Shown here: positions 1-64,000 of the stretch, piece by piece | How the letters are laid out: the number at the start of each line of letters is the position of its first letter | How positions within the stretch are numbered: position 1 is the stretch's first letter | From: an uncultured delta proteobacterium | GTDB taxonomy: Bacteria > Desulfobacterota > Binatia > UBA9968 | Direction: 5' to 3' | DNA: 64,000 nucleotides | NCBI GenBank assembly: GCA_963737905.1 | Contig: CAVTUQ010000004.1 | Location: forward strand, 28,206-92,205 | Made by a program: the position numbers and the translations under genes | The notes under the pieces: generated by a model | Seen by the model: only the letters and a program-made list of their open reading frames with translations | What the model was told of the DNA's origin: nothing | The model's database searches: none

Positions 1-863
1 TCCTGCCCGGCACGGGCGTGCTTAGCTTTGGCACCGCCGGCTGTAATCTCGGCTGCCGCTTTTGCCAGAACTGGAGCATCAGCAAAGCAAAGCTTGACGA
101 AGCGCACAGTCTAGGCGCCAGCCCAAAAAAAGTCGTCCAGTTGGCAATTCGAAACCAGGTTCCGAGTATTGCGTTTACTTACAACGACCCGGTGATCTGG
201 GGGGAATTTGTCATTGATATATCCCGTCTCGCCCGCGAACAAGGTCTAAAGAGCGTGATGGTCACGGCGGGTTACATCACTCCCGAGGCAAGACCGGAGG
301 TTTATCGCTACATCGACGCAGCCAACGTCGATCTAAAAGCGTTCACCGATCGCTTCTATCACAAGGTCACATTTTCACATCTCGATCCTGTACTCGATAC
401 CCTCAAGTGGCTGAAAAATGAAACGGACATCTGGTTCGAGATCACCAACCTGATGATACCCAGCGAAAATGATTCCCCGGAGGAAACCCGGAAACTTTGC
501 GACTGGGTACTGACGCATCTGGGGGACAGTGTGCCGCTTCACTTCACCGCGTTTCATCCAGACTTTAAAATGACCGACAAACCGAAAACCCCCGCCGCAA
601 GCCTGAAACGCGCCCGGCAGATCGCGTGTTCCGCGGGTATCAAGTACTGCTACGTGGGCAATGTCTTTGACGATGAGGGGCAAACCACCTATTGCCCCGC
701 TTGTAGCAAAGCGCTGATTCGTCGCTCCTGGCATGACATTCTGGAATACAACCTAGATGGCGACTGTTGTTCCTGCGGACAATCGATCCCCGGTCGGTTC
801 TTAGTCAAAAGCTCGGTGCCCAGGCCACGGAGCGGCAGAAGAGCTTATCCTCTTGGGCTTTAG
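1..863 (+). CDS. radical SAM enzyme, AmmeMemoRadiSam / PflA-activase-like (5' end outside window)
   Basis: Reading frame open from window edge. CNLGCRFCQNW is a CxxxCxxC radical-SAM cluster motif. C-terminal Cys cluster CPACS...CCSCG. Confidence 0.75.
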   Translation, partial: LPGTGVLSFGTAGCNLGCRFCQNWSISKAKLDEAHSLGASPKKVVQLAIRNQVPSIAFTYNDPVIWGEFVIDISRLAREQGLKSVMVTAGYITPEARPEVYRYIDAANVDLKAFTDRFYHKVTFSHLDPVLDTLKWLKNETDIWFEITNLMIPSENDSPEETRKLCDWVLTHLGDSVPLHFTAFHPDFKMTDKPKTPAASLKRARQIACSAGIKYCYVGNVFDDEGQTTYCPACSKALIRRSWHDILEYNLDGDCCSCGQSIPGRFLVKSSVPRPRSGRRAYPLGL

Positions 864-947
864 AGCTTCTTTCCTCTCTCCCTAGCGAAAAAGTCAATTA
901 TGTGTTTTATAAAGGAAATCCTCGATTAATAAATAGCGTCTGCGCTT

Positions 948-3347
948 ATGGCTAAAATCGCAAAACCGCCCACTCAGCCTTATCCCGACCTCACCATTCT
1001 CGAAGATATCAGCACCTTGATCAGCCATTCGCGTGATCTCCAACAGACCCTCAATAGCATCGTGGCTACGGTGGCGGAACGGATGGAAACCGAGGTTTGC
1101 TCCATCTATATTCTCGACCGCCAGAACAAACGGCTCACCCTGCGCGCGACCATGGGACTGGACGAGGAGTCCGTAGGCAAGGTGTCCATGGGCACGGGGG
1201 AGGGCCTAACGGGACTAGTCATTGAGAGAATGAAGCCGGTGATGGTCGTCGATGCCCTAAAGCATCCTCGTTACAAATACTTTCCGGAAACCCACGAAGA
1301 ACGCTTTCACTCCTTTCTTGGCGTTCCGCTCATCGACCAAAAATTACCGCTGGGAGTCCTGGTCGTTCAAACTTCACGGCGACGCGAGTTCTCGCGGGAT
1401 GAAATACGTTTGCTGACTACTATTTCGGCCCAGGTTTCAAGCATTCTTATTCAAGCTCGCCTGGCGGATTCGCTGCGGAGCAAAGAGGAGGAACGTAAGG
1501 AATATCACAAGCGGATGGTGGAAGCGCTGCGCAAGCTGCGCTCTTATGAGGGTAGGCGTCGGGAGAAGACCCCAGGGGCACACCATCGCTGGCGCGGCCG
1601 ACTGAGGGGTCTCTCCGCCTCTCCGGGTTTTGGCCGCGGCCGCGCCTTCGTTCTCAAACCACGTATGCAAATCAGCGCCATTCAGAAGAAAAAAGCGAAA
1701 AATCCCGAGCGCGAGATGGAGCGGTTCCGCGGGGCTGTCGAAAGAGGCATCGAACAGATAAACGTCGTGAAGCATCGAATGAGCGGCCTCATTTCAAAAG
1801 AGGAAGGGGCGATCTTCGACGTGTACCGGCTCATTCTCGAAGATCCCGCAATTATCCAACAAATCGAAGCTCAAATCCGAAAGGAACAAGTGATCGCCGA
1901 ATACGCCATCCGGGTCGTGTTCGAGCAATACCTCCAGTCGATTGCGCAAATCGATGATGCCTATTTGCGCGAACGAACCACGGACGTCAAAGATGCGGCG
2001 CAGAGACTTTTGGAGAACCTCTCGGGCGCAACTACTCAGCACATCGAAATTCCCGAAGATGCTGTCTTGGTGGCAGAGGATCTTTCACCGGCCGATCTCA
2101 GTATGCTTGAAGGGGACCGGTTTCGCGGCATTGTTCTGGCTACGGGCGGCGTCACCACTCACGCGTCGATTCTGGCGAAATCCTTTGAAATTCCTACTGT
2201 AGTGGCCGTAGAGAATTTGCTGGAATCGGTTCATCAGGGAGATGCCCTCGTTGTCGATGGTAACGCCGGTGTGGTCTACGTCAACCCCAGCCAGGAAATC
2301 ACCCGTGAATATGATCGGCTGGTGCGTGATTATGCCGACCTTAATCGCGAGCTGGAGGAACTGAAGGATGAACCCGCGGAAACTATAGACGGCCACCGGG
2401 TCTCGCTCTATGCCAATATCGGTCTCTTAAGCGATATTGCTTTTGCGCATATGCACGGAGCCCAAGGGGTGGGCTTGTATCGCACGGAGATTGCGTTTCT
2501 GGCGCACCGAGATTTTCCCAGCGAAGAGGAGCAATACTCCCTGTATAAGCGAGTGGTCGAGGGAATGGCAGGAAAACCGGTGACCATCCGGACCCTGGAT
2601 ATCGGCGCTGATAAATATCCCTCTTACATACGAAGCCCGAGCGTCGAGCCCAATCCGTTTCTAGGATGGCGCTCTATTCGTATATCGCTTGAGGTTGAAG
2701 AGGTCTTCAAAACCCAGCTAAGAGCGATCCTCAGGGTGGGTGACCTCGGCCGGGTTAGAATGCTCATACCCATGGTATCGAGCTTGGAGGAGATATTCAA
2801 AATCAAAGAACTGGTGGCGGAAGCCAAGGAAGAACTTCGTCACGAAGGTACGCCCTTCGACCGGCAGATGGAGCTCGGGATTATGGTGGAAGTCCCTTCT
2901 GCGGTGCAGCTCGCTGATCGCTTTCTCCGGGAGGTGGACTTCCTGAGTATTGGTACGAATGACCTGATTCAATACATACTGGCCGTCGATCGGAGCAACC
3001 GGCGAGTTGCTGACCTGTACGAGCCACTGCATCCCGCCGTGCTGTCCGCTTTGCAGACGACAATCGAAGCGGGCAAAAAGGAAGGGAAGCGAGTTGGAAT
3101 GTGCGGCGAAATGTCGGGTGACCCGCTTTCTGCCCTACTGCTATTGGGAATGGGACTCGAGGAGTTCAGTATGGGCTCCCTATACGTCCCCGTGATCAAG
3201 AAAACCATTCGGTCTGTCACCTATCAAGCGGCGAAATCGGCTGCACAAATAGTTCTTGAGATGGATACGGTGGGGGAGATCAAGAAGTATCTTTTCGAAC
3301 AAATGCGCGAGTTGGGCATGGTGGAGCTGTTAGAGATGTACCATTGA
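948..3347 (+). CDS. ptsP: phosphoenolpyruvate-protein phosphotransferase with N-terminal GAF domain (EI-Ntr)
   Basis: 799 aa. GAF-like N-terminus, then enzyme I core motifs LSASPGFGRGRAF, GGVTTHASILAKSFEIPTV, GVGLYRTEIAF, LSIGTNDLIQY, GMCGEMSGDP. Confidence 0.88.
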   Translation: MAKIAKPPTQPYPDLTILEDISTLISHSRDLQQTLNSIVATVAERMETEVCSIYILDRQNKRLTLRATMGLDEESVGKVSMGTGEGLTGLVIERMKPVMVVDALKHPRYKYFPETHEERFHSFLGVPLIDQKLPLGVLVVQTSRRREFSRDEIRLLTTISAQVSSILIQARLADSLRSKEEERKEYHKRMVEALRKLRSYEGRRREKTPGAHHRWRGRLRGLSASPGFGRGRAFVLKPRMQISAIQKKKAKNPEREMERFRGAVERGIEQINVVKHRMSGLISKEEGAIFDVYRLILEDPAIIQQIEAQIRKEQVIAEYAIRVVFEQYLQSIAQIDDAYLRERTTDVKDAAQRLLENLSGATTQHIEIPEDAVLVAEDLSPADLSMLEGDRFRGIVLATGGVTTHASILAKSFEIPTVVAVENLLESVHQGDALVVDGNAGVVYVNPSQEITREYDRLVRDYADLNRELEELKDEPAETIDGHRVSLYANIGLLSDIAFAHMHGAQGVGLYRTEIAFLAHRDFPSEEEQYSLYKRVVEGMAGKPVTIRTLDIGADKYPSYIRSPSVEPNPFLGWRSIRISLEVEEVFKTQLRAILRVGDLGRVRMLIPMVSSLEEIFKIKELVAEAKEELRHEGTPFDRQMELGIMVEVPSAVQLADRFLREVDFLSIGTNDLIQYILAVDRSNRRVADLYEPLHPAVLSALQTTIEAGKKEGKRVGMCGEMSGDPLSALLLLGMGLEEFSMGSLYVPVIKKTIRSVTYQAAKSAAQIVLEMDTVGEIKKYLFEQMRELGMVELLEMYH

Positions 3348-3420
3348 CGTCACGATCGGGATACCGACGCTTGTCTTCGGTCGAGGTTTGATTTCGTAAT
3401 CAGAATAGGGTATAAAATAA

Positions 3421-3438
3421 TTCGAACGATCGTTCGAA
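3421..3438. promoter_or_regulatory. perfect 18-bp palindrome TTCGAACGATCGTTCGAA, candidate operator
   Basis: Read directly. Lies between a TATAAA-like box and the RBS, 25 bp upstream of the ATG at 3463. Confidence 0.4.
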
Positions 3439-3462
3439 CACCACCTCCTGAAGGGATTCGTT

Positions 3463-4569
3463 ATGGGTAAAATCTCTACTTTTGATGATTGGATTGATAA
3501 CTTTCGGCAATGGCAAAAAGATATCGGCTACGATCCGGAACTGCTGGGTGACTACACGTTCGAAACCAAGCTGGGCGAGTTGCACAGCCCGGAAATTGAG
3601 TTCGGAGATTTCAAGGGACAGCGCAAATGGGAGCGTATTGGCCAAATCCCGAATCAGTCGATCCGCGATGCTCTGATGAATCTAATCGTCTATCAGGGGG
3701 ACACCGAGTTCGCATCGGTGGAACAACAAAAAAACTTGCTAGATACCGCGCCCACGGAATACGATCGCCAGGCGCTTACCCGGGTGAACAGTGAGGAGAT
3801 GCGCCACGGGTGGCAAATGTGCTACTTGTTGGTTAATTATTTTGGTGACTCGGGAAAACTTGAGGCGAGAAAGCTCCTGGAACGGAGAGCATTCAGAGGG
3901 GACCGGCTTCTAGGTTCTTTCAACGCACCGGTCAATAACTGGCTGGACTTTTTTACGTATACGGAATTTGTTGACCGCGATGGCAAATATCAGTTAACCA
4001 TGCTGAGCCATTCCGCCTTTGCCCCCTTGGCCGAAAGCGTCACCGCGATGCTGAAGGAAGAATTCTTCCACATGTTTACCGGCCACACCGGCTTAACGCG
4101 AATTTTGAGAGCCGGAAAAATTCCTCTTCCCATCGTGCAAAAATATTTCAATAAATGGCTGTCAACGGCTTACGATCTATTCGGTACGGATCATTCGTCG
4201 TCAGCGAACTGGTCCTATGTTTGGGGATTGAAAGGAAGATTTGATGAGCATGAGGCCAAAGTTGCTGCGGACAAGAACAAATTGAATGATCTGGCCCGCG
4301 ATCACTATCTTACCGAATGCGCTAAGCTTATCGATCAGCTCAACCAACTGGTTCCGGAAGGACAACCCAGGCTCTACGCTCCGCACCTGTATTTTAACCG
4401 TTCCATCGGCGAGCATGTCGGTAAGACTTACAGTGTCACGGGTGAACTATTATCATCCGAAGCCTACAAGAAGCATCTAGCGGAAGTTCTTCCGACCCCT
4501 GAGGATGAGAGAATATTGAGCGAAATTATCAATGGGAAAGACTGGGTTACGCAGATACAAATGAATTAG
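3463..4569 (+). CDS. ferritin-like diiron oxygenase, BoxB/PaaA-family-like
   Basis: 368 aa. Two ExxH diiron motifs (NSEEMRHGWQM, LKEEFFHMFTG). The stretch QGDTEFASVEQQ...DRDGKYQL parallels benzoyl-CoA epoxidase BoxB as recalled. Shorter than BoxB at the N-terminus. Confidence 0.65.
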   Translation: MGKISTFDDWIDNFRQWQKDIGYDPELLGDYTFETKLGELHSPEIEFGDFKGQRKWERIGQIPNQSIRDALMNLIVYQGDTEFASVEQQKNLLDTAPTEYDRQALTRVNSEEMRHGWQMCYLLVNYFGDSGKLEARKLLERRAFRGDRLLGSFNAPVNNWLDFFTYTEFVDRDGKYQLTMLSHSAFAPLAESVTAMLKEEFFHMFTGHTGLTRILRAGKIPLPIVQKYFNKWLSTAYDLFGTDHSSSANWSYVWGLKGRFDEHEAKVAADKNKLNDLARDHYLTECAKLIDQLNQLVPEGQPRLYAPHLYFNRSIGEHVGKTYSVTGELLSSEAYKKHLAEVLPTPEDERILSEIINGKDWVTQIQMN

Positions 4570-4606
4570 GCACCCAGATAATTCCGTCAGCTACGAGGAG
4601 AGGTTT

Positions 4607-4930
4607 GTGAAAACGCTTTGTCTCGTCTGTCAAAACGTGGATTGCAAAAATAGAGGCTCGGAGCAACTCATGGCCGAACTTCAGAAGCGAGTTGAAGCTA
4701 AAGGGCTCGCCGATGTCGAAGTAAAACCCTACATGTGTTTCGGGGCCTGCCAGGAGGGACCCAACATCGTCCTCTATCCTGAAAAAAACTGGTATGCCGG
4801 GGTGAAAGTCGATGACCTTGACGAGATCACGGATCGTCTTGCCGGCGGCCCTCACGTCCAACGCTTGGACACCATCGATTCCTCGTTGAAAGAACTCATC
4901 TATCAACTTCTTGACACAGGGGTGTTTTAA
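4607..4930 (+). CDS. thioredoxin-like [2Fe-2S] ferredoxin (NuoE-like)
   Basis: 107 aa, GTG start after GAGGAGAGG. Cys pattern C-x4-C-x30-C-x3-C (CQNVDC...CFGAC) typical of Trx-like 2Fe-2S ferredoxins. Confidence 0.7.
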   Translation: MKTLCLVCQNVDCKNRGSEQLMAELQKRVEAKGLADVEVKPYMCFGACQEGPNIVLYPEKNWYAGVKVDDLDEITDRLAGGPHVQRLDTIDSSLKELIYQLLDTGVF

Positions 4931-4933
4931 GTC

Positions 4934-6196
4934 ATGGAGGGTATTCTTTTCCCTCACGCTGTGGTCGAGGGACGAGAAGGATTAAAGGAGTATCAGGCAC
5001 GCGGCGGATACGCCGGCGTTGCTAAAGCGATCCAGTCCACCCCCGAGGATATCATCAAAGAAGTCGCCGACGCCGGTCTTCGAGGTCGCGGCGGCGCAGG
5101 GTTTCCCACCGGGAAAAAATGGTCCTTCACGCGCGAATGCCCTGAACAACCACGGTACCTAGTTTTAAATGGCGGGGAGGATGAGCCCGGTAGCAAAAAG
5201 GATCGGATGCTCATGGAGCATCTCCCTCACCTCGTGATTGAAGGTGTGATTCTTAGCGCCTATGCGATCGGGGCATCCAAAGCTTACCTTTACATTAACG
5301 CGAATTACGAAGCGGCGATAAATAGCATCAATGATGCGTTGACCGAGGCCAAAGCCGCCGGCTACTGGGGTGACAACGTGCTGGGAAGTAATTTTACTCT
5401 GGACATCGAGCTCAAACCGGCACCCCACAACTACGTTGCCGGTGAAGATACCGCAGCCCTCGAGGTAATCGAAGGCAAAAAAGCTTGGCCGCGCCAGAAG
5501 CCTCCGTTTCCGGTTACGGTCGGGCTCTTCGGCAAACCCACGGCGGTCAACAACGTGGAGACTCTTGCCAATGTGCCGCCGATCATTTTGCATGGGGCCG
5601 AGTGGTACCGCAAATTTGGCACTCCCGAAAGCCCAGGCACGATGATCTTTTCGCTGAATGATGACGTCAATCGTCCGGGGGTTTACGAGCTCCCCTTCGG
5701 CACGCCGCTCAGGTATTTGATCGAAGAATGTGGCGGTGGAATGAAGGGCGGCAAAAAGATCAAAGCCATCATGCCTGCGGCGCCGTCTTCGGCTTTCCTC
5801 CCGGCAGACAAGATGGACACACCGTTGGATCACAACTCGATGCGGGAAGCGGGTTCGGGACTCGGTTGCGGTGTCGTGCGCTTGATTGACGAAGAAACCT
5901 GTATCGTAGAAGAAGTGTTAAAGATCTCCGAATTCTTCACCGTCGAATCCTGCGGCCAATGCCCCGCCTGCCGGATGGAAACCAACACCCTTACGTCATT
6001 GCTCAAGAAAGTTCAGCAGGGACAAGGCGGCCAACCGATACTCGAGCAATTCGGAAAAATCCTCGCTTTTAACAAAGGTAAAGGCTTCTGCAATCTCATC
6101 GCCATGCCCGGTCCACCCATTGAAAGCGCCCTCAAACTTTTTCCCGAAGATTTCGAGGCCCACCTCGCTACCGGCAAATGCCCCGCGGCTAATTAA
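4934..6196 (+). CDS. NuoF-like NADH-binding FMN / [4Fe-4S] flavoprotein
   Basis: 420 aa. GLRGRGGAGFPTGKKW (NADH/FMN site) and ESCGQCPACRMET (4Fe-4S) motifs of complex I 51-kDa subunit homologues. Confidence 0.82.
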   Translation: MEGILFPHAVVEGREGLKEYQARGGYAGVAKAIQSTPEDIIKEVADAGLRGRGGAGFPTGKKWSFTRECPEQPRYLVLNGGEDEPGSKKDRMLMEHLPHLVIEGVILSAYAIGASKAYLYINANYEAAINSINDALTEAKAAGYWGDNVLGSNFTLDIELKPAPHNYVAGEDTAALEVIEGKKAWPRQKPPFPVTVGLFGKPTAVNNVETLANVPPIILHGAEWYRKFGTPESPGTMIFSLNDDVNRPGVYELPFGTPLRYLIEECGGGMKGGKKIKAIMPAAPSSAFLPADKMDTPLDHNSMREAGSGLGCGVVRLIDEETCIVEEVLKISEFFTVESCGQCPACRMETNTLTSLLKKVQQGQGGQPILEQFGKILAFNKGKGFCNLIAMPGPPIESALKLFPEDFEAHLATGKCPAAN

Positions 6197-6394
6197 AGCA
6201 GACGCAGGGTCATGCTTTCGTTTCATTTTTCAGTCCGCTCAGGCTGCAATGGCATCTCCATCAACGATTCGTTCGTTTGACGGTTTTGATGGGCGCTTGA
6301 TAGTATCCGCCTTGTTCAAATCGAGGCGCATAACAGGAACTTCGAGTTCTTTCGCTCGCTCTTCGGCGCGGCGAAGAATTGAAAGGAGCCAATC

Positions 6395-7225
6395 ATGAGA
6401 CTCGCACCGATCCACTGGCCCCACGATGCAAAAATTGCTGTCAGCTTCTTCGTAGCCTTTGAAGCTTTTGAAAAATATTCGCAGTACCGCCAAGGCGGCG
6501 ACAAACCGGATTATGCGTCTCTCGCCTACGGCGAATACGGAGGCAAGGCGGGTATCTGGCGCATCATGGACGTGCTAAACCGCAACGGCGTTAAAGGCAC
6601 TATCGATACCAACGGCCGTATCGCCGAAGACTTTCCTGATGCGTTGAAAGAACTCCATGCCGCGAGTCATGAAATCGTTGGCCACGGTTGGGTCAATGAC
6701 ACAGCTCTGTCCTCGCTCGATGCCGTTAAAGAAAGAACTTTGATCAAACGAACATTGGACGCCATCGCATCGGTCACCGGCAAACGTCCCGTGGGTTGGG
6801 TCAGCCCCGGGCATAGAGTCAACGAATATACATTCGGCAACTTCGTCGACGAAGGAATATTCTGGACTGGAGATCTGCCAGGACCTGACATTCCACAGCA
6901 CCGCATTGTCAATGGCAAACCCTTGATCATCATGCCGCGGCTCGATTACGCCAATGATCTATCGCTCATCTTTAACGCGAAAAATCCCGCCCGGGTTTAT
7001 TTTGACAGCTTCAAAGCAGCCTTTGATTGTCTCTACGCGGAGGGCCAGGCGGGCGCGCCGAAGCTCATCGATTGTCTCGTGCACGCGCATATCGGCGGCA
7101 GACCCAACATTATAGGGGTGTTCGAAGAATGCGTCCGCTATGCCAAGGGTTTTCCCGAGGTATGGTTCGCGACCAAAGGGGAAATCGCCAAATATTACCT
7201 CGACACTTACGTCACTAAATCGTAA
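6395..7225 (+). CDS. polysaccharide deacetylase / PuuE-like family hydrolase
   Basis: 276 aa. N-terminal WPxxAKIAVSF pattern and HEIVGHGW motif typical of the deacetylase fold. Distant paralogue at 14685-15533. Confidence 0.65.
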   Translation: MRLAPIHWPHDAKIAVSFFVAFEAFEKYSQYRQGGDKPDYASLAYGEYGGKAGIWRIMDVLNRNGVKGTIDTNGRIAEDFPDALKELHAASHEIVGHGWVNDTALSSLDAVKERTLIKRTLDAIASVTGKRPVGWVSPGHRVNEYTFGNFVDEGIFWTGDLPGPDIPQHRIVNGKPLIIMPRLDYANDLSLIFNAKNPARVYFDSFKAAFDCLYAEGQAGAPKLIDCLVHAHIGGRPNIIGVFEECVRYAKGFPEVWFATKGEIAKYYLDTYVTKS

Positions 7226-7239
7226 CCGGAGGAACTGAG

Positions 7240-8421
7240 ATGGCATCGGGTGGAAAAGACGAAAAATATCTCGAGGGACTGAAATCTGGCGAGCTTCTCT
7301 TGAAACTCACCTGGGACGAATGGCTCACGTTGAGCGCACCGTTTGAGAACGTAGACTTTTCAGTCGAAGACGTCACGGCGCGCTACAACAGAAACGGTTA
7401 CGATTGGGATATGCATGGCACGCTCTATACCCCCGCGAAAGAAGTTAACTCCCAGCGTGCCTTCGTATGTTTCCACGGCGGAGCGGGCAGCGAAAAGATC
7501 ATGGACCTCACGCCGGACGGCAGACCCGGTTTGGCCCGGGTTCTAGCTTCCCAAGGCTTCAAAGCTCTAGCTCTCACTTACCCGGGTCACTATCCTCCCG
7601 GAGGCGTTTGGAAAAACCCTATCCCGGAACGCATGCCGGTTTATCTCATGGACCACGAACTCCCTATCGAAGAGATCAAAGATCGAAATTTGAAGTGCAC
7701 GTTCAACACCATTCTCCAGGGGGCGGGACTATTGACGGATCAACATCTGAGCGGCCGGGAAATCCTGGGATTTGGCCATTCCACGGGCGGACCTATGGCA
7801 GCCCATCTGACGCGCTTTTCGAAAAAGACAAAAGTCATCGGACTGGTTGGATTTGGCAGCGGCGGTCCAGATGGCTGGCGACTCGAGTGGAGAAACAAGA
7901 CTGGCGCGGAAAAATATGTGGAAAAGCCGGTCGATCATGTGTCGCGACGGTCGCCTGATTCTTTTCGTGAGTCGGGCTACGTCGATCCACCGGACCTTAC
8001 GCCCTGGGGAGGTGCCGACGATTACTTTCGACTCATCAGCCCGCTGCGCTCCCAGATGAAAACCAGCCTGTGCGACAACCAGCACAACGCAGCCGTGGGA
8101 ATTCTCGAAGAATATCCCAAGCGCACGGGCCTCCCGCGGGAAGAATACTTCGATCACCTGGAAGAGCCGGATCCGAATTGGCTCAAAACCATCAGAGTTC
8201 TTCTCACCGCCGGCGAGAATGACAAAGGCCACTGGGTCAGAGGCGATCGTCTGCAAGATAAGCGGGAAATGTTCATGGGCGCAAAGTACGCGGCTGCCAC
8301 TCGCGGAGCGCACGTCGTGCTAATACCCCGTTACGGGCATGTGGGTTATGCCGAGCTTCACAACGAGAAGATCGCTTACCTGTGGCTCTGGGCGGTTAAA
8401 TCAGGTTATTTCGATAGCTAA
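7240..8421 (+). CDS. alpha/beta-fold hydrolase (putative)
   Basis: 393 aa. FHGGAGS oxyanion-like motif and GFGHSTGG nucleophile elbow (GxSxG). Confidence 0.55.
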   Translation: MASGGKDEKYLEGLKSGELLLKLTWDEWLTLSAPFENVDFSVEDVTARYNRNGYDWDMHGTLYTPAKEVNSQRAFVCFHGGAGSEKIMDLTPDGRPGLARVLASQGFKALALTYPGHYPPGGVWKNPIPERMPVYLMDHELPIEEIKDRNLKCTFNTILQGAGLLTDQHLSGREILGFGHSTGGPMAAHLTRFSKKTKVIGLVGFGSGGPDGWRLEWRNKTGAEKYVEKPVDHVSRRSPDSFRESGYVDPPDLTPWGGADDYFRLISPLRSQMKTSLCDNQHNAAVGILEEYPKRTGLPREEYFDHLEEPDPNWLKTIRVLLTAGENDKGHWVRGDRLQDKREMFMGAKYAAATRGAHVVLIPRYGHVGYAELHNEKIAYLWLWAVKSGYFDS

Positions 8422-8495
8422 CCTAACAATCACGCACAGGAGGACATCACGGTCTCTGACTTTAATAAATGGCTTTTCACAAAGGAGAGATAAGA

Positions 8496-9584
8496 ATGCA
8501 TACAAAAATAATTGCCAGTTCTGCGTCTCCATTTGCACTCATAGCCGCAATCCTCTTATCGACCGTCGCGGCATCCTATGGCGCTCAGAGCAAACCCTTA
8601 TCCGTGGCCGATCTCGCCTTTTACCAAGGCGCCGATCGCGAGAAAATCCTCCTGGAAGGCGCTAAAAAAGAAGGGCAAGTGACTTTCTACACGTCAAACA
8701 CTTGGGTCGCCGGTCCAGTGTCCCAGGAGTTCGAGAAAAAGTACCCTTTCGTTAAAGCCAATGTATGGCGCAGCGATTCCAAATCATTGCTGAAACGGCT
8801 AACGGAAGAGGTGGCGGCCGGGCGGTTTATTGGCGATGTCGTTGAAAGCAGTCCTGAGTATATGGAGATCCTTATGAGGAGCAACATCCTCCAAGAGTAT
8901 TTGTCCCCGGAACTGAGTGCCTACGACGACGATGCAAAAATCAAAGGGAAGAGGGGCGTCTATGCGTGGACCAACCGAGAGATCTATATCAGCCTGGGGT
9001 TTAACACCAAGATCATAGCTCCCGCGGAAGCGCCAAAAACCATCAAGGATTATCTCGACCCTAAATGGAAAGGAAAAATGTCCATCGCCGGGACCACCAC
9101 GGGGACCCAGTGGGTCGGAGCTCTCATGGAGTCCATGGGTCGCGAGTTTCTGGAAAAACTAAGCGCGCAAGAAATCAATGTTCAGAATATGTCCGGCGCG
9201 GCTTTGTCCGGGCTGGTTGCCTCCGGCGAAGTCCCTTTGTCGCCCACCATCTTCAATTCCAACATCTTCACCCATAAAGAAAAAGGTGCCCCGGTCGAAT
9301 GGAGACCGCTGGATCCTGTTATAGCGGGAGTGGGCACTTCAGGCATGGTCCTCAATGCACCCCATCCTCACGCTGCCCTGCTTTTTCTTGATTACCTCCA
9401 TTCCAAACTCGGGCAGCAGGTCGCCATGAAGGGCGGCCTCAGTTCGGCGCGCAATGACATCGGTTCTCTGGAACAGAAGTTCAAGAAGGTCTACATCGAA
9501 AGCCAATACACGCCAGAGGAATTCGAGAAGAAAATCGAGGAATGGGAAAGCTTGATGCGCAAGCTTTTCATTCGGAAACGCTAG
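8496..9584 (+). CDS. ABC transporter periplasmic solute-binding protein (family 1, iron/polyamine-like)
   Basis: ATG at 8496 follows AAAGGAGAG. Signal peptide MHTKIIASSASPFALIAAILLSTVAASYG. Strongly similar paralogue at 13487-14562. Confidence 0.75.
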   Translation: MHTKIIASSASPFALIAAILLSTVAASYGAQSKPLSVADLAFYQGADREKILLEGAKKEGQVTFYTSNTWVAGPVSQEFEKKYPFVKANVWRSDSKSLLKRLTEEVAAGRFIGDVVESSPEYMEILMRSNILQEYLSPELSAYDDDAKIKGKRGVYAWTNREIYISLGFNTKIIAPAEAPKTIKDYLDPKWKGKMSIAGTTTGTQWVGALMESMGREFLEKLSAQEINVQNMSGAALSGLVASGEVPLSPTIFNSNIFTHKEKGAPVEWRPLDPVIAGVGTSGMVLNAPHPHAALLFLDYLHSKLGQQVAMKGGLSSARNDIGSLEQKFKKVYIESQYTPEEFEKKIEEWESLMRKLFIRKR

Positions 9585-9637
9585 TTCAGCCGGAATATAT
9601 TTCAGCTTACCGACTCATGACAATGAGAGAGCATTGA

Positions 9638-10582
9638 ATGACTTCAATTGTTCTAATCACCGGCGCCAATGGCTTCATCGGCTCCCACACAACTCTGCTC
9701 ATGGAATCACTCGGTCACAAGGTCATTCCCGTGGACGCCGTGCCTCGCTCGACAGATCTTTCCTTGCTCGGGATTCAAACACCCAGTCACCTCATGGATG
9801 TCACGGATGTATTGGCTTTCCGAAAGCTCTGCGACAAGGAAAAGCCGACCCATATCTTTCACGCTGCGCACCCGCCTCGGAACGAAGATCCCTCGGTGCT
9901 CAACTTTTGTTATCATGCAATGACCAATATTCTCGAGGCGGCAAAGACACTTAAAATGCGGCGGGTCGTCTATTCAAGCTCCGCTTCTATTTACGGCCAG
10001 TTGAAAAAGCCGGACGGCGGTCTCATTAAGGAAGAGGACGCGGTTACGATTTATCCCACCTATTTCTATCGCGCCGCGAAAACCGTTTCGGAGTGGATGG
10101 GCGACTTTTACAAAGAAAAACACGGCGTAGACTTTGTCGCGTTGAGATACTCTTCTGTTTACGGCCCCGGTCTGTACAGAAGCATTCCCTTAGAACTCAA
10201 AAGAGGCATCCTCGGCCAACCCTGCCGGCCCTTTCTCACACGCCCGCTTGACGATTTGATCTATGTGGACGACGTTGTCGATGCGATTCGCCGCGCGCTC
10301 TTTTCAGACAAACCCCTCAGCCGCGCCTATAACATCGGCCTCGACAAGACCTACACGAACGAGGATCTCACCCAGGCCATTCGGAAAGCGCTGCCGGATC
10401 TGAAATTCGAAATCGGCGAACATCCCAACGCCGCCGAAGTGGGCCCCCATCGCTTACGTAACCCGCTCGATATTTCCCTTGCGCAACGAGAACTGGGCTG
10501 GACCCCGAAGATTTATCTCGAAGAAGGCATCGCACGGTTAGCAAAATGGTTGCAAGAGAACAAAGCCAAGCGGCAAATGTGA
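9638..10582 (+). CDS. NAD-dependent epimerase/dehydratase (extended SDR)
   Basis: 314 aa. ITGANGFIGSH Rossmann motif and YRAAK catalytic YxxxK. Confidence 0.8.
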   Translation: MTSIVLITGANGFIGSHTTLLMESLGHKVIPVDAVPRSTDLSLLGIQTPSHLMDVTDVLAFRKLCDKEKPTHIFHAAHPPRNEDPSVLNFCYHAMTNILEAAKTLKMRRVVYSSSASIYGQLKKPDGGLIKEEDAVTIYPTYFYRAAKTVSEWMGDFYKEKHGVDFVALRYSSVYGPGLYRSIPLELKRGILGQPCRPFLTRPLDDLIYVDDVVDAIRRALFSDKPLSRAYNIGLDKTYTNEDLTQAIRKALPDLKFEIGEHPNAAEVGPHRLRNPLDISLAQRELGWTPKIYLEEGIARLAKWLQENKAKRQM

Positions 10583-10644
10583 CCGCATCGACAGACACTG
10601 TTGCGCTCACAAATAGCCCTGTCACAGCTCACGTTTGTTGCCTG

Positions 10645-11787
10645 CTAATTCCAAAGTCGATTTGAAGCGATGGCCGCGCCTTCCGCCAGCGACTTAAGCT
10701 TGGCCCACGCGATGCGCGGGTCGATGGTCGCCTCTGTGCGCACGAACGTGCCGAAGCCGCAGTCCGTGCCCGCGATGACATTCTCACGGCCTACGATCTC
10801 TGCGTAGCGAACAATCCGCTGTGCTACAAGCTCCGGGTGCTCGACGAAATTGGTCGTGGAGTCAATGACACCTGGAATGATGACCATGCCATCAGGGAGA
10901 TGAAACTCCTTGAAGACGATCCACTCATGCTCATGTCTGGGGTTGGCACCCTCAAAAGAGATAGCGCCGACTTTGGCCATTAGCGCTACATCGATGATCT
11001 CCGTGAGCGGAATGTCCAAATGGTGCGGGCCTTCGTAGTTGCCCCAGCACATATGGAGGCGCACCCGATCCGCCGGAATGTCCCGCAAGGCGTGATTCAG
11101 GGCCGCCACGTGAAGCTCGGCGACCTTCTTGAACTCCTTTGTGCTCAGGTCGGAAAACCGGTTGTGGCGGCTCATGCACAAGTCGGGGCAGTCCACCTGA
11201 AGCACGAAACCGGCTCGGTGGATGGCGTCGTATTCTTCTTTCAAGGCATCCACCAGGGCGTATAAATATTTCTCCTCGCTCCCATAGTATTGGTCTTTCA
11301 TGAAATGAGGCACCACGCCGGGCGAAGCTGCGGTCATGAACACCGCCTCAGGTTGGACTTCTTTGACGGCGACCTGCAGGTTTTCAATGTCCCTGCGCAC
11401 CGCATCTCGATCTTTCCAAGCGATCGGGCCCGTGCACGCGGGGCGCTCGGGAGCGGCTCTCCCCGTGCGACGAGCAGTGTACTCCGGGAAGTCCTTGGCT
11501 TCGCCCGAGACAGCGGCAGGCGTAGATTCACCCTCAAAGCCAGTTAGGCGGTCTTTCATGTAAGTCGAGTAACCGGGTTTGCCCTGTTCGCCGTCATTGA
11601 TCACTGTGACGCCAACCTCGGCCTGCCTGCACACCACCTCCATGACCGCAGAGCGGACGCGCATGGCGAGGGCGTCTTCGTCCACCGGTTGCTTCTTCTC
11701 CTTGCGCAGCATCATGTGAACGAGCTCCGTAGGACGGGGCAGGCTCCCGGTGTGCGTAGTGAGGATGTGATGAGTGCTGCGCTTCAT
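10645..11787 (-). CDS. cobalamin-independent methionine synthase (MetE C-terminal domain)-like protein
   Basis: 380 aa. N-terminal ILTTHTGSLPRP and overall length typical of MetE-like / methionine synthase II family. Confidence 0.65.
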   Translation of the reverse strand: MKRSTHHILTTHTGSLPRPTELVHMMLRKEKKQPVDEDALAMRVRSAVMEVVCRQAEVGVTVINDGEQGKPGYSTYMKDRLTGFEGESTPAAVSGEAKDFPEYTARRTGRAAPERPACTGPIAWKDRDAVRRDIENLQVAVKEVQPEAVFMTAASPGVVPHFMKDQYYGSEEKYLYALVDALKEEYDAIHRAGFVLQVDCPDLCMSRHNRFSDLSTKEFKKVAELHVAALNHALRDIPADRVRLHMCWGNYEGPHHLDIPLTEIIDVALMAKVGAISFEGANPRHEHEWIVFKEFHLPDGMVIIPGVIDSTTNFVEHPELVAQRIVRYAEIVGRENVIAGTDCGFGTFVRTEATIDPRIAWAKLKSLAEGAAIASNRLWN

Positions 11788-11818
11788 AACTTGCCTCCAT
11801 TCGATGGTCAGGCGTGAC

Positions 11819-13003
11819 TCAGCCCATCAGCCTGCCGGCCAGAGCGAGCAGGAGCGTATCGTTGCCGCGTGCGGCGATGAGCGACAGCCCAAGCGGGCAA
11901 CCGTCGAGCTGTGCCAACGGCAGCGATACTTGGGGCAGGCGTGCCAAGCCAGCAATGCACAGGATTGGCAGCGCTCGGGCACGCAGGTCGTCGAGTACTT
12001 TTGACGGTGAGTTCCGGAGCAGCGCGATGCCGGGCGCGGACGGCAACGCGAGTACAGTTTTTTCCCCAAGCATTTCCGACATGCGGCGCGCGATCTCCTC
12101 ACGCTGCATGCTAGCGCGCGTGATATCCCCGGGACCGACTGTCGCCGCCCAGGCAAAGCGTTCCTTGACTCCCGGCCCGATCGCAGGTTTTTCCCGCATA
12201 ATCCACTCGCCGTGACAAGCCCATGCTTCGGCGCCCTGCAGGAAGCGGAAATAATCCATCCATCGCGTGAGCGGTTCGTCACCCACCGTCACAAACTCGG
12301 GCATTCCGACCACCGCCGCTACTTTATCGATTGCGGACCGAAGCGCATGGGCAACGGCTTCTCCAGCGACTTCGAAGGCGTCTTGTGCGATGAGCAAGCG
12401 CTCAGGCCGCGGCGTGGACGCCTCGTCGCGAAGCAGGGTTCTCCCGACGCGTTCGAAGACCCCGACGTCGCGCGCAAACCAGCCGCAGGTATCGAAGCTC
12501 GGGGCTAGCGGACACACGCCATCGAGCGGAATGCGCCCGTGTGTGGGTCGCATACCGAGGATCCCGCAGAAGCTTGCCGGAACGCGCACGGAGCCGCCGG
12601 TGTCGCTGCCGATGGCGAAATCCACCACATTGGCAGCGACGACAGAGGCCGAACCACTGGACGAACCGCCGGTAACGCGCCCCGGCGCGTTCACGTTCAC
12701 CGGTGCGCCGTAGTGCGCATTCTCTCCCGTGAGACCCCAGGTCAGTTCGTCGGTGTGGGTCTTGCCGACGAGATCTGCGCCCGCGTCGAGCAGCCGCTGA
12801 ACGGCGGGCGCCGTGCGAGCCGCGGGCCTATGGGTGCGCAGCCAGTCGGGGCTGCCGAAGCCGGTCCTGTGGCCGGCGACATCGTAGATGTCTTTGACGG
12901 CGAACTTAAGCCCCCGCAGCGGCCCGTGCGACGCGCCCGCCATCTCGACGTGGGTGTCGCGGCAAAAAGCTCCGAGCCGATCGTTGGCGACGATCTCGTT
13001 CAC
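11819..13003 (-). CDS. amidase (amidase-signature family)
   Basis: 394 aa, GTG start. GGSSSGSASVVAA signature and KFAVKDIYDVAGH. Confidence 0.85.
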   Translation of the reverse strand: MNEIVANDRLGAFCRDTHVEMAGASHGPLRGLKFAVKDIYDVAGHRTGFGSPDWLRTHRPAARTAPAVQRLLDAGADLVGKTHTDELTWGLTGENAHYGAPVNVNAPGRVTGGSSSGSASVVAANVVDFAIGSDTGGSVRVPASFCGILGMRPTHGRIPLDGVCPLAPSFDTCGWFARDVGVFERVGRTLLRDEASTPRPERLLIAQDAFEVAGEAVAHALRSAIDKVAAVVGMPEFVTVGDEPLTRWMDYFRFLQGAEAWACHGEWIMREKPAIGPGVKERFAWAATVGPGDITRASMQREEIARRMSEMLGEKTVLALPSAPGIALLRNSPSKVLDDLRARALPILCIAGLARLPQVSLPLAQLDGCPLGLSLIAARGNDTLLLALAGRLMG

Positions 13004-13423
13004 TGAATTGGTGGAACGCAGATAAACACAGACAATTCAGACCCGGAAGCGTGCTTAACCGGGACTTTAATCCGCACATATCTGCGGGTGTCTGTGGCTA
13101 AATCACACATCAACTTTTGTTGGTTCGTAGCCGAGTTTTTCGCGGATAGCGTTGAGGCCATCGTTGCTCAGGATCATGAAGTGATAATGGTGGACCATAT
13201 CCAATAGTGGGCTGCCCGGTCAACACTTTGGGTTTTAACGGCCTAAACCCGGCGACCCCTGAGCTTCGGGCGGTATGCGCGAAACAAGACTTGCAGTTTT
13301 CGTCGGCCGAGGCACTATCAGTACCTGTCCGGGAAGGTCGGCTTTTCTAGCGCCAGCAATCACATTAGAACCGTTATCTAAGGGTGGCAAGAAGCCAGCT
13401 TCTGTTGTCGGCGCAGATTTGGA

Positions 13424-13452
13424 TTGACAGGAATAGCAGTAATTCATAGCAT
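13424..13452 (+). promoter_or_regulatory. sigma-70-like promoter candidate (TTGACA-N17-TAGCAT)
   Basis: TTGACA 13424-13429, 17-nt spacer, TAGCAT 13447-13452. GAGGAG RBS precedes ATG 13487. Confidence 0.35.
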
Positions 13453-13486
13453 CCGGCTGTCCGTATATCCGACCGAGGAGATCAGC

Positions 13487-14562
13487 ATGTCTCGAGTTAT
13501 TCGAAGAGCCGGTTTTCTACTCAATATCGCAATCTTGATATTCTCCGCCACAAATGCGCTTGCGCGGGAGCGCGGCTATGACGGTCCGCACAAGTAGCCC
13601 TCTATCAAGGCGCCGATCGCGAAAAAATTCTCATCGAAGGCGCCAAAAAAGAAGGCCAGTTCACGCTCTACGACTCCCATACCTGGTTTCGAACCATCGC
13701 CAAGGAGTTCGAGAAGAAATACCCGTTCGTCAAAGTTTCTGAATTTCGCACCGATGGCAGGAGCCTGATTAAGCGGGCGCTCGAGGAAATCGCGGCAGGC
13801 CAGTATATCGCGGACGTCATCGCGACGACTTCCGAACAGATGGCGATCATGAAACGGGAGGGCGTGTTTCAAGAATACACCTTGGCAGACGCGCGTTATT
13901 ACCCGGATGACGTCAAAATGAAAGGGAAAAACGGTTTCTACTATATCGGGCACTACGAGACCTACAACAGCCTCGGGTTCAACACTTCGCTGATTTCTCC
14001 CGCGGAAGCGCCGAAAACCATGAGTGATCTGTTGAACCCGAAATGGAAAGGAAAAATGTCCATCGTCAGTACCACCACAGGAACTCGATGGATCGGCAGC
14101 ACGCTGAATGTCATGGGGCGCGAGTTCCTTGACAAGATGGCGGATCAAGAAGTGAAGATGCAAACCATGTCCGGCGCGGCTTTGGCGGGCTTGGTCGTCT
14201 CGGGTGAGGTCCCGTTATCACCCACCATCTTTGACGCTAACATTCATACGGCAAAACAGAAAGGGGCGCCGGTGGAATGGCGCCCGCTAGACCCGGTCGT
14301 GACCACAGTCAGCTATTCCGGATTGACTCTGAGGGCACCCCATCCCCACGCCGGTCTCCTATTTCTCGATTATCTTCACTCCAAAGAAGGACAACAGCTC
14401 ATCATGAAGGGTGGTCTGTGGTCGCCGCGTGAGGATATCGCAACATTGGATCAAAAGTTCAAGAAATCTTACATCGACGAAAAATACTCACTCGATGAAG
14501 CGGAGAAGAAGTTCGCCGAGTGGGACAAGCTGATGCAGCAGCTTTTTATCCGCAGAAAGTAG
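13487..14562 (+). pseudogene. solute-binding protein paralogue of 8496-9584, signal peptide out of frame with mature domain
   Basis: ATG 13487 encodes MSRVIRRAGFLLNIAILIFSATNALA..., stopping at TAG 13595-13597. Frame +1 is open from 13582 and reads ALYQGADREKILIEGAKKEGQ... to 14562, collinear with the 8496 protein. The shift lies within 13582-13597. Confidence 0.7.
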
Positions 14563-14644
14563 TGACTGCAATTTAAAATCGACAGAGCGAGCTCAAGAGA
14601 CATGGGCGACAGATCACTCCAGCTCGAACTTTTGAAAAATCGTC

Positions 14645-14677
14645 TTGAACGATTTGAACTTTTTGAACGGCTTGAAC
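14645..14677. repeat. tandem nonamer array, 4 x (NNN)TTGAAC in exact 9-bp phase
   Basis: TTGAAC at 14645, 14654, 14663, 14672. Ends 7 nt from the stop (14685-14687) of the minus-strand gene. Confidence 0.8.
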
Positions 14678-14684
14678 CGATTAG

Positions 14685-15533
14685 TTATTCCCCCGCGTAG
14701 TACTTTCTTGCCCACGCCGCGATATCCCCACGCCGGGCAAACCAGACATCTTTGTGGCCCTTGGCGTATTTGATGATCTGCTCGAACGTATCGATAGCTG
14801 GGACGCGTGAGCTCAAGTAGCCGTGCGTGATCACGTTCATCATGGTGGGATTTTCCGGTCCAATCTTGTAGCGGTAATCAAACTCATCTTTGAACTTCTC
14901 AAAAAAGTCGTGACGCGTGCCTTCCTCCTGCATCCGGTGATCGTTGATCGTGTACTGATGCGGGATCATGATAAGCATTTTGTCGCCGATCTTGATCGGA
15001 TAGGGCATTTCATCGTCGTGGTAGTCGCAGTTATAGAGCAGACCCGCCTCAAGATTCAGCTCCAGAGTGTTATCTGTGGAGCGGACACCCGGTGAAGACC
15101 AGCCGGTGGGACGTTCGCCAGTGAGTTTCGTGATCGCTTCGACAGTCTTGAAGACATTTTCCCGCTCCTGGTCTCGCGTAAGCATGAAGAGATATTCCCC
15201 CTGATCCCAGCCATGGGCGACCATCTCGTGGCCGCGGCCATGCGCATACTTCACGAGATCGGGCCAGTATTCGCAAGTGAGACCATTAATCGGCATGCTC
15301 ACTTTCAGATCGTACTTGTCGCAAATGTCGAGGAGCCGCCTTACGCCGATTTTCCCGCCAAAATCTCTGAACGTCTCCGTGGAATAGTCGTGCTTGCATA
15401 GTGCATTGGCCGGTAATGGTGACTGCAGGGCTCCGCCACGTGACGGTTTGTTTCTGTCCCAGCATTCGAAAGCAATGCCGAGCACGAACGCGATCCTTGC
15501 ATTGTTGGGCCACTTGAAAGGTTGCTGAACCAT
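14685..15533 (-). CDS. polysaccharide deacetylase family hydrolase
   Basis: 282 aa. WPNNARIAFVLGIAFE and HEMVAHGW motifs. Same family as 6395-7225. Confidence 0.65.
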   Translation of the reverse strand: MVQQPFKWPNNARIAFVLGIAFECWDRNKPSRGGALQSPLPANALCKHDYSTETFRDFGGKIGVRRLLDICDKYDLKVSMPINGLTCEYWPDLVKYAHGRGHEMVAHGWDQGEYLFMLTRDQERENVFKTVEAITKLTGERPTGWSSPGVRSTDNTLELNLEAGLLYNCDYHDDEMPYPIKIGDKMLIMIPHQYTINDHRMQEEGTRHDFFEKFKDEFDYRYKIGPENPTMMNVITHGYLSSRVPAIDTFEQIIKYAKGHKDVWFARRGDIAAWARKYYAGE

Positions 15534-15625
15534 ATCGAGTTCCTCCAGGGACTAAGGCTGTTGACTTCCAGTAACGAAGCGACTTATAGCCAAAGAGTCT
15601 GAAATGAGCAAGGAGGAAACGCTTC

Positions 15626-17269
15626 ATGAAACCGAGAGCGCTCGCATATCCAGATTTAATATTGTTCAATGGCAAAATCCGCAGCTTCGCCGCAGATAAC
15701 TCGATTCAAGAGGCAGTGGCCTGCGCCGGCGGGCGCATCGTTGCAACCGGCAAATCCGACGACGTCCGCCGCCTGGGTGGCGCTGACACTCAATCCATCG
15801 ATCTTCAGGGGAGAACGACTATCCCGGGGCTGACGGACACCCACGTTCATCTGTCCGAAAAAGGCACGGCGGAGATGGAATTGATCGACTGCCGGGATTT
15901 CTACACCGATGTTCATTCCATCGCCGACATTCTAGAGCGCCTCGCCAAACGGGCGGCCGACGCCCCCAAGGGTTCATGGATCGTCGCCCATGGCAGCCCA
16001 ATGCAGGACTTTCGCCTAAAAGACAAGCGGTTTCCCGACAAGCATGACCTCGATGGTGCAGTGCCCGATAACCCGGTATCGATCTCATTCGGAGCCCATA
16101 TCACCGTCGGCAATAGTCCCGCGTTGGCGGCAGCGAAAATAACTCGCGACACTCCCGATCCGGCCGGAGGGCATATTAAACATGATTCGCAAACGGGCGA
16201 GCCTACGGGAGAACTGCACGAACGGGCACAACTGATATTGCGCAAAGTCGCGCCGGAATTTAATTACCTTCAACTGAAGGACGGTATCGTCTTTGCGCTG
16301 AATCAATGTCTCGAACGCGGTGTCACTACCGTCCACGACATCGTCCGCTACGCAGAACCGGTGCGTGCCTATCAGGAACTTTACAAAGAAGGCCGCATGC
16401 ACGCCCGCGTGAGCCTCTTGCCGCGGGTGATCGAGTCGATGATCGAATCCAAGAGCTTGATCGAGCTCGGTCTAACGACCGGTTTTGGCAACGACTGGCT
16501 ACGCATCGGCGGCGTAAAAATGAGTATCGACGGCGGCATCACCGGCCGCAACGCGTGCTTCTACGATCCTTATGAAGACGATGAACACAATTACGGTATC
16601 ATCAGAATCCAGCAGGACGAATTGAATGATACTGTCCAGAAGTGCCACGACGCGGGCCTGCGCTGCTGCGTGCACGCCATCGGTGACCGCGCTTTCGATA
16701 TGGCGCTGAATGCGTATGAAAATGCCATTCAAAAATCGCCGCGCAAAGACCATCGCCACCGCATCGAGCACATGGGCAACTGGCTAAGCACTCAAGAGCG
16801 CATGCAGCGGATGGTGCGCTCCGGCATCATCGCCATCCCAAATATCGCCATCGGCTATTATGTAGGCGATGCCATTCTTGATTGCGTCGGGGAAAAGCGG
16901 TTGACGAAGGCGTTTCCTTTCAGGACGCTGTTAAGGAACGGAGTCATAATCGCCGGCGGCTCCGACTCGCCGGGTTACTGGCCCGTCGACCCTTTGCGGG
17001 ATATCGCCGCATGCGTTTCGCGCAAGATGCGCTGGGGTGAAGTCTGGATACCGGAGGAGAGAATCACCACGGCCGAGGCCTTTGCTATGCACACCACAAC
17101 GGCGGCCTATGTGGGCTTCGAAGAAAACGATAAAGGAACATTGGAGCGCGGCAAATTAGCCGATATGGCCGTGCTGGCTGAAGACCCGTTTGAGATTCCG
17201 GGCGAACGGATCAAGGACTTGTCGGTAGAAATGACAATCGTCGGCGGCGAGATTAAATACCAGGCTTAA
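15626..17269 (+). CDS. metal-dependent amidohydrolase (amidohydrolase_3 / YtcJ-like)
   Basis: 547 aa. GLTDTHVHL metal-binding motif, CVHAIGDRA, HRIEH and GSDSP motifs. Confidence 0.8.
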   Translation: MKPRALAYPDLILFNGKIRSFAADNSIQEAVACAGGRIVATGKSDDVRRLGGADTQSIDLQGRTTIPGLTDTHVHLSEKGTAEMELIDCRDFYTDVHSIADILERLAKRAADAPKGSWIVAHGSPMQDFRLKDKRFPDKHDLDGAVPDNPVSISFGAHITVGNSPALAAAKITRDTPDPAGGHIKHDSQTGEPTGELHERAQLILRKVAPEFNYLQLKDGIVFALNQCLERGVTTVHDIVRYAEPVRAYQELYKEGRMHARVSLLPRVIESMIESKSLIELGLTTGFGNDWLRIGGVKMSIDGGITGRNACFYDPYEDDEHNYGIIRIQQDELNDTVQKCHDAGLRCCVHAIGDRAFDMALNAYENAIQKSPRKDHRHRIEHMGNWLSTQERMQRMVRSGIIAIPNIAIGYYVGDAILDCVGEKRLTKAFPFRTLLRNGVIIAGGSDSPGYWPVDPLRDIAACVSRKMRWGEVWIPEERITTAEAFAMHTTTAAYVGFEENDKGTLERGKLADMAVLAEDPFEIPGERIKDLSVEMTIVGGEIKYQA

Positions 17270-17283
17270 GCGAACAACCGGAC

Positions 17284-17830
17284 TCAGTTTGTATGGTTCA
17301 CGCTCACAAACGGCCGGTGCGAATTTTTGTCTTGCGCGGCAGCAATTTTTTTCCTCTGCTTGTAAATGTGAACACAGACTTCTTCAATCACCGTCGTTTG
17401 CGCCTCACCCTGTTCCTTGCGGTCCACCGGGCAGGGTTCGTATTGAATAGTGACCGATTGGATTTTGTCGGACTGGTCTTGCCACGAAACTCTAATGAGT
17501 CGACCGCGCAGGCGGTCGACGTAGTTCCCAGCCAGACGAAGGACTTGGGACAGACTCAAGAGATTCGGCGGGCCGGGAAGCGATTTTTCGTCGCTCTTTT
17601 CCCTCGTTCTCTAATCTCTTCAAATCCTCCGGGCCGCAGTGTTTCTCCAGGTCCATCGCAGTCGAAGTGCCTTTATTCCAGGCCTGGATAATGTAGTTCT
17701 CGCCGTGGGTCTTCACTTCCACAGCCTTAAGCTCCAACGATTCCAGACTTTGCCCTATGCACCGCAAAGCATTCGCGTAAAAAGTTCGGGTTTGCGAAAC
17801 CTGTTTTAAGCTTGCGCCGTTGTTCGTCAT
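17284..17830 (-). pseudogene. hypothetical two-repeat protein, apparently split by a frameshift
   Basis: ORFs 17492-17830 and 17284-17559 overlap in different frames. Both halves carry a similar module (ALRCIGQSLESLELKAVEVK... and VLRLAGNYVDRLRGRLIRVS...). Junction about 17560-17590, near an A5 run. Confidence 0.4.
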
Positions 17831-18070
17831 AGGGAACGGTGGAGAGCAACGACTGTGCCAAGACAGGTCACGAAAGATAAACGTATTTGTGGCGAACCTG
17901 AGCGGTTCCCGTGCAAAAATGTGCGTCTGAGTGACAAAGTCGTCGGGGCGTAAAGCTTGTCCTTTTTGGCTTTTAAGCTAACTCACAGGAGATCAGCGGC
18001 TCGCCCGGTATTCGCTCAACCGAGGCGAGCCACTGTGGTGTGATCTTAGAAGAAGCCTGAGTATTTCGAG

Positions 18071-19609
18071 TCAGGAGCGAATCTTCATTTCGTAACTAAA
18101 AACTCTTTCGCCAGGTGTCGCCTTCCAGACAACATTCCGGGCGACGCCATAGATTTCAGCCAGCGTATAGAGAGGAACGAAAGGCGCGTCTTCCATGAGG
18201 ATACGACCCGCCTGCTGCATGAGTGCAGTGCGTTTTTTCATATCTCCGGTGGTTTGCTCCTCGTCGATTAATTTGTCGAACTCCGGATTTTTATAGTCGA
18301 GACGTTTCGTGACTCCCGAGCGAAAATACTGCTCATAGACCGTGTCCGCATCGACCGCCGGACGCCCGACATAATAAAAGGGAATCTTGCCGCCATTCAC
18401 CCCTTCGTTGCCCCAAAAAACCGCAAACTCTTGCGCTACGAGCTCCGTTCTCACGTCCGCTCTTCGCAACTGATCCACGATAACTTGGCACACTTCCCGC
18501 GCTTTGGGATAGCGATCGGGTGAAAGATAAAGCTTAACGTCGACGCCGTTTGGATAACCCGCTTTCGCCAGAAGTTCTTTCGCCTTTTTGGGGTCCAGTG
18601 GATATCTCTTAGTTTTTGGATCGGCGCCAATCACATTCGACGCCACCGGCCCATCCATGACGTAGCCATTGCCTTCATAGATATGCTTGATAATGACCGA
18701 AGGGTCGATCGCGTAATTAAACGCTTGTCGCACGAGCTTGTTGTCGAAAGGCTTATAGGCCGGGTTTAGCACGAGAAAATACATGCGCTGCCCTTGTGCT
18801 CTCTCGATACGCGTGCGCGGATTTTTTTCGATGCGCGGTACATCTTCCACGGGAACATTGTTGATGACGTCGCCCTGACCGGCCAAAAGGCCCGCGACCC
18901 GCGCCGCGTCCTCTCCCACCTTGCGCGTCACGATTTCTTTGATGTCCGCCTTGGGCCCCCAATAATCATCGTTGCGCGTTAGAACCAGCTGACCATCCCG
19001 CTGCCAGCTAACGAATTTGTAGGGGCCCGTTCCCGTGGGATGTTGATCGACGTCGCTGCCGTACTTATCGGCCGCCGTCTTGCTGAAAATGAAGCGGTTG
19101 GTCAGACGGTCGGGCATGACGGCGGTTGGTGTCTTGGTCGTCATGACGAGAGTGTGATCGTCCGCCGGCTTCATTTCCACGATGTCAGTTAGGGCATACC
19201 GTTGCGGGCTTTTTTTATCGTTCAAGATTCTCTGGAACGAATAGATCACGTCCTTGGCGGTAAATAACGAGCCATCGTGAAAACGCGCGTCTTTTTTGAG
19301 ATTAAAGACCCATTGCTTACCTTGAAACTCCCACGATTCCGCGAGCACGCCGACGTAGTCCATCTTGACGTAATCAACCTCAACCAGAGGCTCGGCGATG
19401 TGATTCCAGATGCCATATTCGGGGCTGGACGAGGAAGAATAGGGTTGGAGAGAGCTCAAACTGACGCTACTCAAGATCGTAAGCCGCTCCTTGGATGCCG
19501 CCTCGCTCGACCGATACCACGAAGCGCCGCCTAAGAATGCTCCTAGACCTGCGAGCGTGCTGTTTCTCAAAAACTCTCTACGATTGACACCTTTTTTTTG
19601 TGACCTCAT
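18071..19609 (-). CDS. ABC transporter substrate-binding protein, family 5 (peptide/nickel, DppA-like)
   Basis: 512 aa. Tat-like signal NRREFLRNSTLAGLGAFLG, GGGAGG RBS. Paralogue of the adjacent gene. Confidence 0.85.
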   Translation of the reverse strand: MRSQKKGVNRREFLRNSTLAGLGAFLGGASWYRSSEAASKERLTILSSVSLSSLQPYSSSSSPEYGIWNHIAEPLVEVDYVKMDYVGVLAESWEFQGKQWVFNLKKDARFHDGSLFTAKDVIYSFQRILNDKKSPQRYALTDIVEMKPADDHTLVMTTKTPTAVMPDRLTNRFIFSKTAADKYGSDVDQHPTGTGPYKFVSWQRDGQLVLTRNDDYWGPKADIKEIVTRKVGEDAARVAGLLAGQGDVINNVPVEDVPRIEKNPRTRIERAQGQRMYFLVLNPAYKPFDNKLVRQAFNYAIDPSVIIKHIYEGNGYVMDGPVASNVIGADPKTKRYPLDPKKAKELLAKAGYPNGVDVKLYLSPDRYPKAREVCQVIVDQLRRADVRTELVAQEFAVFWGNEGVNGGKIPFYYVGRPAVDADTVYEQYFRSGVTKRLDYKNPEFDKLIDEEQTTGDMKKRTALMQQAGRILMEDAPFVPLYTLAEIYGVARNVVWKATPGERVFSYEMKIRS

Positions 19610-19673
19610 ACAAACCTCCCGTGTTCAAGGATCGAATTTGTTGGCTGTGACCAAATCAAATCACCAAAAACTC

Positions 19674-21212
19674 TTAGCGGATCTTCATATCCCACGCAAG
19701 AACCTTCTCGTCGGGTCTCAGTTTCCAATTCACATTCTTCGCGACTCCATAGATGTCCGCCAGATTGTAAAGCGGCACGAACGGGGCCTCTTCCATGATA
19801 ATTTTCCCCGCCTGTTGCAATATAGCTGTCCGTTTCTTCATGTCCGGAGTTTTCTGCTGCTCTTCGACCAGTTTATCGAGTTCCGGGTTGCTATAGTTCG
19901 AGCGTTTGGTTGTTCCCGTTCTGAAGTACTGGTCATACAACGTATCGGCGTCGGTCAGCGAACCGCGTCCGATATAGTAGAAGGGCAGCTTGCCGCCATT
20001 CACCCCTGTGGTTTCCCAAAAGATCGCCCATTCTTGAGAAATCAGTTCTACCCGAAAACCGCCCTTTACCATCTGGGCCGCAACCACCTGACAAACTTCC
20101 ATGTCTTTCGGATAGCGGCCCGCGGAATAGTAGAGCTGCACGTCGCAACCGTTGGGATAACCTGCCTGTGCGAGAAGCTCCTTCGCTCTCTTGGGATCGT
20201 AAGGATACCGTTTGAGTTTAGGATCAGCGCCGAGGACATTGGATCCTACCGGGCCGTTGATCGAGTAACCGATGCCGTCAAATATGTTCTTGATAATAGC
20301 CGGCCCGTCGACGGCATAGTTGACCGCCTGCCGGACCAGCTTGTTGTCGAATGGCTTGTGGGCGACATTGAAAGCCAAAAAAAACATCCGCAGCCCTTCA
20401 ATCCTTTCAATATTGACGCGCGGATGATTCTGCAGCCGGGCCACTTCATGAACAGGAACATTATTGACGAGATCCGCCTGGCCGGACTCCAGGGCCGCAA
20501 GGCGCGCGGCGTCTTCGGTTACTTTACGAAAAACAACCTCTTTGATATCCGCTTTGCCGCTCCAATAATCGTCGTTGCGAGTGAAAACAAAATTTCCACC
20601 CCTTTGATAGCTCACATATTTATAGGCGCCGGTACCAATGGGATGCTGATCCATCTGGTCACCATATTTCTCCGCCGCCGCCTTACTCAGAATGAAGCGG
20701 TTTTCCAGACGGTCCAGGAACACCGCCAGGGGTTGCTTGGTTACAAAAATCACCGTTTGATCATCGGGTGTCTGCACTTCCGTGACATCCTTGAAATTGG
20801 ACGCTTGAAGGCTGCCCCCTTTCTCATCCCTCATTCGATCAATGGAAAAGGCCACATCTTTGGAAGTAAGTGTCGCTCCGTTGTGAAACTTGATGCCCTT
20901 TTTCAGACGAAACACCCAGCGCTTCCCTTGGTATTCCCAGGACTCGGCGAGGATACCGACGTAGTCTTTGCGTTTATAATCGTATTCAACCAAGGGCTCC
21001 ATGATATGCTGCCAGTCGCCGTAAATCGGGCTGGAACTGTGTCGATAGGGATGCAAGGAATCGGCAACGCTCGAATGATATATCGTAATTCGATCCCTGG
21101 AGGCAGCGAACCCGTCGCGCGCAATGTAAGGAGCCAACATCGCGCCGGCTCCCCAGGTCGCGCTTGTTTTCAGAAAATCTCTCCGGCTAATCCCGGCTTT
21201 CTTCTTCGTCAT
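19674..21212 (-). CDS. ABC transporter substrate-binding protein, family 5 (DppA-like), second copy
   Basis: ATG at 21212 follows GGGAGGA. Tat-like signal SRRDFLKTSATWGAGAML. Collinear with 18071-19609. Confidence 0.85.
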   Translation of the reverse strand: MTKKKAGISRRDFLKTSATWGAGAMLAPYIARDGFAASRDRITIYHSSVADSLHPYRHSSSPIYGDWQHIMEPLVEYDYKRKDYVGILAESWEYQGKRWVFRLKKGIKFHNGATLTSKDVAFSIDRMRDEKGGSLQASNFKDVTEVQTPDDQTVIFVTKQPLAVFLDRLENRFILSKAAAEKYGDQMDQHPIGTGAYKYVSYQRGGNFVFTRNDDYWSGKADIKEVVFRKVTEDAARLAALESGQADLVNNVPVHEVARLQNHPRVNIERIEGLRMFFLAFNVAHKPFDNKLVRQAVNYAVDGPAIIKNIFDGIGYSINGPVGSNVLGADPKLKRYPYDPKRAKELLAQAGYPNGCDVQLYYSAGRYPKDMEVCQVVAAQMVKGGFRVELISQEWAIFWETTGVNGGKLPFYYIGRGSLTDADTLYDQYFRTGTTKRSNYSNPELDKLVEEQQKTPDMKKRTAILQQAGKIIMEEAPFVPLYNLADIYGVAKNVNWKLRPDEKVLAWDMKIR

Positions 21213-21304
21213 GCGATCCTCCCAAAATAACAAATATAGTACCGCTTCTCTCTAGCAGGTGGCTGATAACTCGGTTTGCAGGCTGCTCAAGATCTGAAGG
21301 GGTT

Positions 21305-21346
21305 TTAAACGGTTTGAACTGTTTGAACGCATTGAGCTGTTTGTGT
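21305..21346. repeat. tandem nonamer array (TTAAAC, TTGAAC, TTGAAC, TTGAGC, TTGTGT; 9-bp phase)
   Basis: Units start at 21305, 21314, 21323, 21332, 21341. Ends 4 nt from the stop of the permease gene at 21351. Confidence 0.75.
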
Positions 21347-21350
21347 GTAA

Positions 21351-22190
21351 CTAGGCCTGCCTCCTCAATTTAGGATCCAATATGTCGCGCAGGCCGTCGC
21401 CCAGCAGATTGATACCAAAAACCGTAATGAAGATCGCCAGCCCAGGAAAGATAGTGAGCCATGGAGCGCGGTTCATATAGCTCCTTCCCTCGCTCAACAT
21501 AGAGCCCCATGTCGGAATGCTGGCCGGCACGCCGAGACCAAGAAAACTCAGGCTGGCCTCGGAGATAATGACAATGGCCATAGCAAAAGTAGCGATGACT
21601 GTGACGCTGGCAAAGGTGTTGGGCACCACGTGCTTCAGGAGAACGTAGAAGTCCTTGCCGCCCAGTGCCTTTGCTGCGGTGACAAAATCACGCTCTTTCA
21701 AGGATAGCACCTCGCCACGCACGACCCGGCAGTACTGCACCCATCGACTCATCATCAAAGCCAGAATGATATTCACCACTCCTTGCCCGAGAAAGGCCAT
21801 CAAGGCGATGGCAAGCAAAAGAAACGGAAACGCTAGAAATATTTCCGTGATCTTGGTGACTATTTCATCGGTTCCGTGACCGAAGTATCCCGCGATGGCC
21901 CCCAAGAAGCAGCCGATGAGACCGGCAAGAATGACCGTCGTCGCCCCCACCAAGAGCGAGATGCGCGAGCCATAAATGATCCGACTTAAAATATCCCGCC
22001 CCAGGTTGTCAGTGCCAAGCCAACTGGAGCGCGACTGACCCCCCATCCAACTTGGTGGTTGCAAGCGCGATTCGAGCCGCTGCTCCTGTGGATCGAAGGG
22101 CGCGAGGAACGGCGCCGCCAAGCCGCAAATGACAAGGAGAATGAGGATCCAGCCACCCAGCAAAATTTTCAAATAACGCAATCGCACCAT
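21351..22190 (-). CDS. ABC transporter permease (DppC/OppC-like)
   Basis: 279 aa polytopic membrane protein with a binding-protein-dependent transport motif region (AAKALGGKDFYVLLKHVVPN). Confidence 0.85.
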   Translation of the reverse strand: MVRLRYLKILLGGWILILLVICGLAAPFLAPFDPQEQRLESRLQPPSWMGGQSRSSWLGTDNLGRDILSRIIYGSRISLLVGATTVILAGLIGCFLGAIAGYFGHGTDEIVTKITEIFLAFPFLLLAIALMAFLGQGVVNIILALMMSRWVQYCRVVRGEVLSLKERDFVTAAKALGGKDFYVLLKHVVPNTFASVTVIATFAMAIVIISEASLSFLGLGVPASIPTWGSMLSEGRSYMNRAPWLTIFPGLAIFITVFGINLLGDGLRDILDPKLRRQA

Positions 22191-23188
22191 TACAGCTTTA
22201 TCCTGGGGTCGACGAAGGTGTAGAGCATATCGACCAAAAGGTTCACGACAAAATAAATAATCCCAAAGAACAAGATAAGCACCTGAGTGAGCCGGTAGTC
22301 TCGCACGGAGATCGATTGAATCAACAGATCACCGATGCCCGGGTAAGAGAAAACCGTTTCCGTGATCACCGAACCATTGAGAAGCGCACCCAGTTGCAGT
22401 CCAAGCACGGTAATGACCGTTATGAGCGCATTACGCAGGATGTGGCGCCAGACAACCACGCGCTCGCTCAGCCCTTTCGCCCGTGCCGTCATGACGTAGT
22501 CCTGGCGCATGACTTCGAGCACGCTGGAGCGGGTGATGCGCGTGACGATACCCGCGAGAGCGGTGCCGAGGGTCACAGCGGGCATCAATAGATGCTTAAA
22601 CGCACTCCAAAACGCGGTAAAATTTCCGGTAATCAAACTGTCCAGTAAGTAAAGCCGTGTAATCGACTTGACCTCAATGCCGTACTCAATCCGGCCCGCA
22701 ACCGGCAGCAGATTCCATTGGCCGCCGAGAAAATAGATCAGCATGATACCAAGCCAAAAATTGGGAAGAGAGACACCGATGAGTGCGATCCCGGTTCCGG
22801 CATGGTCGAACAAAGTGTCGCGCTTGATCGCCGAATAGATGCCGATGGGGATGGAAATCGAAATCGCCACCAGCAAGCTCACGGTTGCAAGCTCGATGGT
22901 CGCCGGCAGCCGTTCGGAAACGAGCTTGAGCACAGGCTCACCGAACTTTAGCGACTTACCGAAATCACCCACCAGCGCCCGGGAAATGAATTGCCAATAC
23001 TGGACGAGGAGCGGTTGGTCCAGTCCCCACTCATGCCGCACGCGCGCCACGTCACCCGGTGTGGCATCGTCCCCCAAAAGAAGCACAACCGGGTCGCCGG
23101 GGGCGAGGTGCATCAGCATAAAAACAAGAAAGGAAATCCCGAGGAGAACCGGCACCGCGCCAACAATCCTGCGTCCAAGTGTGTTCAT
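22190..23188 (-). CDS. ABC transporter permease (DppB/OppB-like)
   Basis: 332 aa. DYVMTARAKGLSERVVVWRHILRNA motif. 1-nt overlap with the downstream permease gene. Confidence 0.85.
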   Translation of the reverse strand: MNTLGRRIVGAVPVLLGISFLVFMLMHLAPGDPVVLLLGDDATPGDVARVRHEWGLDQPLLVQYWQFISRALVGDFGKSLKFGEPVLKLVSERLPATIELATVSLLVAISISIPIGIYSAIKRDTLFDHAGTGIALIGVSLPNFWLGIMLIYFLGGQWNLLPVAGRIEYGIEVKSITRLYLLDSLITGNFTAFWSAFKHLLMPAVTLGTALAGIVTRITRSSVLEVMRQDYVMTARAKGLSERVVVWRHILRNALITVITVLGLQLGALLNGSVITETVFSYPGIGDLLIQSISVRDYRLTQVLILFFGIIYFVVNLLVDMLYTFVDPRIKL

Positions 23189-23263
23189 CTGTAACTAGGG
23201 CAAGAACCACTAAGCCTTAACATCTCGACGGAAGAAAGGAAGTTAAGCCATCATTTCACAGGC

Positions 23264-24550
23264 TTATTGTCCCAACTGTGAAAACGAGCGATCCAGTTGC
23301 TTCAATGCCTGATCGATCTGGTCTTGGTTGACATTCAACGGCGGCGCAACACGAAGGACGTTTCCGTAAGTGCCGCCTTTGCCGACCAAGAGCCCGTTGG
23401 TTTTCGTCAACTCCATCAGCCTCTTCGCGGCTTCAGCGTCGGGTCTCTTCTTCTCACCGACGAGTTCCATACCTTGCATCAAACCCATACCGCGCACGTC
23501 GCCGATGACAGGGTATTTTTCTTTCAAAACATCCAGCCCTTCCCGCAACCTGTTTCCCATGACACGAGCATTTTCTACCAGGTTTTCTTCCTCGATCACT
23601 TCAATCGTGGCATGCGCCGCCGTACAGGTTACGGGATTGCCGCCGAAGGTCGAGATCGTGTTGCCTTGCATACTGTCGGCGACTTCCGGGGTTGCGATGG
23701 TCGCACCGATAGGAACCCCGTTGGCCATTCCTTTGGCGAAAGTCATGATATCGGGCTCGACACCCCAATGCTCGATGCCAAACATTTTGCCGCCCGTGCG
23801 GCCCCAAGCGGTCTGCACCTCGTCGCAGATGAAAAGGCCGCCGTATTTCCTGACGATGCCGACGATCTCTTTGAAATACTCTTTCGGGGGCGTGATGAAA
23901 CCGCCCACGCCTTGTATGGGCTCCGCCAAGAAAGCGGCGATGCGCCCCTGTGACGTCGTCGTTTGAATCGCCTCTTCGACGTCCTTAGCGCATTTCAAGT
24001 CACAACTGGGATAAGTAAGCCCGAAAGGACAACGGTAGCAATAGGCGTTGGGAATATGGTGGACGCCGGGAACGACATTGGGCGTCAGCCGCCAGCTGGA
24101 TTGCGCCGAAAGGCTGAGTGCCAAATAGGAGCGACCGCTGTAGCTATGACGCAAGGTGATGACATCTTGGCACTTCGTATAGATCTGCGCCAGCAGCACC
24201 GCGGTTTCGTTGGCTTCGGTGCCGCTGTTCGTAAAAAAAGATTTTTCTAACCGTCCCGGTGTGATCTGAGCGAGTTTCTCCGCCAACCGAACCTGCGGCT
24301 CGTTGGCATATAACGTCGAGATATGTTGCAACCTGTCGGTTTGGTCGTGGATCGCTTTGGTAACCTTTTCATTGCAATGGCCCACACTGACGGTCAAGAT
24401 GCCGCCAAAAAAATCCAGGAACTCATTTCCCTCGGCGTCGTAAACATAGTTGTCCTTCGCATGGTCGACCACGAGGGGCTCATCGTAGTAAGTGGAAACG
24501 CATGAGAAGAGGTATCTTCTCTGTTTTTCGATGATTTCGTTTTTATTCAT
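23264..24550 (-). CDS. class III (omega) aminotransferase, PLP-dependent
   Basis: 428 aa. FTNSGTEANE, LFICDEVQTAWGRTG and TFAKGMANG (PLP lysine) motifs. Confidence 0.85.
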   Translation of the reverse strand: MNKNEIIEKQRRYLFSCVSTYYDEPLVVDHAKDNYVYDAEGNEFLDFFGGILTVSVGHCNEKVTKAIHDQTDRLQHISTLYANEPQVRLAEKLAQITPGRLEKSFFTNSGTEANETAVLLAQIYTKCQDVITLRHSYSGRSYLALSLSAQSSWRLTPNVVPGVHHIPNAYCYRCPFGLTYPSCDLKCAKDVEEAIQTTTSQGRIAAFLAEPIQGVGGFITPPKEYFKEIVGIVRKYGGLFICDEVQTAWGRTGGKMFGIEHWGVEPDIMTFAKGMANGVPIGATIATPEVADSMQGNTISTFGGNPVTCTAAHATIEVIEEENLVENARVMGNRLREGLDVLKEKYPVIGDVRGMGLMQGMELVGEKKRPDAEAAKRLMELTKTNGLLVGKGGTYGNVLRVAPPLNVNQDQIDQALKQLDRSFSQLGQ

Positions 24551-24574
24551 TTGATTGACAGTGCTGCGGACGAT

Positions 24575-24607
24575 TTGAACGACTTGAACGTTTGGAACGA
24601 TTTGAAC
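24575..24607. repeat. tandem nonamer array gatTTGAAC gacTTGAAC gttTGGAAC gatTTGAAC
   Basis: Hexamers start at 24575, 24584, 24593, 24602. Ends 10 nt from the stop of the gene at 24618. Confidence 0.8.
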
Positions 24608-24617
24608 TCTTCCGTTT

Positions 24618-25472
24618 CTAGTGGCGACCTAGGAAATCCAAAATCGGCGGATGGCCCTTCTCCGGCATTTCACGCAGATAGCCATGCGCGCCGCCTTCAA
24701 CAATCACCAGCTCGGCGTTAGGGATTTTTTCAGCGAGGACTTTGGCGGATTCAACGTGACTACCCGTTCCGCCTTCGTGGGTGTCTCCGCTGCCGACGAT
24801 GACCAATGTCGGCGCTTTGATCTTATGTATGAGGTCTGAAGTCTCATGGCACTGCCGGGCAACAACGTGGCGCAGATAGCACTTCAGCGGCGGCACTTCG
24901 TCGACAATGAGATCCTGAAATTCTTTTACGACCTCCGGATGTTCTTTTACAAACTGATCCGTAAACATGAAGCCGGGTCCCCAGTGGTCGTGCTGGTATT
25001 TCTCATAGCCCTTCTCAATCATTTCAAGGGCAGCGTCCAGAGGCACACCGCGCGGGTAGTCTTCAAGCTTATCACTGTATTTTCCCGAGCCAGGGCCGGA
25101 CAGAACCAAACTACGAACTTTCTCGGGATAATCCAGAGCGACCCATTGGAGCACCCTCGCCCCCATGGAGTGGCCCATCATATGGGCCTTCTTGATGCCG
25201 AGAGCATCCATCAAACCTACACAGTCTTTGGCGAAAAGCCGGGTTGTATAGTGCATGTCGGGCTTGTCACTCCGGCCTAATCCGCGATGGTCGTAAATAA
25301 GAACCTGATAGTGCTTGGAGAACTCCGGCACCTGAAAGACCCGCCAAGGGGCAAGGCTGATCCCTGTGCCGGCGACTAAAACCAGAGGGTCTCCGTGCCC
25401 GTAGAGTTCATAGTACAGGTTCACGTCATCGACTTTGACTTTGCCAGTTTTAACCGGTCTAGGTGTCTCCAT
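24618..25472 (-). CDS. alpha/beta hydrolase
   Basis: ATG at 25472 follows GGGAG. HGDPLVLVAG and GHSMGARV nucleophile elbow. Confidence 0.75.
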   Translation of the reverse strand: METPRPVKTGKVKVDDVNLYYELYGHGDPLVLVAGTGISLAPWRVFQVPEFSKHYQVLIYDHRGLGRSDKPDMHYTTRLFAKDCVGLMDALGIKKAHMMGHSMGARVLQWVALDYPEKVRSLVLSGPGSGKYSDKLEDYPRGVPLDAALEMIEKGYEKYQHDHWGPGFMFTDQFVKEHPEVVKEFQDLIVDEVPPLKCYLRHVVARQCHETSDLIHKIKAPTLVIVGSGDTHEGGTGSHVESAKVLAEKIPNAELVIVEGGAHGYLREMPEKGHPPILDFLGRH

Positions 25473-25551
25473 GAATACTCCCAAATTGCAGCTGGCAGAG
25501 CTGATCAGTCACTGCCATGACAACGAATATGAAGCACGACGCTATCGAATC

Positions 25552-25584
25552 CAAAAATTACTGTCAACGCTGTGATCGGTTGAC
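25552..25584 (-). terminator. weak hairpin plus U-run after the D-aminoacylase gene (possible attenuating terminator)
   Basis: GTCAAC 25563-25568 pairs with GTTGAC 25579-25584. On the minus strand this is followed by AGUAAUUUUU. The stem is only 6 bp. Confidence 0.3.
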
Positions 25585-25588
25585 ACCC

Positions 25589-27178
25589 TCAGTCAACCTT
25601 TCCCGGCCCGTAGATGACTTTACCGGGCCGCGCTCCGGTGTGATAGCCGTTATCAATGACCACAGTGCCGTTGACGAGCACGTAATCGATTCCTTTAGGA
25701 TATTGTTTCGGATCGTCATAGGTCGCCGTGTCCGCCACGGTATCGGGATCGAACATCACAATGTCAGCCCAATGGCCTTCCTTGAGTAGACCTCGATCTT
25801 TGAGGCCGAGAACCTGAGCTGGCAACGACGTCATCTTGCGGATCGCGTCTTCCAACTGAAGGACCTTTTCTTCTCGCGTGTATTTACCGAGCACCCGTGG
25901 ATTGGTCCCGAAACTTCGCGGATGGGGCTTGCCTGGATATTTTTGGTTCAAGGCGCTGCCGTCTGAGCCGATTGAGATCCACGGCACTCGCATGACGCTT
26001 TTGACATCATCCTCGGACATCGTGTGGTGCACTCCATGAATGAACATCCCCTCTTCATAAATCAGATCGAAGCAAGCGCTAACTGGATCTTGTCCGCGGA
26101 TCTTGGCGATCTCGGCGATAGTCTTACCCTCCAAGGGTTTCAGGCTTTCCGTGTCCACCCGTGCCGCCACGATCCCTTCCCAACCGCCATGCTCGTTCAC
26201 GTATTGGTCGAACTCCGGATCCTTCATAACTCTTTCGCGGAACGTGGGGCTCTTGAATTGAGAAATCGTCTCATTCAACGGCGCATCTTGAACCCAACGC
26301 GGAAACAATCGCCGCCACGGATGCTGCATCGCCGTATAGGGGTACTGATTTGCGGTGATTTCCAGACCTTCGCGCCGAGCCTCTTCGATTTGCTCGATGA
26401 CCTGGCGGACGCGCCCCCAGTTACTTTTGGCGCGCATCTTCAGGTGATAAACGTGAATGGGAATGCCGGACTTGCGGGCGATATGCAGTGTTTTCGCCAG
26501 CTCCTCCATGATATCGAAGCCCTCGCTCCCCAGGTGGACGCCATAATAGCCCCCGTAGCGGCGGACAACCTTGGCCATCTCCACAACCTCGTCTGGATAC
26601 TCCGGTCCCTTGGCGTGCCACGCCGCGGTGAGGCCCAGTGCACCCTCTTCCATCGCCTCGGCGACGAGGCGGTTCATCTTTTCCTGTTCCGCAGCGTTCG
26701 CCGGCCGCTCGTCGAATCCCATCACAACGCGCTTCACCTGTTGCGGCGAGACGCCTGAGGCGACGTTGATGGATATCCCGCCTCTCAACACTGTACGGAA
26801 GTACCCTGTAAACGAGTTCCAATCCGTCTCTATTCCGTTGCGACGGCGGTGCTCAAGCTTATACTCCTCCAGCACCGCGCCTTCTAAAGGTGCCACCGTC
26901 TGGCTCTCGCCGATGACGTCCAGGGTTACACCCTGGCGGACCTTACTCTCAGCGTTGCCGTCGGCAATCAGCGGCTGATCGCTGTGCGTGTGCATGTCGA
27001 TGTAGCCGGGCGTGACCACCCGCCCTTTGGCGGAAATTGCCCGCTGGCCGGAGTCAGGATCAATCTTACCGATGCCGGCAATCTTGCCGTCCTTTATTGC
27101 CACGTCGCCATAGAACCACGGATTCCCCGTGCCATCGATCAGCCTGCCGCCATGAATTACGATATCGAATTCAGCCAT
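25589..27178 (-). CDS. N-acyl-D-amino-acid deacylase (D-aminoacylase) family amidohydrolase
   Basis: 529 aa. N-terminus FDIVIHGGRLIDGTG...GDVAIKDGKIAGIG and YIDMHTHSD metal motif. Confidence 0.8.
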   Translation of the reverse strand: MAEFDIVIHGGRLIDGTGNPWFYGDVAIKDGKIAGIGKIDPDSGQRAISAKGRVVTPGYIDMHTHSDQPLIADGNAESKVRQGVTLDVIGESQTVAPLEGAVLEEYKLEHRRRNGIETDWNSFTGYFRTVLRGGISINVASGVSPQQVKRVVMGFDERPANAAEQEKMNRLVAEAMEEGALGLTAAWHAKGPEYPDEVVEMAKVVRRYGGYYGVHLGSEGFDIMEELAKTLHIARKSGIPIHVYHLKMRAKSNWGRVRQVIEQIEEARREGLEITANQYPYTAMQHPWRRLFPRWVQDAPLNETISQFKSPTFRERVMKDPEFDQYVNEHGGWEGIVAARVDTESLKPLEGKTIAEIAKIRGQDPVSACFDLIYEEGMFIHGVHHTMSEDDVKSVMRVPWISIGSDGSALNQKYPGKPHPRSFGTNPRVLGKYTREEKVLQLEDAIRKMTSLPAQVLGLKDRGLLKEGHWADIVMFDPDTVADTATYDDPKQYPKGIDYVLVNGTVVIDNGYHTGARPGKVIYGPGKVD

Positions 27179-27318
27179 TACGCCTCCCGTCGGTTGGCTT
27201 TCTCAAGCCCCTATATCACTGGCGATAAGACGACTACAACCGTTCCGATTCAATAATTGGACCGGCAATAACACGACAGAAGCTTTAAGAATGTGATAAA
27301 CAAGTCTGAGGTGAAGCC

Positions 27319-27870
27319 ATGATTCGACCCGAGTTCAGAAAGCTCCTCATGGACCAGCGCGGAGCGGCGGTCATTCTCTGGAGCTTTTTCATGATGTCCA
27401 TCGTCATTTACATCGTGATCACCCACAACGTGCTGGCCAATCCGAAGTACGCCCAGGGTCTGTCCTTCGCGGAAACGGCGAGGATAGTGCTGTGGATTCT
27501 CGTAGTGATCGATCTCGGCTACTACATTTTCTGGAAAAGGCGCTATCTCACGCCACAGGCGATCCTCCACAATGCTCAAAAGACGAAACTTTTTCGAGCG
27601 TTGCAAGAACACAAGGGTTCCGTCGAAGAGCGCGCCGCATCAGTGGTATCCACCTTTGTGACGCGGAAGGTTGTTCTCTTCGCCATCATTGAAGCCATCG
27701 CGGTTTACGGCTTAGTTTTGGCTATCGTCGGCCGCTATCTCTCGGATCAGTATATGCTTTCAGCGTTGAGTCTGGCCCTACTGGCTCTTGAGTTTCCAAG
27801 GGAACGTTTCCTCGCAAGCCTCGTGCAGGAAATTGAAGCGCCTCCCAAAACTCTTGGAGCGGAAGCATAG
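27319..27870 (+). CDS. hypothetical membrane protein
   Basis: 183 aa with about 4 hydrophobic segments. No recognised motif. Confidence 0.5.
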   Translation: MIRPEFRKLLMDQRGAAVILWSFFMMSIVIYIVITHNVLANPKYAQGLSFAETARIVLWILVVIDLGYYIFWKRRYLTPQAILHNAQKTKLFRALQEHKGSVEERAASVVSTFVTRKVVLFAIIEAIAVYGLVLAIVGRYLSDQYMLSALSLALLALEFPRERFLASLVQEIEAPPKTLGAEA

Positions 27871-27887
27871 ACAGCGATAAAGCCGGA

Positions 27888-28574
27888 TTAATTTTCGACC
27901 TGCCACCGTCCGCGTTTCGTAGGATGACGTAAGGCCGAGTGCAGTCGCTTGAGAAACATTCGACGCGATAGCTCTTTGGCGCCGAGGTTCAACATGTGTT
28001 CCGTGGTCATTTGTGAATCGATAAAGTGAAACCCCCAATTCTTCAGCTTCTCCACCAGAGTCGCGAGAGCCACTTTCGAAGCATCGCTTTTCAAATGAAA
28101 CATCGATTCGCCAAAAAAAGCCTTGCCTAATGAAACGCCGTAGAGCCCGCCGGCCAGTTTTTCCCCCAACCAACTCTCGACCGAGTGGGCGTAACCCAGA
28201 CCGTGAAGGTTGATGTAAGCCTCCTGCATCTCTTTCGTGATCCAGGTACCGTTCTGCGTTTCGCGGGGCACCACTGCGCAGGCCTGGATGACCTCTTCGA
28301 AAGCATGATCGAACGTGACCTGAAAAACCCCTTTTTTAAGGGTCTTACCTAAACTTCGAGAAATCTTGAAGTCTTCAAGATCGAGAATTAAACGAGGATC
28401 CGGCGACCACCAAAGGATGGGTTGGTCGTCCGAATACCAGGGAAATATTCCCACGCGATAGGCCTCCAGCAACCTCTCATGGGACAGGTCCCCGCCGACG
28501 GCGAGCAATCCGCTCGGATCGGCATAGTCCGGCGGAGGAAAAATCGGCTCGTCTACCAATCGAAATATCGGCAT
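27888..28574 (-). CDS. aat: leucyl/phenylalanyl-tRNA-protein transferase
   Basis: 228 aa. GLLAVGGDLSHERLLEAYRVGIFPWY, ILWWSPDPR and YAHSVESW are characteristic of L/F-transferase. Confidence 0.85.
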   Translation of the reverse strand: MPIFRLVDEPIFPPPDYADPSGLLAVGGDLSHERLLEAYRVGIFPWYSDDQPILWWSPDPRLILDLEDFKISRSLGKTLKKGVFQVTFDHAFEEVIQACAVVPRETQNGTWITKEMQEAYINLHGLGYAHSVESWLGEKLAGGLYGVSLGKAFFGESMFHLKSDASKVALATLVEKLKNWGFHFIDSQMTTEHMLNLGAKELSRRMFLKRLHSALRHPTKRGRWQVEN

Positions 28575-28679
28575 CGAATCATTTTAACCTTCTCCCTTTC
28601 GTTTTTCATTCTCGGTCTAGCGGTTGCAAAACCACCTCTTCCGAGACTATGCTTTTTATGGTTGCAGAAAGGAAATGCT

Positions 28680-29066
28680 ATGTTCAAACGCATCGACCAT
28701 GTGGCCATTCACGTCTCCGACCTAAACCGCTCCGTCGCTTTCTACGAAGAACACTTCGGTTTCAAACAATACTTCCAACACGCGGCGACGGGTGGATTGC
28801 AGATCGCGTATTTGAAACTCGGCGATACGGTCTTGGAACTGACGCACAAAACCGATGGCGCGATGTTGGGTTTTCACTTTTGCCTGGAAACGGACAATTT
28901 TGACGCAACGGTATCTAAGCTACAGCAGGATGGGGTACAATTAATCCGTGCACCTCACGACACCGCCGCACGCGAACCGAGAGAGAACGGCTGGCGTCGG
29001 GTCGTTTTCGGAGGCCCGGATGGGGAGCAGATTGAGCTGACGAGGATGAACCACCGTGACTCGTGA
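28680..29066 (+). CDS. VOC / glyoxalase-family protein
   Basis: ATG 28680 follows GAAAGGAAA. MFKRIDHVAIHVSDLNRSVAFYEEHFGF is a typical VOC N-terminus. Confidence 0.75.
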   Translation: MFKRIDHVAIHVSDLNRSVAFYEEHFGFKQYFQHAATGGLQIAYLKLGDTVLELTHKTDGAMLGFHFCLETDNFDATVSKLQQDGVQLIRAPHDTAAREPRENGWRRVVFGGPDGEQIELTRMNHRDS

Positions 29067-29112
29067 TCGTTTCTCGTGACCATTCACGAACACGAATCAC
29101 GAACACGAAAAG
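29055..29112. repeat. inverted array of TCGTGA / TCACGAA heptamer-like units overlapping the stop codon at 29064
   Basis: Left arm cgtgactcgtgatcgtttctcgtgac, right arm tcacgaacacgaatcacgaacacgaaaag. Imperfect hairpin potential. Confidence 0.6.
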
Positions 29113-29125
29113 AGGGAAAAACAAT

Positions 29126-29434
29126 ATGTCTGAGAAACCAAATTCCACAATCCAGGTCACGTGTCCTTGCTGCAGCGCCATGTTAACAATCGACCCGACC
29201 CTGCCTGCGGTACTGAGTCACAAGCTGCCGCCAAAGCCACAACTCATCGCCGAGTTAAAAAGCGCCGCCCAGTTTGTCAAGGAAGAAGTCACCCGCCGCG
29301 ATGAAAAGTATCAGCAGATCGTTGAAGCAGAAAAGAACAAATCGAAGGTGCTGGAGGCCAAATTTCAAGAGCTGCTCAAGAAGGCCAAAGAAGAGCCGAT
29401 CACAAAGCCACTGAAAGACATCGATATAGACTAG
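29126..29434 (+). CDS. small CPCC-motif / coiled-coil protein, unknown function
   Basis: ATG 29126 follows AGAGGGA. 102 aa, VTCPCCSAMLTI, then a Lys/Glu-rich helix. Confidence 0.5.
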   Translation: MSEKPNSTIQVTCPCCSAMLTIDPTLPAVLSHKLPPKPQLIAELKSAAQFVKEEVTRRDEKYQQIVEAEKNKSKVLEAKFQELLKKAKEEPITKPLKDIDID

Positions 29435-29559
29435 CTGCAACTCGTTCAAGATCCCGCAAGCGGAACCCGATATTCTGAATCGCATCCCAAGGTCGAGAAA
29501 CTAGTCGCGCTGCGATGACTTGGCTTCAAAAATAGGGCCGATCAGAATAGATTGCGACC

Positions 29560-30564
29560 ATGCGTGCGTTGCTTTTTGAAAAAGTCAGCCAGCCTTTGCG
29601 GAAGGCAGAGTTGCCCATGCCCCAGCCGGCGCTCGGTCAAGTTTTGATCCGGGTTCGCGCCTGCGCCGTGTGCCGGACTGACCTTCATGTGGTCGATGGG
29701 GAGTTAACCCAGCCAAAACTTCCGCTGATCCCCGGTCACGAGATTGTCGGCACTGTAGAAGCGAAAGGCGAGGGCGCCGAGCGCTTTGAGATCGGCGATC
29801 GTGTCGGCATTCCATGGCTGGGTTGGACGTGCGGCGAGTGTTCCTATTGTCTGTGGGGACGGGAAAATCTTTGTGATAAGGCGCGATTTACCGGTTACAC
29901 TATTGATGGTGGTTATGCGGACTACACGGTTGCGGATCAGCGTTTCTGTTTTCCAATTCCGGATTTTTATGGCGATACGGTGGCTGCGCCTCTCCTCTGC
30001 GCCGGTTTGATCGGATACCGGAGCTTAGTCAAGGCGGGCGATGGGAAACGTCTTGGAATCTACGGCTTCGGCGCGGCGGCGCATATCGTCACCCAGGTTG
30101 CCCGCTATCAGAACCGAGAGGTCTATGCGTTTACCCGGCCGGGCGACAAAGACGCAGCGACATTTGCTCTGGAACTTGGCGCTGTTTGGGCCGGTGGCTC
30201 GAACGAATTGCCTCCTACGAAACTGGATGCGGCGATCATCTTTGCGCCCGTCGGCGCACTTGTCCCGCAGGCTTTGCAGTCGGTCGGCAAAGGGGGAATC
30301 GTCGTTTGCGGTGGCATTCACATGAGCGACATCCCCTCATTTCCTTACGAAATCTTATGGGAAGAACGCTCCCTCTGCTCGGTCGCGAACCTCACCCGAT
30401 CAGATGGTGAAGAATTTCTAGCGCTCGCACCGCGAGTTCCCGTGCACACAAACATTCAAACTTTTCCCTTGGAAGAGGCCAACGAAGCTTTGGCTCGTCT
30501 GCGCTCTGGCAAGATTCAAGGAGCAGCGGTATTAGTAACGGAAGCTACAAGAGCCAGCGGCTGA
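29560..30564 (+). CDS. zinc-dependent alcohol dehydrogenase family oxidoreductase
   Basis: 334 aa. CAVCRTDLHVVDGE, GHEIVG and structural-Zn CGECSYCLWGRENLC motifs. Confidence 0.85.
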   Translation: MRALLFEKVSQPLRKAELPMPQPALGQVLIRVRACAVCRTDLHVVDGELTQPKLPLIPGHEIVGTVEAKGEGAERFEIGDRVGIPWLGWTCGECSYCLWGRENLCDKARFTGYTIDGGYADYTVADQRFCFPIPDFYGDTVAAPLLCAGLIGYRSLVKAGDGKRLGIYGFGAAAHIVTQVARYQNREVYAFTRPGDKDAATFALELGAVWAGGSNELPPTKLDAAIIFAPVGALVPQALQSVGKGGIVVCGGIHMSDIPSFPYEILWEERSLCSVANLTRSDGEEFLALAPRVPVHTNIQTFPLEEANEALARLRSGKIQGAAVLVTEATRASG

Positions 30565-30597
30565 ATTGTCTCATTCCCAGGGTCTAGAAAGCACTCT

Positions 30598-31599
30598 TCA
30601 CTTCTCATAAAGCTTCTTGATAAATCCGGTCTTATCGAGTTCTTCGACGAAGCTCGCGTCGATAAATTCTTCCGGCTTGTGCTTGTAAACATCGGGCCGG
30701 GTTAGAGCGACGTACTCGTAACTCGTCTTCATTCCCTTTATGTTCGGATACGGAGCCGCGAGGCGGTGTTTGGCGAACAGCTCCCAGGACTCTTGGGCTA
30801 AGGAGTCGTCATCTAAGCGAAGCGTTTTCTTTATGACTTTTTTGGCGAGCTCTGGATCTTTTTTGAACAGGGCGATGCCCTCGAGGTGAGCTCGCATGTA
30901 TCTCGTCACCAGATCGCGATCCCGCTGAATCTGGGAGCGCGTTGTTGCAATCTCGCTCCAAGGGTAATCGACGTCTTTAAAGAAGTCCCAAAGTTGAACA
31001 AAGCCGGCACGTTGCGCCAGAATAAATTGCGGATGTCCAAGGGTTGCCGCTGGAATCTTACCCTGTCTCAGAGCAATCAGGCGATCCGAGTCGCTACCGA
31101 TTTGCAGCAGAGCGAAATCTTTATCCGGATTCAGGCCTTTTCTCTTGGCGAGATAGCGAACCAAAAAATCGGTGAGGGAGCCGAAGGTCGTCACCCCGAT
31201 GGTTTTACCTTTGAGATCTTCGTCTCGCTTTATGTCCGATCGCACGACCAGCGATTGCACGACGCCGGGCATCGTGTGCGCCAGAATGACCATGTCGGAG
31301 CCTGCAAGTACGGCGTTCATAACCGTCGGAGTGGCGACGGGTGCAATGGCAACGCTGCCCGCGACCAGAGCTCTGGAAACAATCCCAGAGCCTTGCATAA
31401 CTACGGCATCGGCATCGAGTCCATACTTTTCAAAGAGCTTTGCCTCTTTGGCAACGTAGATAATGATATTCCCCATGCTAACTGCCGGCACGCCAACGTG
31501 CACTTTTTTAAGGTTGCCGCTCTGACAAAATACTATCGAGGGTAGGACTAGGAGATTAACAATAACCAGCGAAGTTAGAGAAAAACGCAGACCCATCAT
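30598..31599 (-). CDS. ABC transporter substrate-binding protein (NMT1/THI5-like, sulfonate/nitrate type)
   Basis: 333 aa with signal peptide MMGLRFSLTSLVIVNLLVLPSIVFC. Paralogue at 51245-52239. Confidence 0.7.
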   Translation of the reverse strand: MMGLRFSLTSLVIVNLLVLPSIVFCQSGNLKKVHVGVPAVSMGNIIIYVAKEAKLFEKYGLDADAVVMQGSGIVSRALVAGSVAIAPVATPTVMNAVLAGSDMVILAHTMPGVVQSLVVRSDIKRDEDLKGKTIGVTTFGSLTDFLVRYLAKRKGLNPDKDFALLQIGSDSDRLIALRQGKIPAATLGHPQFILAQRAGFVQLWDFFKDVDYPWSEIATTRSQIQRDRDLVTRYMRAHLEGIALFKKDPELAKKVIKKTLRLDDDSLAQESWELFAKHRLAAPYPNIKGMKTSYEYVALTRPDVYKHKPEEFIDASFVEELDKTGFIKKLYEK

Positions 31600-31660
31600 A
31601 ATTGAATCCTCCTATAGCGCACCGTCCCTTTTCTGGCATATAGTCCGTACATCCAAACAA

Positions 31661-31690
31661 TGTCAATCTATCACATTGACCACATTGACA
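31661..31690. promoter_or_regulatory. candidate operator: TGTCAAT-N16-ATTGACA with tandem CACATTGAC x2
   Basis: TGTCAAT 31661-31667. Perfect tandem 9-mers at 31672-31680 and 31681-31689. Lies in the divergent region between the binding-protein gene and the E1 alpha gene. Confidence 0.3.
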
Positions 31691-31723
31691 ATCTCTAGCG
31701 ATTTGAATAAGTCAAAAACTATT

Positions 31724-32743
31724 ATGCTGCCCAAAGTACCACGTGAAATACTGCTGGATCTGTGCCGGAGGATGTTCGTCATCCGCCACTTTGAAGAAAA
31801 TTTAGTTCCGCTTCATGACAAGGGTGTGTTCGGCGGGCACTACCATCTTTATGTCGGACAGGAAGGAACCGGCGTACCCGCAATTTCATGCCTCCGCTCG
31901 GACGACTATCTCTTCACCACGCACAGAAACCATGGCCACTTACTCGCCCGCGGCGTCGAGCCAAAAAAACTTTTTGCCGAGATCCTCGGCCGCGTCGACG
32001 GTCTCAATAAAGGAAAAGGCGGTTCGTTCCATTCGGTTGCGCCGTCGTTGGGTTTCCTCCATAGCTCGGGCGTGGTCGCCGGGATCATTCCGCTGTCGAC
32101 CGGCACGGCCTACGCAGCGAAAGCACAGAAAAACGGCCGGATCACGGTTTGCCTGTTCGGCGACGGTTCGCTGGAAGAAGGCGCGGCGCCGGAAGCGTTC
32201 AACCTCGCGTCGCTTTACAAACTGCCGGTGATGTTTCTTTGCGAGAATAACGGCAAGTATGGTGCCGGCCAGGCCGTTGCAGCGGCGCAATCCTCCTCCA
32301 TGGCGGCCTATCCGCTAACGGATTTACCGAAAGCATACAAAGTTCCCGCCCAGCAGATCGATGGGATAGACGCGGGCCAGGTTCATGCGGCGGTTTCCGA
32401 AGCCGTAAAGAAAATCCGCGGTGGCGAAGGTCCGCAATTCATCGAAGCGCAAACCGTCCGCTATCCCGGCAGTGAAACCAACTGGCCCACCGTGCCGCAA
32501 CCGACGGACACTTCACTCGCTTGGGACGTTAGCAGCGTTCCGGAAAAGGCACGCGAGTGGTATCGCAGCTGCGACCCGTTGCTGATCTTCATTCGCGAGC
32601 TCGTCGATGCCAAACAAGCATCACGAGAAGAAATCACCAACATCGAAAGGAAAGTGAAAGCCGAGATCGCCGCCGCAGTCGAGTTCGCGATGAGCAGTCC
32701 TTATCCGAAACCGGAAGAGGCCGAAATAGATTTTTTTGCTTAA
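31724..32743 (+). CDS. ThDP-dependent dehydrogenase E1 component, alpha subunit (acetoin/pyruvate type)
   Basis: HRNHGHLLARG, GKGGSFH, FGDGSLEEGA and FLCENNG motifs. Start uncertain (TTG 31676 or ATG 31724). Confidence 0.8.
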   Translation: MLPKVPREILLDLCRRMFVIRHFEENLVPLHDKGVFGGHYHLYVGQEGTGVPAISCLRSDDYLFTTHRNHGHLLARGVEPKKLFAEILGRVDGLNKGKGGSFHSVAPSLGFLHSSGVVAGIIPLSTGTAYAAKAQKNGRITVCLFGDGSLEEGAAPEAFNLASLYKLPVMFLCENNGKYGAGQAVAAAQSSSMAAYPLTDLPKAYKVPAQQIDGIDAGQVHAAVSEAVKKIRGGEGPQFIEAQTVRYPGSETNWPTVPQPTDTSLAWDVSSVPEKAREWYRSCDPLLIFIRELVDAKQASREEITNIERKVKAEIAAAVEFAMSSPYPKPEEAEIDFFA

Positions 32744-32752
32744 GAGCTGACT

Positions 32753-33724
32753 ATGCGAGAACTTGCCTACTACGAAGCCAAATTCGAAGCGCTGGAAGAA
32801 ATCATGGCCGCCGATGAGAGAGTCCATCTGATCAACGGCACCTTCTTAAGTTTGAGCCCGCACCGCCACGTCTACCAGAACCTGCGCAATAAATATGCCG
32901 AGCGGATGATCTCGCCACCGATCTCTGAGCTGGGCTTTTGCGGTCTCGCCACCGGCGCGGCGATGGCGGGACTCCGGCCGATCGTCGATCTGAGCACCGG
33001 TAGCTTTATTTATGAAGCCTGGCCGCAAGTCGCCAACGAAGCGGCGAACGCTTTTTCCATGTCCGGCGGACAAACCCGTGTGCCGGTGGTGTTTCATCTC
33101 TTTCACGGCCTGCGCGGCGGCGGCGCGGCGCAACACTCCGGCAGCCCGCAAGCCATGCTTTGGAACTGCCCGGGGCTGGAGATCGCGATTCCTTCCTCGC
33201 CGCTCGATGTGAAAGGGCTCCTGAAAACCGCCGTTGCCAGCGACAATCCGACCATTTTCGTCGACCACACCAGGCTCTTGGACATTCGTGGTGAATTGCC
33301 GGACCACGATAAACCAATTCCCTTCGGCGTTGCCGACGTGAAACGCAAAGGCAGCGACGTGACGGTGATCGCTACCTCATATATGGTCCAGCGCTGCTTG
33401 CAGCTCGCCGAGAAGCTCGCAAGCGACAAAATCAGCGTGGAAGTTGTCGACCCGCGAACGCTGGTGCCCTTCGACATGGCAACCCTGATGACGTCGGTAG
33501 AGAAGACCGGCCGCGTCGTCATTGTCGATGAAACTCATCAGAGTTGTGGCGTTGCCGCAGAGATCGCCGCGCGTATTGTCGAGACCGGCTTTGACAAGCT
33601 CAAGGCTCCGCTCCGGCGCGTCGCCACTCTCGACGTGCCGGTTCCCTACAGCCCGCCGCTGGAAGATTACATCGGCCCGCGCGAAGATCGCATCATACAG
33701 GCGATCCGCGCGGTGCTCCGTTAG
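32753..33724 (+). CDS. ThDP-dependent dehydrogenase E1 component, beta subunit
   Basis: 323 aa. PISELGFCGLATGAAMAGLRPIV and the C-terminal transketolase-like domain. Confidence 0.85.
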   Translation: MRELAYYEAKFEALEEIMAADERVHLINGTFLSLSPHRHVYQNLRNKYAERMISPPISELGFCGLATGAAMAGLRPIVDLSTGSFIYEAWPQVANEAANAFSMSGGQTRVPVVFHLFHGLRGGGAAQHSGSPQAMLWNCPGLEIAIPSSPLDVKGLLKTAVASDNPTIFVDHTRLLDIRGELPDHDKPIPFGVADVKRKGSDVTVIATSYMVQRCLQLAEKLASDKISVEVVDPRTLVPFDMATLMTSVEKTGRVVIVDETHQSCGVAAEIAARIVETGFDKLKAPLRRVATLDVPVPYSPPLEDYIGPREDRIIQAIRAVLR

Positions 33725-33885
33725 CAGGCTGCTGAAAAGACTCATATGCTTCGTTGCGCTCAATCGCCTCGCTACAGATGGCTTATGGCATATGGCTTAT
33801 AGCGCATGGCTCGTATGGTCAAACTATATGCCATATGCTATCAGCCATACGCGAAGCACAGGGCCTTGAGCAGCCTGCAAACCGA
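33721..33885. repeat. composite palindromic intergenic element: inverted arms flanking ATGGCTYRT micro-repeats
   Basis: Left arm TTAGCAGGCTGCTGAAAAG 33721-33739 overlaps stop 33722-33724. Right arm CTTGAGCAGCCTGCAAACCGA 33865-33885. ATGGCTTAT at 33778 and 33792, ATGGCTCGT at 33806, inverted GCCAT units at 33829-33848. Confidence 0.7.
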
Positions 33886-33911
33886 AGTTTTTAGTAATGT
33901 GTTTCCTGGTG

Positions 33912-33942
33912 CGTTCACCCTGAGACTGTGGAAGGGTGAACG
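33912..33942. repeat. perfect 10-bp-stem hairpin CGTTCACCCT / AGGGTGAACG (REP-like)
   Basis: 33912-33921 pairs with 33933-33942, 11-nt loop. Degenerate copy GTCACCCTGAGC...GGGGCTCA at 35052-35080. Confidence 0.65.
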
Positions 33943-34011
33943 GAGTGACAGACGCGAATCGACTCTTACAATCCGTTAGTCGCGCAACATTCCTTTTCCC
34001 TTCGATAGGCC

Positions 34012-34981
34012 ATGGCAACTAAGAGAGAGAATCCAACTGAGCTCGTCCCTCTCCTCCGCGCGATGTGGCTCATTCGCGCATTCGAAGAAAAAGTCTCTGC
34101 TCTCTACGCCATGCATGAGATCTTGGGTTTGCTCCACTTGGGTATCGGCCAAGAGGCCGTCGCCGTAGGAACCTGCAGCCTACTTCGAGCCGACGACTAT
34201 GTCTTCGGCGGCCATCGCTCCCACGGCCACGCTATCGCCAAGGGGGCCGATATTAAGCCGGCTCATGGCGGAAATCGCGGGGCGGGCGAGCGGCTACTGT
34301 GGCGGCAAGGGTGGCTCGATGCATATCGTCGCGCTCGACGCGGGCTTTGTCACGGCGACGGGCGTGGTGGGGGGCACTATCCCCCTTGCCCTAGGCGCGG
34401 CTTTCGTTGCCAAGGAAAATGGCAAAGGGCAAGTCGCCGTTGTCTTTTTCGGCGACGGGGCGGGCCAGGCCGGCGCGTTTCACGAATCGCTCAACATCGC
34501 GAGCCTTTGGCGGCTACCCGTTATCTTCGTTTGCGAGAACAACGGTTACGCCGAGTTCACCCCGCTCTCCTCCCACACCCTTGTCGAGCGTCTGGCACGG
34601 CACGCCCAAACGTACAAAATTCCCAGCAGCACAGTAGACGGCAACGATCTCCTGGAGGTGCGCGGCGCCATGGCCAAAGCTGTGCAACACGCGCGCACAG
34701 GTAAGGGCCCGGCATTCGTCGAATGCCTGACTCATCGTTTAAGAGGCCATTACGAAGGCGATCCGGCGAAGTACCGCGAGCTGTCGGAGCTGGCTGAATG
34801 GAAGGAAAAGGATCCCATCGCCCGCTTCACCCGTGCGCTCAAACGTAGAAAAGTCGTATCCGACAAAGACATCGCGGCCATCGAGATCGATGCACGCGGT
34901 ATAGTTGACCGGGCCGCCCAGTTTGCGCTGGCCTCCCCGTGGCCGGCGCCGGAAGAAGTCGCGAGCCAAGTGACGGCGTAA
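34012..34981 (+). pseudogene. second E1 alpha subunit copy, frameshifted
   Basis: Frame 1 reads ...GGHRSHGHAIAKGADIK, then loses homology. Frame 3 continues RLMAEIAGRASGYCGGKGGSMH...FGDGAGQAGAF...FVCENNGYA to 34981. Junction about 34256-34262. Confidence 0.75.
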
Positions 34982-35136
34982 ACGGCATCATTCCCATAGT
35001 GAGCAACAAAACATGCTGGATGACCTTGAAAATAGTCTGACTGTTTACGCTGTCACCCTGAGCGGTAGCGAAGGGGCTCATTCGAAAAGATTCTTCGCTT
35101 TCGGCTCATCTATGACACTTGCTGGTACTGATAGTT

Positions 35137-36105
35137 ATGCCTGAGCAAACATACTTAGAAGCCATCCGCACCGGCTTGCACGAAGAGATGAGCCGCGACC
35201 CATCGGTTTATCTTTTCGGTGAAGACGTCGCGCTGGGCGGGCCCTTCGGTGTTACCACCGGACTCGCCGAAACTTTCGGCAAGAACCGCGTGGTCAATAC
35301 CCCCATCAGCGAAGGGACAGTGATGGGACTCGCCATCGGTGCGGCAGCTGCCGGACTCCGGCCGGTGGTGGAGATCATGTTCATCGACTTCATTACTTTG
35401 GCAATGGACCAGCTCGTCAACCACGCCGCCAAGCTGCACTACATGTCCGGCGGGCAACTGAAGATTCCCCTAACAGTCCGCGTCCAGTGCGGCATCAGTG
35501 GCAACATGGGCGCGCACCATTCGCAAAGTCTCGAATCCTGGCTCGCTCATGTGCCGGGCTTGAAAGTGGTGATGCCTTCGAATCCCGCAGATGCCAAAGG
35601 GCTTCTCAAGGCCGCCATCCGAGACGATAACCCTGTCGTGTTTATCGAGCATCGGGGTATCTATTGGACGCGAGGCCAAGTCCCTGAGAGCGACGATCTC
35701 GTGCCCATCGGCAAGGCCGCAGTCGCGAGAGAAGGCGAGGATCTGACCATTGTCGCTACCGCCAAGTTGCTAGCCGCGACTCTGGAAGCCGCCGAAGAGC
35801 TCTCCTCCGGCGGCATCTCCGTCGAAGTCATCGACCCGCGGACCTTATCCCCGCTGGATGTCGAAACTATCGTAAATTCAGTCAAGAAGACGAGCCGGCT
35901 CATCATCGTCCACGAAGCCGTTGAACAGGATGGGATCGGAGCCGAAATTGCCACTCAGGTTCAAAACGAAGCGTTCTATTACCTCGATAGCCCGATTGCG
36001 CGTGTTGCCGCTCCCTTCGCTCCGGTTCCCGCAAGCCCCGCGCTCGAAAAGTGTTTTGTCCCCGGCAAAACAGAGATCATTCGTGCAGATCCAGCGCGGC
36101 TTTAA
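35137..36105 (+). CDS. second E1 beta subunit copy
   Basis: ATG 35137. PISEGTVMGLAIGAAAAGLRPVVEIMF. Collinear with 32753-33724. Confidence 0.85.
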   Translation: MPEQTYLEAIRTGLHEEMSRDPSVYLFGEDVALGGPFGVTTGLAETFGKNRVVNTPISEGTVMGLAIGAAAAGLRPVVEIMFIDFITLAMDQLVNHAAKLHYMSGGQLKIPLTVRVQCGISGNMGAHHSQSLESWLAHVPGLKVVMPSNPADAKGLLKAAIRDDNPVVFIEHRGIYWTRGQVPESDDLVPIGKAAVAREGEDLTIVATAKLLAATLEAAEELSSGGISVEVIDPRTLSPLDVETIVNSVKKTSRLIIVHEAVEQDGIGAEIATQVQNEAFYYLDSPIARVAAPFAPVPASPALEKCFVPGKTEIIRADPARL

Positions 36106-36180
36106 ATCGCTAGACCAATCAATAATGCTTCCTGTCGAAAATTTTACTGTGCCAAGACGAGTAGCTGCCAGTGCGGCTTC

Positions 36181-36803
36181 TTATTTCGCCAAGTTGAAAT
36201 CGACAAGCGTGGACTCCACACGAGCGCTTCCAGACGTGTGAAAGTTAGTAATCGCTTTGACATCGGGCGCATAATAGTAAGTGTGGGTCCGAATTTCTCC
36301 CGGGGCCAAGGGCTTGAGGCCCGGTGCTCTCATAGTCATGACAATTTTGAAAGCATCGAATTCGCCCTTAGGTGTCTTAATCTTTTCCCATGCTTGAACT
36401 TCGTACTTCGTGTCCTCCAACCGCATTTGCATGCCCGGTGGCTGGAATTTAACCGATCAGACCAGGTAAGACCAACGCGAAGTGGAAACCTCAGCAACTC
36501 CCCCAGCCAAGCAGGTCTACCCAGTACCAACGCAGTGGCTGCCTCCGAGTTGACTTCTTTAGATTCGTTTCCTTGAACACCAAAAACTTTTGGCTGATTC
36601 GACTCGAATCTTACGATGTACTCTGAAAAGCGTTCCAGGAATTCACCTGCAACAGAAACTCCAGGGGGACGGACCACATCCACTTTCACCCGCCACCAGT
36701 CACCATCTTTGTAAACCGGAGCCTCCGCTTGCTGCCCGTGCGATGAGTGAGGTACCAGAAGGAATGTCAGGATTCCGATTAGGCCAAGTATCGGTCTAAA
36801 CAT
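36181..36803 (-). pseudogene. secreted hypothetical protein, frameshifted
   Basis: Signal peptide MFRPILGLIGILTFLLVPHSSHG. The frame changes at about 36451-36461 (...LTWSD then VKFQPPGMQMRLEDTKYEV...). Confidence 0.5.
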
Positions 36804-36981
36804 AGCTAAACCTCCCCTTGTTCAATGAGCGCCTCGCCCTGATCGCAGACGGCTGCCCTGTAACATAACCCGCGACAACCCGTCAACAGACACGTAGCAA
36901 GCCTAATTTGTCGCAGAAGTTTTTCTATTCGACAAATCTACAATCCTTGAGGCTTCTTGGATTATCGTCTAAAGAGGAAAC

Positions 36982-37881
36982 ATGGAATACCGCAAGCTTG
37001 GCAAAACAGATATGAACGTCAGCGTTCTCGGTTTTGGCGGTTGGGAAATCGGCTATCAGCGAATTTCCCTCACCACCGTCAAGAAATTGCTGAACGAGGC
37101 TCTCGACGCCGGTATTAACGTTATCGACACGGCCGAATGTTACGCTATCAGCGAGGAGCTGATCGGTGAAGCCGTCGGAAAACGGCGCAAAGATTGTTAT
37201 CTCCTGACGAAATGCGGGCACGAGAGCGGCTGGAGCTATCCGGATTGGCGTCCCGAGTCGCTACTCAGAAGCATCCAGCGGAGCCTCAAACGCTTAAAAA
37301 CAGATTATGTGGATCTCATCCAGCTTCACAGCTGCTCGGAAGCCGAACTTCGCAAAGGAACCGTCATCGACGCGCTAAAGCGCGCCCGTGAGCATGGCTA
37401 TACGCGCTACATTGGCTACAGCGGTGACGGTCAAGCTGCGCTCTGCGCCGTCGAATGTGAAGAGTTCGACACCTTGCAAACATCCATCAACATCGCCGAT
37501 CAAGAAGCGCTCGACCTCCTTCTCCCGCTGGCGGGAAAGCACAATATCGGTGTTATCGCCAAACGCCCTGTCGCTAACGTTGCTTGGCGGAACGGTGATC
37601 GTCCGCCCACCGACACCTATGGCCGGCCCTACTGGGAAAGGTTGCAAAAGTTGAAATATGAATCGCTGCGGGGTGGTTTGAAACAGACGGTTGGCAATGC
37701 GCTTCGTTTTACCTTGAGTGCACCGGGCATTCATACAGCGATCGTCGGAACAACTAAACCGGGAAGATTCACGGAAAACGGTGCGGCCGTTGCCGCGGGA
37801 CCTTTGTCCAAAGAAATGTTTGAGGGTATTCGCGCCCGCTGGCGCGAGGTTGCACAGCCGACCTGGGTCGGACAAACTTGA
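36982..37881 (+). CDS. aldo/keto reductase
   Basis: 299 aa. GFGGWEIG, INVIDTAECY and YVDLIQLH motifs. Confidence 0.85.
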   Translation: MEYRKLGKTDMNVSVLGFGGWEIGYQRISLTTVKKLLNEALDAGINVIDTAECYAISEELIGEAVGKRRKDCYLLTKCGHESGWSYPDWRPESLLRSIQRSLKRLKTDYVDLIQLHSCSEAELRKGTVIDALKRAREHGYTRYIGYSGDGQAALCAVECEEFDTLQTSINIADQEALDLLLPLAGKHNIGVIAKRPVANVAWRNGDRPPTDTYGRPYWERLQKLKYESLRGGLKQTVGNALRFTLSAPGIHTAIVGTTKPGRFTENGAAVAAGPLSKEMFEGIRARWREVAQPTWVGQT

Positions 37882-38144
37882 ATTTGACCATGCGTATTGG
37901 AGATTTCGGTGGCGGTCAGAATTAACGATCGACCGCCGGTTAATCCCGGGACCCTGTAGCCCGCCAATTCTACCCACCAATCGCAAGCGATGCGGCTTTA
38001 GCTGCCACTGAGTGACATGACAATAACCCGGATGTCAGCGCTGACACGCCGGGCTGAAAAGTTGCCAGGATGATTGGGCAGCCTTCAGCGCAATTAGGAA
38101 GAACCACCGACGTTTTGACCCACAGTGGAATTGTCGAGCCCCGG

Positions 38145-38160
38145 TGGCATGTCACTTGCT
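38145..38160 (+). promoter_or_regulatory. sigma-54 (-24/-12) promoter candidate TGGCATGTCACTTGCT
   Basis: GG and GC have exact consensus spacing (TGGCAC-N5-TTGC). Lies 40 bp upstream of ATG 38200, with GGGAGG RBS in between. Confidence 0.5.
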
Positions 38161-38199
38161 CCACCACGTTTTCAGTTAAGCATTGGGAGGGGCAAAAAC

Positions 38200-38409
38200 A
38201 TGGAAACGAGTTTGAAGGACAATTCCAAAACGATTCTAATCGAGAATAAAAACTTGCCGGCCGCGGAGTGCGAAAAATGTGGAGCAAAAATATATCCCCG
38301 CTCACTTCTTCAACCACATCTCACGCGCCATCAGCGCAGACAACGCTGGTTCATCAGAGAACTAAGAAAACTTCAGTACACCATGGCGCATATGCGAGAC
38401 ATCGCGTAG
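38200..38409 (+). CDS. 69-aa protein with a single classical C2H2 zinc-finger pattern
   Basis: CEKCGAKIYPRSLLQPHLTRH fits C-x2-C-x3-hydrophobic-x5-L-x2-H-x3-H. Basic C-terminus. The ORF is AT-richer than its neighbours. Confidence 0.4.
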   Translation: METSLKDNSKTILIENKNLPAAECEKCGAKIYPRSLLQPHLTRHQRRQRWFIRELRKLQYTMAHMRDIA

Positions 38410-38553
38410 CTATCCCGCACCCGCGTCACCTTACTAGTCTCGCATCTTCGTTCAGCACCATTCCACAAGCGCTTCGCCCCTCTTAGTTTCAACGCAAATA
38501 CCCCCGGATTCACGTCCGGACATGTGTAAGAGTTTTCTCGTTCAATCTAATCG

Positions 38554-39003
38554 TCACTCGAAAAACGCGCCTTCGATCAGAACCGGTTTCGCGGCTCCTT
38601 GCTCGTGAGCTCTCCCGGGGACCGGCGTGCCATCGGGGTTGAGTCGCATGTCCGACTTGTCCAGCCCAGCGCCTATGCGAGCCATGACGAGGGGAGTATC
38701 GCCCGAGTTGCAGAATTGATAGTAGCAACCTGCCGGTAGTACAACGGCTTGGTGCTTGCTCGCTTTCAAGATCGTCTTACCGTCTCTGCTGGTGTTAAAT
38801 TGTGCGGTTCCCTCTAAAACCAGGAAGATGTGATCCTCTTTGGTGTGAGAGTGCAGCGCGTTTTCCCCAATACCCGGAGAATAACAATGGATCCGCAAAG
38901 TCATCAGATCGGTTTCCGCCAGCAGGTGTCGGGTGTGTCCCTCTTTCACGAGTTGCGTTCTTAACTGGACTACCTTAGCTTCAACATTCTTGTTATCCAT
39001 CAA
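38554..39003 (-). CDS. cupin-domain protein
   Basis: 149 aa. GENALHSHTKEDHIFLVLEG and LPAGCYYQF are cupin motifs 1 and 2. Confidence 0.7.
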   Translation of the reverse strand: MMDNKNVEAKVVQLRTQLVKEGHTRHLLAETDLMTLRIHCYSPGIGENALHSHTKEDHIFLVLEGTAQFNTSRDGKTILKASKHQAVVLPAGCYYQFCNSGDTPLVMARIGAGLDKSDMRLNPDGTPVPGRAHEQGAAKPVLIEGAFFE

Positions 39004-39033
39004 TGACCCTCCTTTTTTTTCGTTTCCCGAGCG

Positions 39034-39062
39034 CCGATTCTAGGATAATCGGCTCCCGATTA
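39034..39062. promoter_or_regulatory. candidate operator: CCGATT / AATCGG half-sites (TAATCGG-CTC-CCGATTA)
   Basis: CCGATT 39034-39039. Perfect 7-bp inverted repeat 39046-39062. Lies 31-60 bp upstream of the cupin start. Confidence 0.3.
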
Positions 39063-39206
39063 GCAAGACAGAGACTGACCTAGTGAAAGGATCCTTAACC
39101 AGATGACCTAACACCTGACTTTCAGGCGTTTGCGTTCAAGGTACTTGCAAACACGAAGCCTGTGAGTTTATTTGGTGGCTCCCACTCCTAATGATCCGAG
39201 CCATGC

Positions 39207-40067
39207 ATGCGGCCTGAAATCGTCGCGATCTTTTCCGCTATGGGTTGGGCGGGAGATTCCGTCCTGGTTCGCCTGGGCTTGCGACAGTCGAATATCTTCG
39301 CGGCTATGCTGGTAAGTTACGCCGTCTCCGTCACTTGCATCTGGACTTATCTTCTTGCTACGACCCCGCTCGATTTCCTCCAGTCCCCGGCGATGGTGTA
39401 TTTTTTGGTCAGCGGCTGCCTTCAACCACTCTTCGCGCGCGCTCTCTACTACGAAGCCTTGATTCGGATGGGGGTTTCACGCGCCGGCCCCCTGCGCGGC
39501 GCCGAGCCTCTGTTTGCCGTGGCCATCGCTGTCACTGTTCTGCATGAGCAACCGACCCCTCCTGTGTATGTCGGCACCCTTCTGATTGTGGGAAGCATTT
39601 GGGCCATCTCTTCCGGCCATAGGGGAACCATCAACTGGCGGTTGCTTGATATTTTTCTTCCTTTGGGTGCGGGGCTTGTTTCCGCCATTTCCCAGAGCCT
39701 GCGCAAACAAGGGCTCAATATCCTCCCCGACCCGTTCGTGGCCGCAGCCACGGTGACATCCGTGACCTTGACACTTCTTGTCATTTTCCTCTACGCCACA
39801 AAACGGACCCGACAGCTGCGCATGAAACGCGAAAATTTTCTGTTTTTTTTCAGCGCGGCGCTGGTCGCGCTATCGGCTCAAATTGCAAACTTCATCGCCC
39901 TCAGCCGAGCCGACGTTTCAGTTATCATCCCACTTCTCAACACCACCCCGCTCTTCGCCGTGCTTTTTAGCTCTCTATTTCTTAGAAGTCTGGAAACCAT
40001 CAGCCCGCGGACTCTCTTAGGAGCCATCCTCATGGTCGCCGGAGTCATGATAATTACGAGTCGATAA
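39207..40067 (+). CDS. EamA/DMT-family transporter
   Basis: 286 aa, about 10 hydrophobic segments, duplicated EamA-like halves. Confidence 0.7.
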   Translation: MRPEIVAIFSAMGWAGDSVLVRLGLRQSNIFAAMLVSYAVSVTCIWTYLLATTPLDFLQSPAMVYFLVSGCLQPLFARALYYEALIRMGVSRAGPLRGAEPLFAVAIAVTVLHEQPTPPVYVGTLLIVGSIWAISSGHRGTINWRLLDIFLPLGAGLVSAISQSLRKQGLNILPDPFVAAATVTSVTLTLLVIFLYATKRTRQLRMKRENFLFFFSAALVALSAQIANFIALSRADVSVIIPLLNTTPLFAVLFSSLFLRSLETISPRTLLGAILMVAGVMIITSR

Positions 40068-40286
40068 GTTAAATGCGCGCTCCACAACTTCGTTCCGGTG
40101 CTTCAATGAAGGAAATTTGATAAGACATAGCAGTCTATAGCGGTTATGCGTCGAGGTGTTTGTCCTATTTCTCAAAAACTTTTTGCGCTTGACATAGGCA
40201 TGCCGGTCTCGGATATTTATTACGACTACCCTGTGGAATAGCCGCTCTCTTTCGCTTCTTCTCAGCAGCGGCGGATAGTTATTTTC

Positions 40287-42239
40287 ATGGCCGATAATCA
40301 CGACATAGCGCGTCCCCTAGGCGGACTCGACGAAGGGGCTGCGCTCCGGAGTATCCTCGAGGGAACGGCGAACGAGACGGGCGAGCGCTTCTTTGCAGCC
40401 CTAGTTGAAAACCTTGCACGGGCGCTGAAAACCCATGGAGCGTGGGTCACTGAATATATCCAAGAATGTCGCCGGCTGCGGGCCCTAGCCTTCTGGATGG
40501 ACGGGCAGTGGATTCAAAATTATGAGATCGACATCGCCGGAACACCCTGCGAGCAAGTCATCGACACCGGCACCTTTGTCCATTTTCCTGATAATCTCTT
40601 GGAATTGTACCCGGACGATCAGGACGCAAAAGACATCGGTGCTGTCAGTTACATGGGAATGCCGTTGAAGGATACCGACGGCAGAATTCTTGGGCACCTG
40701 GCGGTAATCGATCGCCGTCCACTTCCAGAAGAGCCGCGAGTCCTGGCGCTTTTCAACATTTTCGCGGCTCGAGCGACTGCGGAAATGCGCAGACTGCGCG
40801 CCGAGAAACAAGTTCGCGAGCGCGAAGAAAAACTACGCGGGCTGTTCGACAGTGCTATGGACGCCGTCATCGAATTCGATCAGAACTTGAAGGTGACCCG
40901 GATGAATCCCGCCGCAGAGCAAGCCTTCCATTGCGCCGCCCAACAGGTGATCGGTGAAGATTTCACCAGTCTCGTCTCGAAACAGGGCCAAAAAAAGCTC
41001 AGGAGCCTAATTCAGGAACTTGGCGCCGGCACTCCGGGACGCCGGTCCTTATGGATTCCGGGGGGGCTTCAAGCCTTGCCGGTCGGCGGAGAGGAATTTC
41101 CAGCCGAAGCGACTTTGTCGCGCTTTGAGATTGAGCGGCAGAGCTTCTACTCCGTTATCCTGAGGAACATCAATGACAAACTCGAAGCCGACCGCAAAAT
41201 TCATTCGCTCACGGCAGAAGCGGCGTATCTGCGAGAAGAGATTAAGAGCATCTACCGGTTCGACCAGACCCTAGGCCAGAGCCAAGCCTTGAAGCGTGTT
41301 TTGGAAGACGTCGAGCAGGTGGCGGTCACGGACACGACGGTTCTGATTCTTGGCGAGACCGGCACGGGCAAAGAACTGATTGCCCGAGGGATTCATGGGG
41401 CGAGTCGACGGTCCGACAAGCCGCTCATCACGATCAACTGTGCCGCCATCCCAGCGGCGCTTATGGAGAGCGAATTTTTTGGACATGAAAAGGGCGCCTT
41501 TACCGGGGCGACTCAAAAACGGGAGGGACGTTTTGAGCTAGCGGATCGTGGAACGATTTTTCTCGACGAGATCGGCGAACTGTCCCTCGACTTGCAGGCT
41601 AAAATCCTGCGCGTATTGCAGGAGGGAGAGTTTGCGCCCGTCGGCAGTTCCCAAACGAAAAAAGTTGACGTTCGGGTGATCGCCGCGACGAACCGCGATC
41701 TCAACCAAGCCGTGAGAGACGGGGGCTTCAGAGAAGACCTCTACTATCGATTGAACGTTTTTCCCATCGAAGTACCGCCTTTGAGAGACCGCGATGATGA
41801 TATTATCCTGCTCGCGTCCGCCTTTGCAGCCAAATTCGCCCAACGCATGGGGCGCAGGATTGAACCGTTGTCTGCGGAGTCTGAGTCACGGCTCAGGGCC
41901 TACGCGTGGCCGGGAAACGTGCGCGAGTTGCAGAACGTCATTGAGCGCGCGGTCATTACCTCTCGGGATGGCCATCTCAATCTCGACCGTGCTCTGCCGG
42001 ATGCCGGCGGTCAGACAATTCCTGGAAGGCGGCCGGCAGAAGAGACAACACCGGTAGCTTCAAACCGCATTCTTCGAATTCGCGACCTGCAACAACTCGA
42101 GCGCGAGAATATCCTGCGTGCTCTGGAATCCACAGCGTGGCGCGTCGCCGGAAAGGACGGCGCCGCCGATCTGCTCGGCATGAATCCTTCGACGCTCAAC
42201 TCCCGCATCAGGGCGCTAGGCATCCGGCGACCACAGTAA
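40287..42239 (+). CDS. sigma-54-dependent transcriptional activator (GAF-PAS-AAA+-HTH)
   Basis: 650 aa. GETGTGKE Walker A, GAFTGA sigma-54 contact loop, ELQNVIERA, and a C-terminal Fis-type HTH. Confidence 0.9.
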   Translation: MADNHDIARPLGGLDEGAALRSILEGTANETGERFFAALVENLARALKTHGAWVTEYIQECRRLRALAFWMDGQWIQNYEIDIAGTPCEQVIDTGTFVHFPDNLLELYPDDQDAKDIGAVSYMGMPLKDTDGRILGHLAVIDRRPLPEEPRVLALFNIFAARATAEMRRLRAEKQVREREEKLRGLFDSAMDAVIEFDQNLKVTRMNPAAEQAFHCAAQQVIGEDFTSLVSKQGQKKLRSLIQELGAGTPGRRSLWIPGGLQALPVGGEEFPAEATLSRFEIERQSFYSVILRNINDKLEADRKIHSLTAEAAYLREEIKSIYRFDQTLGQSQALKRVLEDVEQVAVTDTTVLILGETGTGKELIARGIHGASRRSDKPLITINCAAIPAALMESEFFGHEKGAFTGATQKREGRFELADRGTIFLDEIGELSLDLQAKILRVLQEGEFAPVGSSQTKKVDVRVIAATNRDLNQAVRDGGFREDLYYRLNVFPIEVPPLRDRDDDIILLASAFAAKFAQRMGRRIEPLSAESESRLRAYAWPGNVRELQNVIERAVITSRDGHLNLDRALPDAGGQTIPGRRPAEETTPVASNRILRIRDLQQLERENILRALESTAWRVAGKDGAADLLGMNPSTLNSRIRALGIRRPQ

Positions 42240-42254
42240 ATCTAACTATCGGAT

Positions 42255-42292
42255 GTGAGATCTCACGACCCATCGTGACGAGATCTCGTCAC
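42255..42292. promoter_or_regulatory. candidate enhancer (UAS): palindromes GTGAGATCTCAC and GTGACGAGATCTCGTCAC
   Basis: Perfect 12-bp (42255-42266) and 18-bp (42275-42292) palindromes sharing a GAGATCTC core, 85-120 bp upstream of the -24/-12 element. Confidence 0.45.
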
Positions 42293-42376
42293 TAGCGAGA
42301 TTTCATAATTGCTTTAACAACGCTCTCACCTCCCTAACTCATTGGTTTTCTGAAAGAAACCCGGCTTTCGATGACC

Positions 42377-42392
42377 TGGCATGCTAGCTGCT
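42377..42392 (+). promoter_or_regulatory. sigma-54 (-24/-12) promoter candidate TGGCATGCTAGCTGCT
   Basis: GG/GC spacing matches consensus exactly. Lies 47 bp upstream of ATG 42439, directly downstream of the activator gene. Confidence 0.6.
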
Positions 42393-42438
42393 CTATTGTG
42401 TTTCCATCAACTTCACTCAACCAAGGGAGGAAAGGAAA

Positions 42439-43350
42439 ATGCAACACAATTATTCATACCAATCGGCGCTCGAAGTCTCGGACCGAATCGGCTGGAAAGT
42501 GGACGATATCATCGGCGGCGACAAGCGGCTCGACTTCACCAAACCGTTCATGCCGGAATCGCTGGCTCAGGTGCAGCGGCTTTCCTTTCTCACCCCTGAC
42601 GAACAGCTGACTCTAAACCAGATTCGCGGGCATGAGTATCTTGCCATGTTCGGTCTCGTCGAGGAGTTCATACTCCCCTACGTGGTGGACCATGCGCGGT
42701 CGCAACTCTCCGGAGACGACTACCGGGTGCGGGCCTTGCTCCAGTTCGCCGGTGAAGAGGCAAAGCATATCCATCTTTTCAAGCGCTTCCGGCAGGAGTT
42801 CGAGAACGGGTTCGGCAGCAAATGCGACTTCATCGGTCCCGCCGAGGACGTGAGCCGGTTTGTCCTTTCCCATAGTCCTTTGGGAGTCGGAATTGCGATT
42901 CTACACATCGAGTGGATGACTCTCAGGCACTACATCGAGGGCGTCAGGGATAATCAGGATCTCGACCCCCAGTTCAAGAGCCTGCTCAAGAACCACTGGC
43001 TGGAGGAATCCCAACACACGAAGCTCGACACATTGATCCTGGAATCGGTGGTAAAGGAATCGACCCCCCAAGAGATCGACCAGGCTTTCAAGGAATACGG
43101 CGAGATTGGTGCCTTTCTCGACCAGGGGATCCAGCAGCAAGCGGAGTTAAATGTGGAAAGTTTCGTTCAAGCGAGCGGAAGAAACCTCTCCAAGAGCGAG
43201 CGCGAAGAGATGAACAACGCCGTTATCAAGGGCATGCGCTGGACCTATCTTGGAACCGGCATGACGCATCCAAACTTTCTCGCCACCGTCGAGGAGATTA
43301 AGCCTGAAGCGAGAAAACAGATAGAGGAAATGGCGCCAGTGTTTTGTTGA
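42439..43350 (+). CDS. ferritin-like di-metal carboxylate protein (R2lox / AurF-like oxygenase superfamily)
   Basis: 303 aa. ExxH motifs GEEAKHIHLF and LEESQHTK plus VEEF and HIEWMTLRH. QFAGEEAKH resembles R2-like ligand-binding oxidases as recalled. Confidence 0.55.
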   Translation: MQHNYSYQSALEVSDRIGWKVDDIIGGDKRLDFTKPFMPESLAQVQRLSFLTPDEQLTLNQIRGHEYLAMFGLVEEFILPYVVDHARSQLSGDDYRVRALLQFAGEEAKHIHLFKRFRQEFENGFGSKCDFIGPAEDVSRFVLSHSPLGVGIAILHIEWMTLRHYIEGVRDNQDLDPQFKSLLKNHWLEESQHTKLDTLILESVVKESTPQEIDQAFKEYGEIGAFLDQGIQQQAELNVESFVQASGRNLSKSEREEMNNAVIKGMRWTYLGTGMTHPNFLATVEEIKPEARKQIEEMAPVFC

Positions 43351-43385
43351 GCAAGAATGCAAAATGAAAAATGTAGGAGGAAGCT

Positions 43386-43763
43386 ATGTCAGTCGCAGAA
43401 ACAACAAAAGAAATGCCTTTGACGAAAGACATTCTAGACCACCACTTAAAGTGTTTTGGCGAGGGCGACCTCAAGGGTATTCTATCTGACTATGCCCCGG
43501 GTGCCGTCCTGTTCACGTCGGACGGACCCCTCAGGGGAGTCGACGCAATTAGGCCGTTGTTCCAGGCGATGATTGCGGAGTTTGGAAAGCCTGGCGCAGC
43601 GTTCAGCATGAAGCAGCAGTTTGTCGAGGGCGACTATGCCTATATTCTATGGGGCGCGGAGACTGCAGAAAACTTGTACGAGATAGGCACGGACACGTTC
43701 GTCGTGCGCGACGGCAAGATTGTGGCCCAGTCATTTACCGGCAGGATTACGCCCAAAGGCTGA
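43386..43763 (+). CDS. SnoaL-like / NTF2-fold protein
   Basis: 125 aa. Size and pattern (HHLKCFGEGDLKGILSDYAPGAV...FVVRDGKIV) are typical of the NTF2-like fold. Confidence 0.6.
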   Translation: MSVAETTKEMPLTKDILDHHLKCFGEGDLKGILSDYAPGAVLFTSDGPLRGVDAIRPLFQAMIAEFGKPGAAFSMKQQFVEGDYAYILWGAETAENLYEIGTDTFVVRDGKIVAQSFTGRITPKG

Positions 43764-43811
43764 AAACAAGTCTTTATTCCGGTGACAAAATTTAACGAGG
43801 AGGCGAGTATC

Positions 43812-45195
43812 ATGACAACGCAAACGTCGAAGGTGAAAGAAGAGCTCAAAGACAAGATCAAGGGGAACGTCCTGGTTCCCGAGGACAGCGGTTACAAGGA
43901 AGCTCGGCAGATATGGAACGCCATGATCGATCGGCGGCCTGCGGTTATCGTGCAGTGCGTACAGGCTGACGATGTTCCACCAGCAATCCAGTTTGCGCGA
44001 AAAAGCGGGCTTGAACTTTCAATTCGCGGTGCCGGACACAACATCGCAGGCAATGCCCTCTGCGACAACGGCGTTATGATCGATTTTTCAAGAATGAAAA
44101 GCGTTCGCGTAGATGCCGGGAAACGGCGCGCCTATGTCGAGCCTGGGGCGACCCTCGCGAATTTCGACGAAGCGGTACAGGCGCACGGCTTGGCGACGCC
44201 GGTGGGGATCAATTCCACGACAGGCATCGCCGGTTTAACGTTGGGCGGCGGCTTCGGGTGGCTGACTCGCAAATACGGCATGACGATCGACAATCTCGTC
44301 TCCGTCGACATGATCACGGCCGATGGCAAGAAATTGCGGGCAAGCCAAAGCGAAAATGCGGACCTTTTCTGGGCTATTCGCGGCGGCGGGGGAAATTTTG
44401 GCGTCGTCACCCAATTTGAATTCCAACTTTTCCCCGTGGGACCCGAAATCGTCGCCGGCTTGATCGTTTTTCCGTTCAACCAGGCAAAGCAGATACTGAC
44501 CAAGTATCGTCAATTTGTAAATTCAGCACCCGAGGAGCTCAACGTCTGGGTGGTGCTCCGCAAGGCGCCTCCGTTGCCTTTTCTTCCGGAAAACGTGCAC
44601 GGCAAGGAGGTCGTTGTGTTGCCGGTCTTTTACTGCGGGGCCGCAGCGGAAGCAGAGAAACTGATCGCTCCTCTGCGCGCTTTCGGTAATGCCCACGGCG
44701 AGCATATCGGCGCACAGCCCTATGTTGCGGTGGCAAAAGGCCTTTGACCCTTTGCTGACGCCGGGCGCGAGAAATTATTGGAAGTCGCATAACTTCACGG
44801 AGCTTGCTGACGGAGCGCTGAATTCCATTATCGAGTTCGCCGGGAAGCTGCCCTCCCCGCAGTGTGAGATTTTCATAGGGCTGATTGCCGGTGCGCCCAA
44901 CCGCGTCGCCCCTAACGCGATGGCCTATGGTCATAGGGACGCGAAATTCGTGTTGAACGTGCACGGACGATGGGACGAAGCGAAGGATGACCAGAAGTGC
45001 ATTGGGTGGTCACGCGAGTTTTTTAAAGCCAGCAAGCCCTACGCGTCAGCCGGCGCTTACGTAAATTTTATGACCGACGAGGAGGGCGACCGCGTCGCCG
45101 CGGCTTACGGATCCAACTATGATCGCCTGGTGGAAACCAAGAAACGCTACGATCCGGAAAATATTTTTCACTTGAATCAGAACATCAAACCTTGA
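43812..45195 (+). pseudogene. FAD-linked oxidase with BBE-like C-terminus, frameshifted
   Basis: FAD_binding_4 motifs (SIRGAGHNIAGNA, TTGIAGLTLGGGFGWL), then a frame change at about 44728-44731. Continues WQKAFDPLL...YVNFM...YDPENIFHLNQNIKP. Paralogue at 56825-58184. Confidence 0.75.
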
Positions 45196-45411
45196 AGCGG
45201 ATGTCGTTATGGAAGGTTTCTTACTCTTCGCCCTCATACTGTTCTATGTGGCTATTTCCTTTGGTCACTCATAGAGCGAACATTACAACGACCAAAGTCG
45301 TTTTGCTGGGCTATAAAGAAAGAAGACCATGACCAGACCAGTAATCAAAACCGTGACGCCATCAGCGGAAAAATTTAGGGGGATCCACATCCCTCATTCT
45401 TAAATGATGCC

Positions 45412-46248
45412 ATGGCAACAACGTGCCCGGTCGACTTCGATGTAGATAGATTGCGCCGGCTCGTGCGTGTGGAGTACGATCGGCTGGCGCGGGAACCCAG
45501 GGGAAACTTTCATTTTCATCGAGGACTGGAGTATGCTTGCCGCATACTCCGCTATGACCCTGAGGAGTTGGCAACAATCCCATCCGAATGCACCGCGTCC
45601 TTTGCCGGTGTCGGCAATCCGCACCGCATCGGTCCCATCGAACCGGGTGAAACAGTCCTTGATATCGGGTGCGGCGCCGGCATGGATCTTTTGCTGGTCG
45701 CGCGCCGCGCCGGCCCTTCGGGAAAAGCGATTGGAGTGGATATGACCCCCTCCATGCTCGAGCTGGCCAAGCGCGGCGCACTAAAGGCCGGCTTATGGGA
45801 GAACACTGAGGTTCGCCGCGGCACGGCCGAAGAGCTGCCGGTGGCGAGCGAGAGTGTCGATGTTGTTATCTCTAACGGCGTCCTCAATCTCTCACCGGAC
45901 AAAGATCGCGCCTTTCGCGAGATATACAGAGTGCTGCGTCCGGGAGGACGCTTGTATCTCGCCGATGTAGTGATTCAAAGAGAGCTTTCACTCGCAACGC
46001 GAAGCGATGTCGATCTTTGGGCAGCGTGAATTGGCGGCGCTCTGCCGGAGGTGGAGCTTTATGAAATCACCGCTGGCGTTGGTTTGACGGATGGGAAGAT
46101 CGTCGAGCGCTTCGATTGTTATGAAGGTACCTCTGCTAAAGCAAAGTTATCCAAAGACCTTCTCATTCACGGCGTGAATTTTCTCGCCCGCAAACCGTCG
46201 CGCTCAAGAGGGGCCAACGATCAGCAAACGTCGGACAGGCTAGGATAG
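45412..46248 (+). CDS. ArsM-like class I SAM-dependent methyltransferase with in-frame TGA (candidate selenocysteine at codon 206)
   Basis: VLDIGCGAGMD SAM motif. ORFs 45412-46029 and 46051-46248 share one frame, separated only by TGA 46027-46029 at the ArsM LW-x-G-C-x-x-G-A-L cysteine position. A hairpin at 46039-46057 follows. Confidence 0.55.
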
Positions 46249-46253
46249 TCGGG

Positions 46254-47168
46254 ATGGAAAAATCATCCGAGAAAGAAATCACCACGGCGACTCTTACAGT
46301 TTTCGCCCTTATCGCCTTTGCCGCCAACTCGGTCTTATGCCGATTGGCGCTCGGCCAGTCGGCCATCGATCCTGCAAGTTACACGGCGGTCAGGCTGATC
46401 ACAGGAGCGGTCACTTTGTGGATCATCACTCGCTTCCTCCGGGCCGGATCCTTCGGGAAGTCCGGCGGCAGCTGGATTTCTGCAGCAATGCTTTTTCTAT
46501 ATGCGGTAACCTTTTCTTTCGCCTACCTAAGCTTGAGCGCGGGAACTGGCGCGTTGATTCTATTCGCAGCGGTGCAAATTACGATGATCGCGGTTGGCCT
46601 CTATGCGGGCGAAAGACCGGAGCTATTGGAGTGGCTGGGATTATTCATCGCCATTGCTGGCCTGATTTATTTAGTGTTTCCCGGGATCACCGCCCCGTCC
46701 ATCCTCGGATCGCTACTCATGGCCACCGCCGGCATCGCCTGGGGTGTTTACTCTCTCAGAGGCCGAGGAGCCAGTGATCCTGTCAGTGTCACCACGGACA
46801 ATTTTCTACGCACAGTGCCCTTGGCCCTCGGTCTCATCTTGTTATGGCTATCGACGCTGACTATAACCCCGATGGGTTTTCTCTGGGCAGCCCTATCCGG
46901 ATCCATCACGTCGGGAGTCGGCTATGTCCTATGGTATGCGGCGCTGCCTCGCCTGACAGCGACACGGGCGGCCACGGTCCAGCTAGCACCGGCACCGCTA
47001 GCAGCACTTGGCGGAGTTGTCGTTTTATCTGAAGCGATTAGTCTGCGTCTGGTGATATCGTCTGTGGTGATTCTGGGTGGGGTCGGCCTGGCGGCTTCCC
47101 GCCGCACGTCCGTTTCCAAGCGGCCAGAGTCTTTAACCGCTGTCGTACAGACTTCCATCAGAGACTAA
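46254..47168 (+). CDS. EamA/DMT-family transporter
   Basis: 304 aa, 10 hydrophobic segments, two EamA-like halves. Confidence 0.8.
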   Translation: MEKSSEKEITTATLTVFALIAFAANSVLCRLALGQSAIDPASYTAVRLITGAVTLWIITRFLRAGSFGKSGGSWISAAMLFLYAVTFSFAYLSLSAGTGALILFAAVQITMIAVGLYAGERPELLEWLGLFIAIAGLIYLVFPGITAPSILGSLLMATAGIAWGVYSLRGRGASDPVSVTTDNFLRTVPLALGLILLWLSTLTITPMGFLWAALSGSITSGVGYVLWYAALPRLTATRAATVQLAPAPLAALGGVVVLSEAISLRLVISSVVILGGVGLAASRRTSVSKRPESLTAVVQTSIRD

Positions 47169-47328
47169 AAGCGACTTAAGATCTCACAGCAAACAGAATT
47201 TTTCGTTGCCGAAGTTCTTTAATCGACACGCGGCACATTCTGTATGTTTCACATGTTTCTCGGCGTCCACGTCCGACCGTGGATGCTCAACTCATTTTTG
47301 AACTGGGAGTGAGATCTCAGATGATGAC

Positions 47329-47778
47329 TCATGCGAGGCGGACAACGATCACCCCCATCACTACCATGCAAACCAGTTGTGTAAAAAAGAAAATAAACCT
47401 CAGGGTTACTGCGAAGTTGGTAGGCGTGAGGGCGATATGGACGATGGTCTGGCAAACGCGGGCCGCCAGCAATAGGATCGCCAACCGATCCAGCGTAACG
47501 CTCCGGATGCCGGTCGCGACAATGGCCACCACCACCGCCGTGTAGAGTGGCAGGTTCTCCAGACAGTTGGCATGAGCGCGCATGGCCCGCTGGTACCAAT
47601 CGCTTCCATGTGGCTCGTCGGCCGGAAATTCCTTAATCGCTGCTCGTCCCGTCAAAATCCGACTCCATCGATACCAGCCGATGGTGCTCAGAAGCGTGAT
47701 TGCAGTCCACGTCGCAAAACCCAACAAGACCCAGATCGGGATTGACACGAATCCAACCCTCTGCTTGAACTGGGCCAA
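47329..47778 (-). CDS. MAPEG-family membrane protein
   Basis: 149 aa, 4 TM segments. RAHANCLENLPLY is a motif typical of MAPEG. Confidence 0.65.
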   Translation of the reverse strand: MAQFKQRVGFVSIPIWVLLGFATWTAITLLSTIGWYRWSRILTGRAAIKEFPADEPHGSDWYQRAMRAHANCLENLPLYTAVVVAIVATGIRSVTLDRLAILLLAARVCQTIVHIALTPTNFAVTLRFIFFFTQLVCMVVMGVIVVRLA

Positions 47779-47907
47779 AATTCTTTCGCCGCACGTGCGG
47801 TGGCCATGAGACCTGGCGCTCAGGAGTCAATGCTTCGACAATCTGGACCGGTGGGTCTATGCAGACAAAATCTACTAGGAGTTCACACCTCCGGCCAATT
47901 AGACGGC

Positions 47908-47940
47908 TTGAACGACTGCAACGTTTGGAACGGCTGGAAC
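47908..47940. repeat. tandem nonamer array ggcTTGAAC gacTGCAAC gttTGGAAC ggcTGGAAC
   Basis: Hexamers start at 47908, 47917, 47926, 47935. Same unit order as 24575-24607. Ends 15 nt from the stop of the gene at 47956. Confidence 0.75.
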
Positions 47941-47955
47941 TGTCCCGAGTCGGCC

Positions 47956-49704
47956 TCACACCATCTGCATGTACACATCGACCAGGGCCGGTCGTTTTTC
48001 TTCTTTGATGACCTTGATCGCCCGTTCCACCGCCGGGCGAATCTTCTCCGGTTCGGTGATCGGCCCCTCGCCGTGAACGCTAAAGGTGCGGGCCAAGTTG
48101 GCAAAGTCCACCGGGGGCTTGGCCATTTCCATACCCACGAGTTTGTTCTCCACCGGCCGGCCGCGGTGGATCGCGACCTTTTCCTGATGCTCCACGTCGT
48201 TGTAATAAACCCGATTGTTGGTCATTACCGTCAACAAAGGCACTCCGGTGTTGGCCGCAGTCCACAGGGCGCTCGGTGTGTACAGCATCTCGCCGTCGCG
48301 CTGCAAATTGACGCAGATCTTGCCCGTGCCCCGATAGGGTAGCGACGCGCCGACGGACGCGGCGGGACCGTAGCCTAATCCGCCACCGCCATAGCCGCCG
48401 AGAAAAAGGCCGGGTTTATCCCAAGTCCAGAGACGGCTCGGCCAGCCGCGAAAAGCCCCGGCGACCAGCAGCCAGTCTTCCTTCTTGAGCGCTTCCCAAA
48501 TTTCGTAGGCCAAGCGCGGCGGCGCGATGGGCCGCTCGTCCCAACGCTTTTTGAGATCCGCTTGCCAGCGCGCGTGAACTTCCTCGTGCTGCCCCGTCAT
48601 CGCCTTGCGCCGGTCATCGACGACGCTGTTGGAAAATTTGCCCTGCTTTTTGATTTCTTCAGCCAAAGCCGGGAGAAAAACTCTCGTGTTCGCGACGATG
48701 GGCAGATCCACCGGCGCCAGTTGTTGAAAATCGCTGGTCCAACTCCGCACCGAGAGATCGTTGAGCGTCACGTTGATCACCTTGCAGCCGGGCTTGGTCG
48801 CAGGGGCGGTCGCGTGGGTCGCGGGGTCCTGCTTGACCAGAGCGCCGAATAGATCGGTCATGTCTAGCCCCATGATGACGTCGGCGTTGGCGATCAGCTC
48901 GCGGTTCTTGCCGGTAAGATTCAACGAATGCGTGTTGGGAAAATTCATGCGCGCGCCGAAATCGATGACCGGGATCGACAACAGATCGGCGAGCGCCACC
49001 AGGCTCATCACCGCGTCGTTATTCCGGCCCACGTAATCAGCGAGGATCACCGGATTCTGCGCCGTCGACAATAGTCGCGCTGCTTCTTTGATCGCATCGT
49101 AGTCCGCTTGCAGCGGCGCCGGGGGACGGAAGCGGCTCGGATCGGGCAGCGGGATCTCTTTTTCGATCGCGGCCTCCTGATCGGTGACATCGAAGCAGAG
49201 ATAGACCGGCCCGCCCGGGTCGCTCATGGCGATGCGATAGCCTCGCATGATCGAGGACGGAAACGCTTCGACGCCCACGGGTTGGTCGTCCCACTTGACG
49301 AAGTCGCGCACCAGATTACCCTGCACCTGCGCCGTATGGATCCAGTCGATCCACGGGCGGCGTTTACTCGAATTCATCGGCCCTGTGCCGCCCATGACCA
49401 TCACCGGCGTGTGGTCGCACCAGGCGTTGTAGATCGCCATGGAAGCGTGCTGCAGGCCGACCACGTTGTGGACGATGGCGGGCATGATCTTACCCGTCGC
49501 TTTGGCGTAACCATGCGCCACCGCGACGGCGATCTCTTCGTGACAGCAGAGAATCATCTCCGGATTGGGTTGTCGGCCGCTCTCATAATTCACTAGAGAA
49601 TCGTGAATTCCGCGAAAGCTCGACCCCGGGTTGAGTGCGACGTATTCAATGCCAAGGATTTTCAACAGATCAACGACGAGATCCGATCCATAACGCGCTG
49701 CCAT
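47956..49704 (-). CDS. thiamine-diphosphate-dependent enzyme (acetolactate synthase / benzoylformate decarboxylase-like)
   Basis: 582 aa. N-terminal Pyr domain (LNPGSSFRGIHDS...CCHEEIAVAVAHGYAK), C-terminal PP domain (GGGGLGYGPAASVGA...TNNRVYYN). Confidence 0.85.
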   Translation of the reverse strand: MAARYGSDLVVDLLKILGIEYVALNPGSSFRGIHDSLVNYESGRQPNPEMILCCHEEIAVAVAHGYAKATGKIMPAIVHNVVGLQHASMAIYNAWCDHTPVMVMGGTGPMNSSKRRPWIDWIHTAQVQGNLVRDFVKWDDQPVGVEAFPSSIMRGYRIAMSDPGGPVYLCFDVTDQEAAIEKEIPLPDPSRFRPPAPLQADYDAIKEAARLLSTAQNPVILADYVGRNNDAVMSLVALADLLSIPVIDFGARMNFPNTHSLNLTGKNRELIANADVIMGLDMTDLFGALVKQDPATHATAPATKPGCKVINVTLNDLSVRSWTSDFQQLAPVDLPIVANTRVFLPALAEEIKKQGKFSNSVVDDRRKAMTGQHEEVHARWQADLKKRWDERPIAPPRLAYEIWEALKKEDWLLVAGAFRGWPSRLWTWDKPGLFLGGYGGGGLGYGPAASVGASLPYRGTGKICVNLQRDGEMLYTPSALWTAANTGVPLLTVMTNNRVYYNDVEHQEKVAIHRGRPVENKLVGMEMAKPPVDFANLARTFSVHGEGPITEPEKIRPAVERAIKVIKEEKRPALVDVYMQMV

Positions 49705-49784
49705 AAATACCTCCTCGACGATTATTGACTTGAACAGCGACCGAGGACCGAGTCCCCTTCGCTAATGGGCAATGCGCCTCTACA

Positions 49785-49867
49785 GTTCAAAGTTCAAGGT
49801 TCAAAGGGGGAGGGGGGATAAATACCTTGAACCTGGAACGTTGAACTTTTGAACGGCCCTTTGGGCC
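49785..49867. repeat. inverted array: 3 x GTTCAA (7-bp phase), G-rich spacer, 4 x T(T/G)GAAC, plus GGCCC-TTT-GGGCC hairpin abutting the stop
   Basis: GTTCAA at 49785, 49792, 49799. TTGAAC/TGGAAC at 49827, 49834, 49841, 49849. Hairpin at 49855-49867. Stop codon at 49868-49870. Confidence 0.75.
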
Positions 49868-50956
49868 CTAGTGAACGGTGGCCGACTGAGACGCCGCCTG
49901 TAACGGCTGTGGAATTTCCATGTCGTAGAGCTTTGCCACGTTGGTGCAAACAAGTTTCCTGCGCACGTCTGCCGGCAAGTGCCCCAGGTCGCGATCGATA
50001 TATTTTTTCGACTCCGGCCATGTGGAATTCCCGTGGGGATAATCGTTGGACCACATACAGTTGTCCTGACCCCACCATTCGAAACTATGGCCCGCCGCGG
50101 TGTCGCGGAAGAACGTCCCATAGACCTGTCGGTTGAAATATTCGCTGGGGTTTTTCGTGATCGGCGGAGGATTCACGCCTTTGAACCTGTTGTAATAATA
50201 ATCCCACTGCTGGAGCATGAACGGCATCCATCCGATCTCATTCTCGACGCTGACGAACCTGAGCTTGGGATATCGATCCAAGACTCCGTAGAAAATCAGT
50301 TCAAAAAACGCATCGATGATTTCCTTGAGCTTCAGATTCACGCTGCCCCGATAGGCCTCGACGCCTGTTCGCTTGTTACCGAACACGGTTTCCTTGTGGT
50401 AGCCATGCCCGGTGAGGATATGCAGATTCACCGGCATGTTGAGATCCTGGGAAGCCGCCCAGAACTTATTGTAATGCTCCGAATGAAACGGTAGGTCCGG
50501 ATGTGGCGCCTGCCAGATGATCGATCCCTTGAGACCGGCCTTCGCGCAACGCTCCAGCTCCTTTACCGCCGCGTCGATGTCATAAACCGAGATCGCGCCG
50601 ATACCAATCAAACGATTGGGAGCAACCTTACAATACTCAAACAACCAATCGTTGTACGCTCGGAAACAGGCCTCTTGAAGCTTCGCGTCGTCCATGGCGA
50701 AGTGCGGCAGCAGGTTGGTCGGGTAAAGCACCTCGGCGCTGAGCCCGTCGGTTTCCATCTCCTTGATTCGGCAATTTGGATCCGACCCACCTGGATGCGT
50801 CTGAAAGCTTTCTCCCACTTTGAGCTGGGGAAAAACCGGAGCTTGTTCTCGGAACGACGGCGCAACTCGCTCCTTCACGGTGTTGGGTGGTTCCATCACG
50901 TGGGAGTCCGAAGAAATCAGCACCTCACAACCTGCATTATTTCCATTGCCAGCCAT
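49868..50956 (-). CDS. amidohydrolase_2 family protein (ACMSD-like decarboxylase/hydrolase)
   Basis: 362 aa. SSDSHVMEP metal motif, NLHILTGHG, SNDYPHGNSTWP. Confidence 0.75.
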   Translation of the reverse strand: MAGNGNNAGCEVLISSDSHVMEPPNTVKERVAPSFREQAPVFPQLKVGESFQTHPGGSDPNCRIKEMETDGLSAEVLYPTNLLPHFAMDDAKLQEACFRAYNDWLFEYCKVAPNRLIGIGAISVYDIDAAVKELERCAKAGLKGSIIWQAPHPDLPFHSEHYNKFWAASQDLNMPVNLHILTGHGYHKETVFGNKRTGVEAYRGSVNLKLKEIIDAFFELIFYGVLDRYPKLRFVSVENEIGWMPFMLQQWDYYYNRFKGVNPPPITKNPSEYFNRQVYGTFFRDTAAGHSFEWWGQDNCMWSNDYPHGNSTWPESKKYIDRDLGHLPADVRRKLVCTNVAKLYDMEIPQPLQAASQSATVH

Positions 50957-51156
50957 AAAATCTTCCTCCTTTAGCCATATGTATATGGTTACCTATTCAT
51001 TAACCGCAAAAAACTCAAAGTTCGCAAAGTTTTCGAAAAAACTTCTCTTTGTGTTTTATGCGTTCTTTGCGGTCAAGTTTCTCCTCAATCCTAGCGACTA
51101 TTGCAGGTCTACCACCACAGACCTCAACGGGTCAACCGGGCGCGAGCACGCTCACA

Positions 51157-51217
51157 GTTTCGAGTCTCGCGTTTCGAGTTTCGTGTTTTAAACCCGAGAC
51201 TAGAAACCCGAAACACG
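51157..51217. repeat. inverted array of GTTTCGA heptamer-like units
   Basis: Left arm GTTTCGAGTCTCGCGTTTCGAGTTTCGTGTTTT, right arm AAACCCGAGACTAGAAACCCGAAACACG. Related GTTTCGA units at 58263-58297. Confidence 0.65.
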
Positions 51218-51220
51218 GAA

Positions 51221-51248
51221 CTGAAAAGGCCGAGCCAGGCCTTTTCAG
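51221..51248. terminator. bidirectional hairpin CTGAAAAGGCC-GAGCCA-GGCCTTTTCAG overlapping the stop codon at 51245
   Basis: Perfect 11-bp stem, 6-nt loop, with A-run and T-run built into the stem flanks. Confidence 0.5.
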
Positions 51249-52239
51249 AAGAGCCCTTCTTTTTCCAACTTCCGCGCGATGCGCTCGTCGATGACATCTT
51301 CGGCTTTGAGCTTGCGAATCTGCTCGTTGCTTCTGCCGAGAATACGGATCACGTTGCGCAGGCCATCGACGTTGGCATAAATCCGCCGGTCGTAAAGGAC
51401 CTTCATCATGTCATAGCCCGCCTCCGCGTCTTCTACCTTTGACAAGCGCAAGGTGCGCATCAAGCTCCGGATAACCGTAGGTTTGTTTTCAGGAGTATTG
51501 ATGAATTTAATGGTCTCGATCATCGCTCTAAGGTAGCGCTCTACGGTGTCGGGCGAGCGGTCGACAAAGCTCCGCCGCGCCATGATGCCCAGACCCTGAA
51601 ACGGGATGCCGAGCGTGAGAAGATCGGCCAGAACGCGGAAACCCTGCCGCTCTAGTTGAGCCCCAAACGCATAACCGAGATACGCCCCATCGATAATGCC
51701 GCCGGTTGCAAGCGCTTGAGCCATAACCCCCTGATCGCCGATGATCCGAAACTGAATGTTGTCACGCTCCGGATTGATCCCCCAGTGATCAAAAGCCAGC
51801 ATGCTGAACATCCACACGCCCCCGCCGATACTTTGGACGCCGATCCTTTTGCCCTTGAGATCCGCCGGCGTCTTGATATTGGGAGCGACCACGAACGTGC
51901 CATCGAGCTTGTTAATCAAACCTGCGACGAAGACCAAGTCGAGTCCGCCGGCCATCGCGCCGATGGATGCACCCGTAGCCGAACCGCCGTGAAATTGCGT
52001 CTCTCCGGCAGCGAGCGCCGACAAGCCGACCGCGCCGCTCCGCACGTTGACGACTTGAGCATCCAGACCATACTTTTGAAAAATCCCCGCATCTTTAGCC
52101 ACAAAAAGCACGCCACTGCGCTCGTTCAACCCGCCATAAGTGACGACGATCTTTGTCGGCGCCGAAGCGGCAAAACGGCAGGAGAAAAGCCCAGTGTCAA
52201 AACTAGAACGATCAAACAACATCGCATCCGATACTCCAT
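51245..52239 (-). pseudogene. NMT1/THI5-like solute-binding protein, signal peptide out of frame with mature domain
   Basis: ATG 52239 follows AAGAGGAG and encodes MEYRMRCCLIVLVLTLGFSPAVLP... The homologous mature domain (...ASAPTKIVVTYGG...) is in another frame. Junction about 52165-52175. Confidence 0.6.
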
Positions 52240-52457
52240 CACTTTATTATCTCCTCTTTCCCATCGACGACTTCTTGTACTCCGTGCACATCTCGGATTG
52301 CAAGCGCATCGGTTTATGACTTCTGTTCGCTTCAGGTCGCCGGAGCCCTCTATGAAATCCGGTCGAGCCGGGGTAAACCCGGCACCCGGAGCAAGTCTTG
52401 ACGCGCGCTTTCAATTGACCATAATGGTCAAGTAGGACAAACCAGAAAGGAATATCT

Positions 52458-52748
52458 ATGAAGACTACAACCGTCTCAAAACTCAAGGCTTCTCTCAGTG
52501 AGTATCTACGATCGGTCAAGGCAGGCGAAGAAGTCCTAGTCACTGAACGCGGGCGCCCTATTGCCAAGCTCACTCCGGTCGCAAGTTCCGACATTCTGCC
52601 TGATCACTTGGTCGAAATGGAAAAACAGGGTTTCATCAAAATCGGCTCAGGAAAGTTGCCGAAGGGTTTTTGGGATCTTCCGCGGCCCAAAGATCCTAAG
52701 GGGTTGGTTCTCAAGACTGCTTTACGGGAACGGGAGGAGGGCTGGTGA
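52458..52748 (+). CDS. Phd/YefM-type antitoxin
   Basis: 96 aa. MKTTTVSKLKASLSEYLRSVKAGEEVLVTERGRPIAKL is typical of Phd/YefM. 4-nt overlap (GTGA) with the PIN gene. Confidence 0.8.
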   Translation: MKTTTVSKLKASLSEYLRSVKAGEEVLVTERGRPIAKLTPVASSDILPDHLVEMEKQGFIKIGSGKLPKGFWDLPRPKDPKGLVLKTALREREEGW

Positions 52749-53177
52749 AATTCTGGGACACATCCGCGGTTGTCCCTCTGTGCGTAATCGAGCCCATTAC
52801 CGGAACCGTTAAATCAATTCTCACTGGAGACCCTTCGCTCGTCGTTTGGTGGGCAACGAGGACTGAATGTGTCTCAGCCCTCAACCGGCAAACCCGAGAA
52901 GGCAGCTTGCGTATCGAGGACGAACACCAGGCACATCACGTACTAAGGCAACTTGCGGACGCCTGGACCGAGGTTCAACCGAGCGAAATTAATCGTGGGA
53001 CCGCAGAGCGGCTACTTGCGTGCATGCTCTCAGAGCTGCAGATGCTTTTCAGTTAGCGCCGCTTTGCATTGGTGTCAAAGACAGCCGGTGAACAGAGAGC
53101 TGGTCTCCTTCGACACCCGGTTGCGAAACGCGGCATACAAAGAAGGATTCACGCTCCGTCCCGCCCAGATTCACTGA
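52745..53177 (+). pseudogene. vapC: PIN-domain toxin, two frameshifts
   Basis: MKFWDTSAVVPL (PIN Asp). Frames change at about 53018 and about 53055: ...AERLL / VHALRAADAFQLA / AALHWCQRQPVNRELVSFDTRLRNAAYKEGF. Confidence 0.7.
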
Positions 53178-53243
53178 GCAGTATACGTGAAGGCACCGCG
53201 CGGAAAATCTTCGTCCGGGTTTCTGGATGCTCGATGTAACCGA

Positions 53244-56200
53244 TTATGTAAGTTCCTCCAGTAATGCTTTTGCCTCTTTCAAGTCGGCCGTGTCAAACCC
53301 TTCAGTAAACCAGCCGTAAATATCACCTAGCAATTTTCGCGCTTTTCCTGTCTTACCTTGCTTCTGCCACAGCCGACTCATGCTCATCGCTGCCCGTAAC
53401 TCCAACGACTTCGCTTGCTGTCGGCGTGAAATCTCGATAGCCTCCGAAAAACTCTCCTCTGCAGAACGGTGAACGAACTCCGCTTTCTGCATTCCAGGCT
53501 CTGCATTCAAAAGAAGCTCGCCTTTCAGCCGATGTAGCTCTGCCTCGTAATACCACCCTCCGTTTTTGTGCGACCAAGCTACTTCGGACAGCACAGTCAA
53601 TCCCTCCTCTGCCTTCTTCACTTTCCCATAAATCTTCGCTAGGAGAACCAGATAATGCGACCGGGCCACTTCTGCGCCTGTGGTCTTATAGGCGAGCAGA
53701 CCCTGGCACATTTGTGCAACGCCTTTCTCTGCTGTTTGTCCTTCATCGGCCAGTGCCCAACCGCGTAGGATGGTTCCCTGCGTAAACCAGTAAGGGAACC
53801 CATACTTGCTTGCGAGCGCCAGGAGTGCCTCCGCTCGCTCTTGGACTGCTTCACGCTCTCGACGGAATTCATGGAGCCAGGCAGCATAGCCCAGGGCCTC
53901 AGCTAAGGTTAGGGGATGAGACAATTCCTCGGCGAGAGCTAGCGCGTCTTGACTTCTCTTCAGGGCCCGGTCCGGATAGCCAAGCAACCACAGCGCCAAG
54001 GCTCCAAAGTCCCTGCAGCACACCCCGGGGTCGTGCCCACCATAGAGAAAGGCCAGGACGCGGTGCTGTGGGGAATCATACAGATCAATCCCATGTTCCG
54101 AGTGTGCTCTGGCTAGAGTCAACTCTCCAATAAAGAACGAGTTGGCCCACATCGCGTGATGGGCTTCGAGGAGAAGACCGGCGTCACGCAGGTGCTGAGC
54201 CAGACTAAAGAGTTGCGTGGCTAGATCTCTCGCTGTTTGCAACTCTCCCCGCTGTAGATGAAGTAGCCATAGTCCCCACAATACGGGGAAAAGCTGCGAG
54301 GTCTCGCCTACCTGTTGGCACAATTCCCGTGCCCGCAGGTACACGGGTTCGATTTCTGGCGCGCCGAAACCTTTGGTTGACTGGAGCGCCGGGCCAAGGG
54401 CGAGCAGCAGAGCGAGCTCTTGCTTTTCGCGTTCGTCACTTAACGGCAACGTCTCGACGACTTCCAACGCTCTCGTGAAATAGGCCACCGCCTCTAAGTT
54501 CGCCGAACGCGATAACGCCTTGGTCCCGGCTTCGCGGAGATACATAACCGCTTTGTCCCACACCTCTCCCCTGACGGCATGGTCAGCCAAGCGCTCCACT
54601 TGTTCGCCGAGTCTGTCCCGGTAAAGCTGCTCCGTTATTTCGACGATTCGCGTATGAAGCGCGCGCCGGCGATCTTGCAACAGCGTTCCGTAAGCAACCT
54701 CGTGTGTAAGGGCGTGCTTAAAGGTGTATTCGATATCCGGAAAGAGACTCGTCTCGTAAAGAAACTCCGCGGCCTGAAGCCGAATCAGTCCACGTCTGAC
54801 TTCTTCTTCGGACTGATCCGCGATGGCTTGAAGCAGCGCAAATGGAACGTCCTTGCCTATAACGGCCGCCGATTGAAGAAGACGTTTCTCATCTAGCGCA
54901 AGTCTATCAATCCGAGCGGCTAACACTGCCTGTACGGTTGCCGGTACCTGCGTGCTCTCAATCGGTCTGGCAAGACGATAATTTCCCCGCTCGCCCGCTA
55001 GCAGTTTGGTCTCCACTAATGTGCGAACGCTCTCCTCGATGAAAAAAGGGTTCCCTTCCGTTCGCTCGATCAATAGCTTTTTCAATGGCGCGAGGCTCGA
55101 ATCACTTCCCAAAAGTGCCTGGAGCAGTTCCTCCGCGCTTTCAGGCGGCAGAGGATCAATCCGGAGTTGGCTGTAATAGGTCTTGCTCCCCCAGCCGTGC
55201 TGGTACTCCGGCCGATAGTTGACCAACAGCAGAAGTCGCGCAGTCGGAAGACTCTCAATCAAGCTATCCAGGAAAGACTGGGTCTCCGAATCGATCCAGT
55301 GAAGATCTTCGATGACCAAGAGCAAAGGTTGGATTTGGCTCTCTCGTAGCAGCAAACGCTTGATTGCCTCTAGGGTGCGCTGGCGGCGCTGTGGAGGATC
55401 CGAGCTCTGCCACACTTGGTCCTCGAGCGTCAAGTCTAAGAGCGCCAGGAACGCAGGCAGTGTGGGCTCTAGAGACTTATCCAGTGTCAGGAGCTTCCCT
55501 GTAACTTTCTCGCGAATCTTCCGCACATCGTCTCGGTCTTCAATGGTGAAGTATGCCTTGAGCAGGTCGATCACTGGAAGATACGCAGTCGCTTTGCCGT
55601 AAGAGACCGAGCCGCTTTCAAGGATAAGCCAGTCCACGGTACGGCGAGAATGAGCGAACTCCCAGAACAGACGGGACTTGCCTACCCCCGGCTCACCGAC
55701 AAGGGCTACCACCTGGCCGTGGCCGCTGCCTGCCTTATCGAGAGCGCGGCGGAGAGTCTCAAGCTCAGTATCGCGTCCGACGAAGCGCGTGAAACCGCGC
55801 GCGGCTGCTGCTTGCAGCCGAGAACGTGTGGCTCCAACTCCAGTAACCTCATAAACTTCCACCGGCTCAGTTAGTCCCTTGACGTTGACCGGGCCAAGCG
55901 ACTTCACCTGCACATAGCCTTCGGCTAGTTGTAGTGTGTCCGCGGTCATCATGATCGACCCCGGCATCGCCATCTGTTCCATCCGTGCGGCCAAATGGGT
56001 GGTCTGCCCAACGGCCGTGTAATCCATCTTCAGGTCGCTGCCGATCGATCTGACTACGACTTCTCCAGAATTCACGCCAACTCGAATCTGAATCGGAATG
56101 CCCTCAGTTCTCTGAATGCTCTCTGCATACTTCTTCACCGACTCCTGCATCCTGAGCGCGGAGTAACAGGCTCGCACTGCATGATCTTCATTCGCGAGCG

Positions 56201-56639
56201 GCGCACCAAAAAGCGCCATGATGCCGTCGCCCATGACTTGATTGACGGTTCCCTCATATCGGTGCACCGCTTCCATCATGTGCTCGAGCACCGGGTCAAG
56301 AATCTTCCGCGCTTCCTCCGGGTCACGGTCCGCAAGTAACTCCATCGATCCTTTTATATCCGCGAACAGCACCGTCACCTGCTTGCGTTCACCTTCGAGG
56401 GCGCTCTTGGAAGTCAAAATCTTCTCGGCGAGGTGTTTGGGGGTATAAGTTTCGGGAGAAATGAAGCGCGTGGCTATAGCCGGTTGAGCACTCACCGATT
56501 GCCCACACTCGAGACAGAACTTCGCCCCCGCAGGAAGCTCTGTGCCGCACGCGGCGCATTTTAGGGCCAGCACAGTTCCGCACTCGAGGCAAAATTTTGC
56601 CTGCGGCGGATTCTCCTGCTGGCAGCGCAGACATTTCAT
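53244..56639 (-). CDS. double Zn-ribbon / class III nucleotidyl cyclase / STAND (AAA_16) ATPase / TPR protein
   Basis: 1131 aa. CLRCQQENPPQAKFCLECG and CAACGTELPAGAKFCLECG; cyclase VTVLFADIKGS...MGDGIMALFG; Walker A GEPGVGKSRL; Walker B LLVIEDLHWID; long TPR-like C-terminus. Confidence 0.85.
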   Translation of the reverse strand: MKCLRCQQENPPQAKFCLECGTVLALKCAACGTELPAGAKFCLECGQSVSAQPAIATRFISPETYTPKHLAEKILTSKSALEGERKQVTVLFADIKGSMELLADRDPEEARKILDPVLEHMMEAVHRYEGTVNQVMGDGIMALFGAPLANEDHAVRACYSALRMQESVKKYAESIQRTEGIPIQIRVGVNSGEVVVRSIGSDLKMDYTAVGQTTHLAARMEQMAMPGSIMMTADTLQLAEGYVQVKSLGPVNVKGLTEPVEVYEVTGVGATRSRLQAAAARGFTRFVGRDTELETLRRALDKAGSGHGQVVALVGEPGVGKSRLFWEFAHSRRTVDWLILESGSVSYGKATAYLPVIDLLKAYFTIEDRDDVRKIREKVTGKLLTLDKSLEPTLPAFLALLDLTLEDQVWQSSDPPQRRQRTLEAIKRLLLRESQIQPLLLVIEDLHWIDSETQSFLDSLIESLPTARLLLLVNYRPEYQHGWGSKTYYSQLRIDPLPPESAEELLQALLGSDSSLAPLKKLLIERTEGNPFFIEESVRTLVETKLLAGERGNYRLARPIESTQVPATVQAVLAARIDRLALDEKRLLQSAAVIGKDVPFALLQAIADQSEEEVRRGLIRLQAAEFLYETSLFPDIEYTFKHALTHEVAYGTLLQDRRRALHTRIVEITEQLYRDRLGEQVERLADHAVRGEVWDKAVMYLREAGTKALSRSANLEAVAYFTRALEVVETLPLSDEREKQELALLLALGPALQSTKGFGAPEIEPVYLRARELCQQVGETSQLFPVLWGLWLLHLQRGELQTARDLATQLFSLAQHLRDAGLLLEAHHAMWANSFFIGELTLARAHSEHGIDLYDSPQHRVLAFLYGGHDPGVCCRDFGALALWLLGYPDRALKRSQDALALAEELSHPLTLAEALGYAAWLHEFRREREAVQERAEALLALASKYGFPYWFTQGTILRGWALADEGQTAEKGVAQMCQGLLAYKTTGAEVARSHYLVLLAKIYGKVKKAEEGLTVLSEVAWSHKNGGWYYEAELHRLKGELLLNAEPGMQKAEFVHRSAEESFSEAIEISRRQQAKSLELRAAMSMSRLWQKQGKTGKARKLLGDIYGWFTEGFDTADLKEAKALLEELT

Positions 56640-56701
56640 AATCCGGCCTTCTCGCCTAAATTTCTGGATCTCCAGACTTCAGTACGAACGTTTCGGATTG
56701 C

Positions 56702-56787
56702 TCACCACGGAGTCGCCGAGGACGCGGAGAAAAATTTTTTGATCGAGGAATACTTCTATCTTTGCGAACTCTATGTCTCCGCGGTGA
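56702..56787. repeat. inverted repeat TCACCACGGAG ... CTCCGCGGTGA with an extra direct CGCGGAG unit
   Basis: 56702-56712 pairs with 56777-56787 (10 of 11 positions). Lies between the cyclase gene start and the FAD oxidase stop. Confidence 0.45.
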
Positions 56788-56824
56788 ATACTCTTTCACA
56801 GTAAACTCGAAAGCGCCATATTTC

Positions 56825-58184
56825 TCAGGCCGGTCGGATATTCTGATTCAGGTGGAACAGATTAGCCGGGTCATACTTTGCTTTCAGCATTCGCAGGCGC
56901 TGGTAGTTCGGCCCGTAAGCTGCCGCGACGGCGTCTTCTCCATCATCGTCCCCCAGATAGTTTACGTAGCGCCCTGGCGTGAAGCTGGGCCGCATGAAGT
57001 CATATGATTGCCGCGCCCACGCAATATTCGGAGCGTTGTCGGCCGGTTCGAGCCATTCGGAGACGACCAGAAAGTTATAGCCCTCGTGCCGGTGTGGGAA
57101 CGCCGTCTCGCTCACGCCGACACGCGTCGCTGCGCCGTGGATGTGCTCCAGCACCAGGCCGCTCATCGGCGAGGGACATGCCGCGAACTGAGAAACTAGC
57201 GTGTCGATGGCCCCATCGCTGAGTTCACCTATGAAATTGGATTTCCAGTAGTTAAGGGCGCCCCGAGGGAATCCGGCGTCCAGCATCCTATTCGTCTCCT
57301 CGTAGCTTGTTGGACCGATGGAATCCAGAATCGGCGTGCCGAACTTCTTAATCGGCTCAAGGGCAGCCTCCGCTTCGGCTAGAGGACCGCAGTGGCATAA
57401 AATGATCACGGCGATCTGAGCGCCGTCGGGCGCGTGCAGCAGCGCGCCGAAGATCGTGAGGTCGTCGGTAAGTCCCGCCAACGTGATTTCCCGGAAAAAT
57501 TTCAGCACATCGCGAGCACGATCGAAAGGGTGAGCGATGAGGCCGCTTGTGACCGTCCCAACCGGATGTAAGCGGTACTCCAACCATGAGACAGCGCCGA
57601 AGTTACCGCCGCCGCCTTGAAGTCCCCAGAAGAGATCGGCGTTTTCCTCCTTGCTTGCCCGCACGATGTCACCCGAAGCAGTAACGACCTCCGCCGAAAG
57701 AATTGTCCATCGCCAGCCCATACTTGGCCATGAGCCACCCGAGGCCGCCACCGAGCGTCAAACCCGCGATGCCAGTCGTGGAGATCACGCCGCCGGTGGT
57801 CGCTAGCCCATGTGCCTGCGTTTCGCGGTTGAATTCACGCCAGGTCACTCCGCCCTGAGCGCACGCCGTGCGACGGACCGGATCAACGTGGATGCCCTTC
57901 ATGAGCGACATGTCGAGCATCAGCCCATCGTCACAGACAGCCCGGCCGGCAACGTTATGACCGCCGCCGCGCACCGCCAATTCGAGTCCGTGAGTGCGCG
58001 CGAAGTTTACCGCGTCAACGATGTCAGCGTTACCGACGCAGCCGGCAATCAACGCAGGGTGCCGATCGATCATACCGTTGTGGACCCGCCGTACTTCATC
58101 GTACCCGGATTGATCGGGACGCAGGAGCACGCCGGAAAAGCGAGCGGACAGGTCAACGATACTGGCTTGATCGAGCGCAACCAT
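56825..58184 (-). pseudogene. FAD-linked oxidase with BBE-like C-terminus, frameshifted (paralogue of 43812-45195)
   Basis: AVRGGGHNVAGRA, TTGIAGLTLGGGLGWL, then a frame change at about 57698-57703. Continues LSAEVVTASG...YVNYLGDDD...YDPANLFHLNQNIRPA. Confidence 0.75.
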
Positions 58185-58326
58185 GAAATTCCTCCCAAAG
58201 ACTTCTAGATAGTTGTGCCTTATAAATGTTCAATAGAACCACGGCTACAAAGCTTATCGGGTTGTTTCGAATTTTGGATTTCAAGTTTCGAGTTTTTTGT
58301 CCCTTCCGTCTCATACGGGTAGTGCC

Positions 58327-61300
58327 TTAACTCAACTGCTCAAGTTCCGCTTCCGCCTTTTCCAGCCACAATCCCATTTCTATCTCCCGCATCATCGCGA
58401 CGCCATTGGCGAGATGCATCTTCGCTTGCTCCAGATCACCTGTTCGCCGATGCAGTTTTCCCAAACCAACGTGGCAGTGAGCGATGAGCGGGCGCATGCG
58501 AAGTTCATTGGCTAATGCCATCGCGTGATCATAATGATTTTCCGCCTTTGCCGTATCCGGAACATCGGCGTGCAAAAGACTCTCGCCGAGGACGTAAAGT
58601 GACAACGCTGCGTAGCCGCGATACCCTTGGGTCCGGGAAGATTCAAGCACCTGGTTAGCAAGCGAGGTGGCTTCTTCCAGTTTACCGACCAAAGGTAGCC
58701 CCGCGCCAACTGTACACGCGGCCAAACATTCCTAGCTCGCTCGTTGGTCAATTCCAACAGGGGTATCGCCTCGCCGACACGCCCAGCCGCAGCAAATGCA
58801 TTACCGAGAGCAACCGCCACTCGGGGAAGATTCTGACGGATGTCCCATAAGCGACAAACTTCCAGGCTCCGCTCTAGTAGCGGGATCGCCTTTTCCAAAG
58901 CGCCCTTCCTAAAATGCAGGCATCCGACCTCCAGATACGCAGTGTTTAGACTAAAAGGGTGATTGGCCACCTCGGCAATACGAATCGCTTCGTCGCCGTG
59001 AATAGCTGCTTCGCGAAACTCGCCAACTTCCGCCAGGCCCCATGTCAAATGACAGAGCGATCCAATCGACGCAACAAAGGCTAAGCCAAAGCGCTCGTAA
59101 ATCTGATCGCCTACTATAGCATCGACATTCTTCTTAAAATGGTAAATAGCCAGATCAAAGTCACCGATCGATCGATGTGCCGACCCAAGAAAATGATTTG
59201 CCTGAACCTGGAGGCTAAAATTGCCAATTGCTGAAGCGATCGCGAGGGCCCGTTCTCCCTTCTCAATAGCCTGAATGGGATCATCTCCCGCCTGCCCAAA
59301 GTAACCGGCCAAATAGGCTGAAATTTGCCCGAGCCGGCGTTGGTCATTCAAAGTCTCAGCGAGCACTTCCGCTTCGCGCATGCGTTCTAAAACTTTGGCT
59401 TGTTCTCCAAGAGGCTGGAGGGAGCTACGCATGTGGATACGAATATCTATAGCTTGCTCGATCATTTGACGGCTTTCGGGCAGATGCTTGGGCACTTCAA
59501 GTGCCCGATCGAAATAGCTCACCGCTTCACGGTGCGCAGAGCGATCCGCCGCTTTGGCGCCGGCTTGCCGTAAGTAGGTCAACGCCTTCTCCCACAGCTC
59601 GCCGTGGAAACGCGTGGTGCGCAAGCAGCTCAACCTGCTCGGCCAATCGATCTCCGTAGAGCCGTTCGATGGCTTCGACGATTCTGGCGTGCAGCGTGCG
59701 CCGCCGCTCTTGTAAGACACTGCCGTAAGCAACCTCGTGGGTCAGCGCATGTTTGAACGTGTATTCGAGATCGGGAAACAAGCGGGTCTCGTAAACAAAC
59801 TCGGCCGCTTGAAGATGACCGAGCTCGCGCCGGAGTTCTTCTCCGGATAATTCAGCGATGGCCTGAAGCAAGACAAACGGCACATCCTTGCCGATCACCG
59901 ACGCCGACTGAAGCAGACGCTTTTCATCGATTGACAGCCTATCGATGCGCGCGGCCAATACGGCGTGCACTGTCGCCGGTACCTTTGTAAGATCGAGCGA
60001 ACCGGCGAGACTATATCGGCCTCGCTCGCCGACGAGAACTTTAGTTTCGACCAATGTCCGGACACTCTCCTCCAAGAAAAACGGATTGCCCTCGGTTCGC
60101 TCGATCAAGAGTTGCTTCAGCGGCTGCAAGTTCGCCTCGTCCCCCAACACCCCTCGGAGCAATTCCTCGGCACTCTCGGGTGGCAGCGGATCGATCCGCA
60201 GCTGGCTATAATATGTTTTGTTCCCCCAGCCATGGCGGTATTCCGGGCGGTAATTCGCAAGGAGAAGAAGCGACGCAGTGGGCAAGCTATCGATCAGGCC
60301 GTCTAAGAAAGACTGAGTCTCCGAATCGATCCAATGCAGATCTTCGAACACCAAGATCACGGGTTGCACCTGGCTCTCGCGCAGCAGCAAACCTTTGATC
60401 GCGCCTAAAGTCCGCTGCCGGCGCTGGGACGGGTCTAGGTTCTGCCATTGTTGATCTTCAACCGCAACGTCTAACAATGACAGCAATGCCGGCAACGCGG
60501 GCTCTAAAGTCTTATCCAATGTCAGTAACTTGCCGGTGACTTTCTCGCGGACATCGCGCTGAGTGTCACGATCCTGGATTTTGAAATACGCCTTCAGCAA
60601 ATCAATTACAGGAAGGTAAGGCGTAGCTTTTCCGTAAGAAACTGAGCCCGATTCAAGGATCAAGCATCCCTCGGTACGATGCGAATGAGTGAACTCATAA
60701 AACAGTCGCGATTTCCCAACTCCAGGCTCACCCACCACGGCAACCACCTGACCATGCCCGGTTTGTGCTCGCTCTAGCGCTTTGCGCAGTTGCTCCGTCT
60801 CGGCGTCGCGCCCGACGAATCGTGTAAGTCCGCGCGCAACCGCTGCTTGCAAGCGGGAGCGCGCAGGTCCGGCACCACTGATCTCGTACACCTCCGCCGG
60901 TTCGCTCATCCCCTTCACATTAACCGGACCGATTGATTTCACTTGAACAAAGCCCTCGGCAAGGCCAAGGGTATCAGCAGTTATCAGAACCGACCCCGGC
61001 ATCGCCATCTGCTCCATCCGAGCAGCCAAGTGCGTGGTCTGACCCACCGCTGTGTAATCCATCTTCAAGTCGCTCCCGATGGACCGCACAACGACCTCGC
61101 CTGAGTTCAAACCAACTCTTATCTGGATAGGAATTCCCTCGGTCCGCCTTACTCCCTCAGCATACCTCTTAACCGACTCCTGCATCCTGAGCGCCGCATA
61201 GCATGCTCGGACAGCATGGTCTTCATGCGCCAGCGGCGCGCCAAACAGCGCCATAATGCCGTCGCCCATCACCTGATTGCCTGTGCCTTCGTAGCGATGA

Positions 61301-61668
61301 ACTGCCTCCATCATGTGTTCGAGAATCGGATCGAGAAGCTTCCGCGTTTGCTCCGGGTCGCGGTCCGCAAGTAACTCCGTTGAGCCCTTCATATCAGCAA
61401 AAAGCACTGTGACTTGCTTGCGCTCGCCTTCGAGCGCGCTCTTCGACGTAAGAATCTTTTCGGCGAGGTGCTTGGGCGTGTAAGCTTCAGGAGAGTTAAA
61501 CCGTACGAGAATAGGTCCGGCGACAGGATGCGCGCACTCGGGGCAAAACTTTGCGGTCGCGGAAAGCTGAGTGCCACAGTTCACGCAGCTGCGGGCCAGC
61601 GGAGCCGCACACTCCTCGCAGAACTTTGCTCCGGATGGATTTTCATGCTGGCAGCGAGAACACTTCAT
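58327..61668 (-). pseudogene. second Zn-ribbon / cyclase / STAND / TPR paralogue, two frameshifts
   Basis: The first 690 aa or so are collinear with 53244-56639 (same Zn ribbons, cyclase, Walker A/B). Frames change at about 59604-59607 and about 58700-58735. The TPR tail is diverged. Confidence 0.8.
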
Positions 61669-61961
61669 TTAGGTTTCCCATCATCGGACTAAGAAGAGTG
61701 CGATCGACTTCAAATGTCTCATCCTCTGCCTTGCACTCAATCCTGAGTCCAAATCCCGCGAGTCCAGTAGAAAATCTCATGGCCCCTGGTCGGCAAGCTG
61801 GCGGTTTTTGCCTACCACTGTTTCGATTCATTGTCCACATCGGTTTCCTGCTCTTCCGAACTACGGGCAAGGGAGAATCGACTCGGCTGGTTTGAAGAAG
61901 AAGAACCGCCCTGGTATGAATCGTCGCGAATACCAAATGGTAGGCGCAGGAACAATCCTTT

Positions 61962-62216
61962 ATGGCAATGAAGAAAATCGCGATTTCGCTGCCTGAGCCT
62001 GTTCTGGAGCGAATCGATAAACTAGCGGCAAGCCGGGGCGAGTCCAGGAGCCACCTGATTGCGACGGTCCTAGACCGCGTGGCGCGCGCCAAACGCGATC
62101 GGGACGTAACGGCTCGAATTGATGCGCTCCTCGCCGATGAAATGATCGCAGCTGAGCAGAAGTCCACAGCGGACGAGTTTCTTCGGATGTCCCCATGGCC
62201 CAGAGGGAAGTGGTAA
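61962..62216 (+). CDS. ribbon-helix-helix (CopG/MazE-like) antitoxin
   Basis: 84 aa. MKKIAISLPEPVLERIDKLAASRGESRSHLI is a typical RHH N-terminus. Overlaps the toxin gene. Confidence 0.7.
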   Translation: MAMKKIAISLPEPVLERIDKLAASRGESRSHLIATVLDRVARAKRDRDVTARIDALLADEMIAAEQKSTADEFLRMSPWPRGKW

Positions 62217-62557
62217 TACACCAAGGTAACCTGTACTGGGTCGCCGTTGGCAGTGGCCGGGGTTCAGAACCCTGGGGCCGCAGGACAGCCCTGGTCTTAC
62301 AACACGATCGATTTAACCAGAGTCGTCTGAATACAGTTGTAGTCGTCGCCATTACTTCTAACCTCCGCTACGCCTCACTGCCCGGTAATGTTCGCCTGCG
62401 GAAAGGCGAGGGAGACTTGCCAAAGACATGCGTGGCCAATGTCACGCAGATTCAGACTATCGACCGAGCCTATTTAATCCAGAAAATAGGAACTCTCCCT
62501 CGCCACCTGTTGCGGCGCGTTTGGGACGGAGTGCGGCTCGTGGCAGAAGTAGACTAA
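62195..62557 (+). CDS. mazF: MazF/PemK-family endoribonuclease toxin
   Basis: 120 aa. GNLYWV...GSEPWGRRTALVLQHDRFN...VVVVAITSN matches the MazF/PemK pattern. Confidence 0.8.
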   Translation: MAQREVVIHQGNLYWVAVGSGRGSEPWGRRTALVLQHDRFNQSRLNTVVVVAITSNLRYASLPGNVRLRKGEGDLPKTCVANVTQIQTIDRAYLIQKIGTLPRHLLRRVWDGVRLVAEVD

Positions 62558-62584
62558 TAAGCTCCAACTCGCATTGAGGACACT

Positions 62585-64000
62585 TCATGCCGAAGCCTCC
62601 AGCACGGGTAGGGAGAAGCTAAAAGTAGAACCCTCGCCTGGAGCGCTGGATACCGTGATCCGCCCGCCGTGCAGCTCAACTAGCAAGCGTGTGATCACGA
62701 GCCCAAGCCCCGTGCCACCACCCACCTGGGGCGAGCGATCGTGGGCCCTGAAAAATTTAGTAAACAGTTGCGCCTGATCTTCGGGCGATAGGCCAATGCC
62801 AGTGTCGCTGACGTCCACGCGCACAAACCCATCGTCGCGCCGGGCTCCAACCGTAATGCTGCCCTCCACCAGCGTGTACTTGTGGGCGTTGGAGATAAGG
62901 TTCGTCAGGATCTGCGTCACGCGGTCTTGATCTGCCCACACAGTCGGTAGCGGCTCGACGAGGTCGAGGCTGAGCCGCTGCCGCTTGGTTTCGATCAACG
63001 GGCGCAATGAGCCGGCGACCTCCGGGATCAGATGGGCGAGGTCCAGGTTCGTGCGGTGGAGATCGAGTCTGCCTGCCTCCATGCGCGAGAGGTCAAGGAG
63101 ATCGTTGATCAGCCCCAGCAGCCGGTCCGCGTTCTTCTTGACCAGGGTCAGGCTCTCGCGCTGCTCCGCAGCGATCTGCTCGTCCTCGAGCAGCAGTTCG
63201 GCGTAGCCCTGAATCGAGGTGAGCGGCGTCCGCAGTTCGTGCGAAACCATCGAGACGAACTCGGTCTTCAACCGGTTCGCCTCCTGAATGGCCACGTTCT
63301 GCTGTTCGAGCTGGTAATTTTTCTGGCGGAGTTCCTCCTCCAGAAGCCTCCGCTCATGCGCCCGGTCCAACGACTCGGCCATCTGGTCGAACGCGCCGGC
63401 GAGCTGGCCCAGCTCCCCCTACTCATGGGGAAGACCGGTGCGCACGCCCAACTCCCCAGCAGCGACTCGTTTCGTCGCTTCCACGAGTGCCTGAATCTGG
63501 CGGACAATAAACAGGTTTCCACCCAACCAGGCTGCGGCGAGCGCGAGTCCAGCGACGAGCCCCAGCATCGCAAGATTGCGGGCGAGAATCTGGTTGACAC
63601 CAGCAAAAGCGACAGCCGCCGGGATACCAACGCTCACGTACGCGTCCGCGTTTTGCGCAGCGCCGCCGAACGGAGCGAACGAAAAGAGCCTCGGGATGCC
63701 GTCCGTGCCCGGAGCATCGGTCGTTCCATTACCCTTTTGAGTCTGAATGGCGTTCAAGACGACCGGCTCCGGCATGAGCTTGCCAACCCATTTGCCGTCG
63801 TCCGGGTAGCGCGACAGGATCCTGCCGTTGCGGTCCGTCACGGTGAGCATTGTTCCCTCCGGGAGTCCCGCTTGACTAGCCAGTTTGTTGAGCCAGGCCA
63901 AATCTAGAGCGGCGAAAACCACCGCTTGCACACGGCCCGCGTCGTCGAGCACAGGATAACCGAAATTGACGCTCGCTTTGTCGGTGAGGCGGCCGATTTG
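62585..64000 (-). pseudogene. sensor histidine kinase (5' end outside window) interrupted by in-frame TAG
   Basis: HisKA H-box MVSHELRTPLTSIQGY; HATPase GTGLGLVITRLLVELHGG. The upstream sensor/TM/HAMP part is in the same frame, separated by TAG 63419-63421 (TGLPHE*GELGQLAGAFDQM). Confidence 0.75.

Follow-up and report, generated by a model that had tools for sequence, protein, structure and literature searches.

To our knowledge, bacterial multicomponent diiron oxygenases receive their electrons from ferredoxin-NAD(P)-reductase-type proteins, such as PaaE, BoxA, and the reductases of soluble diiron monooxygenases, and no exception was found in the literature searched. In the BoxABC system of Azoarcus/Aromatoleum evansii, the oxygenase BoxB (structures 3PER, 3PM5, and 3Q1G) is a monomer that needs no structural subunit, the reductase BoxA carries FAD and two [4Fe-4S] clusters and uses NADPH, and BoxC is a two-domain protein. 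Phenylacetyl-CoA 1,2-epoxidase, PaaABC(D)E, follows a comparable logic of ring epoxidation on a CoA thioester, and its reductase, PaaE, is of the ferredoxin-NADP-reductase type and bears a plant-type [2Fe-2S] cluster. A locus in an uncultured soil bacterium of the Binatia (genome, 6.7 Mb; 87% complete) appears to combine an oxygenase of this kind with a different source of electrons.

Three tightly packed open reading frames, separated by gaps of 37 and 3 nt, span positions 3463 to 6196 of the 64,000-nt stretch of DNA that was analyzed (the window). They were recovered as the initial annotation had described them. A promoter and a palindrome precede them:

3388..3416, + strand: sigma-70-like promoter, read from the sequence (-35 TTGATT at 3388-3393, 17-nt spacer, -10 TATAAA at 3411-3416)
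3421..3438, no strand assigned: perfect 18-bp palindrome TTCGAACGATCGTTCGAA, putative PaaR-type repressor operator with the core CGAACG-N2-CGTTCG, starting 5 nt past the -10 box
3463..4569, + strand: P0001, 368 aa, short BoxB-family diiron oxygenase, putative aryl-CoA epoxidase (family scores, ligands, pocket, AlphaFold2, Foldseek)
4607..4930, + strand: P0002, 107 aa, Trx-like [2Fe-2S] ferredoxin, putative mobile electron carrier (PF01257, four cysteines, PDB matches)
4934..6196, + strand: P0003, 420 aa, NuoF/HydB-core-like flavoprotein with NADH and FMN sites and one [4Fe-4S] cluster (N3 type), putative entry point for NADH oxidation (TIGR01959, PDB matches, motifs)

The ferredoxin gene has a GTG start and an AGGAG ribosome-binding site, and the position of the P0003 start codon, 3 nt past the ferredoxin stop, suggests translational coupling. 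A domain search of the window identified PtsP, the ferredoxin, the NuoF-like protein, and a deacetylase-like protein as products of the genes flanking the oxygenase gene. The upstream ptsP is conserved within the family only. The deacetylase-like, alpha/beta-hydrolase, binding-protein, and short-chain dehydrogenase/reductase (SDR) genes at 6395-10582 were considered as fixed partners and rejected because their presence and order vary even inside the family. The best reading of the locus, to which we assign a probability of roughly 0.6, is a single operon that would encode an NADH-dependent three-component diiron oxygenase, a putative aryl-CoA epoxidase with a new type of reductase.

By far the closest family to P0001 is BoxB. 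P0001 scored 43.3 bits against PF05138 (PaaA/PaaC family; gathering cutoff, 28.5) and 241.7 bits against TIGR03225 BoxB (E = 1.5e-71, in three stretches), about half the equivalog cutoff of 499.1, a cutoff that no protein in the 87%-complete genome exceeded in a whole-genome profile scan. The match to BoxB structure 3PER had an E value of 3.6e-55, with core identities of 42 to 45% to BoxB. PaaA shares PF05138 with P0001 but is far more distant (similarity, ∼20%; E = 1e-6; TIGR02156, 39.1 bits with a cutoff of 280). As with monomeric BoxB, no PaaB/PaaC-type gene adjoins the oxygenase gene.

Alignment with 3PER placed the BoxB diiron ligands E120, E150, H153, D211, E240, and H243 at E82, E112, H115, D171, E200, and H203 of P0001, and all six are invariant among 39 homologues. 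An AlphaFold2 model of P0001 (pLDDT, 92.4; pTM, 0.90) has the diiron four-helix-bundle fold of BoxB (TM score, 0.88). In a Foldseek search with this model the top 11 matches were all BoxB chains (3Q1G/3PM5/3PER; E, ∼1e-23), with TM scores of 0.87 to 0.88 when normalized on the query but only 0.68 to 0.70 when normalized on BoxB. The initial identification of a BoxB-like diiron protein thus holds: the motifs on which it was based are present and map to the BoxB ligands, the PF05138 threshold was passed, and the ligands are intact both in the sequence and in the model superposing on BoxB.

The same annotation had P0001 lacking the first ∼100 residues of BoxB. A shortfall of that size relative to the ∼470-residue full-length BoxB architecture is real, but alignments with full-length BoxB-type proteins and with 3PER distribute the missing BoxB-specific segments over the N terminus (∼17 residues), an N-terminal insert (∼22), a loop past the ligand helix (∼19), a later loop (∼25 to 40), and the C-terminal tail (∼15). 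The diiron core begins at about residue 30 of P0001, equivalent to about residue 71 of BoxB. Canonical BoxB branched beside a ferredoxin-associated short clade with 97/94 support; given its very long branch and a tree whose root is not fixed, we claim no direction for a derivation of canonical BoxB from the short form.

Seven second-shell residues orient benzoyl-CoA in BoxB, namely Q116, T119, S123, F193, F203, F206, and T210, and Q116 makes a hydrogen bond to the thioester (PMC5489048). Five of the seven are kept in P0001 (Q78, T81, S85, F153, and F163, corresponding to Q116, T119, S123, F193, and F203) and are invariant or nearly so among the 39 homologues. The other two are altered, F206 to Y (Y166) and T210 to V or I (V170 in P0001).

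Both electron transfer proteins have intact cofactor motifs. P0003 matched PF01512 (152.6 bits) and PF10589 (58.6 bits) over their full lengths and contains GRGGAGF at residue 51, GEDEPG at residue 81, and the four N3 cysteines as C340-x2-C343-x2-C346-x39-C386, in agreement with its earlier description as a NuoF homologue with FMN/NADH and 4Fe-4S motifs. P0002 scored above the PF01257 cutoff (30.7 versus 24.8 bits) in a match confined to the model's C-terminal half, and its cysteines (C8-x4-C13-x30-C44-x3-C48) have the spacing previously assigned to a Trx-like [2Fe-2S] ferredoxin. In common with NuoE and NuoF of complex I, the pair has FMN and NADH motifs, an N3-type CxxCxxC...C cluster, and a Trx-like [2Fe-2S] fold. 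Unlike those subunits, both proteins fell below the equivalog cutoffs, P0002 with 30.3 bits against TIGR01958 NuoE (cutoff, 142.4; model positions 72 to 147 of 148 only) and P0003 with 444.7 bits against TIGR01959 NuoF (cutoff, 558.65). P0002 also lacks the N-terminal helical domain of NuoE, and the nuo operon is elsewhere in the genome (contig C5, 68425 onward). A separate NuoF, 42% identical to P0003, is encoded at C2:288405, and a stand-alone second ferredoxin copy is 67% identical to P0002.

The best PDB matches of P0002 were Aquifex Fd4 (1F37; 6.5e-11) and residues 7 to 91 of HydB (7Q4V_B; 3.2e-10), compared with only ∼5e-3 for NuoE/NDUFV2, which places P0002 closer to the Trx-like ferredoxins of Aquifex and Clostridium and to the N-terminal [2Fe-2S] domain of HydB than to NuoE. 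Of the reductase initially called NuoE/NuoF-like, the flavoprotein half stands, and the ferredoxin is not strictly NuoE-like. The best solved relatives of P0003 belong to the HydB/NfnB/HoxF subunits of bifurcating hydrogenases and NAD(H)-linked complexes (7Q4V_B, 9N5U_B, and 7T2R_B), with NfnB 9N5U_B and HydB 7Q4V_B matching best (E, ∼1e-109 to 1e-106). The ferredoxin-to-flavoprotein gene order is also the domain order of HydB. HydB differs in being one chain, where there are two polypeptides here, and in having a C-terminal 2x[4Fe-4S] domain; P0003 ends 10 residues beyond the N3 domain. NuoF-type proteins normally depend on a partner of the NuoE/HydC kind; the locus encodes none for P0003. 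There is no HydA, HydC, NuoE, or hydrogenase or dehydrogenase catalytic subunit near the trio, and no hydrogenase, formate dehydrogenase, or nuo genes were seen beside the pair in any locus examined; the partner is the oxygenase. From these comparisons, the P0002-P0003 pair looks like a split, C-terminally trimmed HydB/NfnB-type subunit rather than a NuoE/NuoF pair. In place of BoxA, the oxygenase would be served by a [2Fe-2S] ferredoxin and an FMN/[4Fe-4S] flavoprotein, probably NADH dependent. As the initial annotation had proposed, this reductase type is unreported for the enzyme class in the literature searched.

The operator differs from the regulation of BoxABC in being of the TetR/PaaR type. 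The segment CGAACGATCGTTCG at 3423-3436 fits the PaaR operator consensus of Thermus thermophilus, CNAACGNNCGTTNG, and PaaR is released by phenylacetyl-CoA (PMC6651687, PMC9493321). A PaaR-type operator points to phenylacetyl-CoA as much as to benzoyl-CoA. The core was present, with at most one mismatch, at 24/24 Binatia type-1 loci (those of the P0001-type oxygenase), 28 to 101 nt ahead of the start codon, and a TTGAYNT...TAnAAT-like arrangement lies immediately upstream of it in other Binatia loci too. The promoter at 3388-3416 is omitted by a consensus promoter scan, since the scan accepts only -10 hexamers that end in T. At loci of a paralogous short oxygenase in other phyla, the exact core was found in 19 of 61 cases (0.05 expected). 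It is unique within the source genome, so that a genome-wide operator scan for coregulated pathway genes returned no other exact core; weaker matches, upstream of nuoA (C5:68339) and in a repeated element (C32:57690 and C32:62220), were at about the level of chance. The TetR regulator that heads the paralogue operons has a single homologue in the source genome (C12:151201-151971; 42% identical), and the promoter of this homologue contains no such operator.

The proposed absence of BoxA and BoxC was confirmed by profile scans of the window and the 87%-complete genome, in which the best matches were 23.5 bits for BoxA (TIGR03224; cutoff, 459.2) and 75.6 bits for BoxC (TIGR03222; cutoff, 712.3). 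All crotonases in the genome are single-domain proteins, in contrast to BoxC. No PaaB, PaaC, PaaD, or PaaE genes accompany the trio, none of the three PaaA-like loci in the genome showed a canonical paa cluster, and at the Binatia loci examined the operon has no linked gene for ring opening. Candidate pathway genes are present at other sites. A benzoate-CoA-ligase-like gene on contig C2 scored 545 bits against TIGR02262 (cutoff, 375), and contig C35 carries a crotonase-aldehyde dehydrogenase pair. A crotonase of the C35 type is present in 37/41 genomes of the order and absent from the sole genome of the order without any short BoxB.

The C35 pair is orthologous to genes of an acidobacterium (genome G049) that has a short BoxB paralogue. 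Conserved neighbors of the paralogue are a PaaG/oxepin-hydrolase-like crotonase (36/61 loci), an aldehyde dehydrogenase, and a TetR regulator, and the best scores of this crotonase were with the PaaG and alternative oxepin-CoA hydrolase models; a PaaG-like crotonase and an aldehyde dehydrogenase likewise act downstream in the Paa system, whose operator in T. thermophilus is matched here. G049 carries its NuoF-like gene (53% identical) away from the paralogue, in one operon with crotonase and 3-hydroxyacyl-CoA dehydrogenase genes and adjoining an aldehyde dehydrogenase gene. Its promoter region contains the operator with one mismatch, the same as at the ferredoxin/crotonase-oxygenase divergon, which ties the two to one regulon independently of gene adjacency.

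These contexts, together with the pocket residues and the PaaR-type operator, indicate an aryl-CoA thioester where the initial annotation had left the substrate unknown. The substrate might instead be something other than an aromatic CoA ester, for instance an acyl-CoA of the aliphatic or alicyclic kind, or a metabolite without CoA that is hydroxylated or desaturated during biosynthesis, with BoxB chemistry only a distant analogy. Such a substrate would fit the score of P0001 below the BoxB equivalog cutoff, the F206Y and T210V changes next to the ring, the lack of a BoxC-type enzyme in the 87%-complete genome, the resemblance of the paralogue's neighbors to ordinary beta-oxidation-type enzymes, and the great abundance of the family in soil metagenomes (>5,600 clusters at 90% identity). 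We consider it improbable in view of the invariance of five of the seven benzoyl-positioning residues, including the thioester-bonding Q116, the PaaR type of the operator, the preference of the crotonase partner for PaaG and alternative oxepin-CoA hydrolase models, and the above-cutoff benzoate-CoA ligase.

Synteny was judged only at loci where the contig was long enough (>25 Binatia loci). The order and spacing of the type-1 trio were kept in 8/8 genomes from three families and at 18/18 further Binatia loci, at one of which the contig stops within the ferredoxin gene, and the trio recurs in a genome of another class at 59, 61, and 61% identity. The expected three-gene synteny was therefore found in every related genome that could be read and, at ∼60% identity, outside the class. 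Because all genomes of the order gave matches, a housekeeping function was suspected; it was rejected because the type-1 oxygenase gene is missing from 8/41 of them, including two closed genomes (G037 and G038), and the trio is present in the other 33.

In five genomes of one genus, the oxygenase gene has been deleted and the ferredoxin and flavoprotein genes have been retained under purifying selection (dN/dS, 0.00 to 0.20). The pair must thus have a function independent of the type-1 oxygenase. All five genomes retain the paralogous oxygenase and have a single ferredoxin of the P0002 type, and the reductase probably also serves that paralogue. The pair is not a general requirement of the oxygenase family, since the NuoF-like orthologue was missing from 8 of 10 tested genomes with the paralogous oxygenase, and also from G024 and G036. 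In an evenly drawn, phylum-wide sample of 301 genomes, few of them Binatia, the NuoF-like gene was found in 3, including G086, too few for statistics. The initial reading of a flow from NADH through FMN and Fe-S to the diiron site is upheld in its ligands, fold, and synteny, but "self-contained" or "dedicated" was too strong for reductase genes that outlast the loss of the oxygenase.

That persistence would also be expected if the pair were a general NADH:ferredoxin-type electron module that merely adjoins an oxygenase able to use any ferredoxin, with other enzymes as its main clients. In other phyla, most of the oxygenase's relatives do without such a pair, the source genome has the stand-alone second ferredoxin, and a promiscuous reductase is plausible given that BoxA and BoxB interact only transiently (PMC4498308). 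This explanation seems unlikely to us, as adjacency and order persist in two classes at identities that range from 100 to ∼60%, and both genes lie behind the regulated promoter of the oxygenase with 3 nt between them. Furthermore, the unlinked NuoF-like gene of G049 has the same operator and is among CoA-ester enzymes, and the type-1 oxygenase is likewise missing from the three genomes of the order that have no such pair. Retention of the paralogue and of a sole P0002-type ferredoxin in the deletion genomes is better explained by a reductase shared by two oxygenases.

Without substrate, diiron oxygenases become uncoupled and reduce O2, and the trio might be an NADH oxidase or oxygen-scavenging system against oxidative stress that reduces O2 or peroxide with no organic substrate, in the manner of rubrerythrin-type and flavodiiron systems. 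Its presence in most genomes of the order (33/41) and the lack of pathway genes linked to the operon in Binatia would suit that role. It is very improbable, because invariant substrate-pocket residues would not be expected, the operon has a putative operator of an aryl-CoA-sensing repressor type, the paralogues sit in catabolic operons, and the oxygenase is dispensable, like a catabolic gene, in the complete genomes G037 and G038.

For the preferred reading, an NADH-dependent three-component oxygenase, we infer the following course from the sequences. P0003 would oxidize NADH at FMN and pass single electrons to its own [4Fe-4S] cluster, and P0002 would ferry them to the diiron center of P0001. 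P0001 would activate O2, most likely for ring epoxidation of an aryl-CoA thioester, with benzoyl-CoA or a near analogue, or perhaps phenylacetyl-CoA, as the substrate. Transcription would start at the operon's own promoter under a TetR-type (PaaR-like) repressor that is encoded elsewhere, binds 3421-3438, and is presumably freed by aryl-CoA. The pair would replace BoxA, would have originated as a split HydB-type subunit minus its C-terminal ferredoxin domain, and probably also feeds the paralogous short BoxB oxygenase where a genome has one. The unlinked C35 crotonase-aldehyde dehydrogenase pair may provide ring opening and aldehyde oxidation, and the ligase-like gene on C2 may belong to the same pathway. 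Several findings weigh against this reading: the half-cutoff BoxB score of P0001 and its missing BoxB-specific segments, the lack of a linked ring-opening gene in Binatia, the persistence of the pair after oxygenase loss, the scarcity of the NuoF-like orthologue among genomes with the paralogue, the missing NuoE/HydC partner, and the equal fit of the operator to phenylacetyl-CoA.

More tentatively, and with rather less confidence than in the operon itself, a split HydB-like module may have been recruited from hydrogenase/complex-I-type machinery as a trans-acting NADH reductase common to at least two short BoxB oxygenases. With aldehyde dehydrogenases and crotonases of the single-domain kind in a PaaR-type regulon, the module might constitute a BoxA- and BoxC-independent aerobic pathway of aryl-CoA ring cleavage, and this pathway would be common among the uncultured phyla that dominate soils (Binatia, Acidobacteriota, Gemmatimonadota, and others). 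Because all three proteins are small and soluble, and because an operator and an effector class can be predicted, the question lends itself to direct tests in a laboratory host. Members of this very large oxygenase family, found mostly in soil by a word-index search, are routinely named "benzoyl-CoA 2,3-epoxidase subunit B" in databases despite missing the usual partners, and annotation-based surveys may therefore miscount the box pathway in soils. If the proposed function is true, supply of an oxygenase by a flavoprotein of the NuoF/HydB type would represent a new solution to electron delivery, and a module that is otherwise associated with respiration, hydrogenases, and formate dehydrogenases would gain a new role.

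The genes considered here lie on contig C4 of a 6.7-Mb metagenome-assembled genome (MAG) that is 87% complete, and are arranged in the window as follows.

948-3347, forward strand: GAF-PtsP gene, upstream of the trio
3421-3438: perfect palindrome TTCGAACGATCGTTCGAA, 5 bases past a TATAAA box
3463-4569, forward strand: P0001, 368-aa short BoxB-family diiron oxygenase
4607-4930, forward strand: P0002, 107-aa thioredoxin (Trx)-like [2Fe-2S] ferredoxin, with GTG as its start codon and AGGAG as ribosome-binding site
4934-6196, forward strand: P0003, 420-aa NuoF-like flavoprotein, beginning 3 nt past the ferredoxin stop

The tight packing of the three genes noted in the initial annotation was recovered in these open reading frames, and a 198-nt gap with a promoter-like site separates the P0003 gene from the next gene. 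A polysaccharide-deacetylase/PuuE-like gene is found just past the NuoF-like gene (6395-7225), and another (C2:680055-680966, on a different contig) heads an aldehyde dehydrogenase/benzoate-CoA ligase operon. Given the many paralogues in the genome, a link is uncertain.

P0001 scored above the cut-off of the Pfam PaaA_PaaC model (43.3 versus 28.5 bits), and its closest solved structure is BoxB (3PER; E = 3.6e-55), with PaaA far weaker (1e-6). Residues were mapped onto P0001 through the 3PER chain, the numbering of which is that of the literature. The diiron ligands of BoxB are E120, E150, H153, D211, E240, and H243, and the residues that orient benzoyl-CoA are Q116, T119, S123, F193, F203, F206, and T210 (PMC5489048). 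All six ligands are kept in P0001, as E82, E112, H115, D171, E200, and H203. The pocket residues Q116, T119, S123, F193, and F203 are also kept; F206 is changed to Y166 and T210 to V170. Across 39 homologues of P0001 (59 to 100% identity), neither the ligands nor the first four pocket residues vary. An AlphaFold2 model of P0001 (pLDDT, 92.4; pTM, 0.90) superposes on BoxB, with BoxB chains making up all of the eleven top PDB matches (TM, 0.87 to 0.88, query normalised). The protein is BoxB-like, as proposed from its sequence motifs. The proposal that it lacks the first ~100 residues of BoxB was not borne out by the alignments, in which the ~100 missing residues come from several places: a short stretch at the N terminus, an early insert, two loops, and the C-terminal tail.

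The score of P0001 against the BoxB equivalog model TIGR03225 (241.7 bits; E = 1.5e-71) is half of the 499.1-bit cut-off. Profile searches detected neither BoxA nor BoxC, the usual reductase and dihydrolase partners of BoxB, anywhere in the 87%-complete MAG, which extends the absence noted at first beyond the window. Because of its score, its length, and the absence of BoxA and BoxC, P0001 is outside the BoxB equivalog and the Box system.

The reductase genes resemble HydB more than NuoE/NuoF. P0002 passes the PF01257 threshold and has four cysteines in the spacing initially described (C8-x4-C13-x30-C44-x3-C48). P0003 contains full-length Complex1_51K and NADH_4Fe-4S domains with intact FMN and NADH motifs and the cluster motif C340-x2-C343-x2-C346-x39-C386, which confirms it as a NuoF homologue. 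Its top solved relatives are NfnB and the HydB subunit of electron-bifurcating hydrogenases (E of ~1e-109 to 1e-104), with NuoF of complex I close behind. The closest matches to P0002 (E of ~1e-10) are the Trx-like ferredoxin 1F37 from Aquifex and residues 7 to 91 of HydB (7Q4V_B); the match to NuoE/NDUFV2 is weak (~5e-3), and P0002 has no counterpart of the N-terminal domain of NuoE. Thus, P0002 is closer to HydB and the Aquifex ferredoxin than to NuoE, and is not NuoE-like in the strict sense. The gene order, ferredoxin then flavoprotein, is the domain order of HydB; unlike HydB, the pair has no C-terminal 2x[4Fe-4S] domain. No NuoE/HydC partner and no hydrogenase or dehydrogenase catalytic subunit was found near the pair. 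Because both the best matches and the gene order mirror HydB, the pair is best described, from its sequence, as a putative split HydB-type unit minus the C-terminal 2x[4Fe-4S] domain. A second Trx-like ferredoxin gene, monocistronic and with unrelated neighbours, is located outside the window (C9:118520-118885; 67% identical to P0002).

Each of the 41 sampled genomes of the order gave a match to some kind of short BoxB, and 33 of them have an orthologue of P0001 (type 1; 73 to 95% identical). At loci with a contig long enough to judge, the ferredoxin and NuoF-like genes come after type 1, in that order, throughout: in 8/8 fetched genomes from three families, on one metagenome contig, and at 18/18 further Binatia loci. 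A genome from another class of the phylum has the trio in identical order (59, 61, and 61% identity), so the expected three-gene synteny was found. The upstream ptsP gene is conserved within the family only, and the genes downstream of the trio vary. In one long-read MAG (L047:8001-9105) the type-1 gene aligns as two pieces (93% and 74% identity) that overlap at 8800-8804, which suggests a frameshift or sequencing error.

A paralogous short BoxB (type 2; 59 to 66% identical) is widespread, with representatives in Acidobacteriota, Gemmatimonadota, Eisenbacteria, Rokubacteria, Eremiobacterota, and Binatia. A word-index search, in which 8,000 candidates were scored, gave at least 5,677 clusters (90% identity) with E ≤ 0.001. 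Reductase genes almost never adjoin type 2. A crotonase gene, for which PaaG and alternative oxepin-CoA hydrolase are the top-scoring models, is directly upstream in 36/61 loci, a TetR regulator gene heads the operon in 25/61, and an aldehyde dehydrogenase gene is a further conserved neighbour. Beside the type-2 subclade nearest type 1, a gene for a 420-aa HdrD/GlpC-like Fe-S protein (4Fe-4S dicluster and CCG domain) recurs (L023:9117-10379, L025:6651-7946, L061:15725-16996, and L091:3164-4435); this protein may be an alternative electron route. The source genome has a homologue (C2:97098-98354; 47%).

The two types share a putative operator. The TATAAA box before the palindrome has TTGATT 17 nt upstream, and the core CGAACG-N2-CGTTYG occurs in the same place at 24/24 Binatia type-1 loci (≤1 mismatch) and once in the source genome. 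The exact core is also found in 19 of the 61 type-2 loci of other phyla (chance expectation, 0.05), always at the head of the operon, immediately before the TetR gene. PaaR of Thermus thermophilus, a TetR-type protein that represses the paa operon until phenylacetyl-CoA releases it, binds the consensus CNAACGNNCGTTNG with nanomolar affinity (PMC6651687, PMC9493321), and the palindrome at 3421-3438 fits this consensus. The shared operator and its fit to the PaaR consensus point to a putative aryl-CoA-responsive repressor and a common regulon logic for both types. Elsewhere in the genome, a half-matching core (TCGAACGCTCGTTCC; C5:68339) ~85 nt upstream of nuoA is probably without meaning because such matches occur at about chance frequency. 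A ~40-nt repeat that includes GTGAACGCTCGTTCTA and then CTCACGCAAGATTCCGTCGGG occurs in two copies 4.5 kb apart (C32:57690 and C32:62220). At C12:146726-151971, a gene for a TetR regulator (42% identity with that of the type-2 operons) is divergent from crotonase, crotonase, hydroxyacyl-CoA dehydrogenase, and thiolase genes, a type-2-like layout without oxygenase or operator.

Of ten non-Binatia genomes carrying type 2, eight encode no NuoF other than the complex-I-like kind (37 to 44% identity). The other two, the acidobacteria G045 and G049, have a P0003 orthologue (53 to 56%) and a type 2 in the tree clade nearest type 1, adjoined by its own Trx-like ferredoxin gene. The oxygenase gene of G045 is separated by 810 kb from a free-standing ferredoxin/NuoF-like pair. 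The NuoF-like gene of G049 is first in an operon with crotonase and 3-hydroxyacyl-CoA dehydrogenase genes, and an aldehyde dehydrogenase gene is divergent. The operator, with one mismatch, occurs in the intergenic region between these divergent genes and, in two copies, between the ferredoxin gene and the crotonase-oxygenase operon. Because these unlinked genes have the operator in common, G049 offers adjacency-independent evidence that the NuoF-like protein and short BoxB are probably linked in function.

One genus includes five species (G032, G035, G037, G038, and G040; two closed genomes) in which ~1 kb of the type-1 gene is lost, leaving a decaying C-terminal remnant of ~47 codons with a common right-hand boundary; the loci are L119 (7352-7675; G038), L120, L121, L122, and L125. 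Purifying selection acts on the ferredoxin and NuoF-like genes, which are intact (dN/dS, 0.00 to 0.20 at dS of 0.14 to 0.66), and G038 keeps the promoter and operator despite the loss. All five genomes retain type 2, and each of four genomes of the genus that were searched, of which two have the deletion and two an undamaged type 1, has only one P0002-type ferredoxin. Most simply, the pair would also serve type 2, but it may work for a wholly different client. In the other direction, the three genomes in which the pair is absent (G021, G024, and G036) have no type 1 either.

As to further steps of a possible pathway in the source genome, a benzoate-CoA ligase gene on C2 (545 bits; cut-off, 375) adjoins an aldehyde dehydrogenase gene, and a crotonase and an aldehyde dehydrogenase on C35 are 58% and 52% identical to products of the G049 genes flanking type 2 and the NuoF-like gene. 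The C35-type crotonase, present in 37/41 genomes of the order, is missing from the sole genome counted without any short BoxB; this co-occurrence, although suggestive, does not reach significance (Fisher P of ~0.1, calculated by hand from counts of 37/3/0/1). Phenylacetyl-CoA stays a candidate substrate of P0001 because no canonical paaABCDE cluster was found in the source genome. Three paralogous stand-alone PaaA/PaaC-like proteins of ~240 aa (C12:49922-50638, C26:18588-19310, and C11:27947-28705), none in a paa cluster, resemble the Sulfolobus protein 4MUD.

Literature searches found no published description of a BoxB-lineage oxygenase with a split HydB/NuoF-type electron supply. The initial reading, a diiron oxygenase fed by a NuoF-type reductase, appears essentially right. 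P0001 to P0003 would make up a BoxB-lineage, three-component diiron oxygenase that receives its electrons from a split HydB/NuoF-type module and, in catalytic steps that we infer throughout, would act in like manner to BoxAB.

Follow-up and report, generated by a model that had tools for sequence, protein, structure and literature searches.

Arrays of short tandem repeats dispersed between bacterial genes form a class that is already in print, comprising the GGGNATC heptamers of Xanthomonas and Nostoc, the TAACTGA repeats of Beggiatoa and the short tandemly repeated repetitive (STRR) sequences of cyanobacteria. For TAACTGA, binding of a post-transcriptional regulator has been proposed, with S1, Csp and CsrA as candidates (MacGregor 2015, PMC4679880), while for STRR a part in the stability of transcripts or in translational coupling has been suggested (PMC2670836). 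Tandem heptamers are also found within the 23S rRNA of Coxiella burnetii, in its intervening sequence (IVS), an element regarded as selfish that carries an S23p open reading frame and a 28-bp stem and is cut by RNase III (Warrier et al. 2016, PMC4990558). S23p itself forms a toroid of five identical subunits, a homopentamer (PMC4990558). In the likewise pentameric Avd, all five protomers grip an RNA stem-loop, with flipped-out bases in the crevices between protomers (bioRxiv 10.1101/2023.10.23.563531). In a full-text literature search, neither GTTCAA/TTGAAC arrays nor a tie between heptamer repeats and S23p or Avd turned up in any paper.

TTGAAC arrays in the analyzed window

The window, a stretch of 64,000 nucleotides, had been predicted to hold a dispersed family of TTGAAC nonamer arrays, one with four perfect hexamers in 9-bp phase and four further copies, each 4-15 nt from the stop codon of a minus-strand gene. 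All of these are present (Table 1), and the gaps to the stop codons at 14685, 21351, 24618, 47956 and 49868 are 7, 4, 10, 15 and 13 nt, respectively. TTGAAC-N3-TTGAAC with at most one mismatch matches nine times in the window, against a mean of 0.33 after shuffling, and none of 100 shuffles reached nine. There is no gene inside any of the five copies.

Table 1. Coordinates and composition of the repeat features in the window and of the gene-bearing cassette on contig C7.
Feature	Position	Strand	Composition
Array 1 (single)	14624-14677	-	perfect TTGAAC hexamers at 14645, 14654, 14663 and 14672, exact 9-bp phase
Array 2 (single, partly degenerate)	21305-21346	-	TTAAAC, TTGAAC, TTGAAC, TTGAGC, TTGTGT
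Array 3 (single)	24575-24607	-	TTGAAC gac TTGAAC gtt TGGAAC gat TTGAAC
Array 4 (single, degenerate)	47908-47940	-	TTGAAC gac TGCAAC gtt TGGAAC ggc TGGAAC
Inverted pair, left arm	49784-49806	+	period 7: GTTCAAa GTTCAAg GTTCAAa (GTTCAA x3)
Inverted pair, right arm	49827-49854	+	period 7: TTGAAC c TGGAAC g TTGAAC tt TTGAAC
GTTCAA cassette, first arm	C7:222934-222966		inverted relative to the other arm
GTTCAA cassette, gene	C7:222986-223423		
GTTCAA cassette, second arm	C7:223420-223452		inverted relative to the other arm
Degraded second cassette copy	C7:225573-226065		

Read on the minus strand, array 1 is GTTCAAgcc GTTCAAaaa GTTCAAatc GTTCAAgac, with degenerate units further inward, and it follows a polysaccharide-deacetylase-like gene (14685-15533, minus strand). 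Array 2 lies within a Dpp/Opp-like operon, between the stop of an OppC-like permease gene and the start of an SBP_bac_5 gene (21233). Array 3 follows an alpha/beta-hydrolase gene and precedes the start of an aminotransferase gene (24550) by 24 nt. Array 4, which retains a single perfect hexamer, follows a ThDP-enzyme gene, and the inverted pair fills the gap between an amidohydrolase gene (stop 49868) and a ThDP-enzyme gene (start 49704).

The RNA of the pair (49775-49870, minus strand) is predicted to fold with -35.3 kcal/mol (z = -4.2), the left arm pairing with the right arm. Single arrays have no significant fold alone (z = -0.7). The original prediction had denied the arrays a stem plus U-run; this holds for the single arrays and for the U-run, but not for the pairs, for which a stem is predicted. 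Its exclusion of CRISPR is upheld, as contiguous units of 7-9 nt, four per locus, differ from repeats of 28-37 nt with unique spacers of similar size, and so is that of a riboswitch, no Rfam family matching anywhere in the window.

Genome-wide census and anatomy of the arrays

TTGAAC/GTTCAA is the largest of about 20 families of short tandem-repeat arrays in the intergenic gaps of the genome; TTTCGA, CTTTGC, GAGGAT and CACGAA are other abundant ones. With a minimum of three units, 323 arrays were counted at approximately 243 loci, while the reversed-motif control yielded one, confirming a genuine dispersed family rather than low complexity. Arrays of three, four, five, six and seven units number 54, 229, 38, 1 and 1, respectively. 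The period is mostly 9 (151 pure arrays) or 7 (83 pure arrays), and occasionally 8. The consensus is (GTTCAA-R-N-C)4-GT, the array being followed by G in 87% and then by T in 73% of cases, which in RNA reads (GUUCAANNC)4GU. GTTCCA is the commonest variant of the hexamer.

Neighboring spacers are identical less often than expected, both at period 9 (4 of 293, versus 28) and at period 7 (15 of 157, versus 46), and no position-specific pattern was found among the spacer triplets of the genome's arrays. Since orthologous arrays vary in spacers, period and unit number as well, the earlier suggestion that the arrays are copies of one element of roughly 36 bp had to be abandoned. Facing arms are frequent: GTTCAA precedes TTGAAC at 64 loci, against 10 in the reverse order, and paired arms nearly always have equal periods. 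Complementarity between the spacers of facing arms is not above chance, and at one position it is below chance.

The repeat brackets a PF05635 gene

On contig C7, two inverted GTTCAA arms enclose a gene located directly after lexA, the cassette lying between lexA and an imuA-like ORF (Table 1). We refer to this gene-bearing copy as the reference, as a label only, implying no direction of descent. The encoded protein of 145 aa belongs to PF05635/TIGR02436 (S23p, '23S rRNA intervening-sequence protein', Avd-like), a family of four-helix bundles, and matches XCC0516 (PDB 2GSC, an entry of five chains; E = 4e-14).

All 11 PF05635 genes of the genome lie between inverted short-tandem arrays, an arrangement that an automated flank criterion assigns to just 105 of 6209 ORFs (1.7%). 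The motifs differ: two of these genes have GTTCAA/TTGAAC arms, and the arrays of other paralogues include GCCATAAG and GGAGCA. Bracketing of PF05635 genes by a repeat of their own was also observed in one cyanobacterial, one Chitinophagaceae, one Vicinamibacterales, one Fluviicola and one AT-rich genome, each other paralogue having its own 7-9-nt repeat in this genome and in four other phyla. In TAACTGA-rich cyanobacterial genomes, (TCAGTAA or TCAGTTA)n is found upstream and (TAACTGA)n downstream of PF05635 genes, and in Pleurocapsa one such gene is bordered by (GGGGATT)6 on one side and (AATCCCC)5 on the other.

Homologues of at least 63% identity, from nine other genera, form one clade and all have GTTCAA or GTTCCA arms, whereas those of at most 56% identity have other arm motifs. 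This match of clade to motif is not independent proof of recognition, because shared descent at one conserved locus could give the same motif. One genome (G013) has 54 TGGAAC versus 24 TTGAAC arrays, which fits a switch from GTTCAA to GTTCCA together with the gene, but two others (G004 and G015) do not fit. A GTTCAA-flanked PF05635 gene was not found in the assembled contigs of four genomes with 25-135 GTTCAA arrays each (G006, G010, G017 and G021), all of them metagenome genomes broken into 260-790 contigs; in G001 the gene lies at a contig end. Even so, arrays may persist without the gene. For the TTTCGA, CTTTGC, GAGGAT and CACGAA families, no PF05635 gene was found in the 87%-complete assembly.

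A model for the arrays

We propose that the TTGAAC arrays represent the arms, without the gene, of a family of IVS-like cassettes and serve as cognate sites for a pentameric four-helix-bundle protein, a reading of the sequence data to which we assign an even chance of being right. The complete element, an inverted pair, reads (GTTCAA-R-N-C)4-GT ... loop ... AC-(G-N-Y-TTGAAC)4, with the PF05635 gene in the loop of the reference copy, and some 240 further loci have arms lacking the gene, paired or single. Such arms have been gained, lost and reshaped in the short intergenic spacers throughout a bacterial family. The homopentameric protein may recognize the repeat units at about one per protomer, which would account for four units plus a partial fifth. 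Recognition would most probably take place on RNA, in which a pair gives a stem interrupted at regular intervals by internal loops. Pairs might then behave like REP/BIME elements or the stems of rRNA IVSs, in RNase III processing, in protection of transcript ends or in coupling of neighboring cistrons.

Against the model, a protein of this kind would have to accommodate periods of 7, 8, 9 and 10 alike. Singles cannot form a hairpin, and the two orientations occur about equally often in the mRNA sense, which is hard to reconcile with a protein that reads a single-stranded RNA motif.

Distribution among relatives

The arrays occur in 23 of the 24 genera of the family and are essentially absent from two sister families; a control pattern gave none. 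Spread of the GTTCAA-RNC array across phyla was considered and rejected: the records in question, labeled Binatia, Deltaproteobacteria, Thermodesulfobacteriota, Verrucomicrobiia and Chloroflexota, are 70-89% identical in nucleotide sequence to this genome over kilobases and therefore represent one lineage under inconsistent labels. Distinct GTTCAA nonamer families exist in Chitinophagaceae and Vicinamibacterales.

A comparison of orthologous intergenic regions, suggested along with the original prediction, gave a divided answer. Arrays at 13 of 26 orthologous sites are common to relatives, but others are missing, among them array 2, whose orthologous spacer in G001 and G002 is just 14-19 bp long and lacks an array. 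At the site of array 1, G001, a member of the same genus, has an orthologous array with different spacers, and at that of array 3, G010 and G024 have different repeat families. Where sites are orthologous, identity amounts to 89.8% in hexamer columns, 56% in spacers, 35.5% in other intergenic sequence and 68% in coding flanks. The same site can switch between periods 9 and 7 and gain or lose units.

These patterns bear on the strongest alternative, which we nevertheless consider unlikely: that the arrays are selfish, non-functional DNA, left behind in MITE-like form by a mobile, IVS-like cassette and tolerated solely in spacers within or behind transcription units, with hexamers kept for a mobilizing or gene-conversion machinery and not for the host. 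Mobility of IVSs has long been proposed (PMC4990558). Consistent with such an origin, presence varies between species of one genus, as at array 2; one site (L034) shows a clean 40-nt presence/absence between relatives; the lexA-imuA spacer contains, according to genus, a GTTCAA cassette or else a hairpin of GAGGAT or of CACGAA; and arrays are found inside operons and even in frame within one ORF, giving (LN[DE])n on translation. On the other hand, half of the orthologous sites keep their arrays across genera, with hexamers more conserved than coding flanks, and spacers differ everywhere, which leaves no master copy. By the criteria for MITEs, copies are not near-identical, as spacers and loops differ, and the flanks viewed gave no sign of a target-site duplication. 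Nor is there a linked transposase: PF13366 nuclease cassettes are absent from this genome, and the occurrence of Y1 transposases does not follow that of the arrays, G024 having most arrays and a weak hit.

Placement relative to genes

About 86% of the array loci are intergenic and 35 of 243 are mid-ORF. Neighboring genes are co-directional at 148 loci, convergent at 38 and divergent at 19, the last being depleted relative to an expectation of 33-49. Of the single arrays located between co-directional genes, 47 have GTTCAA in the mRNA sense, at a median of 10 nt past the stop, and 44 have TTGAAC, at a median of 28 nt ahead of the next start. Strand counts relative to flanking genes are balanced (54 versus 54; 45 versus 40). 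The mRNA order put forward at the outset, stop, short gap, (GUUCAANNN)n, thus describes the GTTCAA-sense singles but not the equally numerous TTGAAC-sense singles before starts. The census borne in mind in the original prediction confirmed placement relative to gene ends, but revealed no exclusive post-stop bias. The post-stop reading is half of the picture, as the opposite orientation is equally frequent just upstream of starts. The underlying unit is the inverted pair, and singles sit where either arm would.

It is improbable, in the light of this placement, that (GUUCAANNN)n acts as a 3'-UTR RNA element just past stops, read by a single-strand RNA-binding factor or serving 3'-end formation or decay. 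All five window copies do lie past a stop in the GUUCAA sense, as do the GTTCAA-sense singles genome-wide, and the published TAACTGA and GGGNATC repeats are placed similarly (PMC4679880; PMC4692102). The opposite-sense singles near starts and the even strand counts argue against it; moreover, relatives have cistrons only 14-19 bp apart at a place where arrays occur, so that a terminator there would cut the operon, and single arrays lack both a U-run and a fold.

Equally improbable in our view is that the arrays are double-stranded DNA sites, that is, tandem operator-like sites for a nucleoid-associated or roadblock protein, comparable to MetJ metboxes or the heptads of omega protein, insulating transcription units from one another. 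Orientation is independent of transcription but fixed relative to the nearest gene end, unit number is fixed, and ribbon-helix-helix proteins bind contiguous 7-8-bp repeats, all of which would suit such sites. Against them, the same hexamer occurs at periods of 7, 8, 9 and 10, so that each unit would be rotated on the helix by over 100 degrees from one period to another; the equal periods within a pair are as expected of mutual pairing; divergent promoter regions are depleted of arrays; and the linked protein family binds RNA in the one case studied, Avd. Neutral microsatellites arising from replication slippage, for which one could cite unit numbers that vary between relatives (two versus four at L058) and the many period-7 to period-9 repeats found by TRF in the genome, are very improbable and already contradicted by the census: unit number peaks sharply at four, identical adjacent spacers are 3-7 times rarer than expected, the reversed motif gives 1 array versus 322, hexamers are 90% conserved versus 35% for other intergenic sequence, and arrays are confined to one family, the control pattern giving 0.

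Several specific candidates were rejected as well. The RAYT/REP model fails on Y1 (PF01797), which is present in array-free sister families and weakly present in the array-richest genome, G024. An intrinsic terminator is discounted by singles without a fold, by the missing U-run after the stem of the window's pair and in the other spacers viewed, and by arrays between cistrons of an operon. Judged by the features of a tRNA T-loop, mimicry (G-TTCAA-NN-C) was dropped, GTTCCA being the commonest variant and the period-7 form lacking the closing pair. The LexA box of the alphaproteobacterial type is GTTC-N7-GTTC; its spacing, like that of an ECF-sigma or -35-like promoter, misfits period 7 or 9, and one array in two is directed towards the end of a gene. 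A Rho rut site is incompatible with an orientation that is not strand-specific and a sequence that is not C-rich.

Significance

GTTCAA-type arrays occupy hundreds of intergenic loci per genome in this lineage, and comparable arrays are found in Xanthomonas, Nostoc and Beggiatoa, among others. The proposed model supplies a candidate partner for such repeats, a small protein family whose one studied member, Avd, is an RNA-binding pentamer, and a possible role for the widespread PF05635, which includes the ORFs of rRNA intervening sequences. A broader version is speculative, and we think it unlikely: STRR, GGGNATC, TAACTGA and GTTCAA arrays in general might be cognate sites of pentameric S23p/Avd-like proteins, each paralogue reading its own 7-9-nt unit at about one per protomer, which would explain the preference of such arrays for four to five units. 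The GTTCAA-specific protein would be encoded inside a lexA/imuA-like/imuB-like cluster, so that DNA damage could switch on a protein acting on several hundred intergenic hairpins. If true, this would explain arrays that have been a puzzle since 1990. Tractable strains for the hypothesis are Xanthomonas campestris, which offers XCC0516 and GGGAATC, and Nostoc PCC 7120, which offers four-helix-bundle genes together with heptamers.

Comparison with known systems

The GGGNATC/GGGGAYT heptamers of Xanthomonas and Nostoc resemble the GTTCAA arrays in occurring as hundreds of dispersed short tandem arrays, enriched where ORFs are aligned and depleted where they diverge (Rehm et al. 2015, PMC4692102). 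The placement rule is the same, with the sense strand at most 50 bp past a stop or the antisense strand at most 50 bp before a start; convergent inverted pairs are likewise common (70-75 per genome), and between species array type is kept while length varies (PMC4692102). Both share a preference for about four units, with exactly four seen here in 229 of 323 arrays. In contrast to the near-perfect heptamers (PMC4692102), GTTCAA units combine a conserved hexamer with one to three variable spacer bases, and their core lacks G-tracts. The quadruplex explanation for the four-unit preference therefore cannot apply here, and it is not general, since this preference, the placement and the inverted pairing recur with a core that is not G-rich. 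That paper (PMC4692102) makes no gene link, whereas the GTTCAA motif brackets a PF05635 gene.

The TAACTGA direct repeats of Beggiatoaceae, Cyanobacteria and Bacteroidetes, grouped in sets of two to six, of which a genome has about 170, are similarly intergenic, adjoin start codons and show a patchy phylogenetic spread, but have another motif and almost no reported inverted pairs (PMC4679880). As TAACTGA-type arrays flank PF05635 genes in cyanobacteria, the gene link seems to apply to them also. Cyanobacterial STRR are likewise tandem 7-bp intergenic repeats, with possible hairpins between operon genes such as hupS/hupL (PMC2670836); they belong to another lineage and have another motif, period 9 dominates in GTTCAA, and the texts consulted state no gene link for STRR.

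In the 23S rRNA IVS of Coxiella burnetii and Leptospira, an S23p/PF05635 ORF is enclosed by terminal inverted repeats, which together make a long stem, and in Coxiella three GACAGAT heptamers plus a degenerate fourth, in strain-variable copy number, precede the ORF (PMC4990558). Unlike the IVS, the GTTCAA cassette is located between protein-coding genes (lexA and an imuA-like ORF) and not in rRNA, has arms of 4 x 9 nt and is accompanied by hundreds of gene-less arms over the genome. REP/BIME elements, finally, are palindromes with a GTAG or CGTC tag, neither of which is seen in the phased tandem consensus of GTTCAA, and the gene they flank encodes a Y1 transposase instead of a four-helix bundle without known catalytic site. 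The analogy drawn with them in the original prediction is nonetheless fair: both are high-copy extragenic elements that occur singly and in inverted pairs, within transcription units or behind them, with one gene copy flanked by repeats and a presence that varies between species (PMC3733652).

Repeat arrays in the window and in the genome

The TTGAAC arrays that the original prediction described as a dispersed family are real: all five copies are present in the window, and a two-unit pattern with one mismatch allowed matches nine times there, against 0.33 expected from shuffles. The minus-strand ORF to the right of each array has its stop codon 4-15 nt from the array's end. The neighbouring genes are ordinary ones (polysaccharide-deacetylase-like, OppC-like and OppB-like permeases, SBP_bac_5 binding protein, aminotransferase, alpha/beta hydrolase, ThDP enzyme, amidohydrolase), and an Rfam search of the whole window returned no match.

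Location of repeat arrays and associated features. Coordinates without prefix are those of the window; C numbers are contigs of the genome under study.
Location	Feature	Remarks
14624-14677	TTGAAC array 1	four perfect hexamers in 9-bp phase (14645, 14654, 14663, 14672)
21305-21346	TTGAAC array 2	
24575-24607	TTGAAC array 3	
47908-47940	TTGAAC array 4	
49784-49854	inverted pair, period 7	arms 49784-49806 and 49827-49854
49855-49867	perfect small hairpin, GGCCC-TTT-GGGCC	adjoins amidohydrolase stop, immediately outside right arm of the pair; predicted to form independently
29084-29109, 33778-33811	short arrays (TRF)	CACGAA (27 genome-wide) and ATGGCTT/GCCATA-type (27-33)
51004-51072, 51157-51217	inverted GTTTCGA/TCGAAAC heptamer arrays	behind binding-protein gene; TTTCGA family, 54 arrays in genome, mostly 4-5 units
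near 51157-51217	CCGCAAA/TTTGCGG repeats	family of ~48 arrays
C24:7486 and C4:77990 (window 49785)	near-identical intergenic regions	include arrays
C16:53700 and C44:36138	near-identical intergenic regions	include arrays
C46:10522 and C25:356104	near-identical intergenic regions	include arrays
C7:222929-223462	lexA-imuA spacer	GTTCAA cassette with gene
C7:225251-225292	array in imuB-like ORF, outside window	four units, period 9, TTGAAC, in frame; translates LNELNDLNDLN
C9:258898-259209	PF05635 gene of GCCATA family	
C17:36600-37600	'SILARSEERALR' and 'FQSSPAPKSGRY' recurring at regular intervals in ORF translations	looks like a longer-period DNA repeat array, possibly CRISPR

Hexamers were called with one mismatch allowed and chained at 6-10 nt spacing throughout the assembly (6.7 Mb, 46 contigs, 54.5% G+C; window at C4:28206-92205). 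This yielded 323 arrays, 229 of them with exactly four units, while a reversed-motif control gave 1 array versus 322. The period is purely 9 in 151 arrays and purely 7 in 83, the remainder being mixed with period 8. The consensus reads (GTTCAA-R-N-C)4, then G (87%) and T (73%); the outer boundary is sharp, and inward a fifth unit decays. The arrays had been proposed to be copies of a roughly 36-bp element; this is not borne out: spacer triplets come from one pool at every unit position, so the arrays do not derive from copying a single master. Identical neighbouring spacers are much rarer than expected (4/293 versus 28 expected; 15/157 versus 46).

Pairing and placement

Among 243 loci in total are 164 single arrays, 64 pairs ordered GTTCAAx4 ... 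TTGAACx4 and 10 pairs in reverse order. Arm periods within a pair are nearly always equal (7/7 at 34 loci, 9/9 at 31, few mixed). The window pair has a predicted fold of -35.3 kcal/mol (z = -4.2); array 1, which is single, has none (z = -0.7). Complementarity of facing spacers in pairs is not above chance, so that a stem would alternate 6-bp helices with small internal loops.

Some 86% of loci lie between genes and 35 of the 243 mid-ORF, and divergent spacers are depleted (19 observed versus 33-49 expected). Recording strand and stop distance between co-directional genes, we found two equally common classes of single arrays: 47 with GTTCAA in the mRNA sense, a median of 10 nt past the stop, and 44 of the opposite sense (TTGAAC), a median of 28 nt ahead of the next start. 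The proposed order of stop codon, short gap and array on the mRNA thus describes all five window copies, which happen to be the stop-proximal arm, but as a rule it captures one half of a symmetric architecture: stop, few nucleotides, GTTCAA arm, loop, TTGAAC arm, ribosome-binding site, start. Stop proximity largely reflects the very short original length of the spacers that the elements occupy (14-19 bp in relatives). The suggested analogy to REP elements is apt. An imuB-like orthologue in a relative carries an array at the same position as the in-frame one on C7, indicating that coding sequence can tolerate period-9 arrays.

Lineage distribution and orthologous sites

The family is restricted in lineage. 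A nonamer pattern of three units has 2 to 238 matches in 23 of the 24 genera of the host family, a single match in each of 2 of 5 genomes of one sister family, and none in the 11 genomes of another; a control pattern gave 0 in all genomes scanned. Arrays of period 7 were detected in 15 of these 24 genera. When public genomes were scanned, a GTTCAA array seemed to be shared by several phyla. This was rejected: the loci are 70-89% identical in nucleotide sequence to this genome over kilobases, and on this similarity the records are one lineage that submitters labelled inconsistently, mostly as 'Candidatus Binatia' or 'Deltaproteobacteria'. Separate GTTCAA nonamer families are present in Chitinophagaceae and Vicinamibacterales genomes. 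At eight loci of Chitinophagaceae MAGs there is a different four-unit nonamer array, GTTCAA-WRR x4, preceded by GAGGTTTGN repeats and followed by a conserved ~40-nt tail (GTTGGGGATTTTCGTCTGCCGATGTTGGTGTTATCACC...), apparently part of a longer composite element.

At the site of array 1, one same-genus genome (G001) has an array with differing spacers; array 2 is missing from G001 and from a second same-genus genome, and the site of array 3 holds different repeat families in two other genera. At orthologous spacers, found via flanking genes, both genomes carry an array in 13 of 26 cases. Identity amounts to 89.8% in hexamers, a figure inflated by the help that repeats give the aligner, 56% in spacers, 35.5% in other intergenic columns and 68% in coding flanks. 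Hexamers are thus under constraint or homogenisation, while their surroundings drift. At an orthologous site unit number may vary (2 versus 4), as may the period of a pair (9 in one genome, 7 in another), and entire arrays are cleanly present or absent. The near-identical regions on different contigs, together with an estimated 6.7% contamination, suggest two co-binned close strains or recent duplications.

A PF05635 gene between inverted arrays

On C7 the lexA stop is followed directly by a GTTCAA arm, a ribosome-binding site, a 145-aa ORF, a TTGAAC arm, and imuA-like and imuB-like ORFs, with a second, degraded copy of the GTTCAA cassette downstream of the latter. LexA identity was confirmed by Pfam; the imuA-like and imuB-like ORFs are so named from weak RecA/ImuA and Pol IV similarity alone. 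The 145-aa ORF belongs to PF05635 (E = 3.5e-34) and TIGR02436 'four helix bundle protein', the S23p, Avd-like family, and matches PDB 2GSC, XCC0516 (E = 3.8e-14).

All 11 PF05635 genes of the genome lie between inverted short-tandem arrays, the motif differing by gene (elsewhere GTTGAGR, GCCATAAG, GGAGCA, GGTCAGA, ATTTTCG, GGATTTCG or AGCAGK). Our automated flank criterion is passed by 1.7% of all ORFs and by 54 of 78 genes in a pooled PF05635 sample, more by eye. Homologues at least 63% identical (10 genes, 9 other genera) all carry arms of GTTCAA or GTTCCA, with periods of 7, 8, 9 or 10, and each gene follows lexA or the imuB-like gene; those at most 56% identical have other motifs. In a maximum-likelihood tree, the 13 proteins of the host family with GTTCAA/GTTCCA flanks form one clade, and other motifs are clade-specific too. 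This match is consistent with recognition of repeats by the protein but is not proof of it, because orthologues at one locus inherit their flanks by descent.

The lexA-imuA spacer is a hot spot for repeat elements from different families: it contains the GTTCAA cassette with gene in seven genomes of six genera, a gene-less GAGGAT-type hairpin in one relative and a gene-less CACGAA-type hairpin in another.

Bracketing is not confined to this lineage. Paralogue-specific inverted arrays enclose PF05635 genes in five unrelated genomes: Pleurocapsa, (GGGGATT)6 ... (AATCCCC)5; Vicinamibacterales, a GGTTCA-type pair, with dispersed GTTCAA arrays in the same genome; an AT-rich genome, a GTTCAA/TTGAAC pair; Chitinophagaceae; and Fluviicola. 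In cyanobacteria with hundreds of TAACTGA repeats, the array upstream of PF05635 genes is (TCAGTAA or TCAGTTA)n and the one downstream (TAACTGA)n, in at least three genomic contexts. At five cyanobacterial loci of this kind the last repeat overlaps the start codon of the next gene. Pairing of TCAGTAA with TAACTGA arms would leave a single A-A mismatch in each heptamer.

A TRF census of the genome gave 937 arrays of period 6-10 in ~20 motif families, most with 4-5 units; GTTCAA far outnumbers the others (285, plus 24 GTTCCA). Three expanded families have a PF05635 gene in the assembly (GTTCAA 322, GCCATA 33, GGAGCA 32), the remaining PF05635-linked families comprise scarcely more than the gene's own arms, and several abundant families have no PF05635 gene in the assembly, which is 87% complete.

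Discussion

We consider the chances about even that what the window contains are arms, lacking the gene, of a family of IVS-like cassettes, for which we take the copy in the lexA cluster as reference. A pentameric S23p-like protein would recognise the repeat units, which would account for four units and a partial fifth with no need for quadruplexes, and pairs would form RNA stems, interrupted by loops at regular intervals, that serve processing, protection or coupling. Three observations speak against this reading: a GTTCAA-flanked PF05635 gene was not found in four array-rich, fragmented genomes, both senses are represented among single arms, and several abundant repeat families have no PF05635 gene in the 87%-complete assembly. 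The main rival, that the arrays are purely selfish DNA, would fit the finding that three different families variously occupy the lexA-imuA spacer, but we regard it as rather unlikely, given that hexamers are conserved across genera and that the elements have neither a mobilising enzyme nor copy identity.

The IVS-like reading has a parallel in the Coxiella 23S rRNA intervening sequence (IVS), in which an S23p ORF occurs together with a 28-bp terminal stem, variable-copy tandem heptamers and RNase III excision (Warrier et al. 2016, PMC4990558); S23p is cited there as a homopentameric toroid. Avd, a DGR accessory protein forming a pentameric barrel, has been likened to S23 ribosomal proteins; all five of its protomers contact an RNA stem-loop, with flipped-out bases inserted between protomers (bioRxiv 10.1101/2023.10.23.563531). 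PF05635 genes were previously found between operon genes and termed functionally uncharacterised. Our literature search returned no paper connecting repeat arrays with S23p, and the papers on repeat arrays that we consulted do not mention it.

The repeat class itself is a variant of a kind already in print. GGGNATC heptamer arrays of Xanthomonas and Nostoc prefer four units, are enriched in gaps between aligned ORFs and depleted in divergent ones, and follow the same orientation rule as GTTCAA arrays, with ~70 inverted pairs per genome (Rehm et al. 2015, PMC4692102). Their four-unit preference was attributed to G-quadruplexes, an explanation that GTTCAA arrays remove. For TAACTGA repeats an unidentified post-transcriptional regulator was proposed (MacGregor 2015, PMC4679880), and the hairpin-forming STRR heptamers were left without assigned function (PMC2670836). 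Dispersed arrays, including such published orphan ones, are now linked to a specific small protein family, and the link is testable.

Follow-up and report, generated by a model that had tools for sequence, protein, structure and literature searches.

Within the window (the whole 64 kb stretch of DNA that was analyzed), the forward strand encodes a methyltransferase whose reading frame is interrupted by one in-frame stop codon. The ORF 45412-46029 ends at TGA 46027-46029, after which the same frame stays open up to TAG 46246-46248; the separate 'ORF 46051-46248' starts at the first GTG within this open stretch. The original prediction, namely two ORFs in a single frame split by this TGA alone, is reproduced in coordinates and frame. 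When read through, the gene (45412-46248, +) comprises 278 codons, with the sequence DVDLWAA-U-IGGALPEVEL around codon 206 and the C-terminus ...NDQQTSDRLG. Codons 1-205 (45412-46026, +) were assigned to the methyltransferase by matches to the Pfam families Methyltransf_31, 11 and 25 (E = 1e-31 to 1e-24 for the window protein) and by alignment to the arsenite methyltransferase CmArsM, and include an N-terminal Cys5-Pro, the invariant FHFHRG (residues 33-38), the SAM motif GCGAGMD (86-92), FAGVGNP with Val67, and SNGV with Gly156. Codon 206 (46027-46029, +), delineated by the same alignment and by the codons of homologs, opens a UxxG motif, U-I-G-G. The remaining segment, codons 207-278 with the stop TAG (46030-46248, +), was recognized from its open, conserved frame and from the fold, and contains the conserved ERFDC(Y/F), with Cys236, and GVNF(F/L)ARKP; the conserved Cys/Sec residues are Cys5, Sec/Cys206 and Cys236. 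Since other TGA codons of the window, such as those at 3345, 43761 and 45193, act as ordinary stops, the genome is not TGA-recoded.

The methyltransferase gene belongs to a cluster of forward-strand genes that is preceded by a gene for a GAF-PAS-AAA+ sigma-54-dependent transcriptional activator (40287-42239); in relatives, this gene keeps its synteny with the cluster. A sigma-54-type promoter element, TGGCAT-N5-CTGCT (42377-42392, +), is located 47 nt upstream of the cluster's first gene; the element alone is not above chance within the window, and it occurs at the same place in four related loci and in variant form in two more. Upstream of it, at about 42254-42300, there are GAGATCTC-type palindromes, and a scan of 42200-47400 for sigma-70 promoters and terminators returned chance-level results. 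The first gene (42439-43350, +) encodes a 303-aa AurF-like di-iron-carboxylate protein with invariant E75, EExKH, E158 and HWxEExQH. The match to AurF is weak, found in 8 of the 9 members of this protein family (best E = 6e-7), and a single-sequence AlphaFold model of the protein, with a pLDDT of 44, was too poor to be used. The AurF-like gene adjoins the methyltransferase in the clade A loci, as it does in 26 of the 52 Cys-clade loci. It is followed by a gene for a SnoaL-like protein (43386-43763, +) and by a FAD_binding_4/BBE oxidase gene (43782-45195, +) that is frameshifted at about 44716-44765. Downstream, an EamA/DMT-family transporter gene (46254-47168, +) starts 6 nt past the methyltransferase stop codon and is probably co-transcribed with the methyltransferase; it is the next gene in seven related loci as well, and an exact look-up of its protein product gave no match. 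Altogether, the conserved neighbors comprise the sigma-54 activator, the AurF-like protein, SnoaL, the FAD/BBE oxidase, OsmC, GNAT and EamA. The neighboring OsmC genes all use Cys, and none is a Sec form.

By sequence and structure comparison, the window protein has a class I SAM-dependent methyltransferase core with the ArsM-type fold. When the protein is aligned to CmArsM (PDB 4fr0/5eg5; E = 2e-29), the TGA lies opposite the C of 'GECLGGAL', which the chain numbers in this alignment identify as Cys224, in agreement with the numbering in the original prediction. Codon 206 is also equivalent to Cys206 of human AS3MT; the motif around this Cys is C-[LI]-G-G-A-L. For a Cys homolog with 81% identity, the 13 top fold matches of its AlphaFold model (pLDDT 86.9) in PDB are all ArsM or AS3MT, with TM scores of 0.64-0.73. 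In this model, strands are found at residues 226-234 and 253-260, with pLDDT mostly 87-97, so the segment past the TGA is predicted to contribute the two final beta strands. With CmArsM (4fr0, 6cx6), CrArsM (5evj) and human AS3MT (8xt7), the window protein has in common the SAM-binding core, at 30-35% identity, and the Cys224/Cys206 site, which would be kept as Sec. In contrast, the window family is about 270 aa long compared to 370-380 aa for these enzymes, has the invariant FHFHRG motif and the N-terminal Cys-Pro as features of its own, and lacks counterparts of CmArsM Cys44, Cys72 and Cys174.

Codon 206 alternates between TGA and Cys codons across the family. Of the related loci, 25, which belong to 22 other species-level genomes, have TGA at this position (the TGA set used in the comparisons consists of 27 loci, the window included), and 45 have TGC or TGT. 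Among the best 120 protein matches, 63 end exactly at codon 206 and 38 have Cys there; the 63 protein clusters that end at the TGA codon reach down to about 57% identity. Cys occupies the column in 46 of the 46 aligned Cys-clade loci, and Sec or Cys in 73 of the 80 family members. The proposed Sec/Cys correspondence at a catalytic position was therefore borne out, and the comparison of homologs shows Cys or TGA in this column but a natural C-terminus in none. Beyond the TGA, 55-85 conserved codons remain open in all 27 TGA loci, with the third codon position being the most variable.

These observations bear on two simple explanations of the TGA. The first is that it is a lesion in an error-rich assembly, due to nonsense mutation, erroneous base calling or pseudogene decay. 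The original prediction had raised this caveat, and the part of it that concerns the state of the window holds: the window appears to come from a long-read assembly, and at least four of its genes are frameshifted (E1_dh at about 34.2 kb, two FAD/BBE oxidases, and a cyclase/AAA/TPR gene). The part that concerns the TGA does not hold. These breaks are all of the indel type and not substitutions, whereas the TGA recurs in the 25 other loci and in the 63 protein clusters; furthermore, it is present in eight assemblies of the near-identical gene (the eight cluster members, from NCBI, ENA, JGI and Logan, are each 205 aa long), and a Logan contig (L090) carries a TGA and a hairpin identical to those of the window. 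Together with the conserved downstream frame and the TGA-specific structure described below, this recurrence in independent assemblies effectively refutes a lesion, the chance of which is negligible. Under the second explanation, the TGA is a true stop, the product being a 205-aa methyltransferase, possibly accompanied by a separate 65-aa peptide that starts at GTG 46051. This is the form in which the gene is called in all public sources, but it appears extremely improbable: in the 205-aa form, the Rossmann-type sheet would be missing its two final beta strands, the conserved IGGALPE is encoded by the 21 nt that separate the TGA from the GTG, the Cys homologs are continuous, and the second ORF has neither a conserved start codon nor a ribosome-binding site.

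The TGA is followed by a hairpin with the properties of a bacterial SECIS element (bSECIS). This element (46039-46057, +), delineated by folding and covariation, begins 9 nt past the UGA and consists of the 5' arm GCUCUGCC (46039-46046), the apical loop GGA (46047-46049) and the 3' arm GGUGGAGC (46050-46057), exactly where the original prediction had placed it. The stem has 8 bp, including two G-U pairs, the predicted free energy is -10.1 kcal/mol, and the spacing from the UGA to the loop is 17 nt. The published bSECIS model specifies a loop of 3-9 nt with G at its two initial positions, an upper stem of 4-16 bp, a spacing of 16-37 nt and an MFE at or below -7.5 kcal/mol (PMC13188914). The window hairpin, with a 3-nt loop beginning with GG, falls within all four limits, in line with the bacterial SECIS geometry claimed for it. 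When compared with the bSECIS consensus (bSECISearch model; Fig. 2 of PMC13188914), the window C-GGA-G fits N1-G-[G/U]-N-N2, the loop being the minimal 3 nt provided that the closing C-G pair forms. Comparable hairpins at bSECIS spacing follow just 8 of the 999 plus-strand TGA triplets in the window (0.8%). The bulged U that is present in the SECIS of Escherichia coli fdhF is absent from the window hairpin. A search of 45300-46400 against Rfam (E up to 10) produced two chance sRNA matches and no SECIS family.

In the single window sequence, the 71-nt region folds no better than shuffled sequences (z = -0.5). Given this modest single-sequence signal, the weight was placed on the comparison of homologs. 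Homolog hairpins have MFE values from -8.0 to -13.4 kcal/mol and an invariant GGA loop, and RNAalifold recovers the hairpin from the TGA loci. Across the 27 loci, 96.3% of the paired cells are retained, compared to 27-51% in slid controls, and the observed covariation score was reached by none of 500 shuffles. At pair 31-37, 22 loci have C-G and 5 have U-A, and at pair 32-36, 23 have C-G and 3 have U-A; these compensatory changes from C-G to U-A accompany the amino acid replacements P to S/L and A to T. The mean number of pairs is 7.7 of 8 in TGA loci but 4.6 of 8 in Cys loci. Synonymous sites are frozen in the TGA loci, where codons +4 to +9 have a third-position entropy of 0-0.8 bits vs 1.0-1.7 bits in the Cys loci. 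Thus, the hairpin is specific to the TGA forms and is conserved with covariation. In addition, a putative 3-bp mini-helix with UGAAUU in a 6-nt loop (46024-46035, +; 46024-46026 pairing with 46033-46035) may form around the UGA itself, on weak evidence; at its middle pair, 14 loci have C-G and 11 have G-C, which amounts to a single clade-level swap (Ala205/Gly208 vs Gly205/Ala208). As a SECIS, the hairpin is a textbook-type element that leaves the knowledge of recoding unchanged.

Taken together, the Sec/Cys column, the open downstream frame and the TGA-specific hairpin support the candidate selenocysteine methyltransferase that was originally predicted, and the UGA at codon 206 of this ArsM-fold protein is, judging from these comparative sequence data, very probably recoded to selenocysteine. 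At the UGA, the hairpin, with its 8-bp stem and GGA loop 9 nt downstream, would recruit SelB-GTP-Sec-tRNA(Sec), Sec would be inserted, and translation would run on through the last two beta strands. In the enzyme, Sec206 would take the place of the metalloid-binding Cys224 of CmArsM, beside the SAM site, and most likely would serve as a soft nucleophile, or as a ligand that keeps the substrate in place during methyl transfer, with Cys5 and Cys236 as candidate extra ligands; the methyltransferase would be produced from the sigma-54-controlled cluster along with the AurF-like protein and the EamA exporter.

The UGA could also be read without Sec, with a near-cognate or suppressor tRNA inserting Trp, Cys or Arg, the hairpin acting as a stimulator and the identity of the residue being of minor importance. 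A precedent is insect SPS1, in which UGA read-through is combined with a conserved hairpin and a non-Cys replacement of Sec. Consistent with this possibility, codon 206 in close relatives is not only TGC but also GGA, TCA, CGA, TTA or TGG, all one-base sense replacements, and these relatives, with G, S, R, L or W in this position, retain a relic of the hairpin with 6-8 of the 8 pairs. Gly variants as artefacts of translation with code 25 were considered and rejected because the DNA of two of them (P0003 and P0005) contains a genuine GGA. Such replacement by varied sense codons is unexpected for a strictly essential catalytic Sec. Furthermore, no Sec machinery was found within the window and the loci searched: ARAGORN detected no tRNA-Sec in the 64 kb window and 37 loci, Pfam searches of 40 window ORFs detected no SelA, SelB or SelD, and the E. 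coli proteins SelA, SelB and SelD had no tblastn match in the window or in any of the loci; these negative results carry no information on the genome as a whole. A screen of the window for a second selenoprotein through stop-interrupted frames was too noisy and gave no candidate. Several lines of evidence nevertheless render read-through without Sec unlikely. The Cys-clade loci have Cys without exception, the hairpin fits the bSECIS consensus with an invariant GG opening the loop, and Sec forms with the same motif are known in the same enzyme family. The non-Cys variants appear to be under relaxed constraint, with 1.68 substitutions at conserved columns vs 0.65 in Sec forms and 0.29 in Cys forms (p = 0.0007), an excess that fits decay after Sec loss. 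Finally, several TGA carriers are deltaproteobacterial-type MAGs, and deltaproteobacteria have been described as selenoprotein-rich. Three MAGs carry paralogous pairs of loci that both have the TGA and the hairpin (L005/L072, L003/L078 and L009/L076).

Selenoproteins of this general kind are already known, as UxxG Sec arsenite methyltransferases have been catalogued since 2007. The arsenite (S-adenosyl)methyltransferase selenoproteins are of the NF008823 type with the motif UxxG, WP_011987699.1 being an example (PMC13188914, which credits them to Fomenko et al., 2007, Science 315:387), and ArsM-type selenoproteins have been counted in 39 organisms (PMC5029168). With these, the window protein shares the fold, the closest sequence family, the U-x-x-G Sec and the Sec/Cys pairing, and its gene shares the position of the SECIS immediately downstream of the UGA, inside the coding region. 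The published UxxG Sec site corresponds to Cys206/Cys224 by motif rather than by alignment, and the SAM motif GCGxG is also a CxxG. The window protein differs in that it scores below the NF008823 cut-off (215.9 bits, computed with Cys substituted for Sec, vs 263) and below all curated ArsM cut-offs, lacks the other two As(III)-binding cysteines, and is encoded outside an ars context next to a conserved di-iron partner. Three NCBIfam models of Haft and Tolstoy (2025), NF047649, NF041537 and NF041536, likewise have the UxxG Sec motif (PMC13188914), and their methyltransferase domain matches residues 9-234 of the window protein with 192-218 bits (E = 1e-57 to 1e-64). However, the scores are far below the respective cut-offs: 192.3 vs 460 bits for NF047649, the methyltransferase/UXPK-star double selenoprotein, whose C-terminal UXPK tail is missing in the window protein; 218.5 vs 510 for NF041537 (ArsM/AhpD), with no AhpD domain; and 203.1 vs 575 for NF041536 (ArsM/DUF2284), with no DUF2284 domain. 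The window protein has a single domain and one Sec in its 278 aa. By its predicted sequence features, it represents a distinct subfamily that keeps the Sec/Cys224 site without the other As-binding cysteines and has a gene context of its own. This would extend the use of Sec in the ArsM superfamily to a subfamily incapable of canonical As(III) binding, in which the remaining lone Sec/Cys site must carry the chemistry. A literature search identified no paper that links Binatota with selenocysteine use.

With respect to function, the protein could be a genuine ArsM for As(III) detoxification that simply has Sec where CmArsM has Cys224. Its best matches, in sequence as well as in structure, are ArsM and AS3MT, JGI names the protein 'arsenite methyltransferase', and a three-thiolate As(III) site could in principle be built from Cys5, Sec/Cys206 and Cys236. 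Yet the other two As(III)-binding cysteines of ArsM are substituted, as had been noted originally for this one sequence. CmArsM Cys72 (FYGCG; Cys61 in human AS3MT), which is needed for the first methylation step, aligns with Val67 (FAGVGN), and its equivalent is never Cys in the 80 members examined (Val, replaced in a few Sec-form loci by Ile, Leu or Met); Cys174 (SNC; Cys156 in human AS3MT) aligns with Gly156 (SNGV), and its equivalent is Gly in 79 of the 80 members and Ser in one. Given this family-wide absence, the substrate or the binding mode probably differs from that in canonical As(III) methylation, so that the early suggestion of a different chemistry holds. An arsenic-resistance gene context is usual but not obligatory for ArsM; in the flanks of the window, L042, L049 and L052, none of the ars genes arsR, arsC, acr3, arsB and arsH was found, and the conserved neighbors, such as the AurF-like protein, the FAD/BBE oxidase, SnoaL, OsmC, GNAT and EamA, are of other kinds. 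Combined with the NF008823 score, these features make arsenite detoxification a rather doubtful function for this protein.

An alternative that takes the gene context into account, and that we put forward tentatively as a possible interpretation, is a non-arsenic, uncharacterized two-gene module that combines the AurF-like di-iron protein with a single-Cys/Sec ArsM-fold methyltransferase and is sigma-54-controlled in this clade, the gene described here being its Sec form. If so, the selenol or thiol at position 206 would act on another soft substrate, for example, a thiol, a species of selenium or tellurium, or an oxidized organic intermediate made by the partner. The conserved pairing with the AurF-like di-iron protein is a lead to the true substrate. 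Sec would be ancestral under this tentative scenario; in a midpoint-rooted neighbor-joining tree, the Cys clade is nested between two Sec clades, which share one SECIS. The scenario further implies that loss of Sec decoding repeatedly turns the UGA into any one-base sense codon, not specifically into Cys, which would be an unusual mode of selenoprotein loss. The variants that occur naturally at this one active-site position (U, C, G, S, R, L and W) could be used to test the contribution of the selenol. The misannotation of these genes as 205-aa proteins affects dozens of lineages represented by soil and sediment MAGs, including Binatia, Thermodesulfobacteriota, Syntrophobacteraceae, Verrucomicrobiia, Acidobacteriota and Myxococcota.

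An ORF and frame analysis places the methyltransferase gene on the plus strand, from 45412 to an in-frame TGA at codon 206 (46027-46029; ORF 45412-46029), with the same frame open beyond it until a terminal TAG at 46246-46248, in agreement with the original prediction of a single frame split by the TGA. With the TGA read through, the product comprises 278 aa, with the context DVDLWAA-U-IGGALPEVEL. Given that other genes of the window use TGA as an ordinary stop, the genetic code is standard. The top PDB-sequence matches in a phmmer search are arsenite methyltransferases (CmArsM, 4fr0/5eg5, E = 2e-29), and counting chain numbers in the CmArsM alignment puts the TGA on the Cys of GECLGGAL, Cys224, which is the position proposed for it. 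The two other ArsM cysteines are substituted, as also claimed: Cys72 (FYGCG) aligns with Val67 (FAGVGN) and Cys174 (SNC) with Gly156 (SNGV).

The prediction carried the caveat that the window contains many lesions, so that the TGA could be a nonsense mutation or a base error. At least four genes are indeed broken, but all by frameshifts of the indel type, whereas the TGA recurs in homologues. The breaks affect the E1 dehydrogenase alpha gene (~34200-34260), two FAD_binding_4/BBE oxidase paralogues (44716-44765 and 57702-57739) and a zinc-ribbon/cyclase/AAA_16/TPR gene (~59527-59732) that has an intact paralogue at 53244-56639. Frameshift-only breaks are consistent with long-read assembly and are probably assembly errors rather than pseudogenes; the in-frame TAG mentioned with the caveat is probably the one at 34166, upstream of the E1_dh frameshift. 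The E1 gene is also broken, at another place, in the homologous locus L001. The tandem paralogues at 53244-56639 and 58512-61668 (both minus strand) encode a large double-zinc-ribbon/adenylate-guanylate cyclase/AAA_16/TPR signalling protein, and each adjoins a FAD/BBE oxidase paralogue.

When the joined sequence was used as the query, 63 of the 120 best protein matches (80-99% identity) terminate exactly at ...LWxx, and 38, all full length, have Cys in the residue-206 column. The codon in this column, a check suggested at the outset, was scanned in one genome per GTDB species (loci L002-L081): besides L001 and the window, 22 genomes have TGA in a total of 25 loci, 45 loci have a Cys codon (36 TGC, 9 TGT), and TCA, TGG and CGC occur in one locus apiece. 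All 27 TGA loci stay open for 55-85 codons past the TGA, and this segment encodes the conserved ...ERFDC(Y/F)..TS...GVNFFARKP, with the third codon position varying most. The 90% cluster holding the exact 205-aa product of the window has 8 members, all of 205 aa (NCBI, ENA, JGI, Logan), and the TGA and hairpin are identical in a Logan contig (L090) whose differences from the window are nearly all indels. As judged from these sequences, the TGA is conserved and not a lesion.

The hairpin predicted downstream of the TGA was found at 46039-46057 (plus strand; GCUCUGCC-GGA-GGUGGAGC) and makes up the core of the fold of minimum energy. Of the 999 TGA triplets on the same strand of the window, only 8 have a comparable hairpin downstream at the spacing of a SECIS; the surrounding 71-nt region, taken whole, is no more stable than shuffled sequences. 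In the alignment of the 27 TGA loci (A2), RNAalifold returns the same stem, 96.3% of the cells are paired compared to 27-51% with the partners slid, and the observed covariation score was reached by none of 500 shuffles. Two apical pairs show compensatory changes from C-G to U-A (in 5 and 3 loci), coupled to residue changes (Pro to Ser/Leu, Ala to Thr), and the GGA loop is invariant. The hairpin positions are paired 7.7/8 in TGA loci but 4.6/8 in the 45 Cys loci, and in codons +4 to +9 the synonymous third position is nearly fixed in the former (0-0.8 bits) and free to vary in the latter (1.0-1.7 bits). The hairpin agrees with the published bacterial SECIS model in all four of its criteria (PMC13188914, Fig. 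2), with an apical loop of 3 nt starting with GG (3-9 nt allowed), a stem of 8 bp (4-16 bp allowed), a spacing of 17 nt (16-37 nt allowed) and, taken alone, an MFE of -10.1 kcal/mol (<= -7.5 required; -8.0 to -13.4 across loci). No Rfam family matches it. The comparative evidence identifies the hairpin as a SECIS element. A possible 3-bp mini-helix (46024-46035, plus strand; A2 columns 10-12 and 19-21) would hold UGAAUY in a loop of 6 nt. Between the two Sec clades of the family, its central pair changes from C-G (clade A) to G-C (clade B), together with Ala205/Gly208 to Gly205/Ala208, as one compensatory event; this pair is broken in two TGA loci, L022 among them.

The best explanation is that UGA206 would be recoded in a SelB-dependent manner, directed by the hairpin, to yield a full-length selenoenzyme in which Sec206 would replace the Cys224-type ligand, beside SAM. 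No Sec machinery was found within the 64-kb window or its flanks. Indirect support for Sec decoding comes from three MAGs, two of Binatia and one of Syntrophobacteraceae, that each carry two paralogous TGA+hairpin genes (L005+L072, L003+L078, L009+L076), one of clade A and one of clade B, ~57% identical and with the same SECIS sequence, and, also indirectly, from several carriers belonging to deltaproteobacterial-type lineages, a selenoprotein-rich group. In the AlphaFold model of a Cys homologue 81% identical to the methyltransferase (pLDDT 86.9, pTM 0.88), residues past 206 make up, with high confidence, one helix together with the final two beta strands, so the 205-aa product would be an incomplete fold.

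The 13 best PDB fold matches of this model are all ArsM/AS3MT (TM 0.64-0.73). Pfam detects only generic SAM-methyltransferase domains, and the top NCBIfam matches are to models of the ArsM type, of which three are curated and contain Sec (NF041537, NF041536, NF047649), all with scores far under cut-off (NF008823, 215.9 vs 263). Among 80 family members, Cys or Sec is conserved at four positions: Cys5 (78-100% over the Sec and Cys clades), Cys87 in the SAM motif, Sec/Cys206 and Cys236 (80-95%); FHFHRG (33-38) is invariant in two alignments (n = 22 and n = 27). Given that the equivalents of Cys72 and Cys174 are Cys in 0/80 members, this is, on sequence grounds, a distinct ArsM-fold family, predicted to be incapable of canonical As(III) binding by three cysteines. 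Arsenite methyltransferase already figures among the listed selenoprotein families, with the motif UxxG (after Fomenko et al., 2007; PMC13188914); a 2016 survey counted it in 39 organisms (PMC5029168), and work on these selenoproteins indicated Cys157 and Cys207 of mouse AS3MT as active-site cysteines. The window gene, correctly spotted in the original prediction, has its fold, U-x-x-G site and type of SECIS in common with them, but lacks the defining cysteine triad of ArsM, falls under all curated score cut-offs and lacks ars context, no ars genes being seen in the flanks of the window, L042, L049 and L052. It is of value chiefly for annotation and because it points to a methyltransferase/di-iron module not yet characterised.

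Close full-length relatives have G, S, R, L, W or C at residue 206, and the DNA-confirmed codons, GGA (L082, L083), TCA (L085, L014), CGA (L087, L088), TTA (L084), TGG (L015) and TGC (L086), are each one base from TGA; these replacements of the Sec codon cover every possible sense neighbour and show no preference for Cys. These variants retain a hairpin relic (6-8/8 paired). Their scatter through clade A, with nearest neighbours that are mostly TGA forms, implies an estimated ~10 or more independent TGA-to-sense conversions, only two of them to Cys. At conserved columns the replacement variants have 1.68 substitutions, more than the 0.65 of Sec forms and the 0.29 of Cys forms (p = 0.0007), a partly circular comparison given that the columns were defined on Sec and Cys forms. 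We interpret these variants as the outcome of decay, or of a shift in function, once Sec decoding was lost, rather than as a sign that residue 206 does not matter. An NJ tree rooted at its midpoint has clade B at the base and clade A as the sister group of the Cys clade; given this order and the same SECIS in both Sec clades, Sec may, tentatively, be ancestral in the family.

In clade A, the methyltransferase lies in a conserved cluster, preceded in order by genes for a GAF-PAS-AAA+ sigma-54 activator, a 303-aa protein and, optionally, SnoaL, a FAD/BBE oxidase, OsmC and GNAT, and followed by an optional EamA and a 215-aa hypothetical protein. Between the activator and the 303-aa gene lies a sigma-54-type -24/-12 element (TGGCAT-N5-CTGCT, 42377-42392, plus strand), preceded by two or three palindromes of the GAGATCTC type (within 42254-42392, plus strand); this arrangement, with TGGCA(C/T)-N5-CTGCT, is found ahead of that gene both in the window and in its relatives L001, L085, L009 and L013. 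The 303-aa protein (42439-43350, plus strand) carries an E...ExxH...E...ExxH di-iron signature (invariant E...EExKH...E...HWxEExQH) and weak but consistent similarity to AurF (8/9 members); it has no Pfam or NCBIfam matches above cut-off and no PDB sequence matches. It is a conserved neighbour over both Sec and Cys clades, adjoining the methyltransferase in 26/52 Cys-clade loci, including those of the cultured Caballeronia arationis and Plasticicumulans lactativorans. In the Cys-clade locus of Thioalkalivibrio denitrificans (L049:2078-2923), a PEMT/ICMT-like membrane methyltransferase is found upstream of the methyltransferase instead of the di-iron protein.
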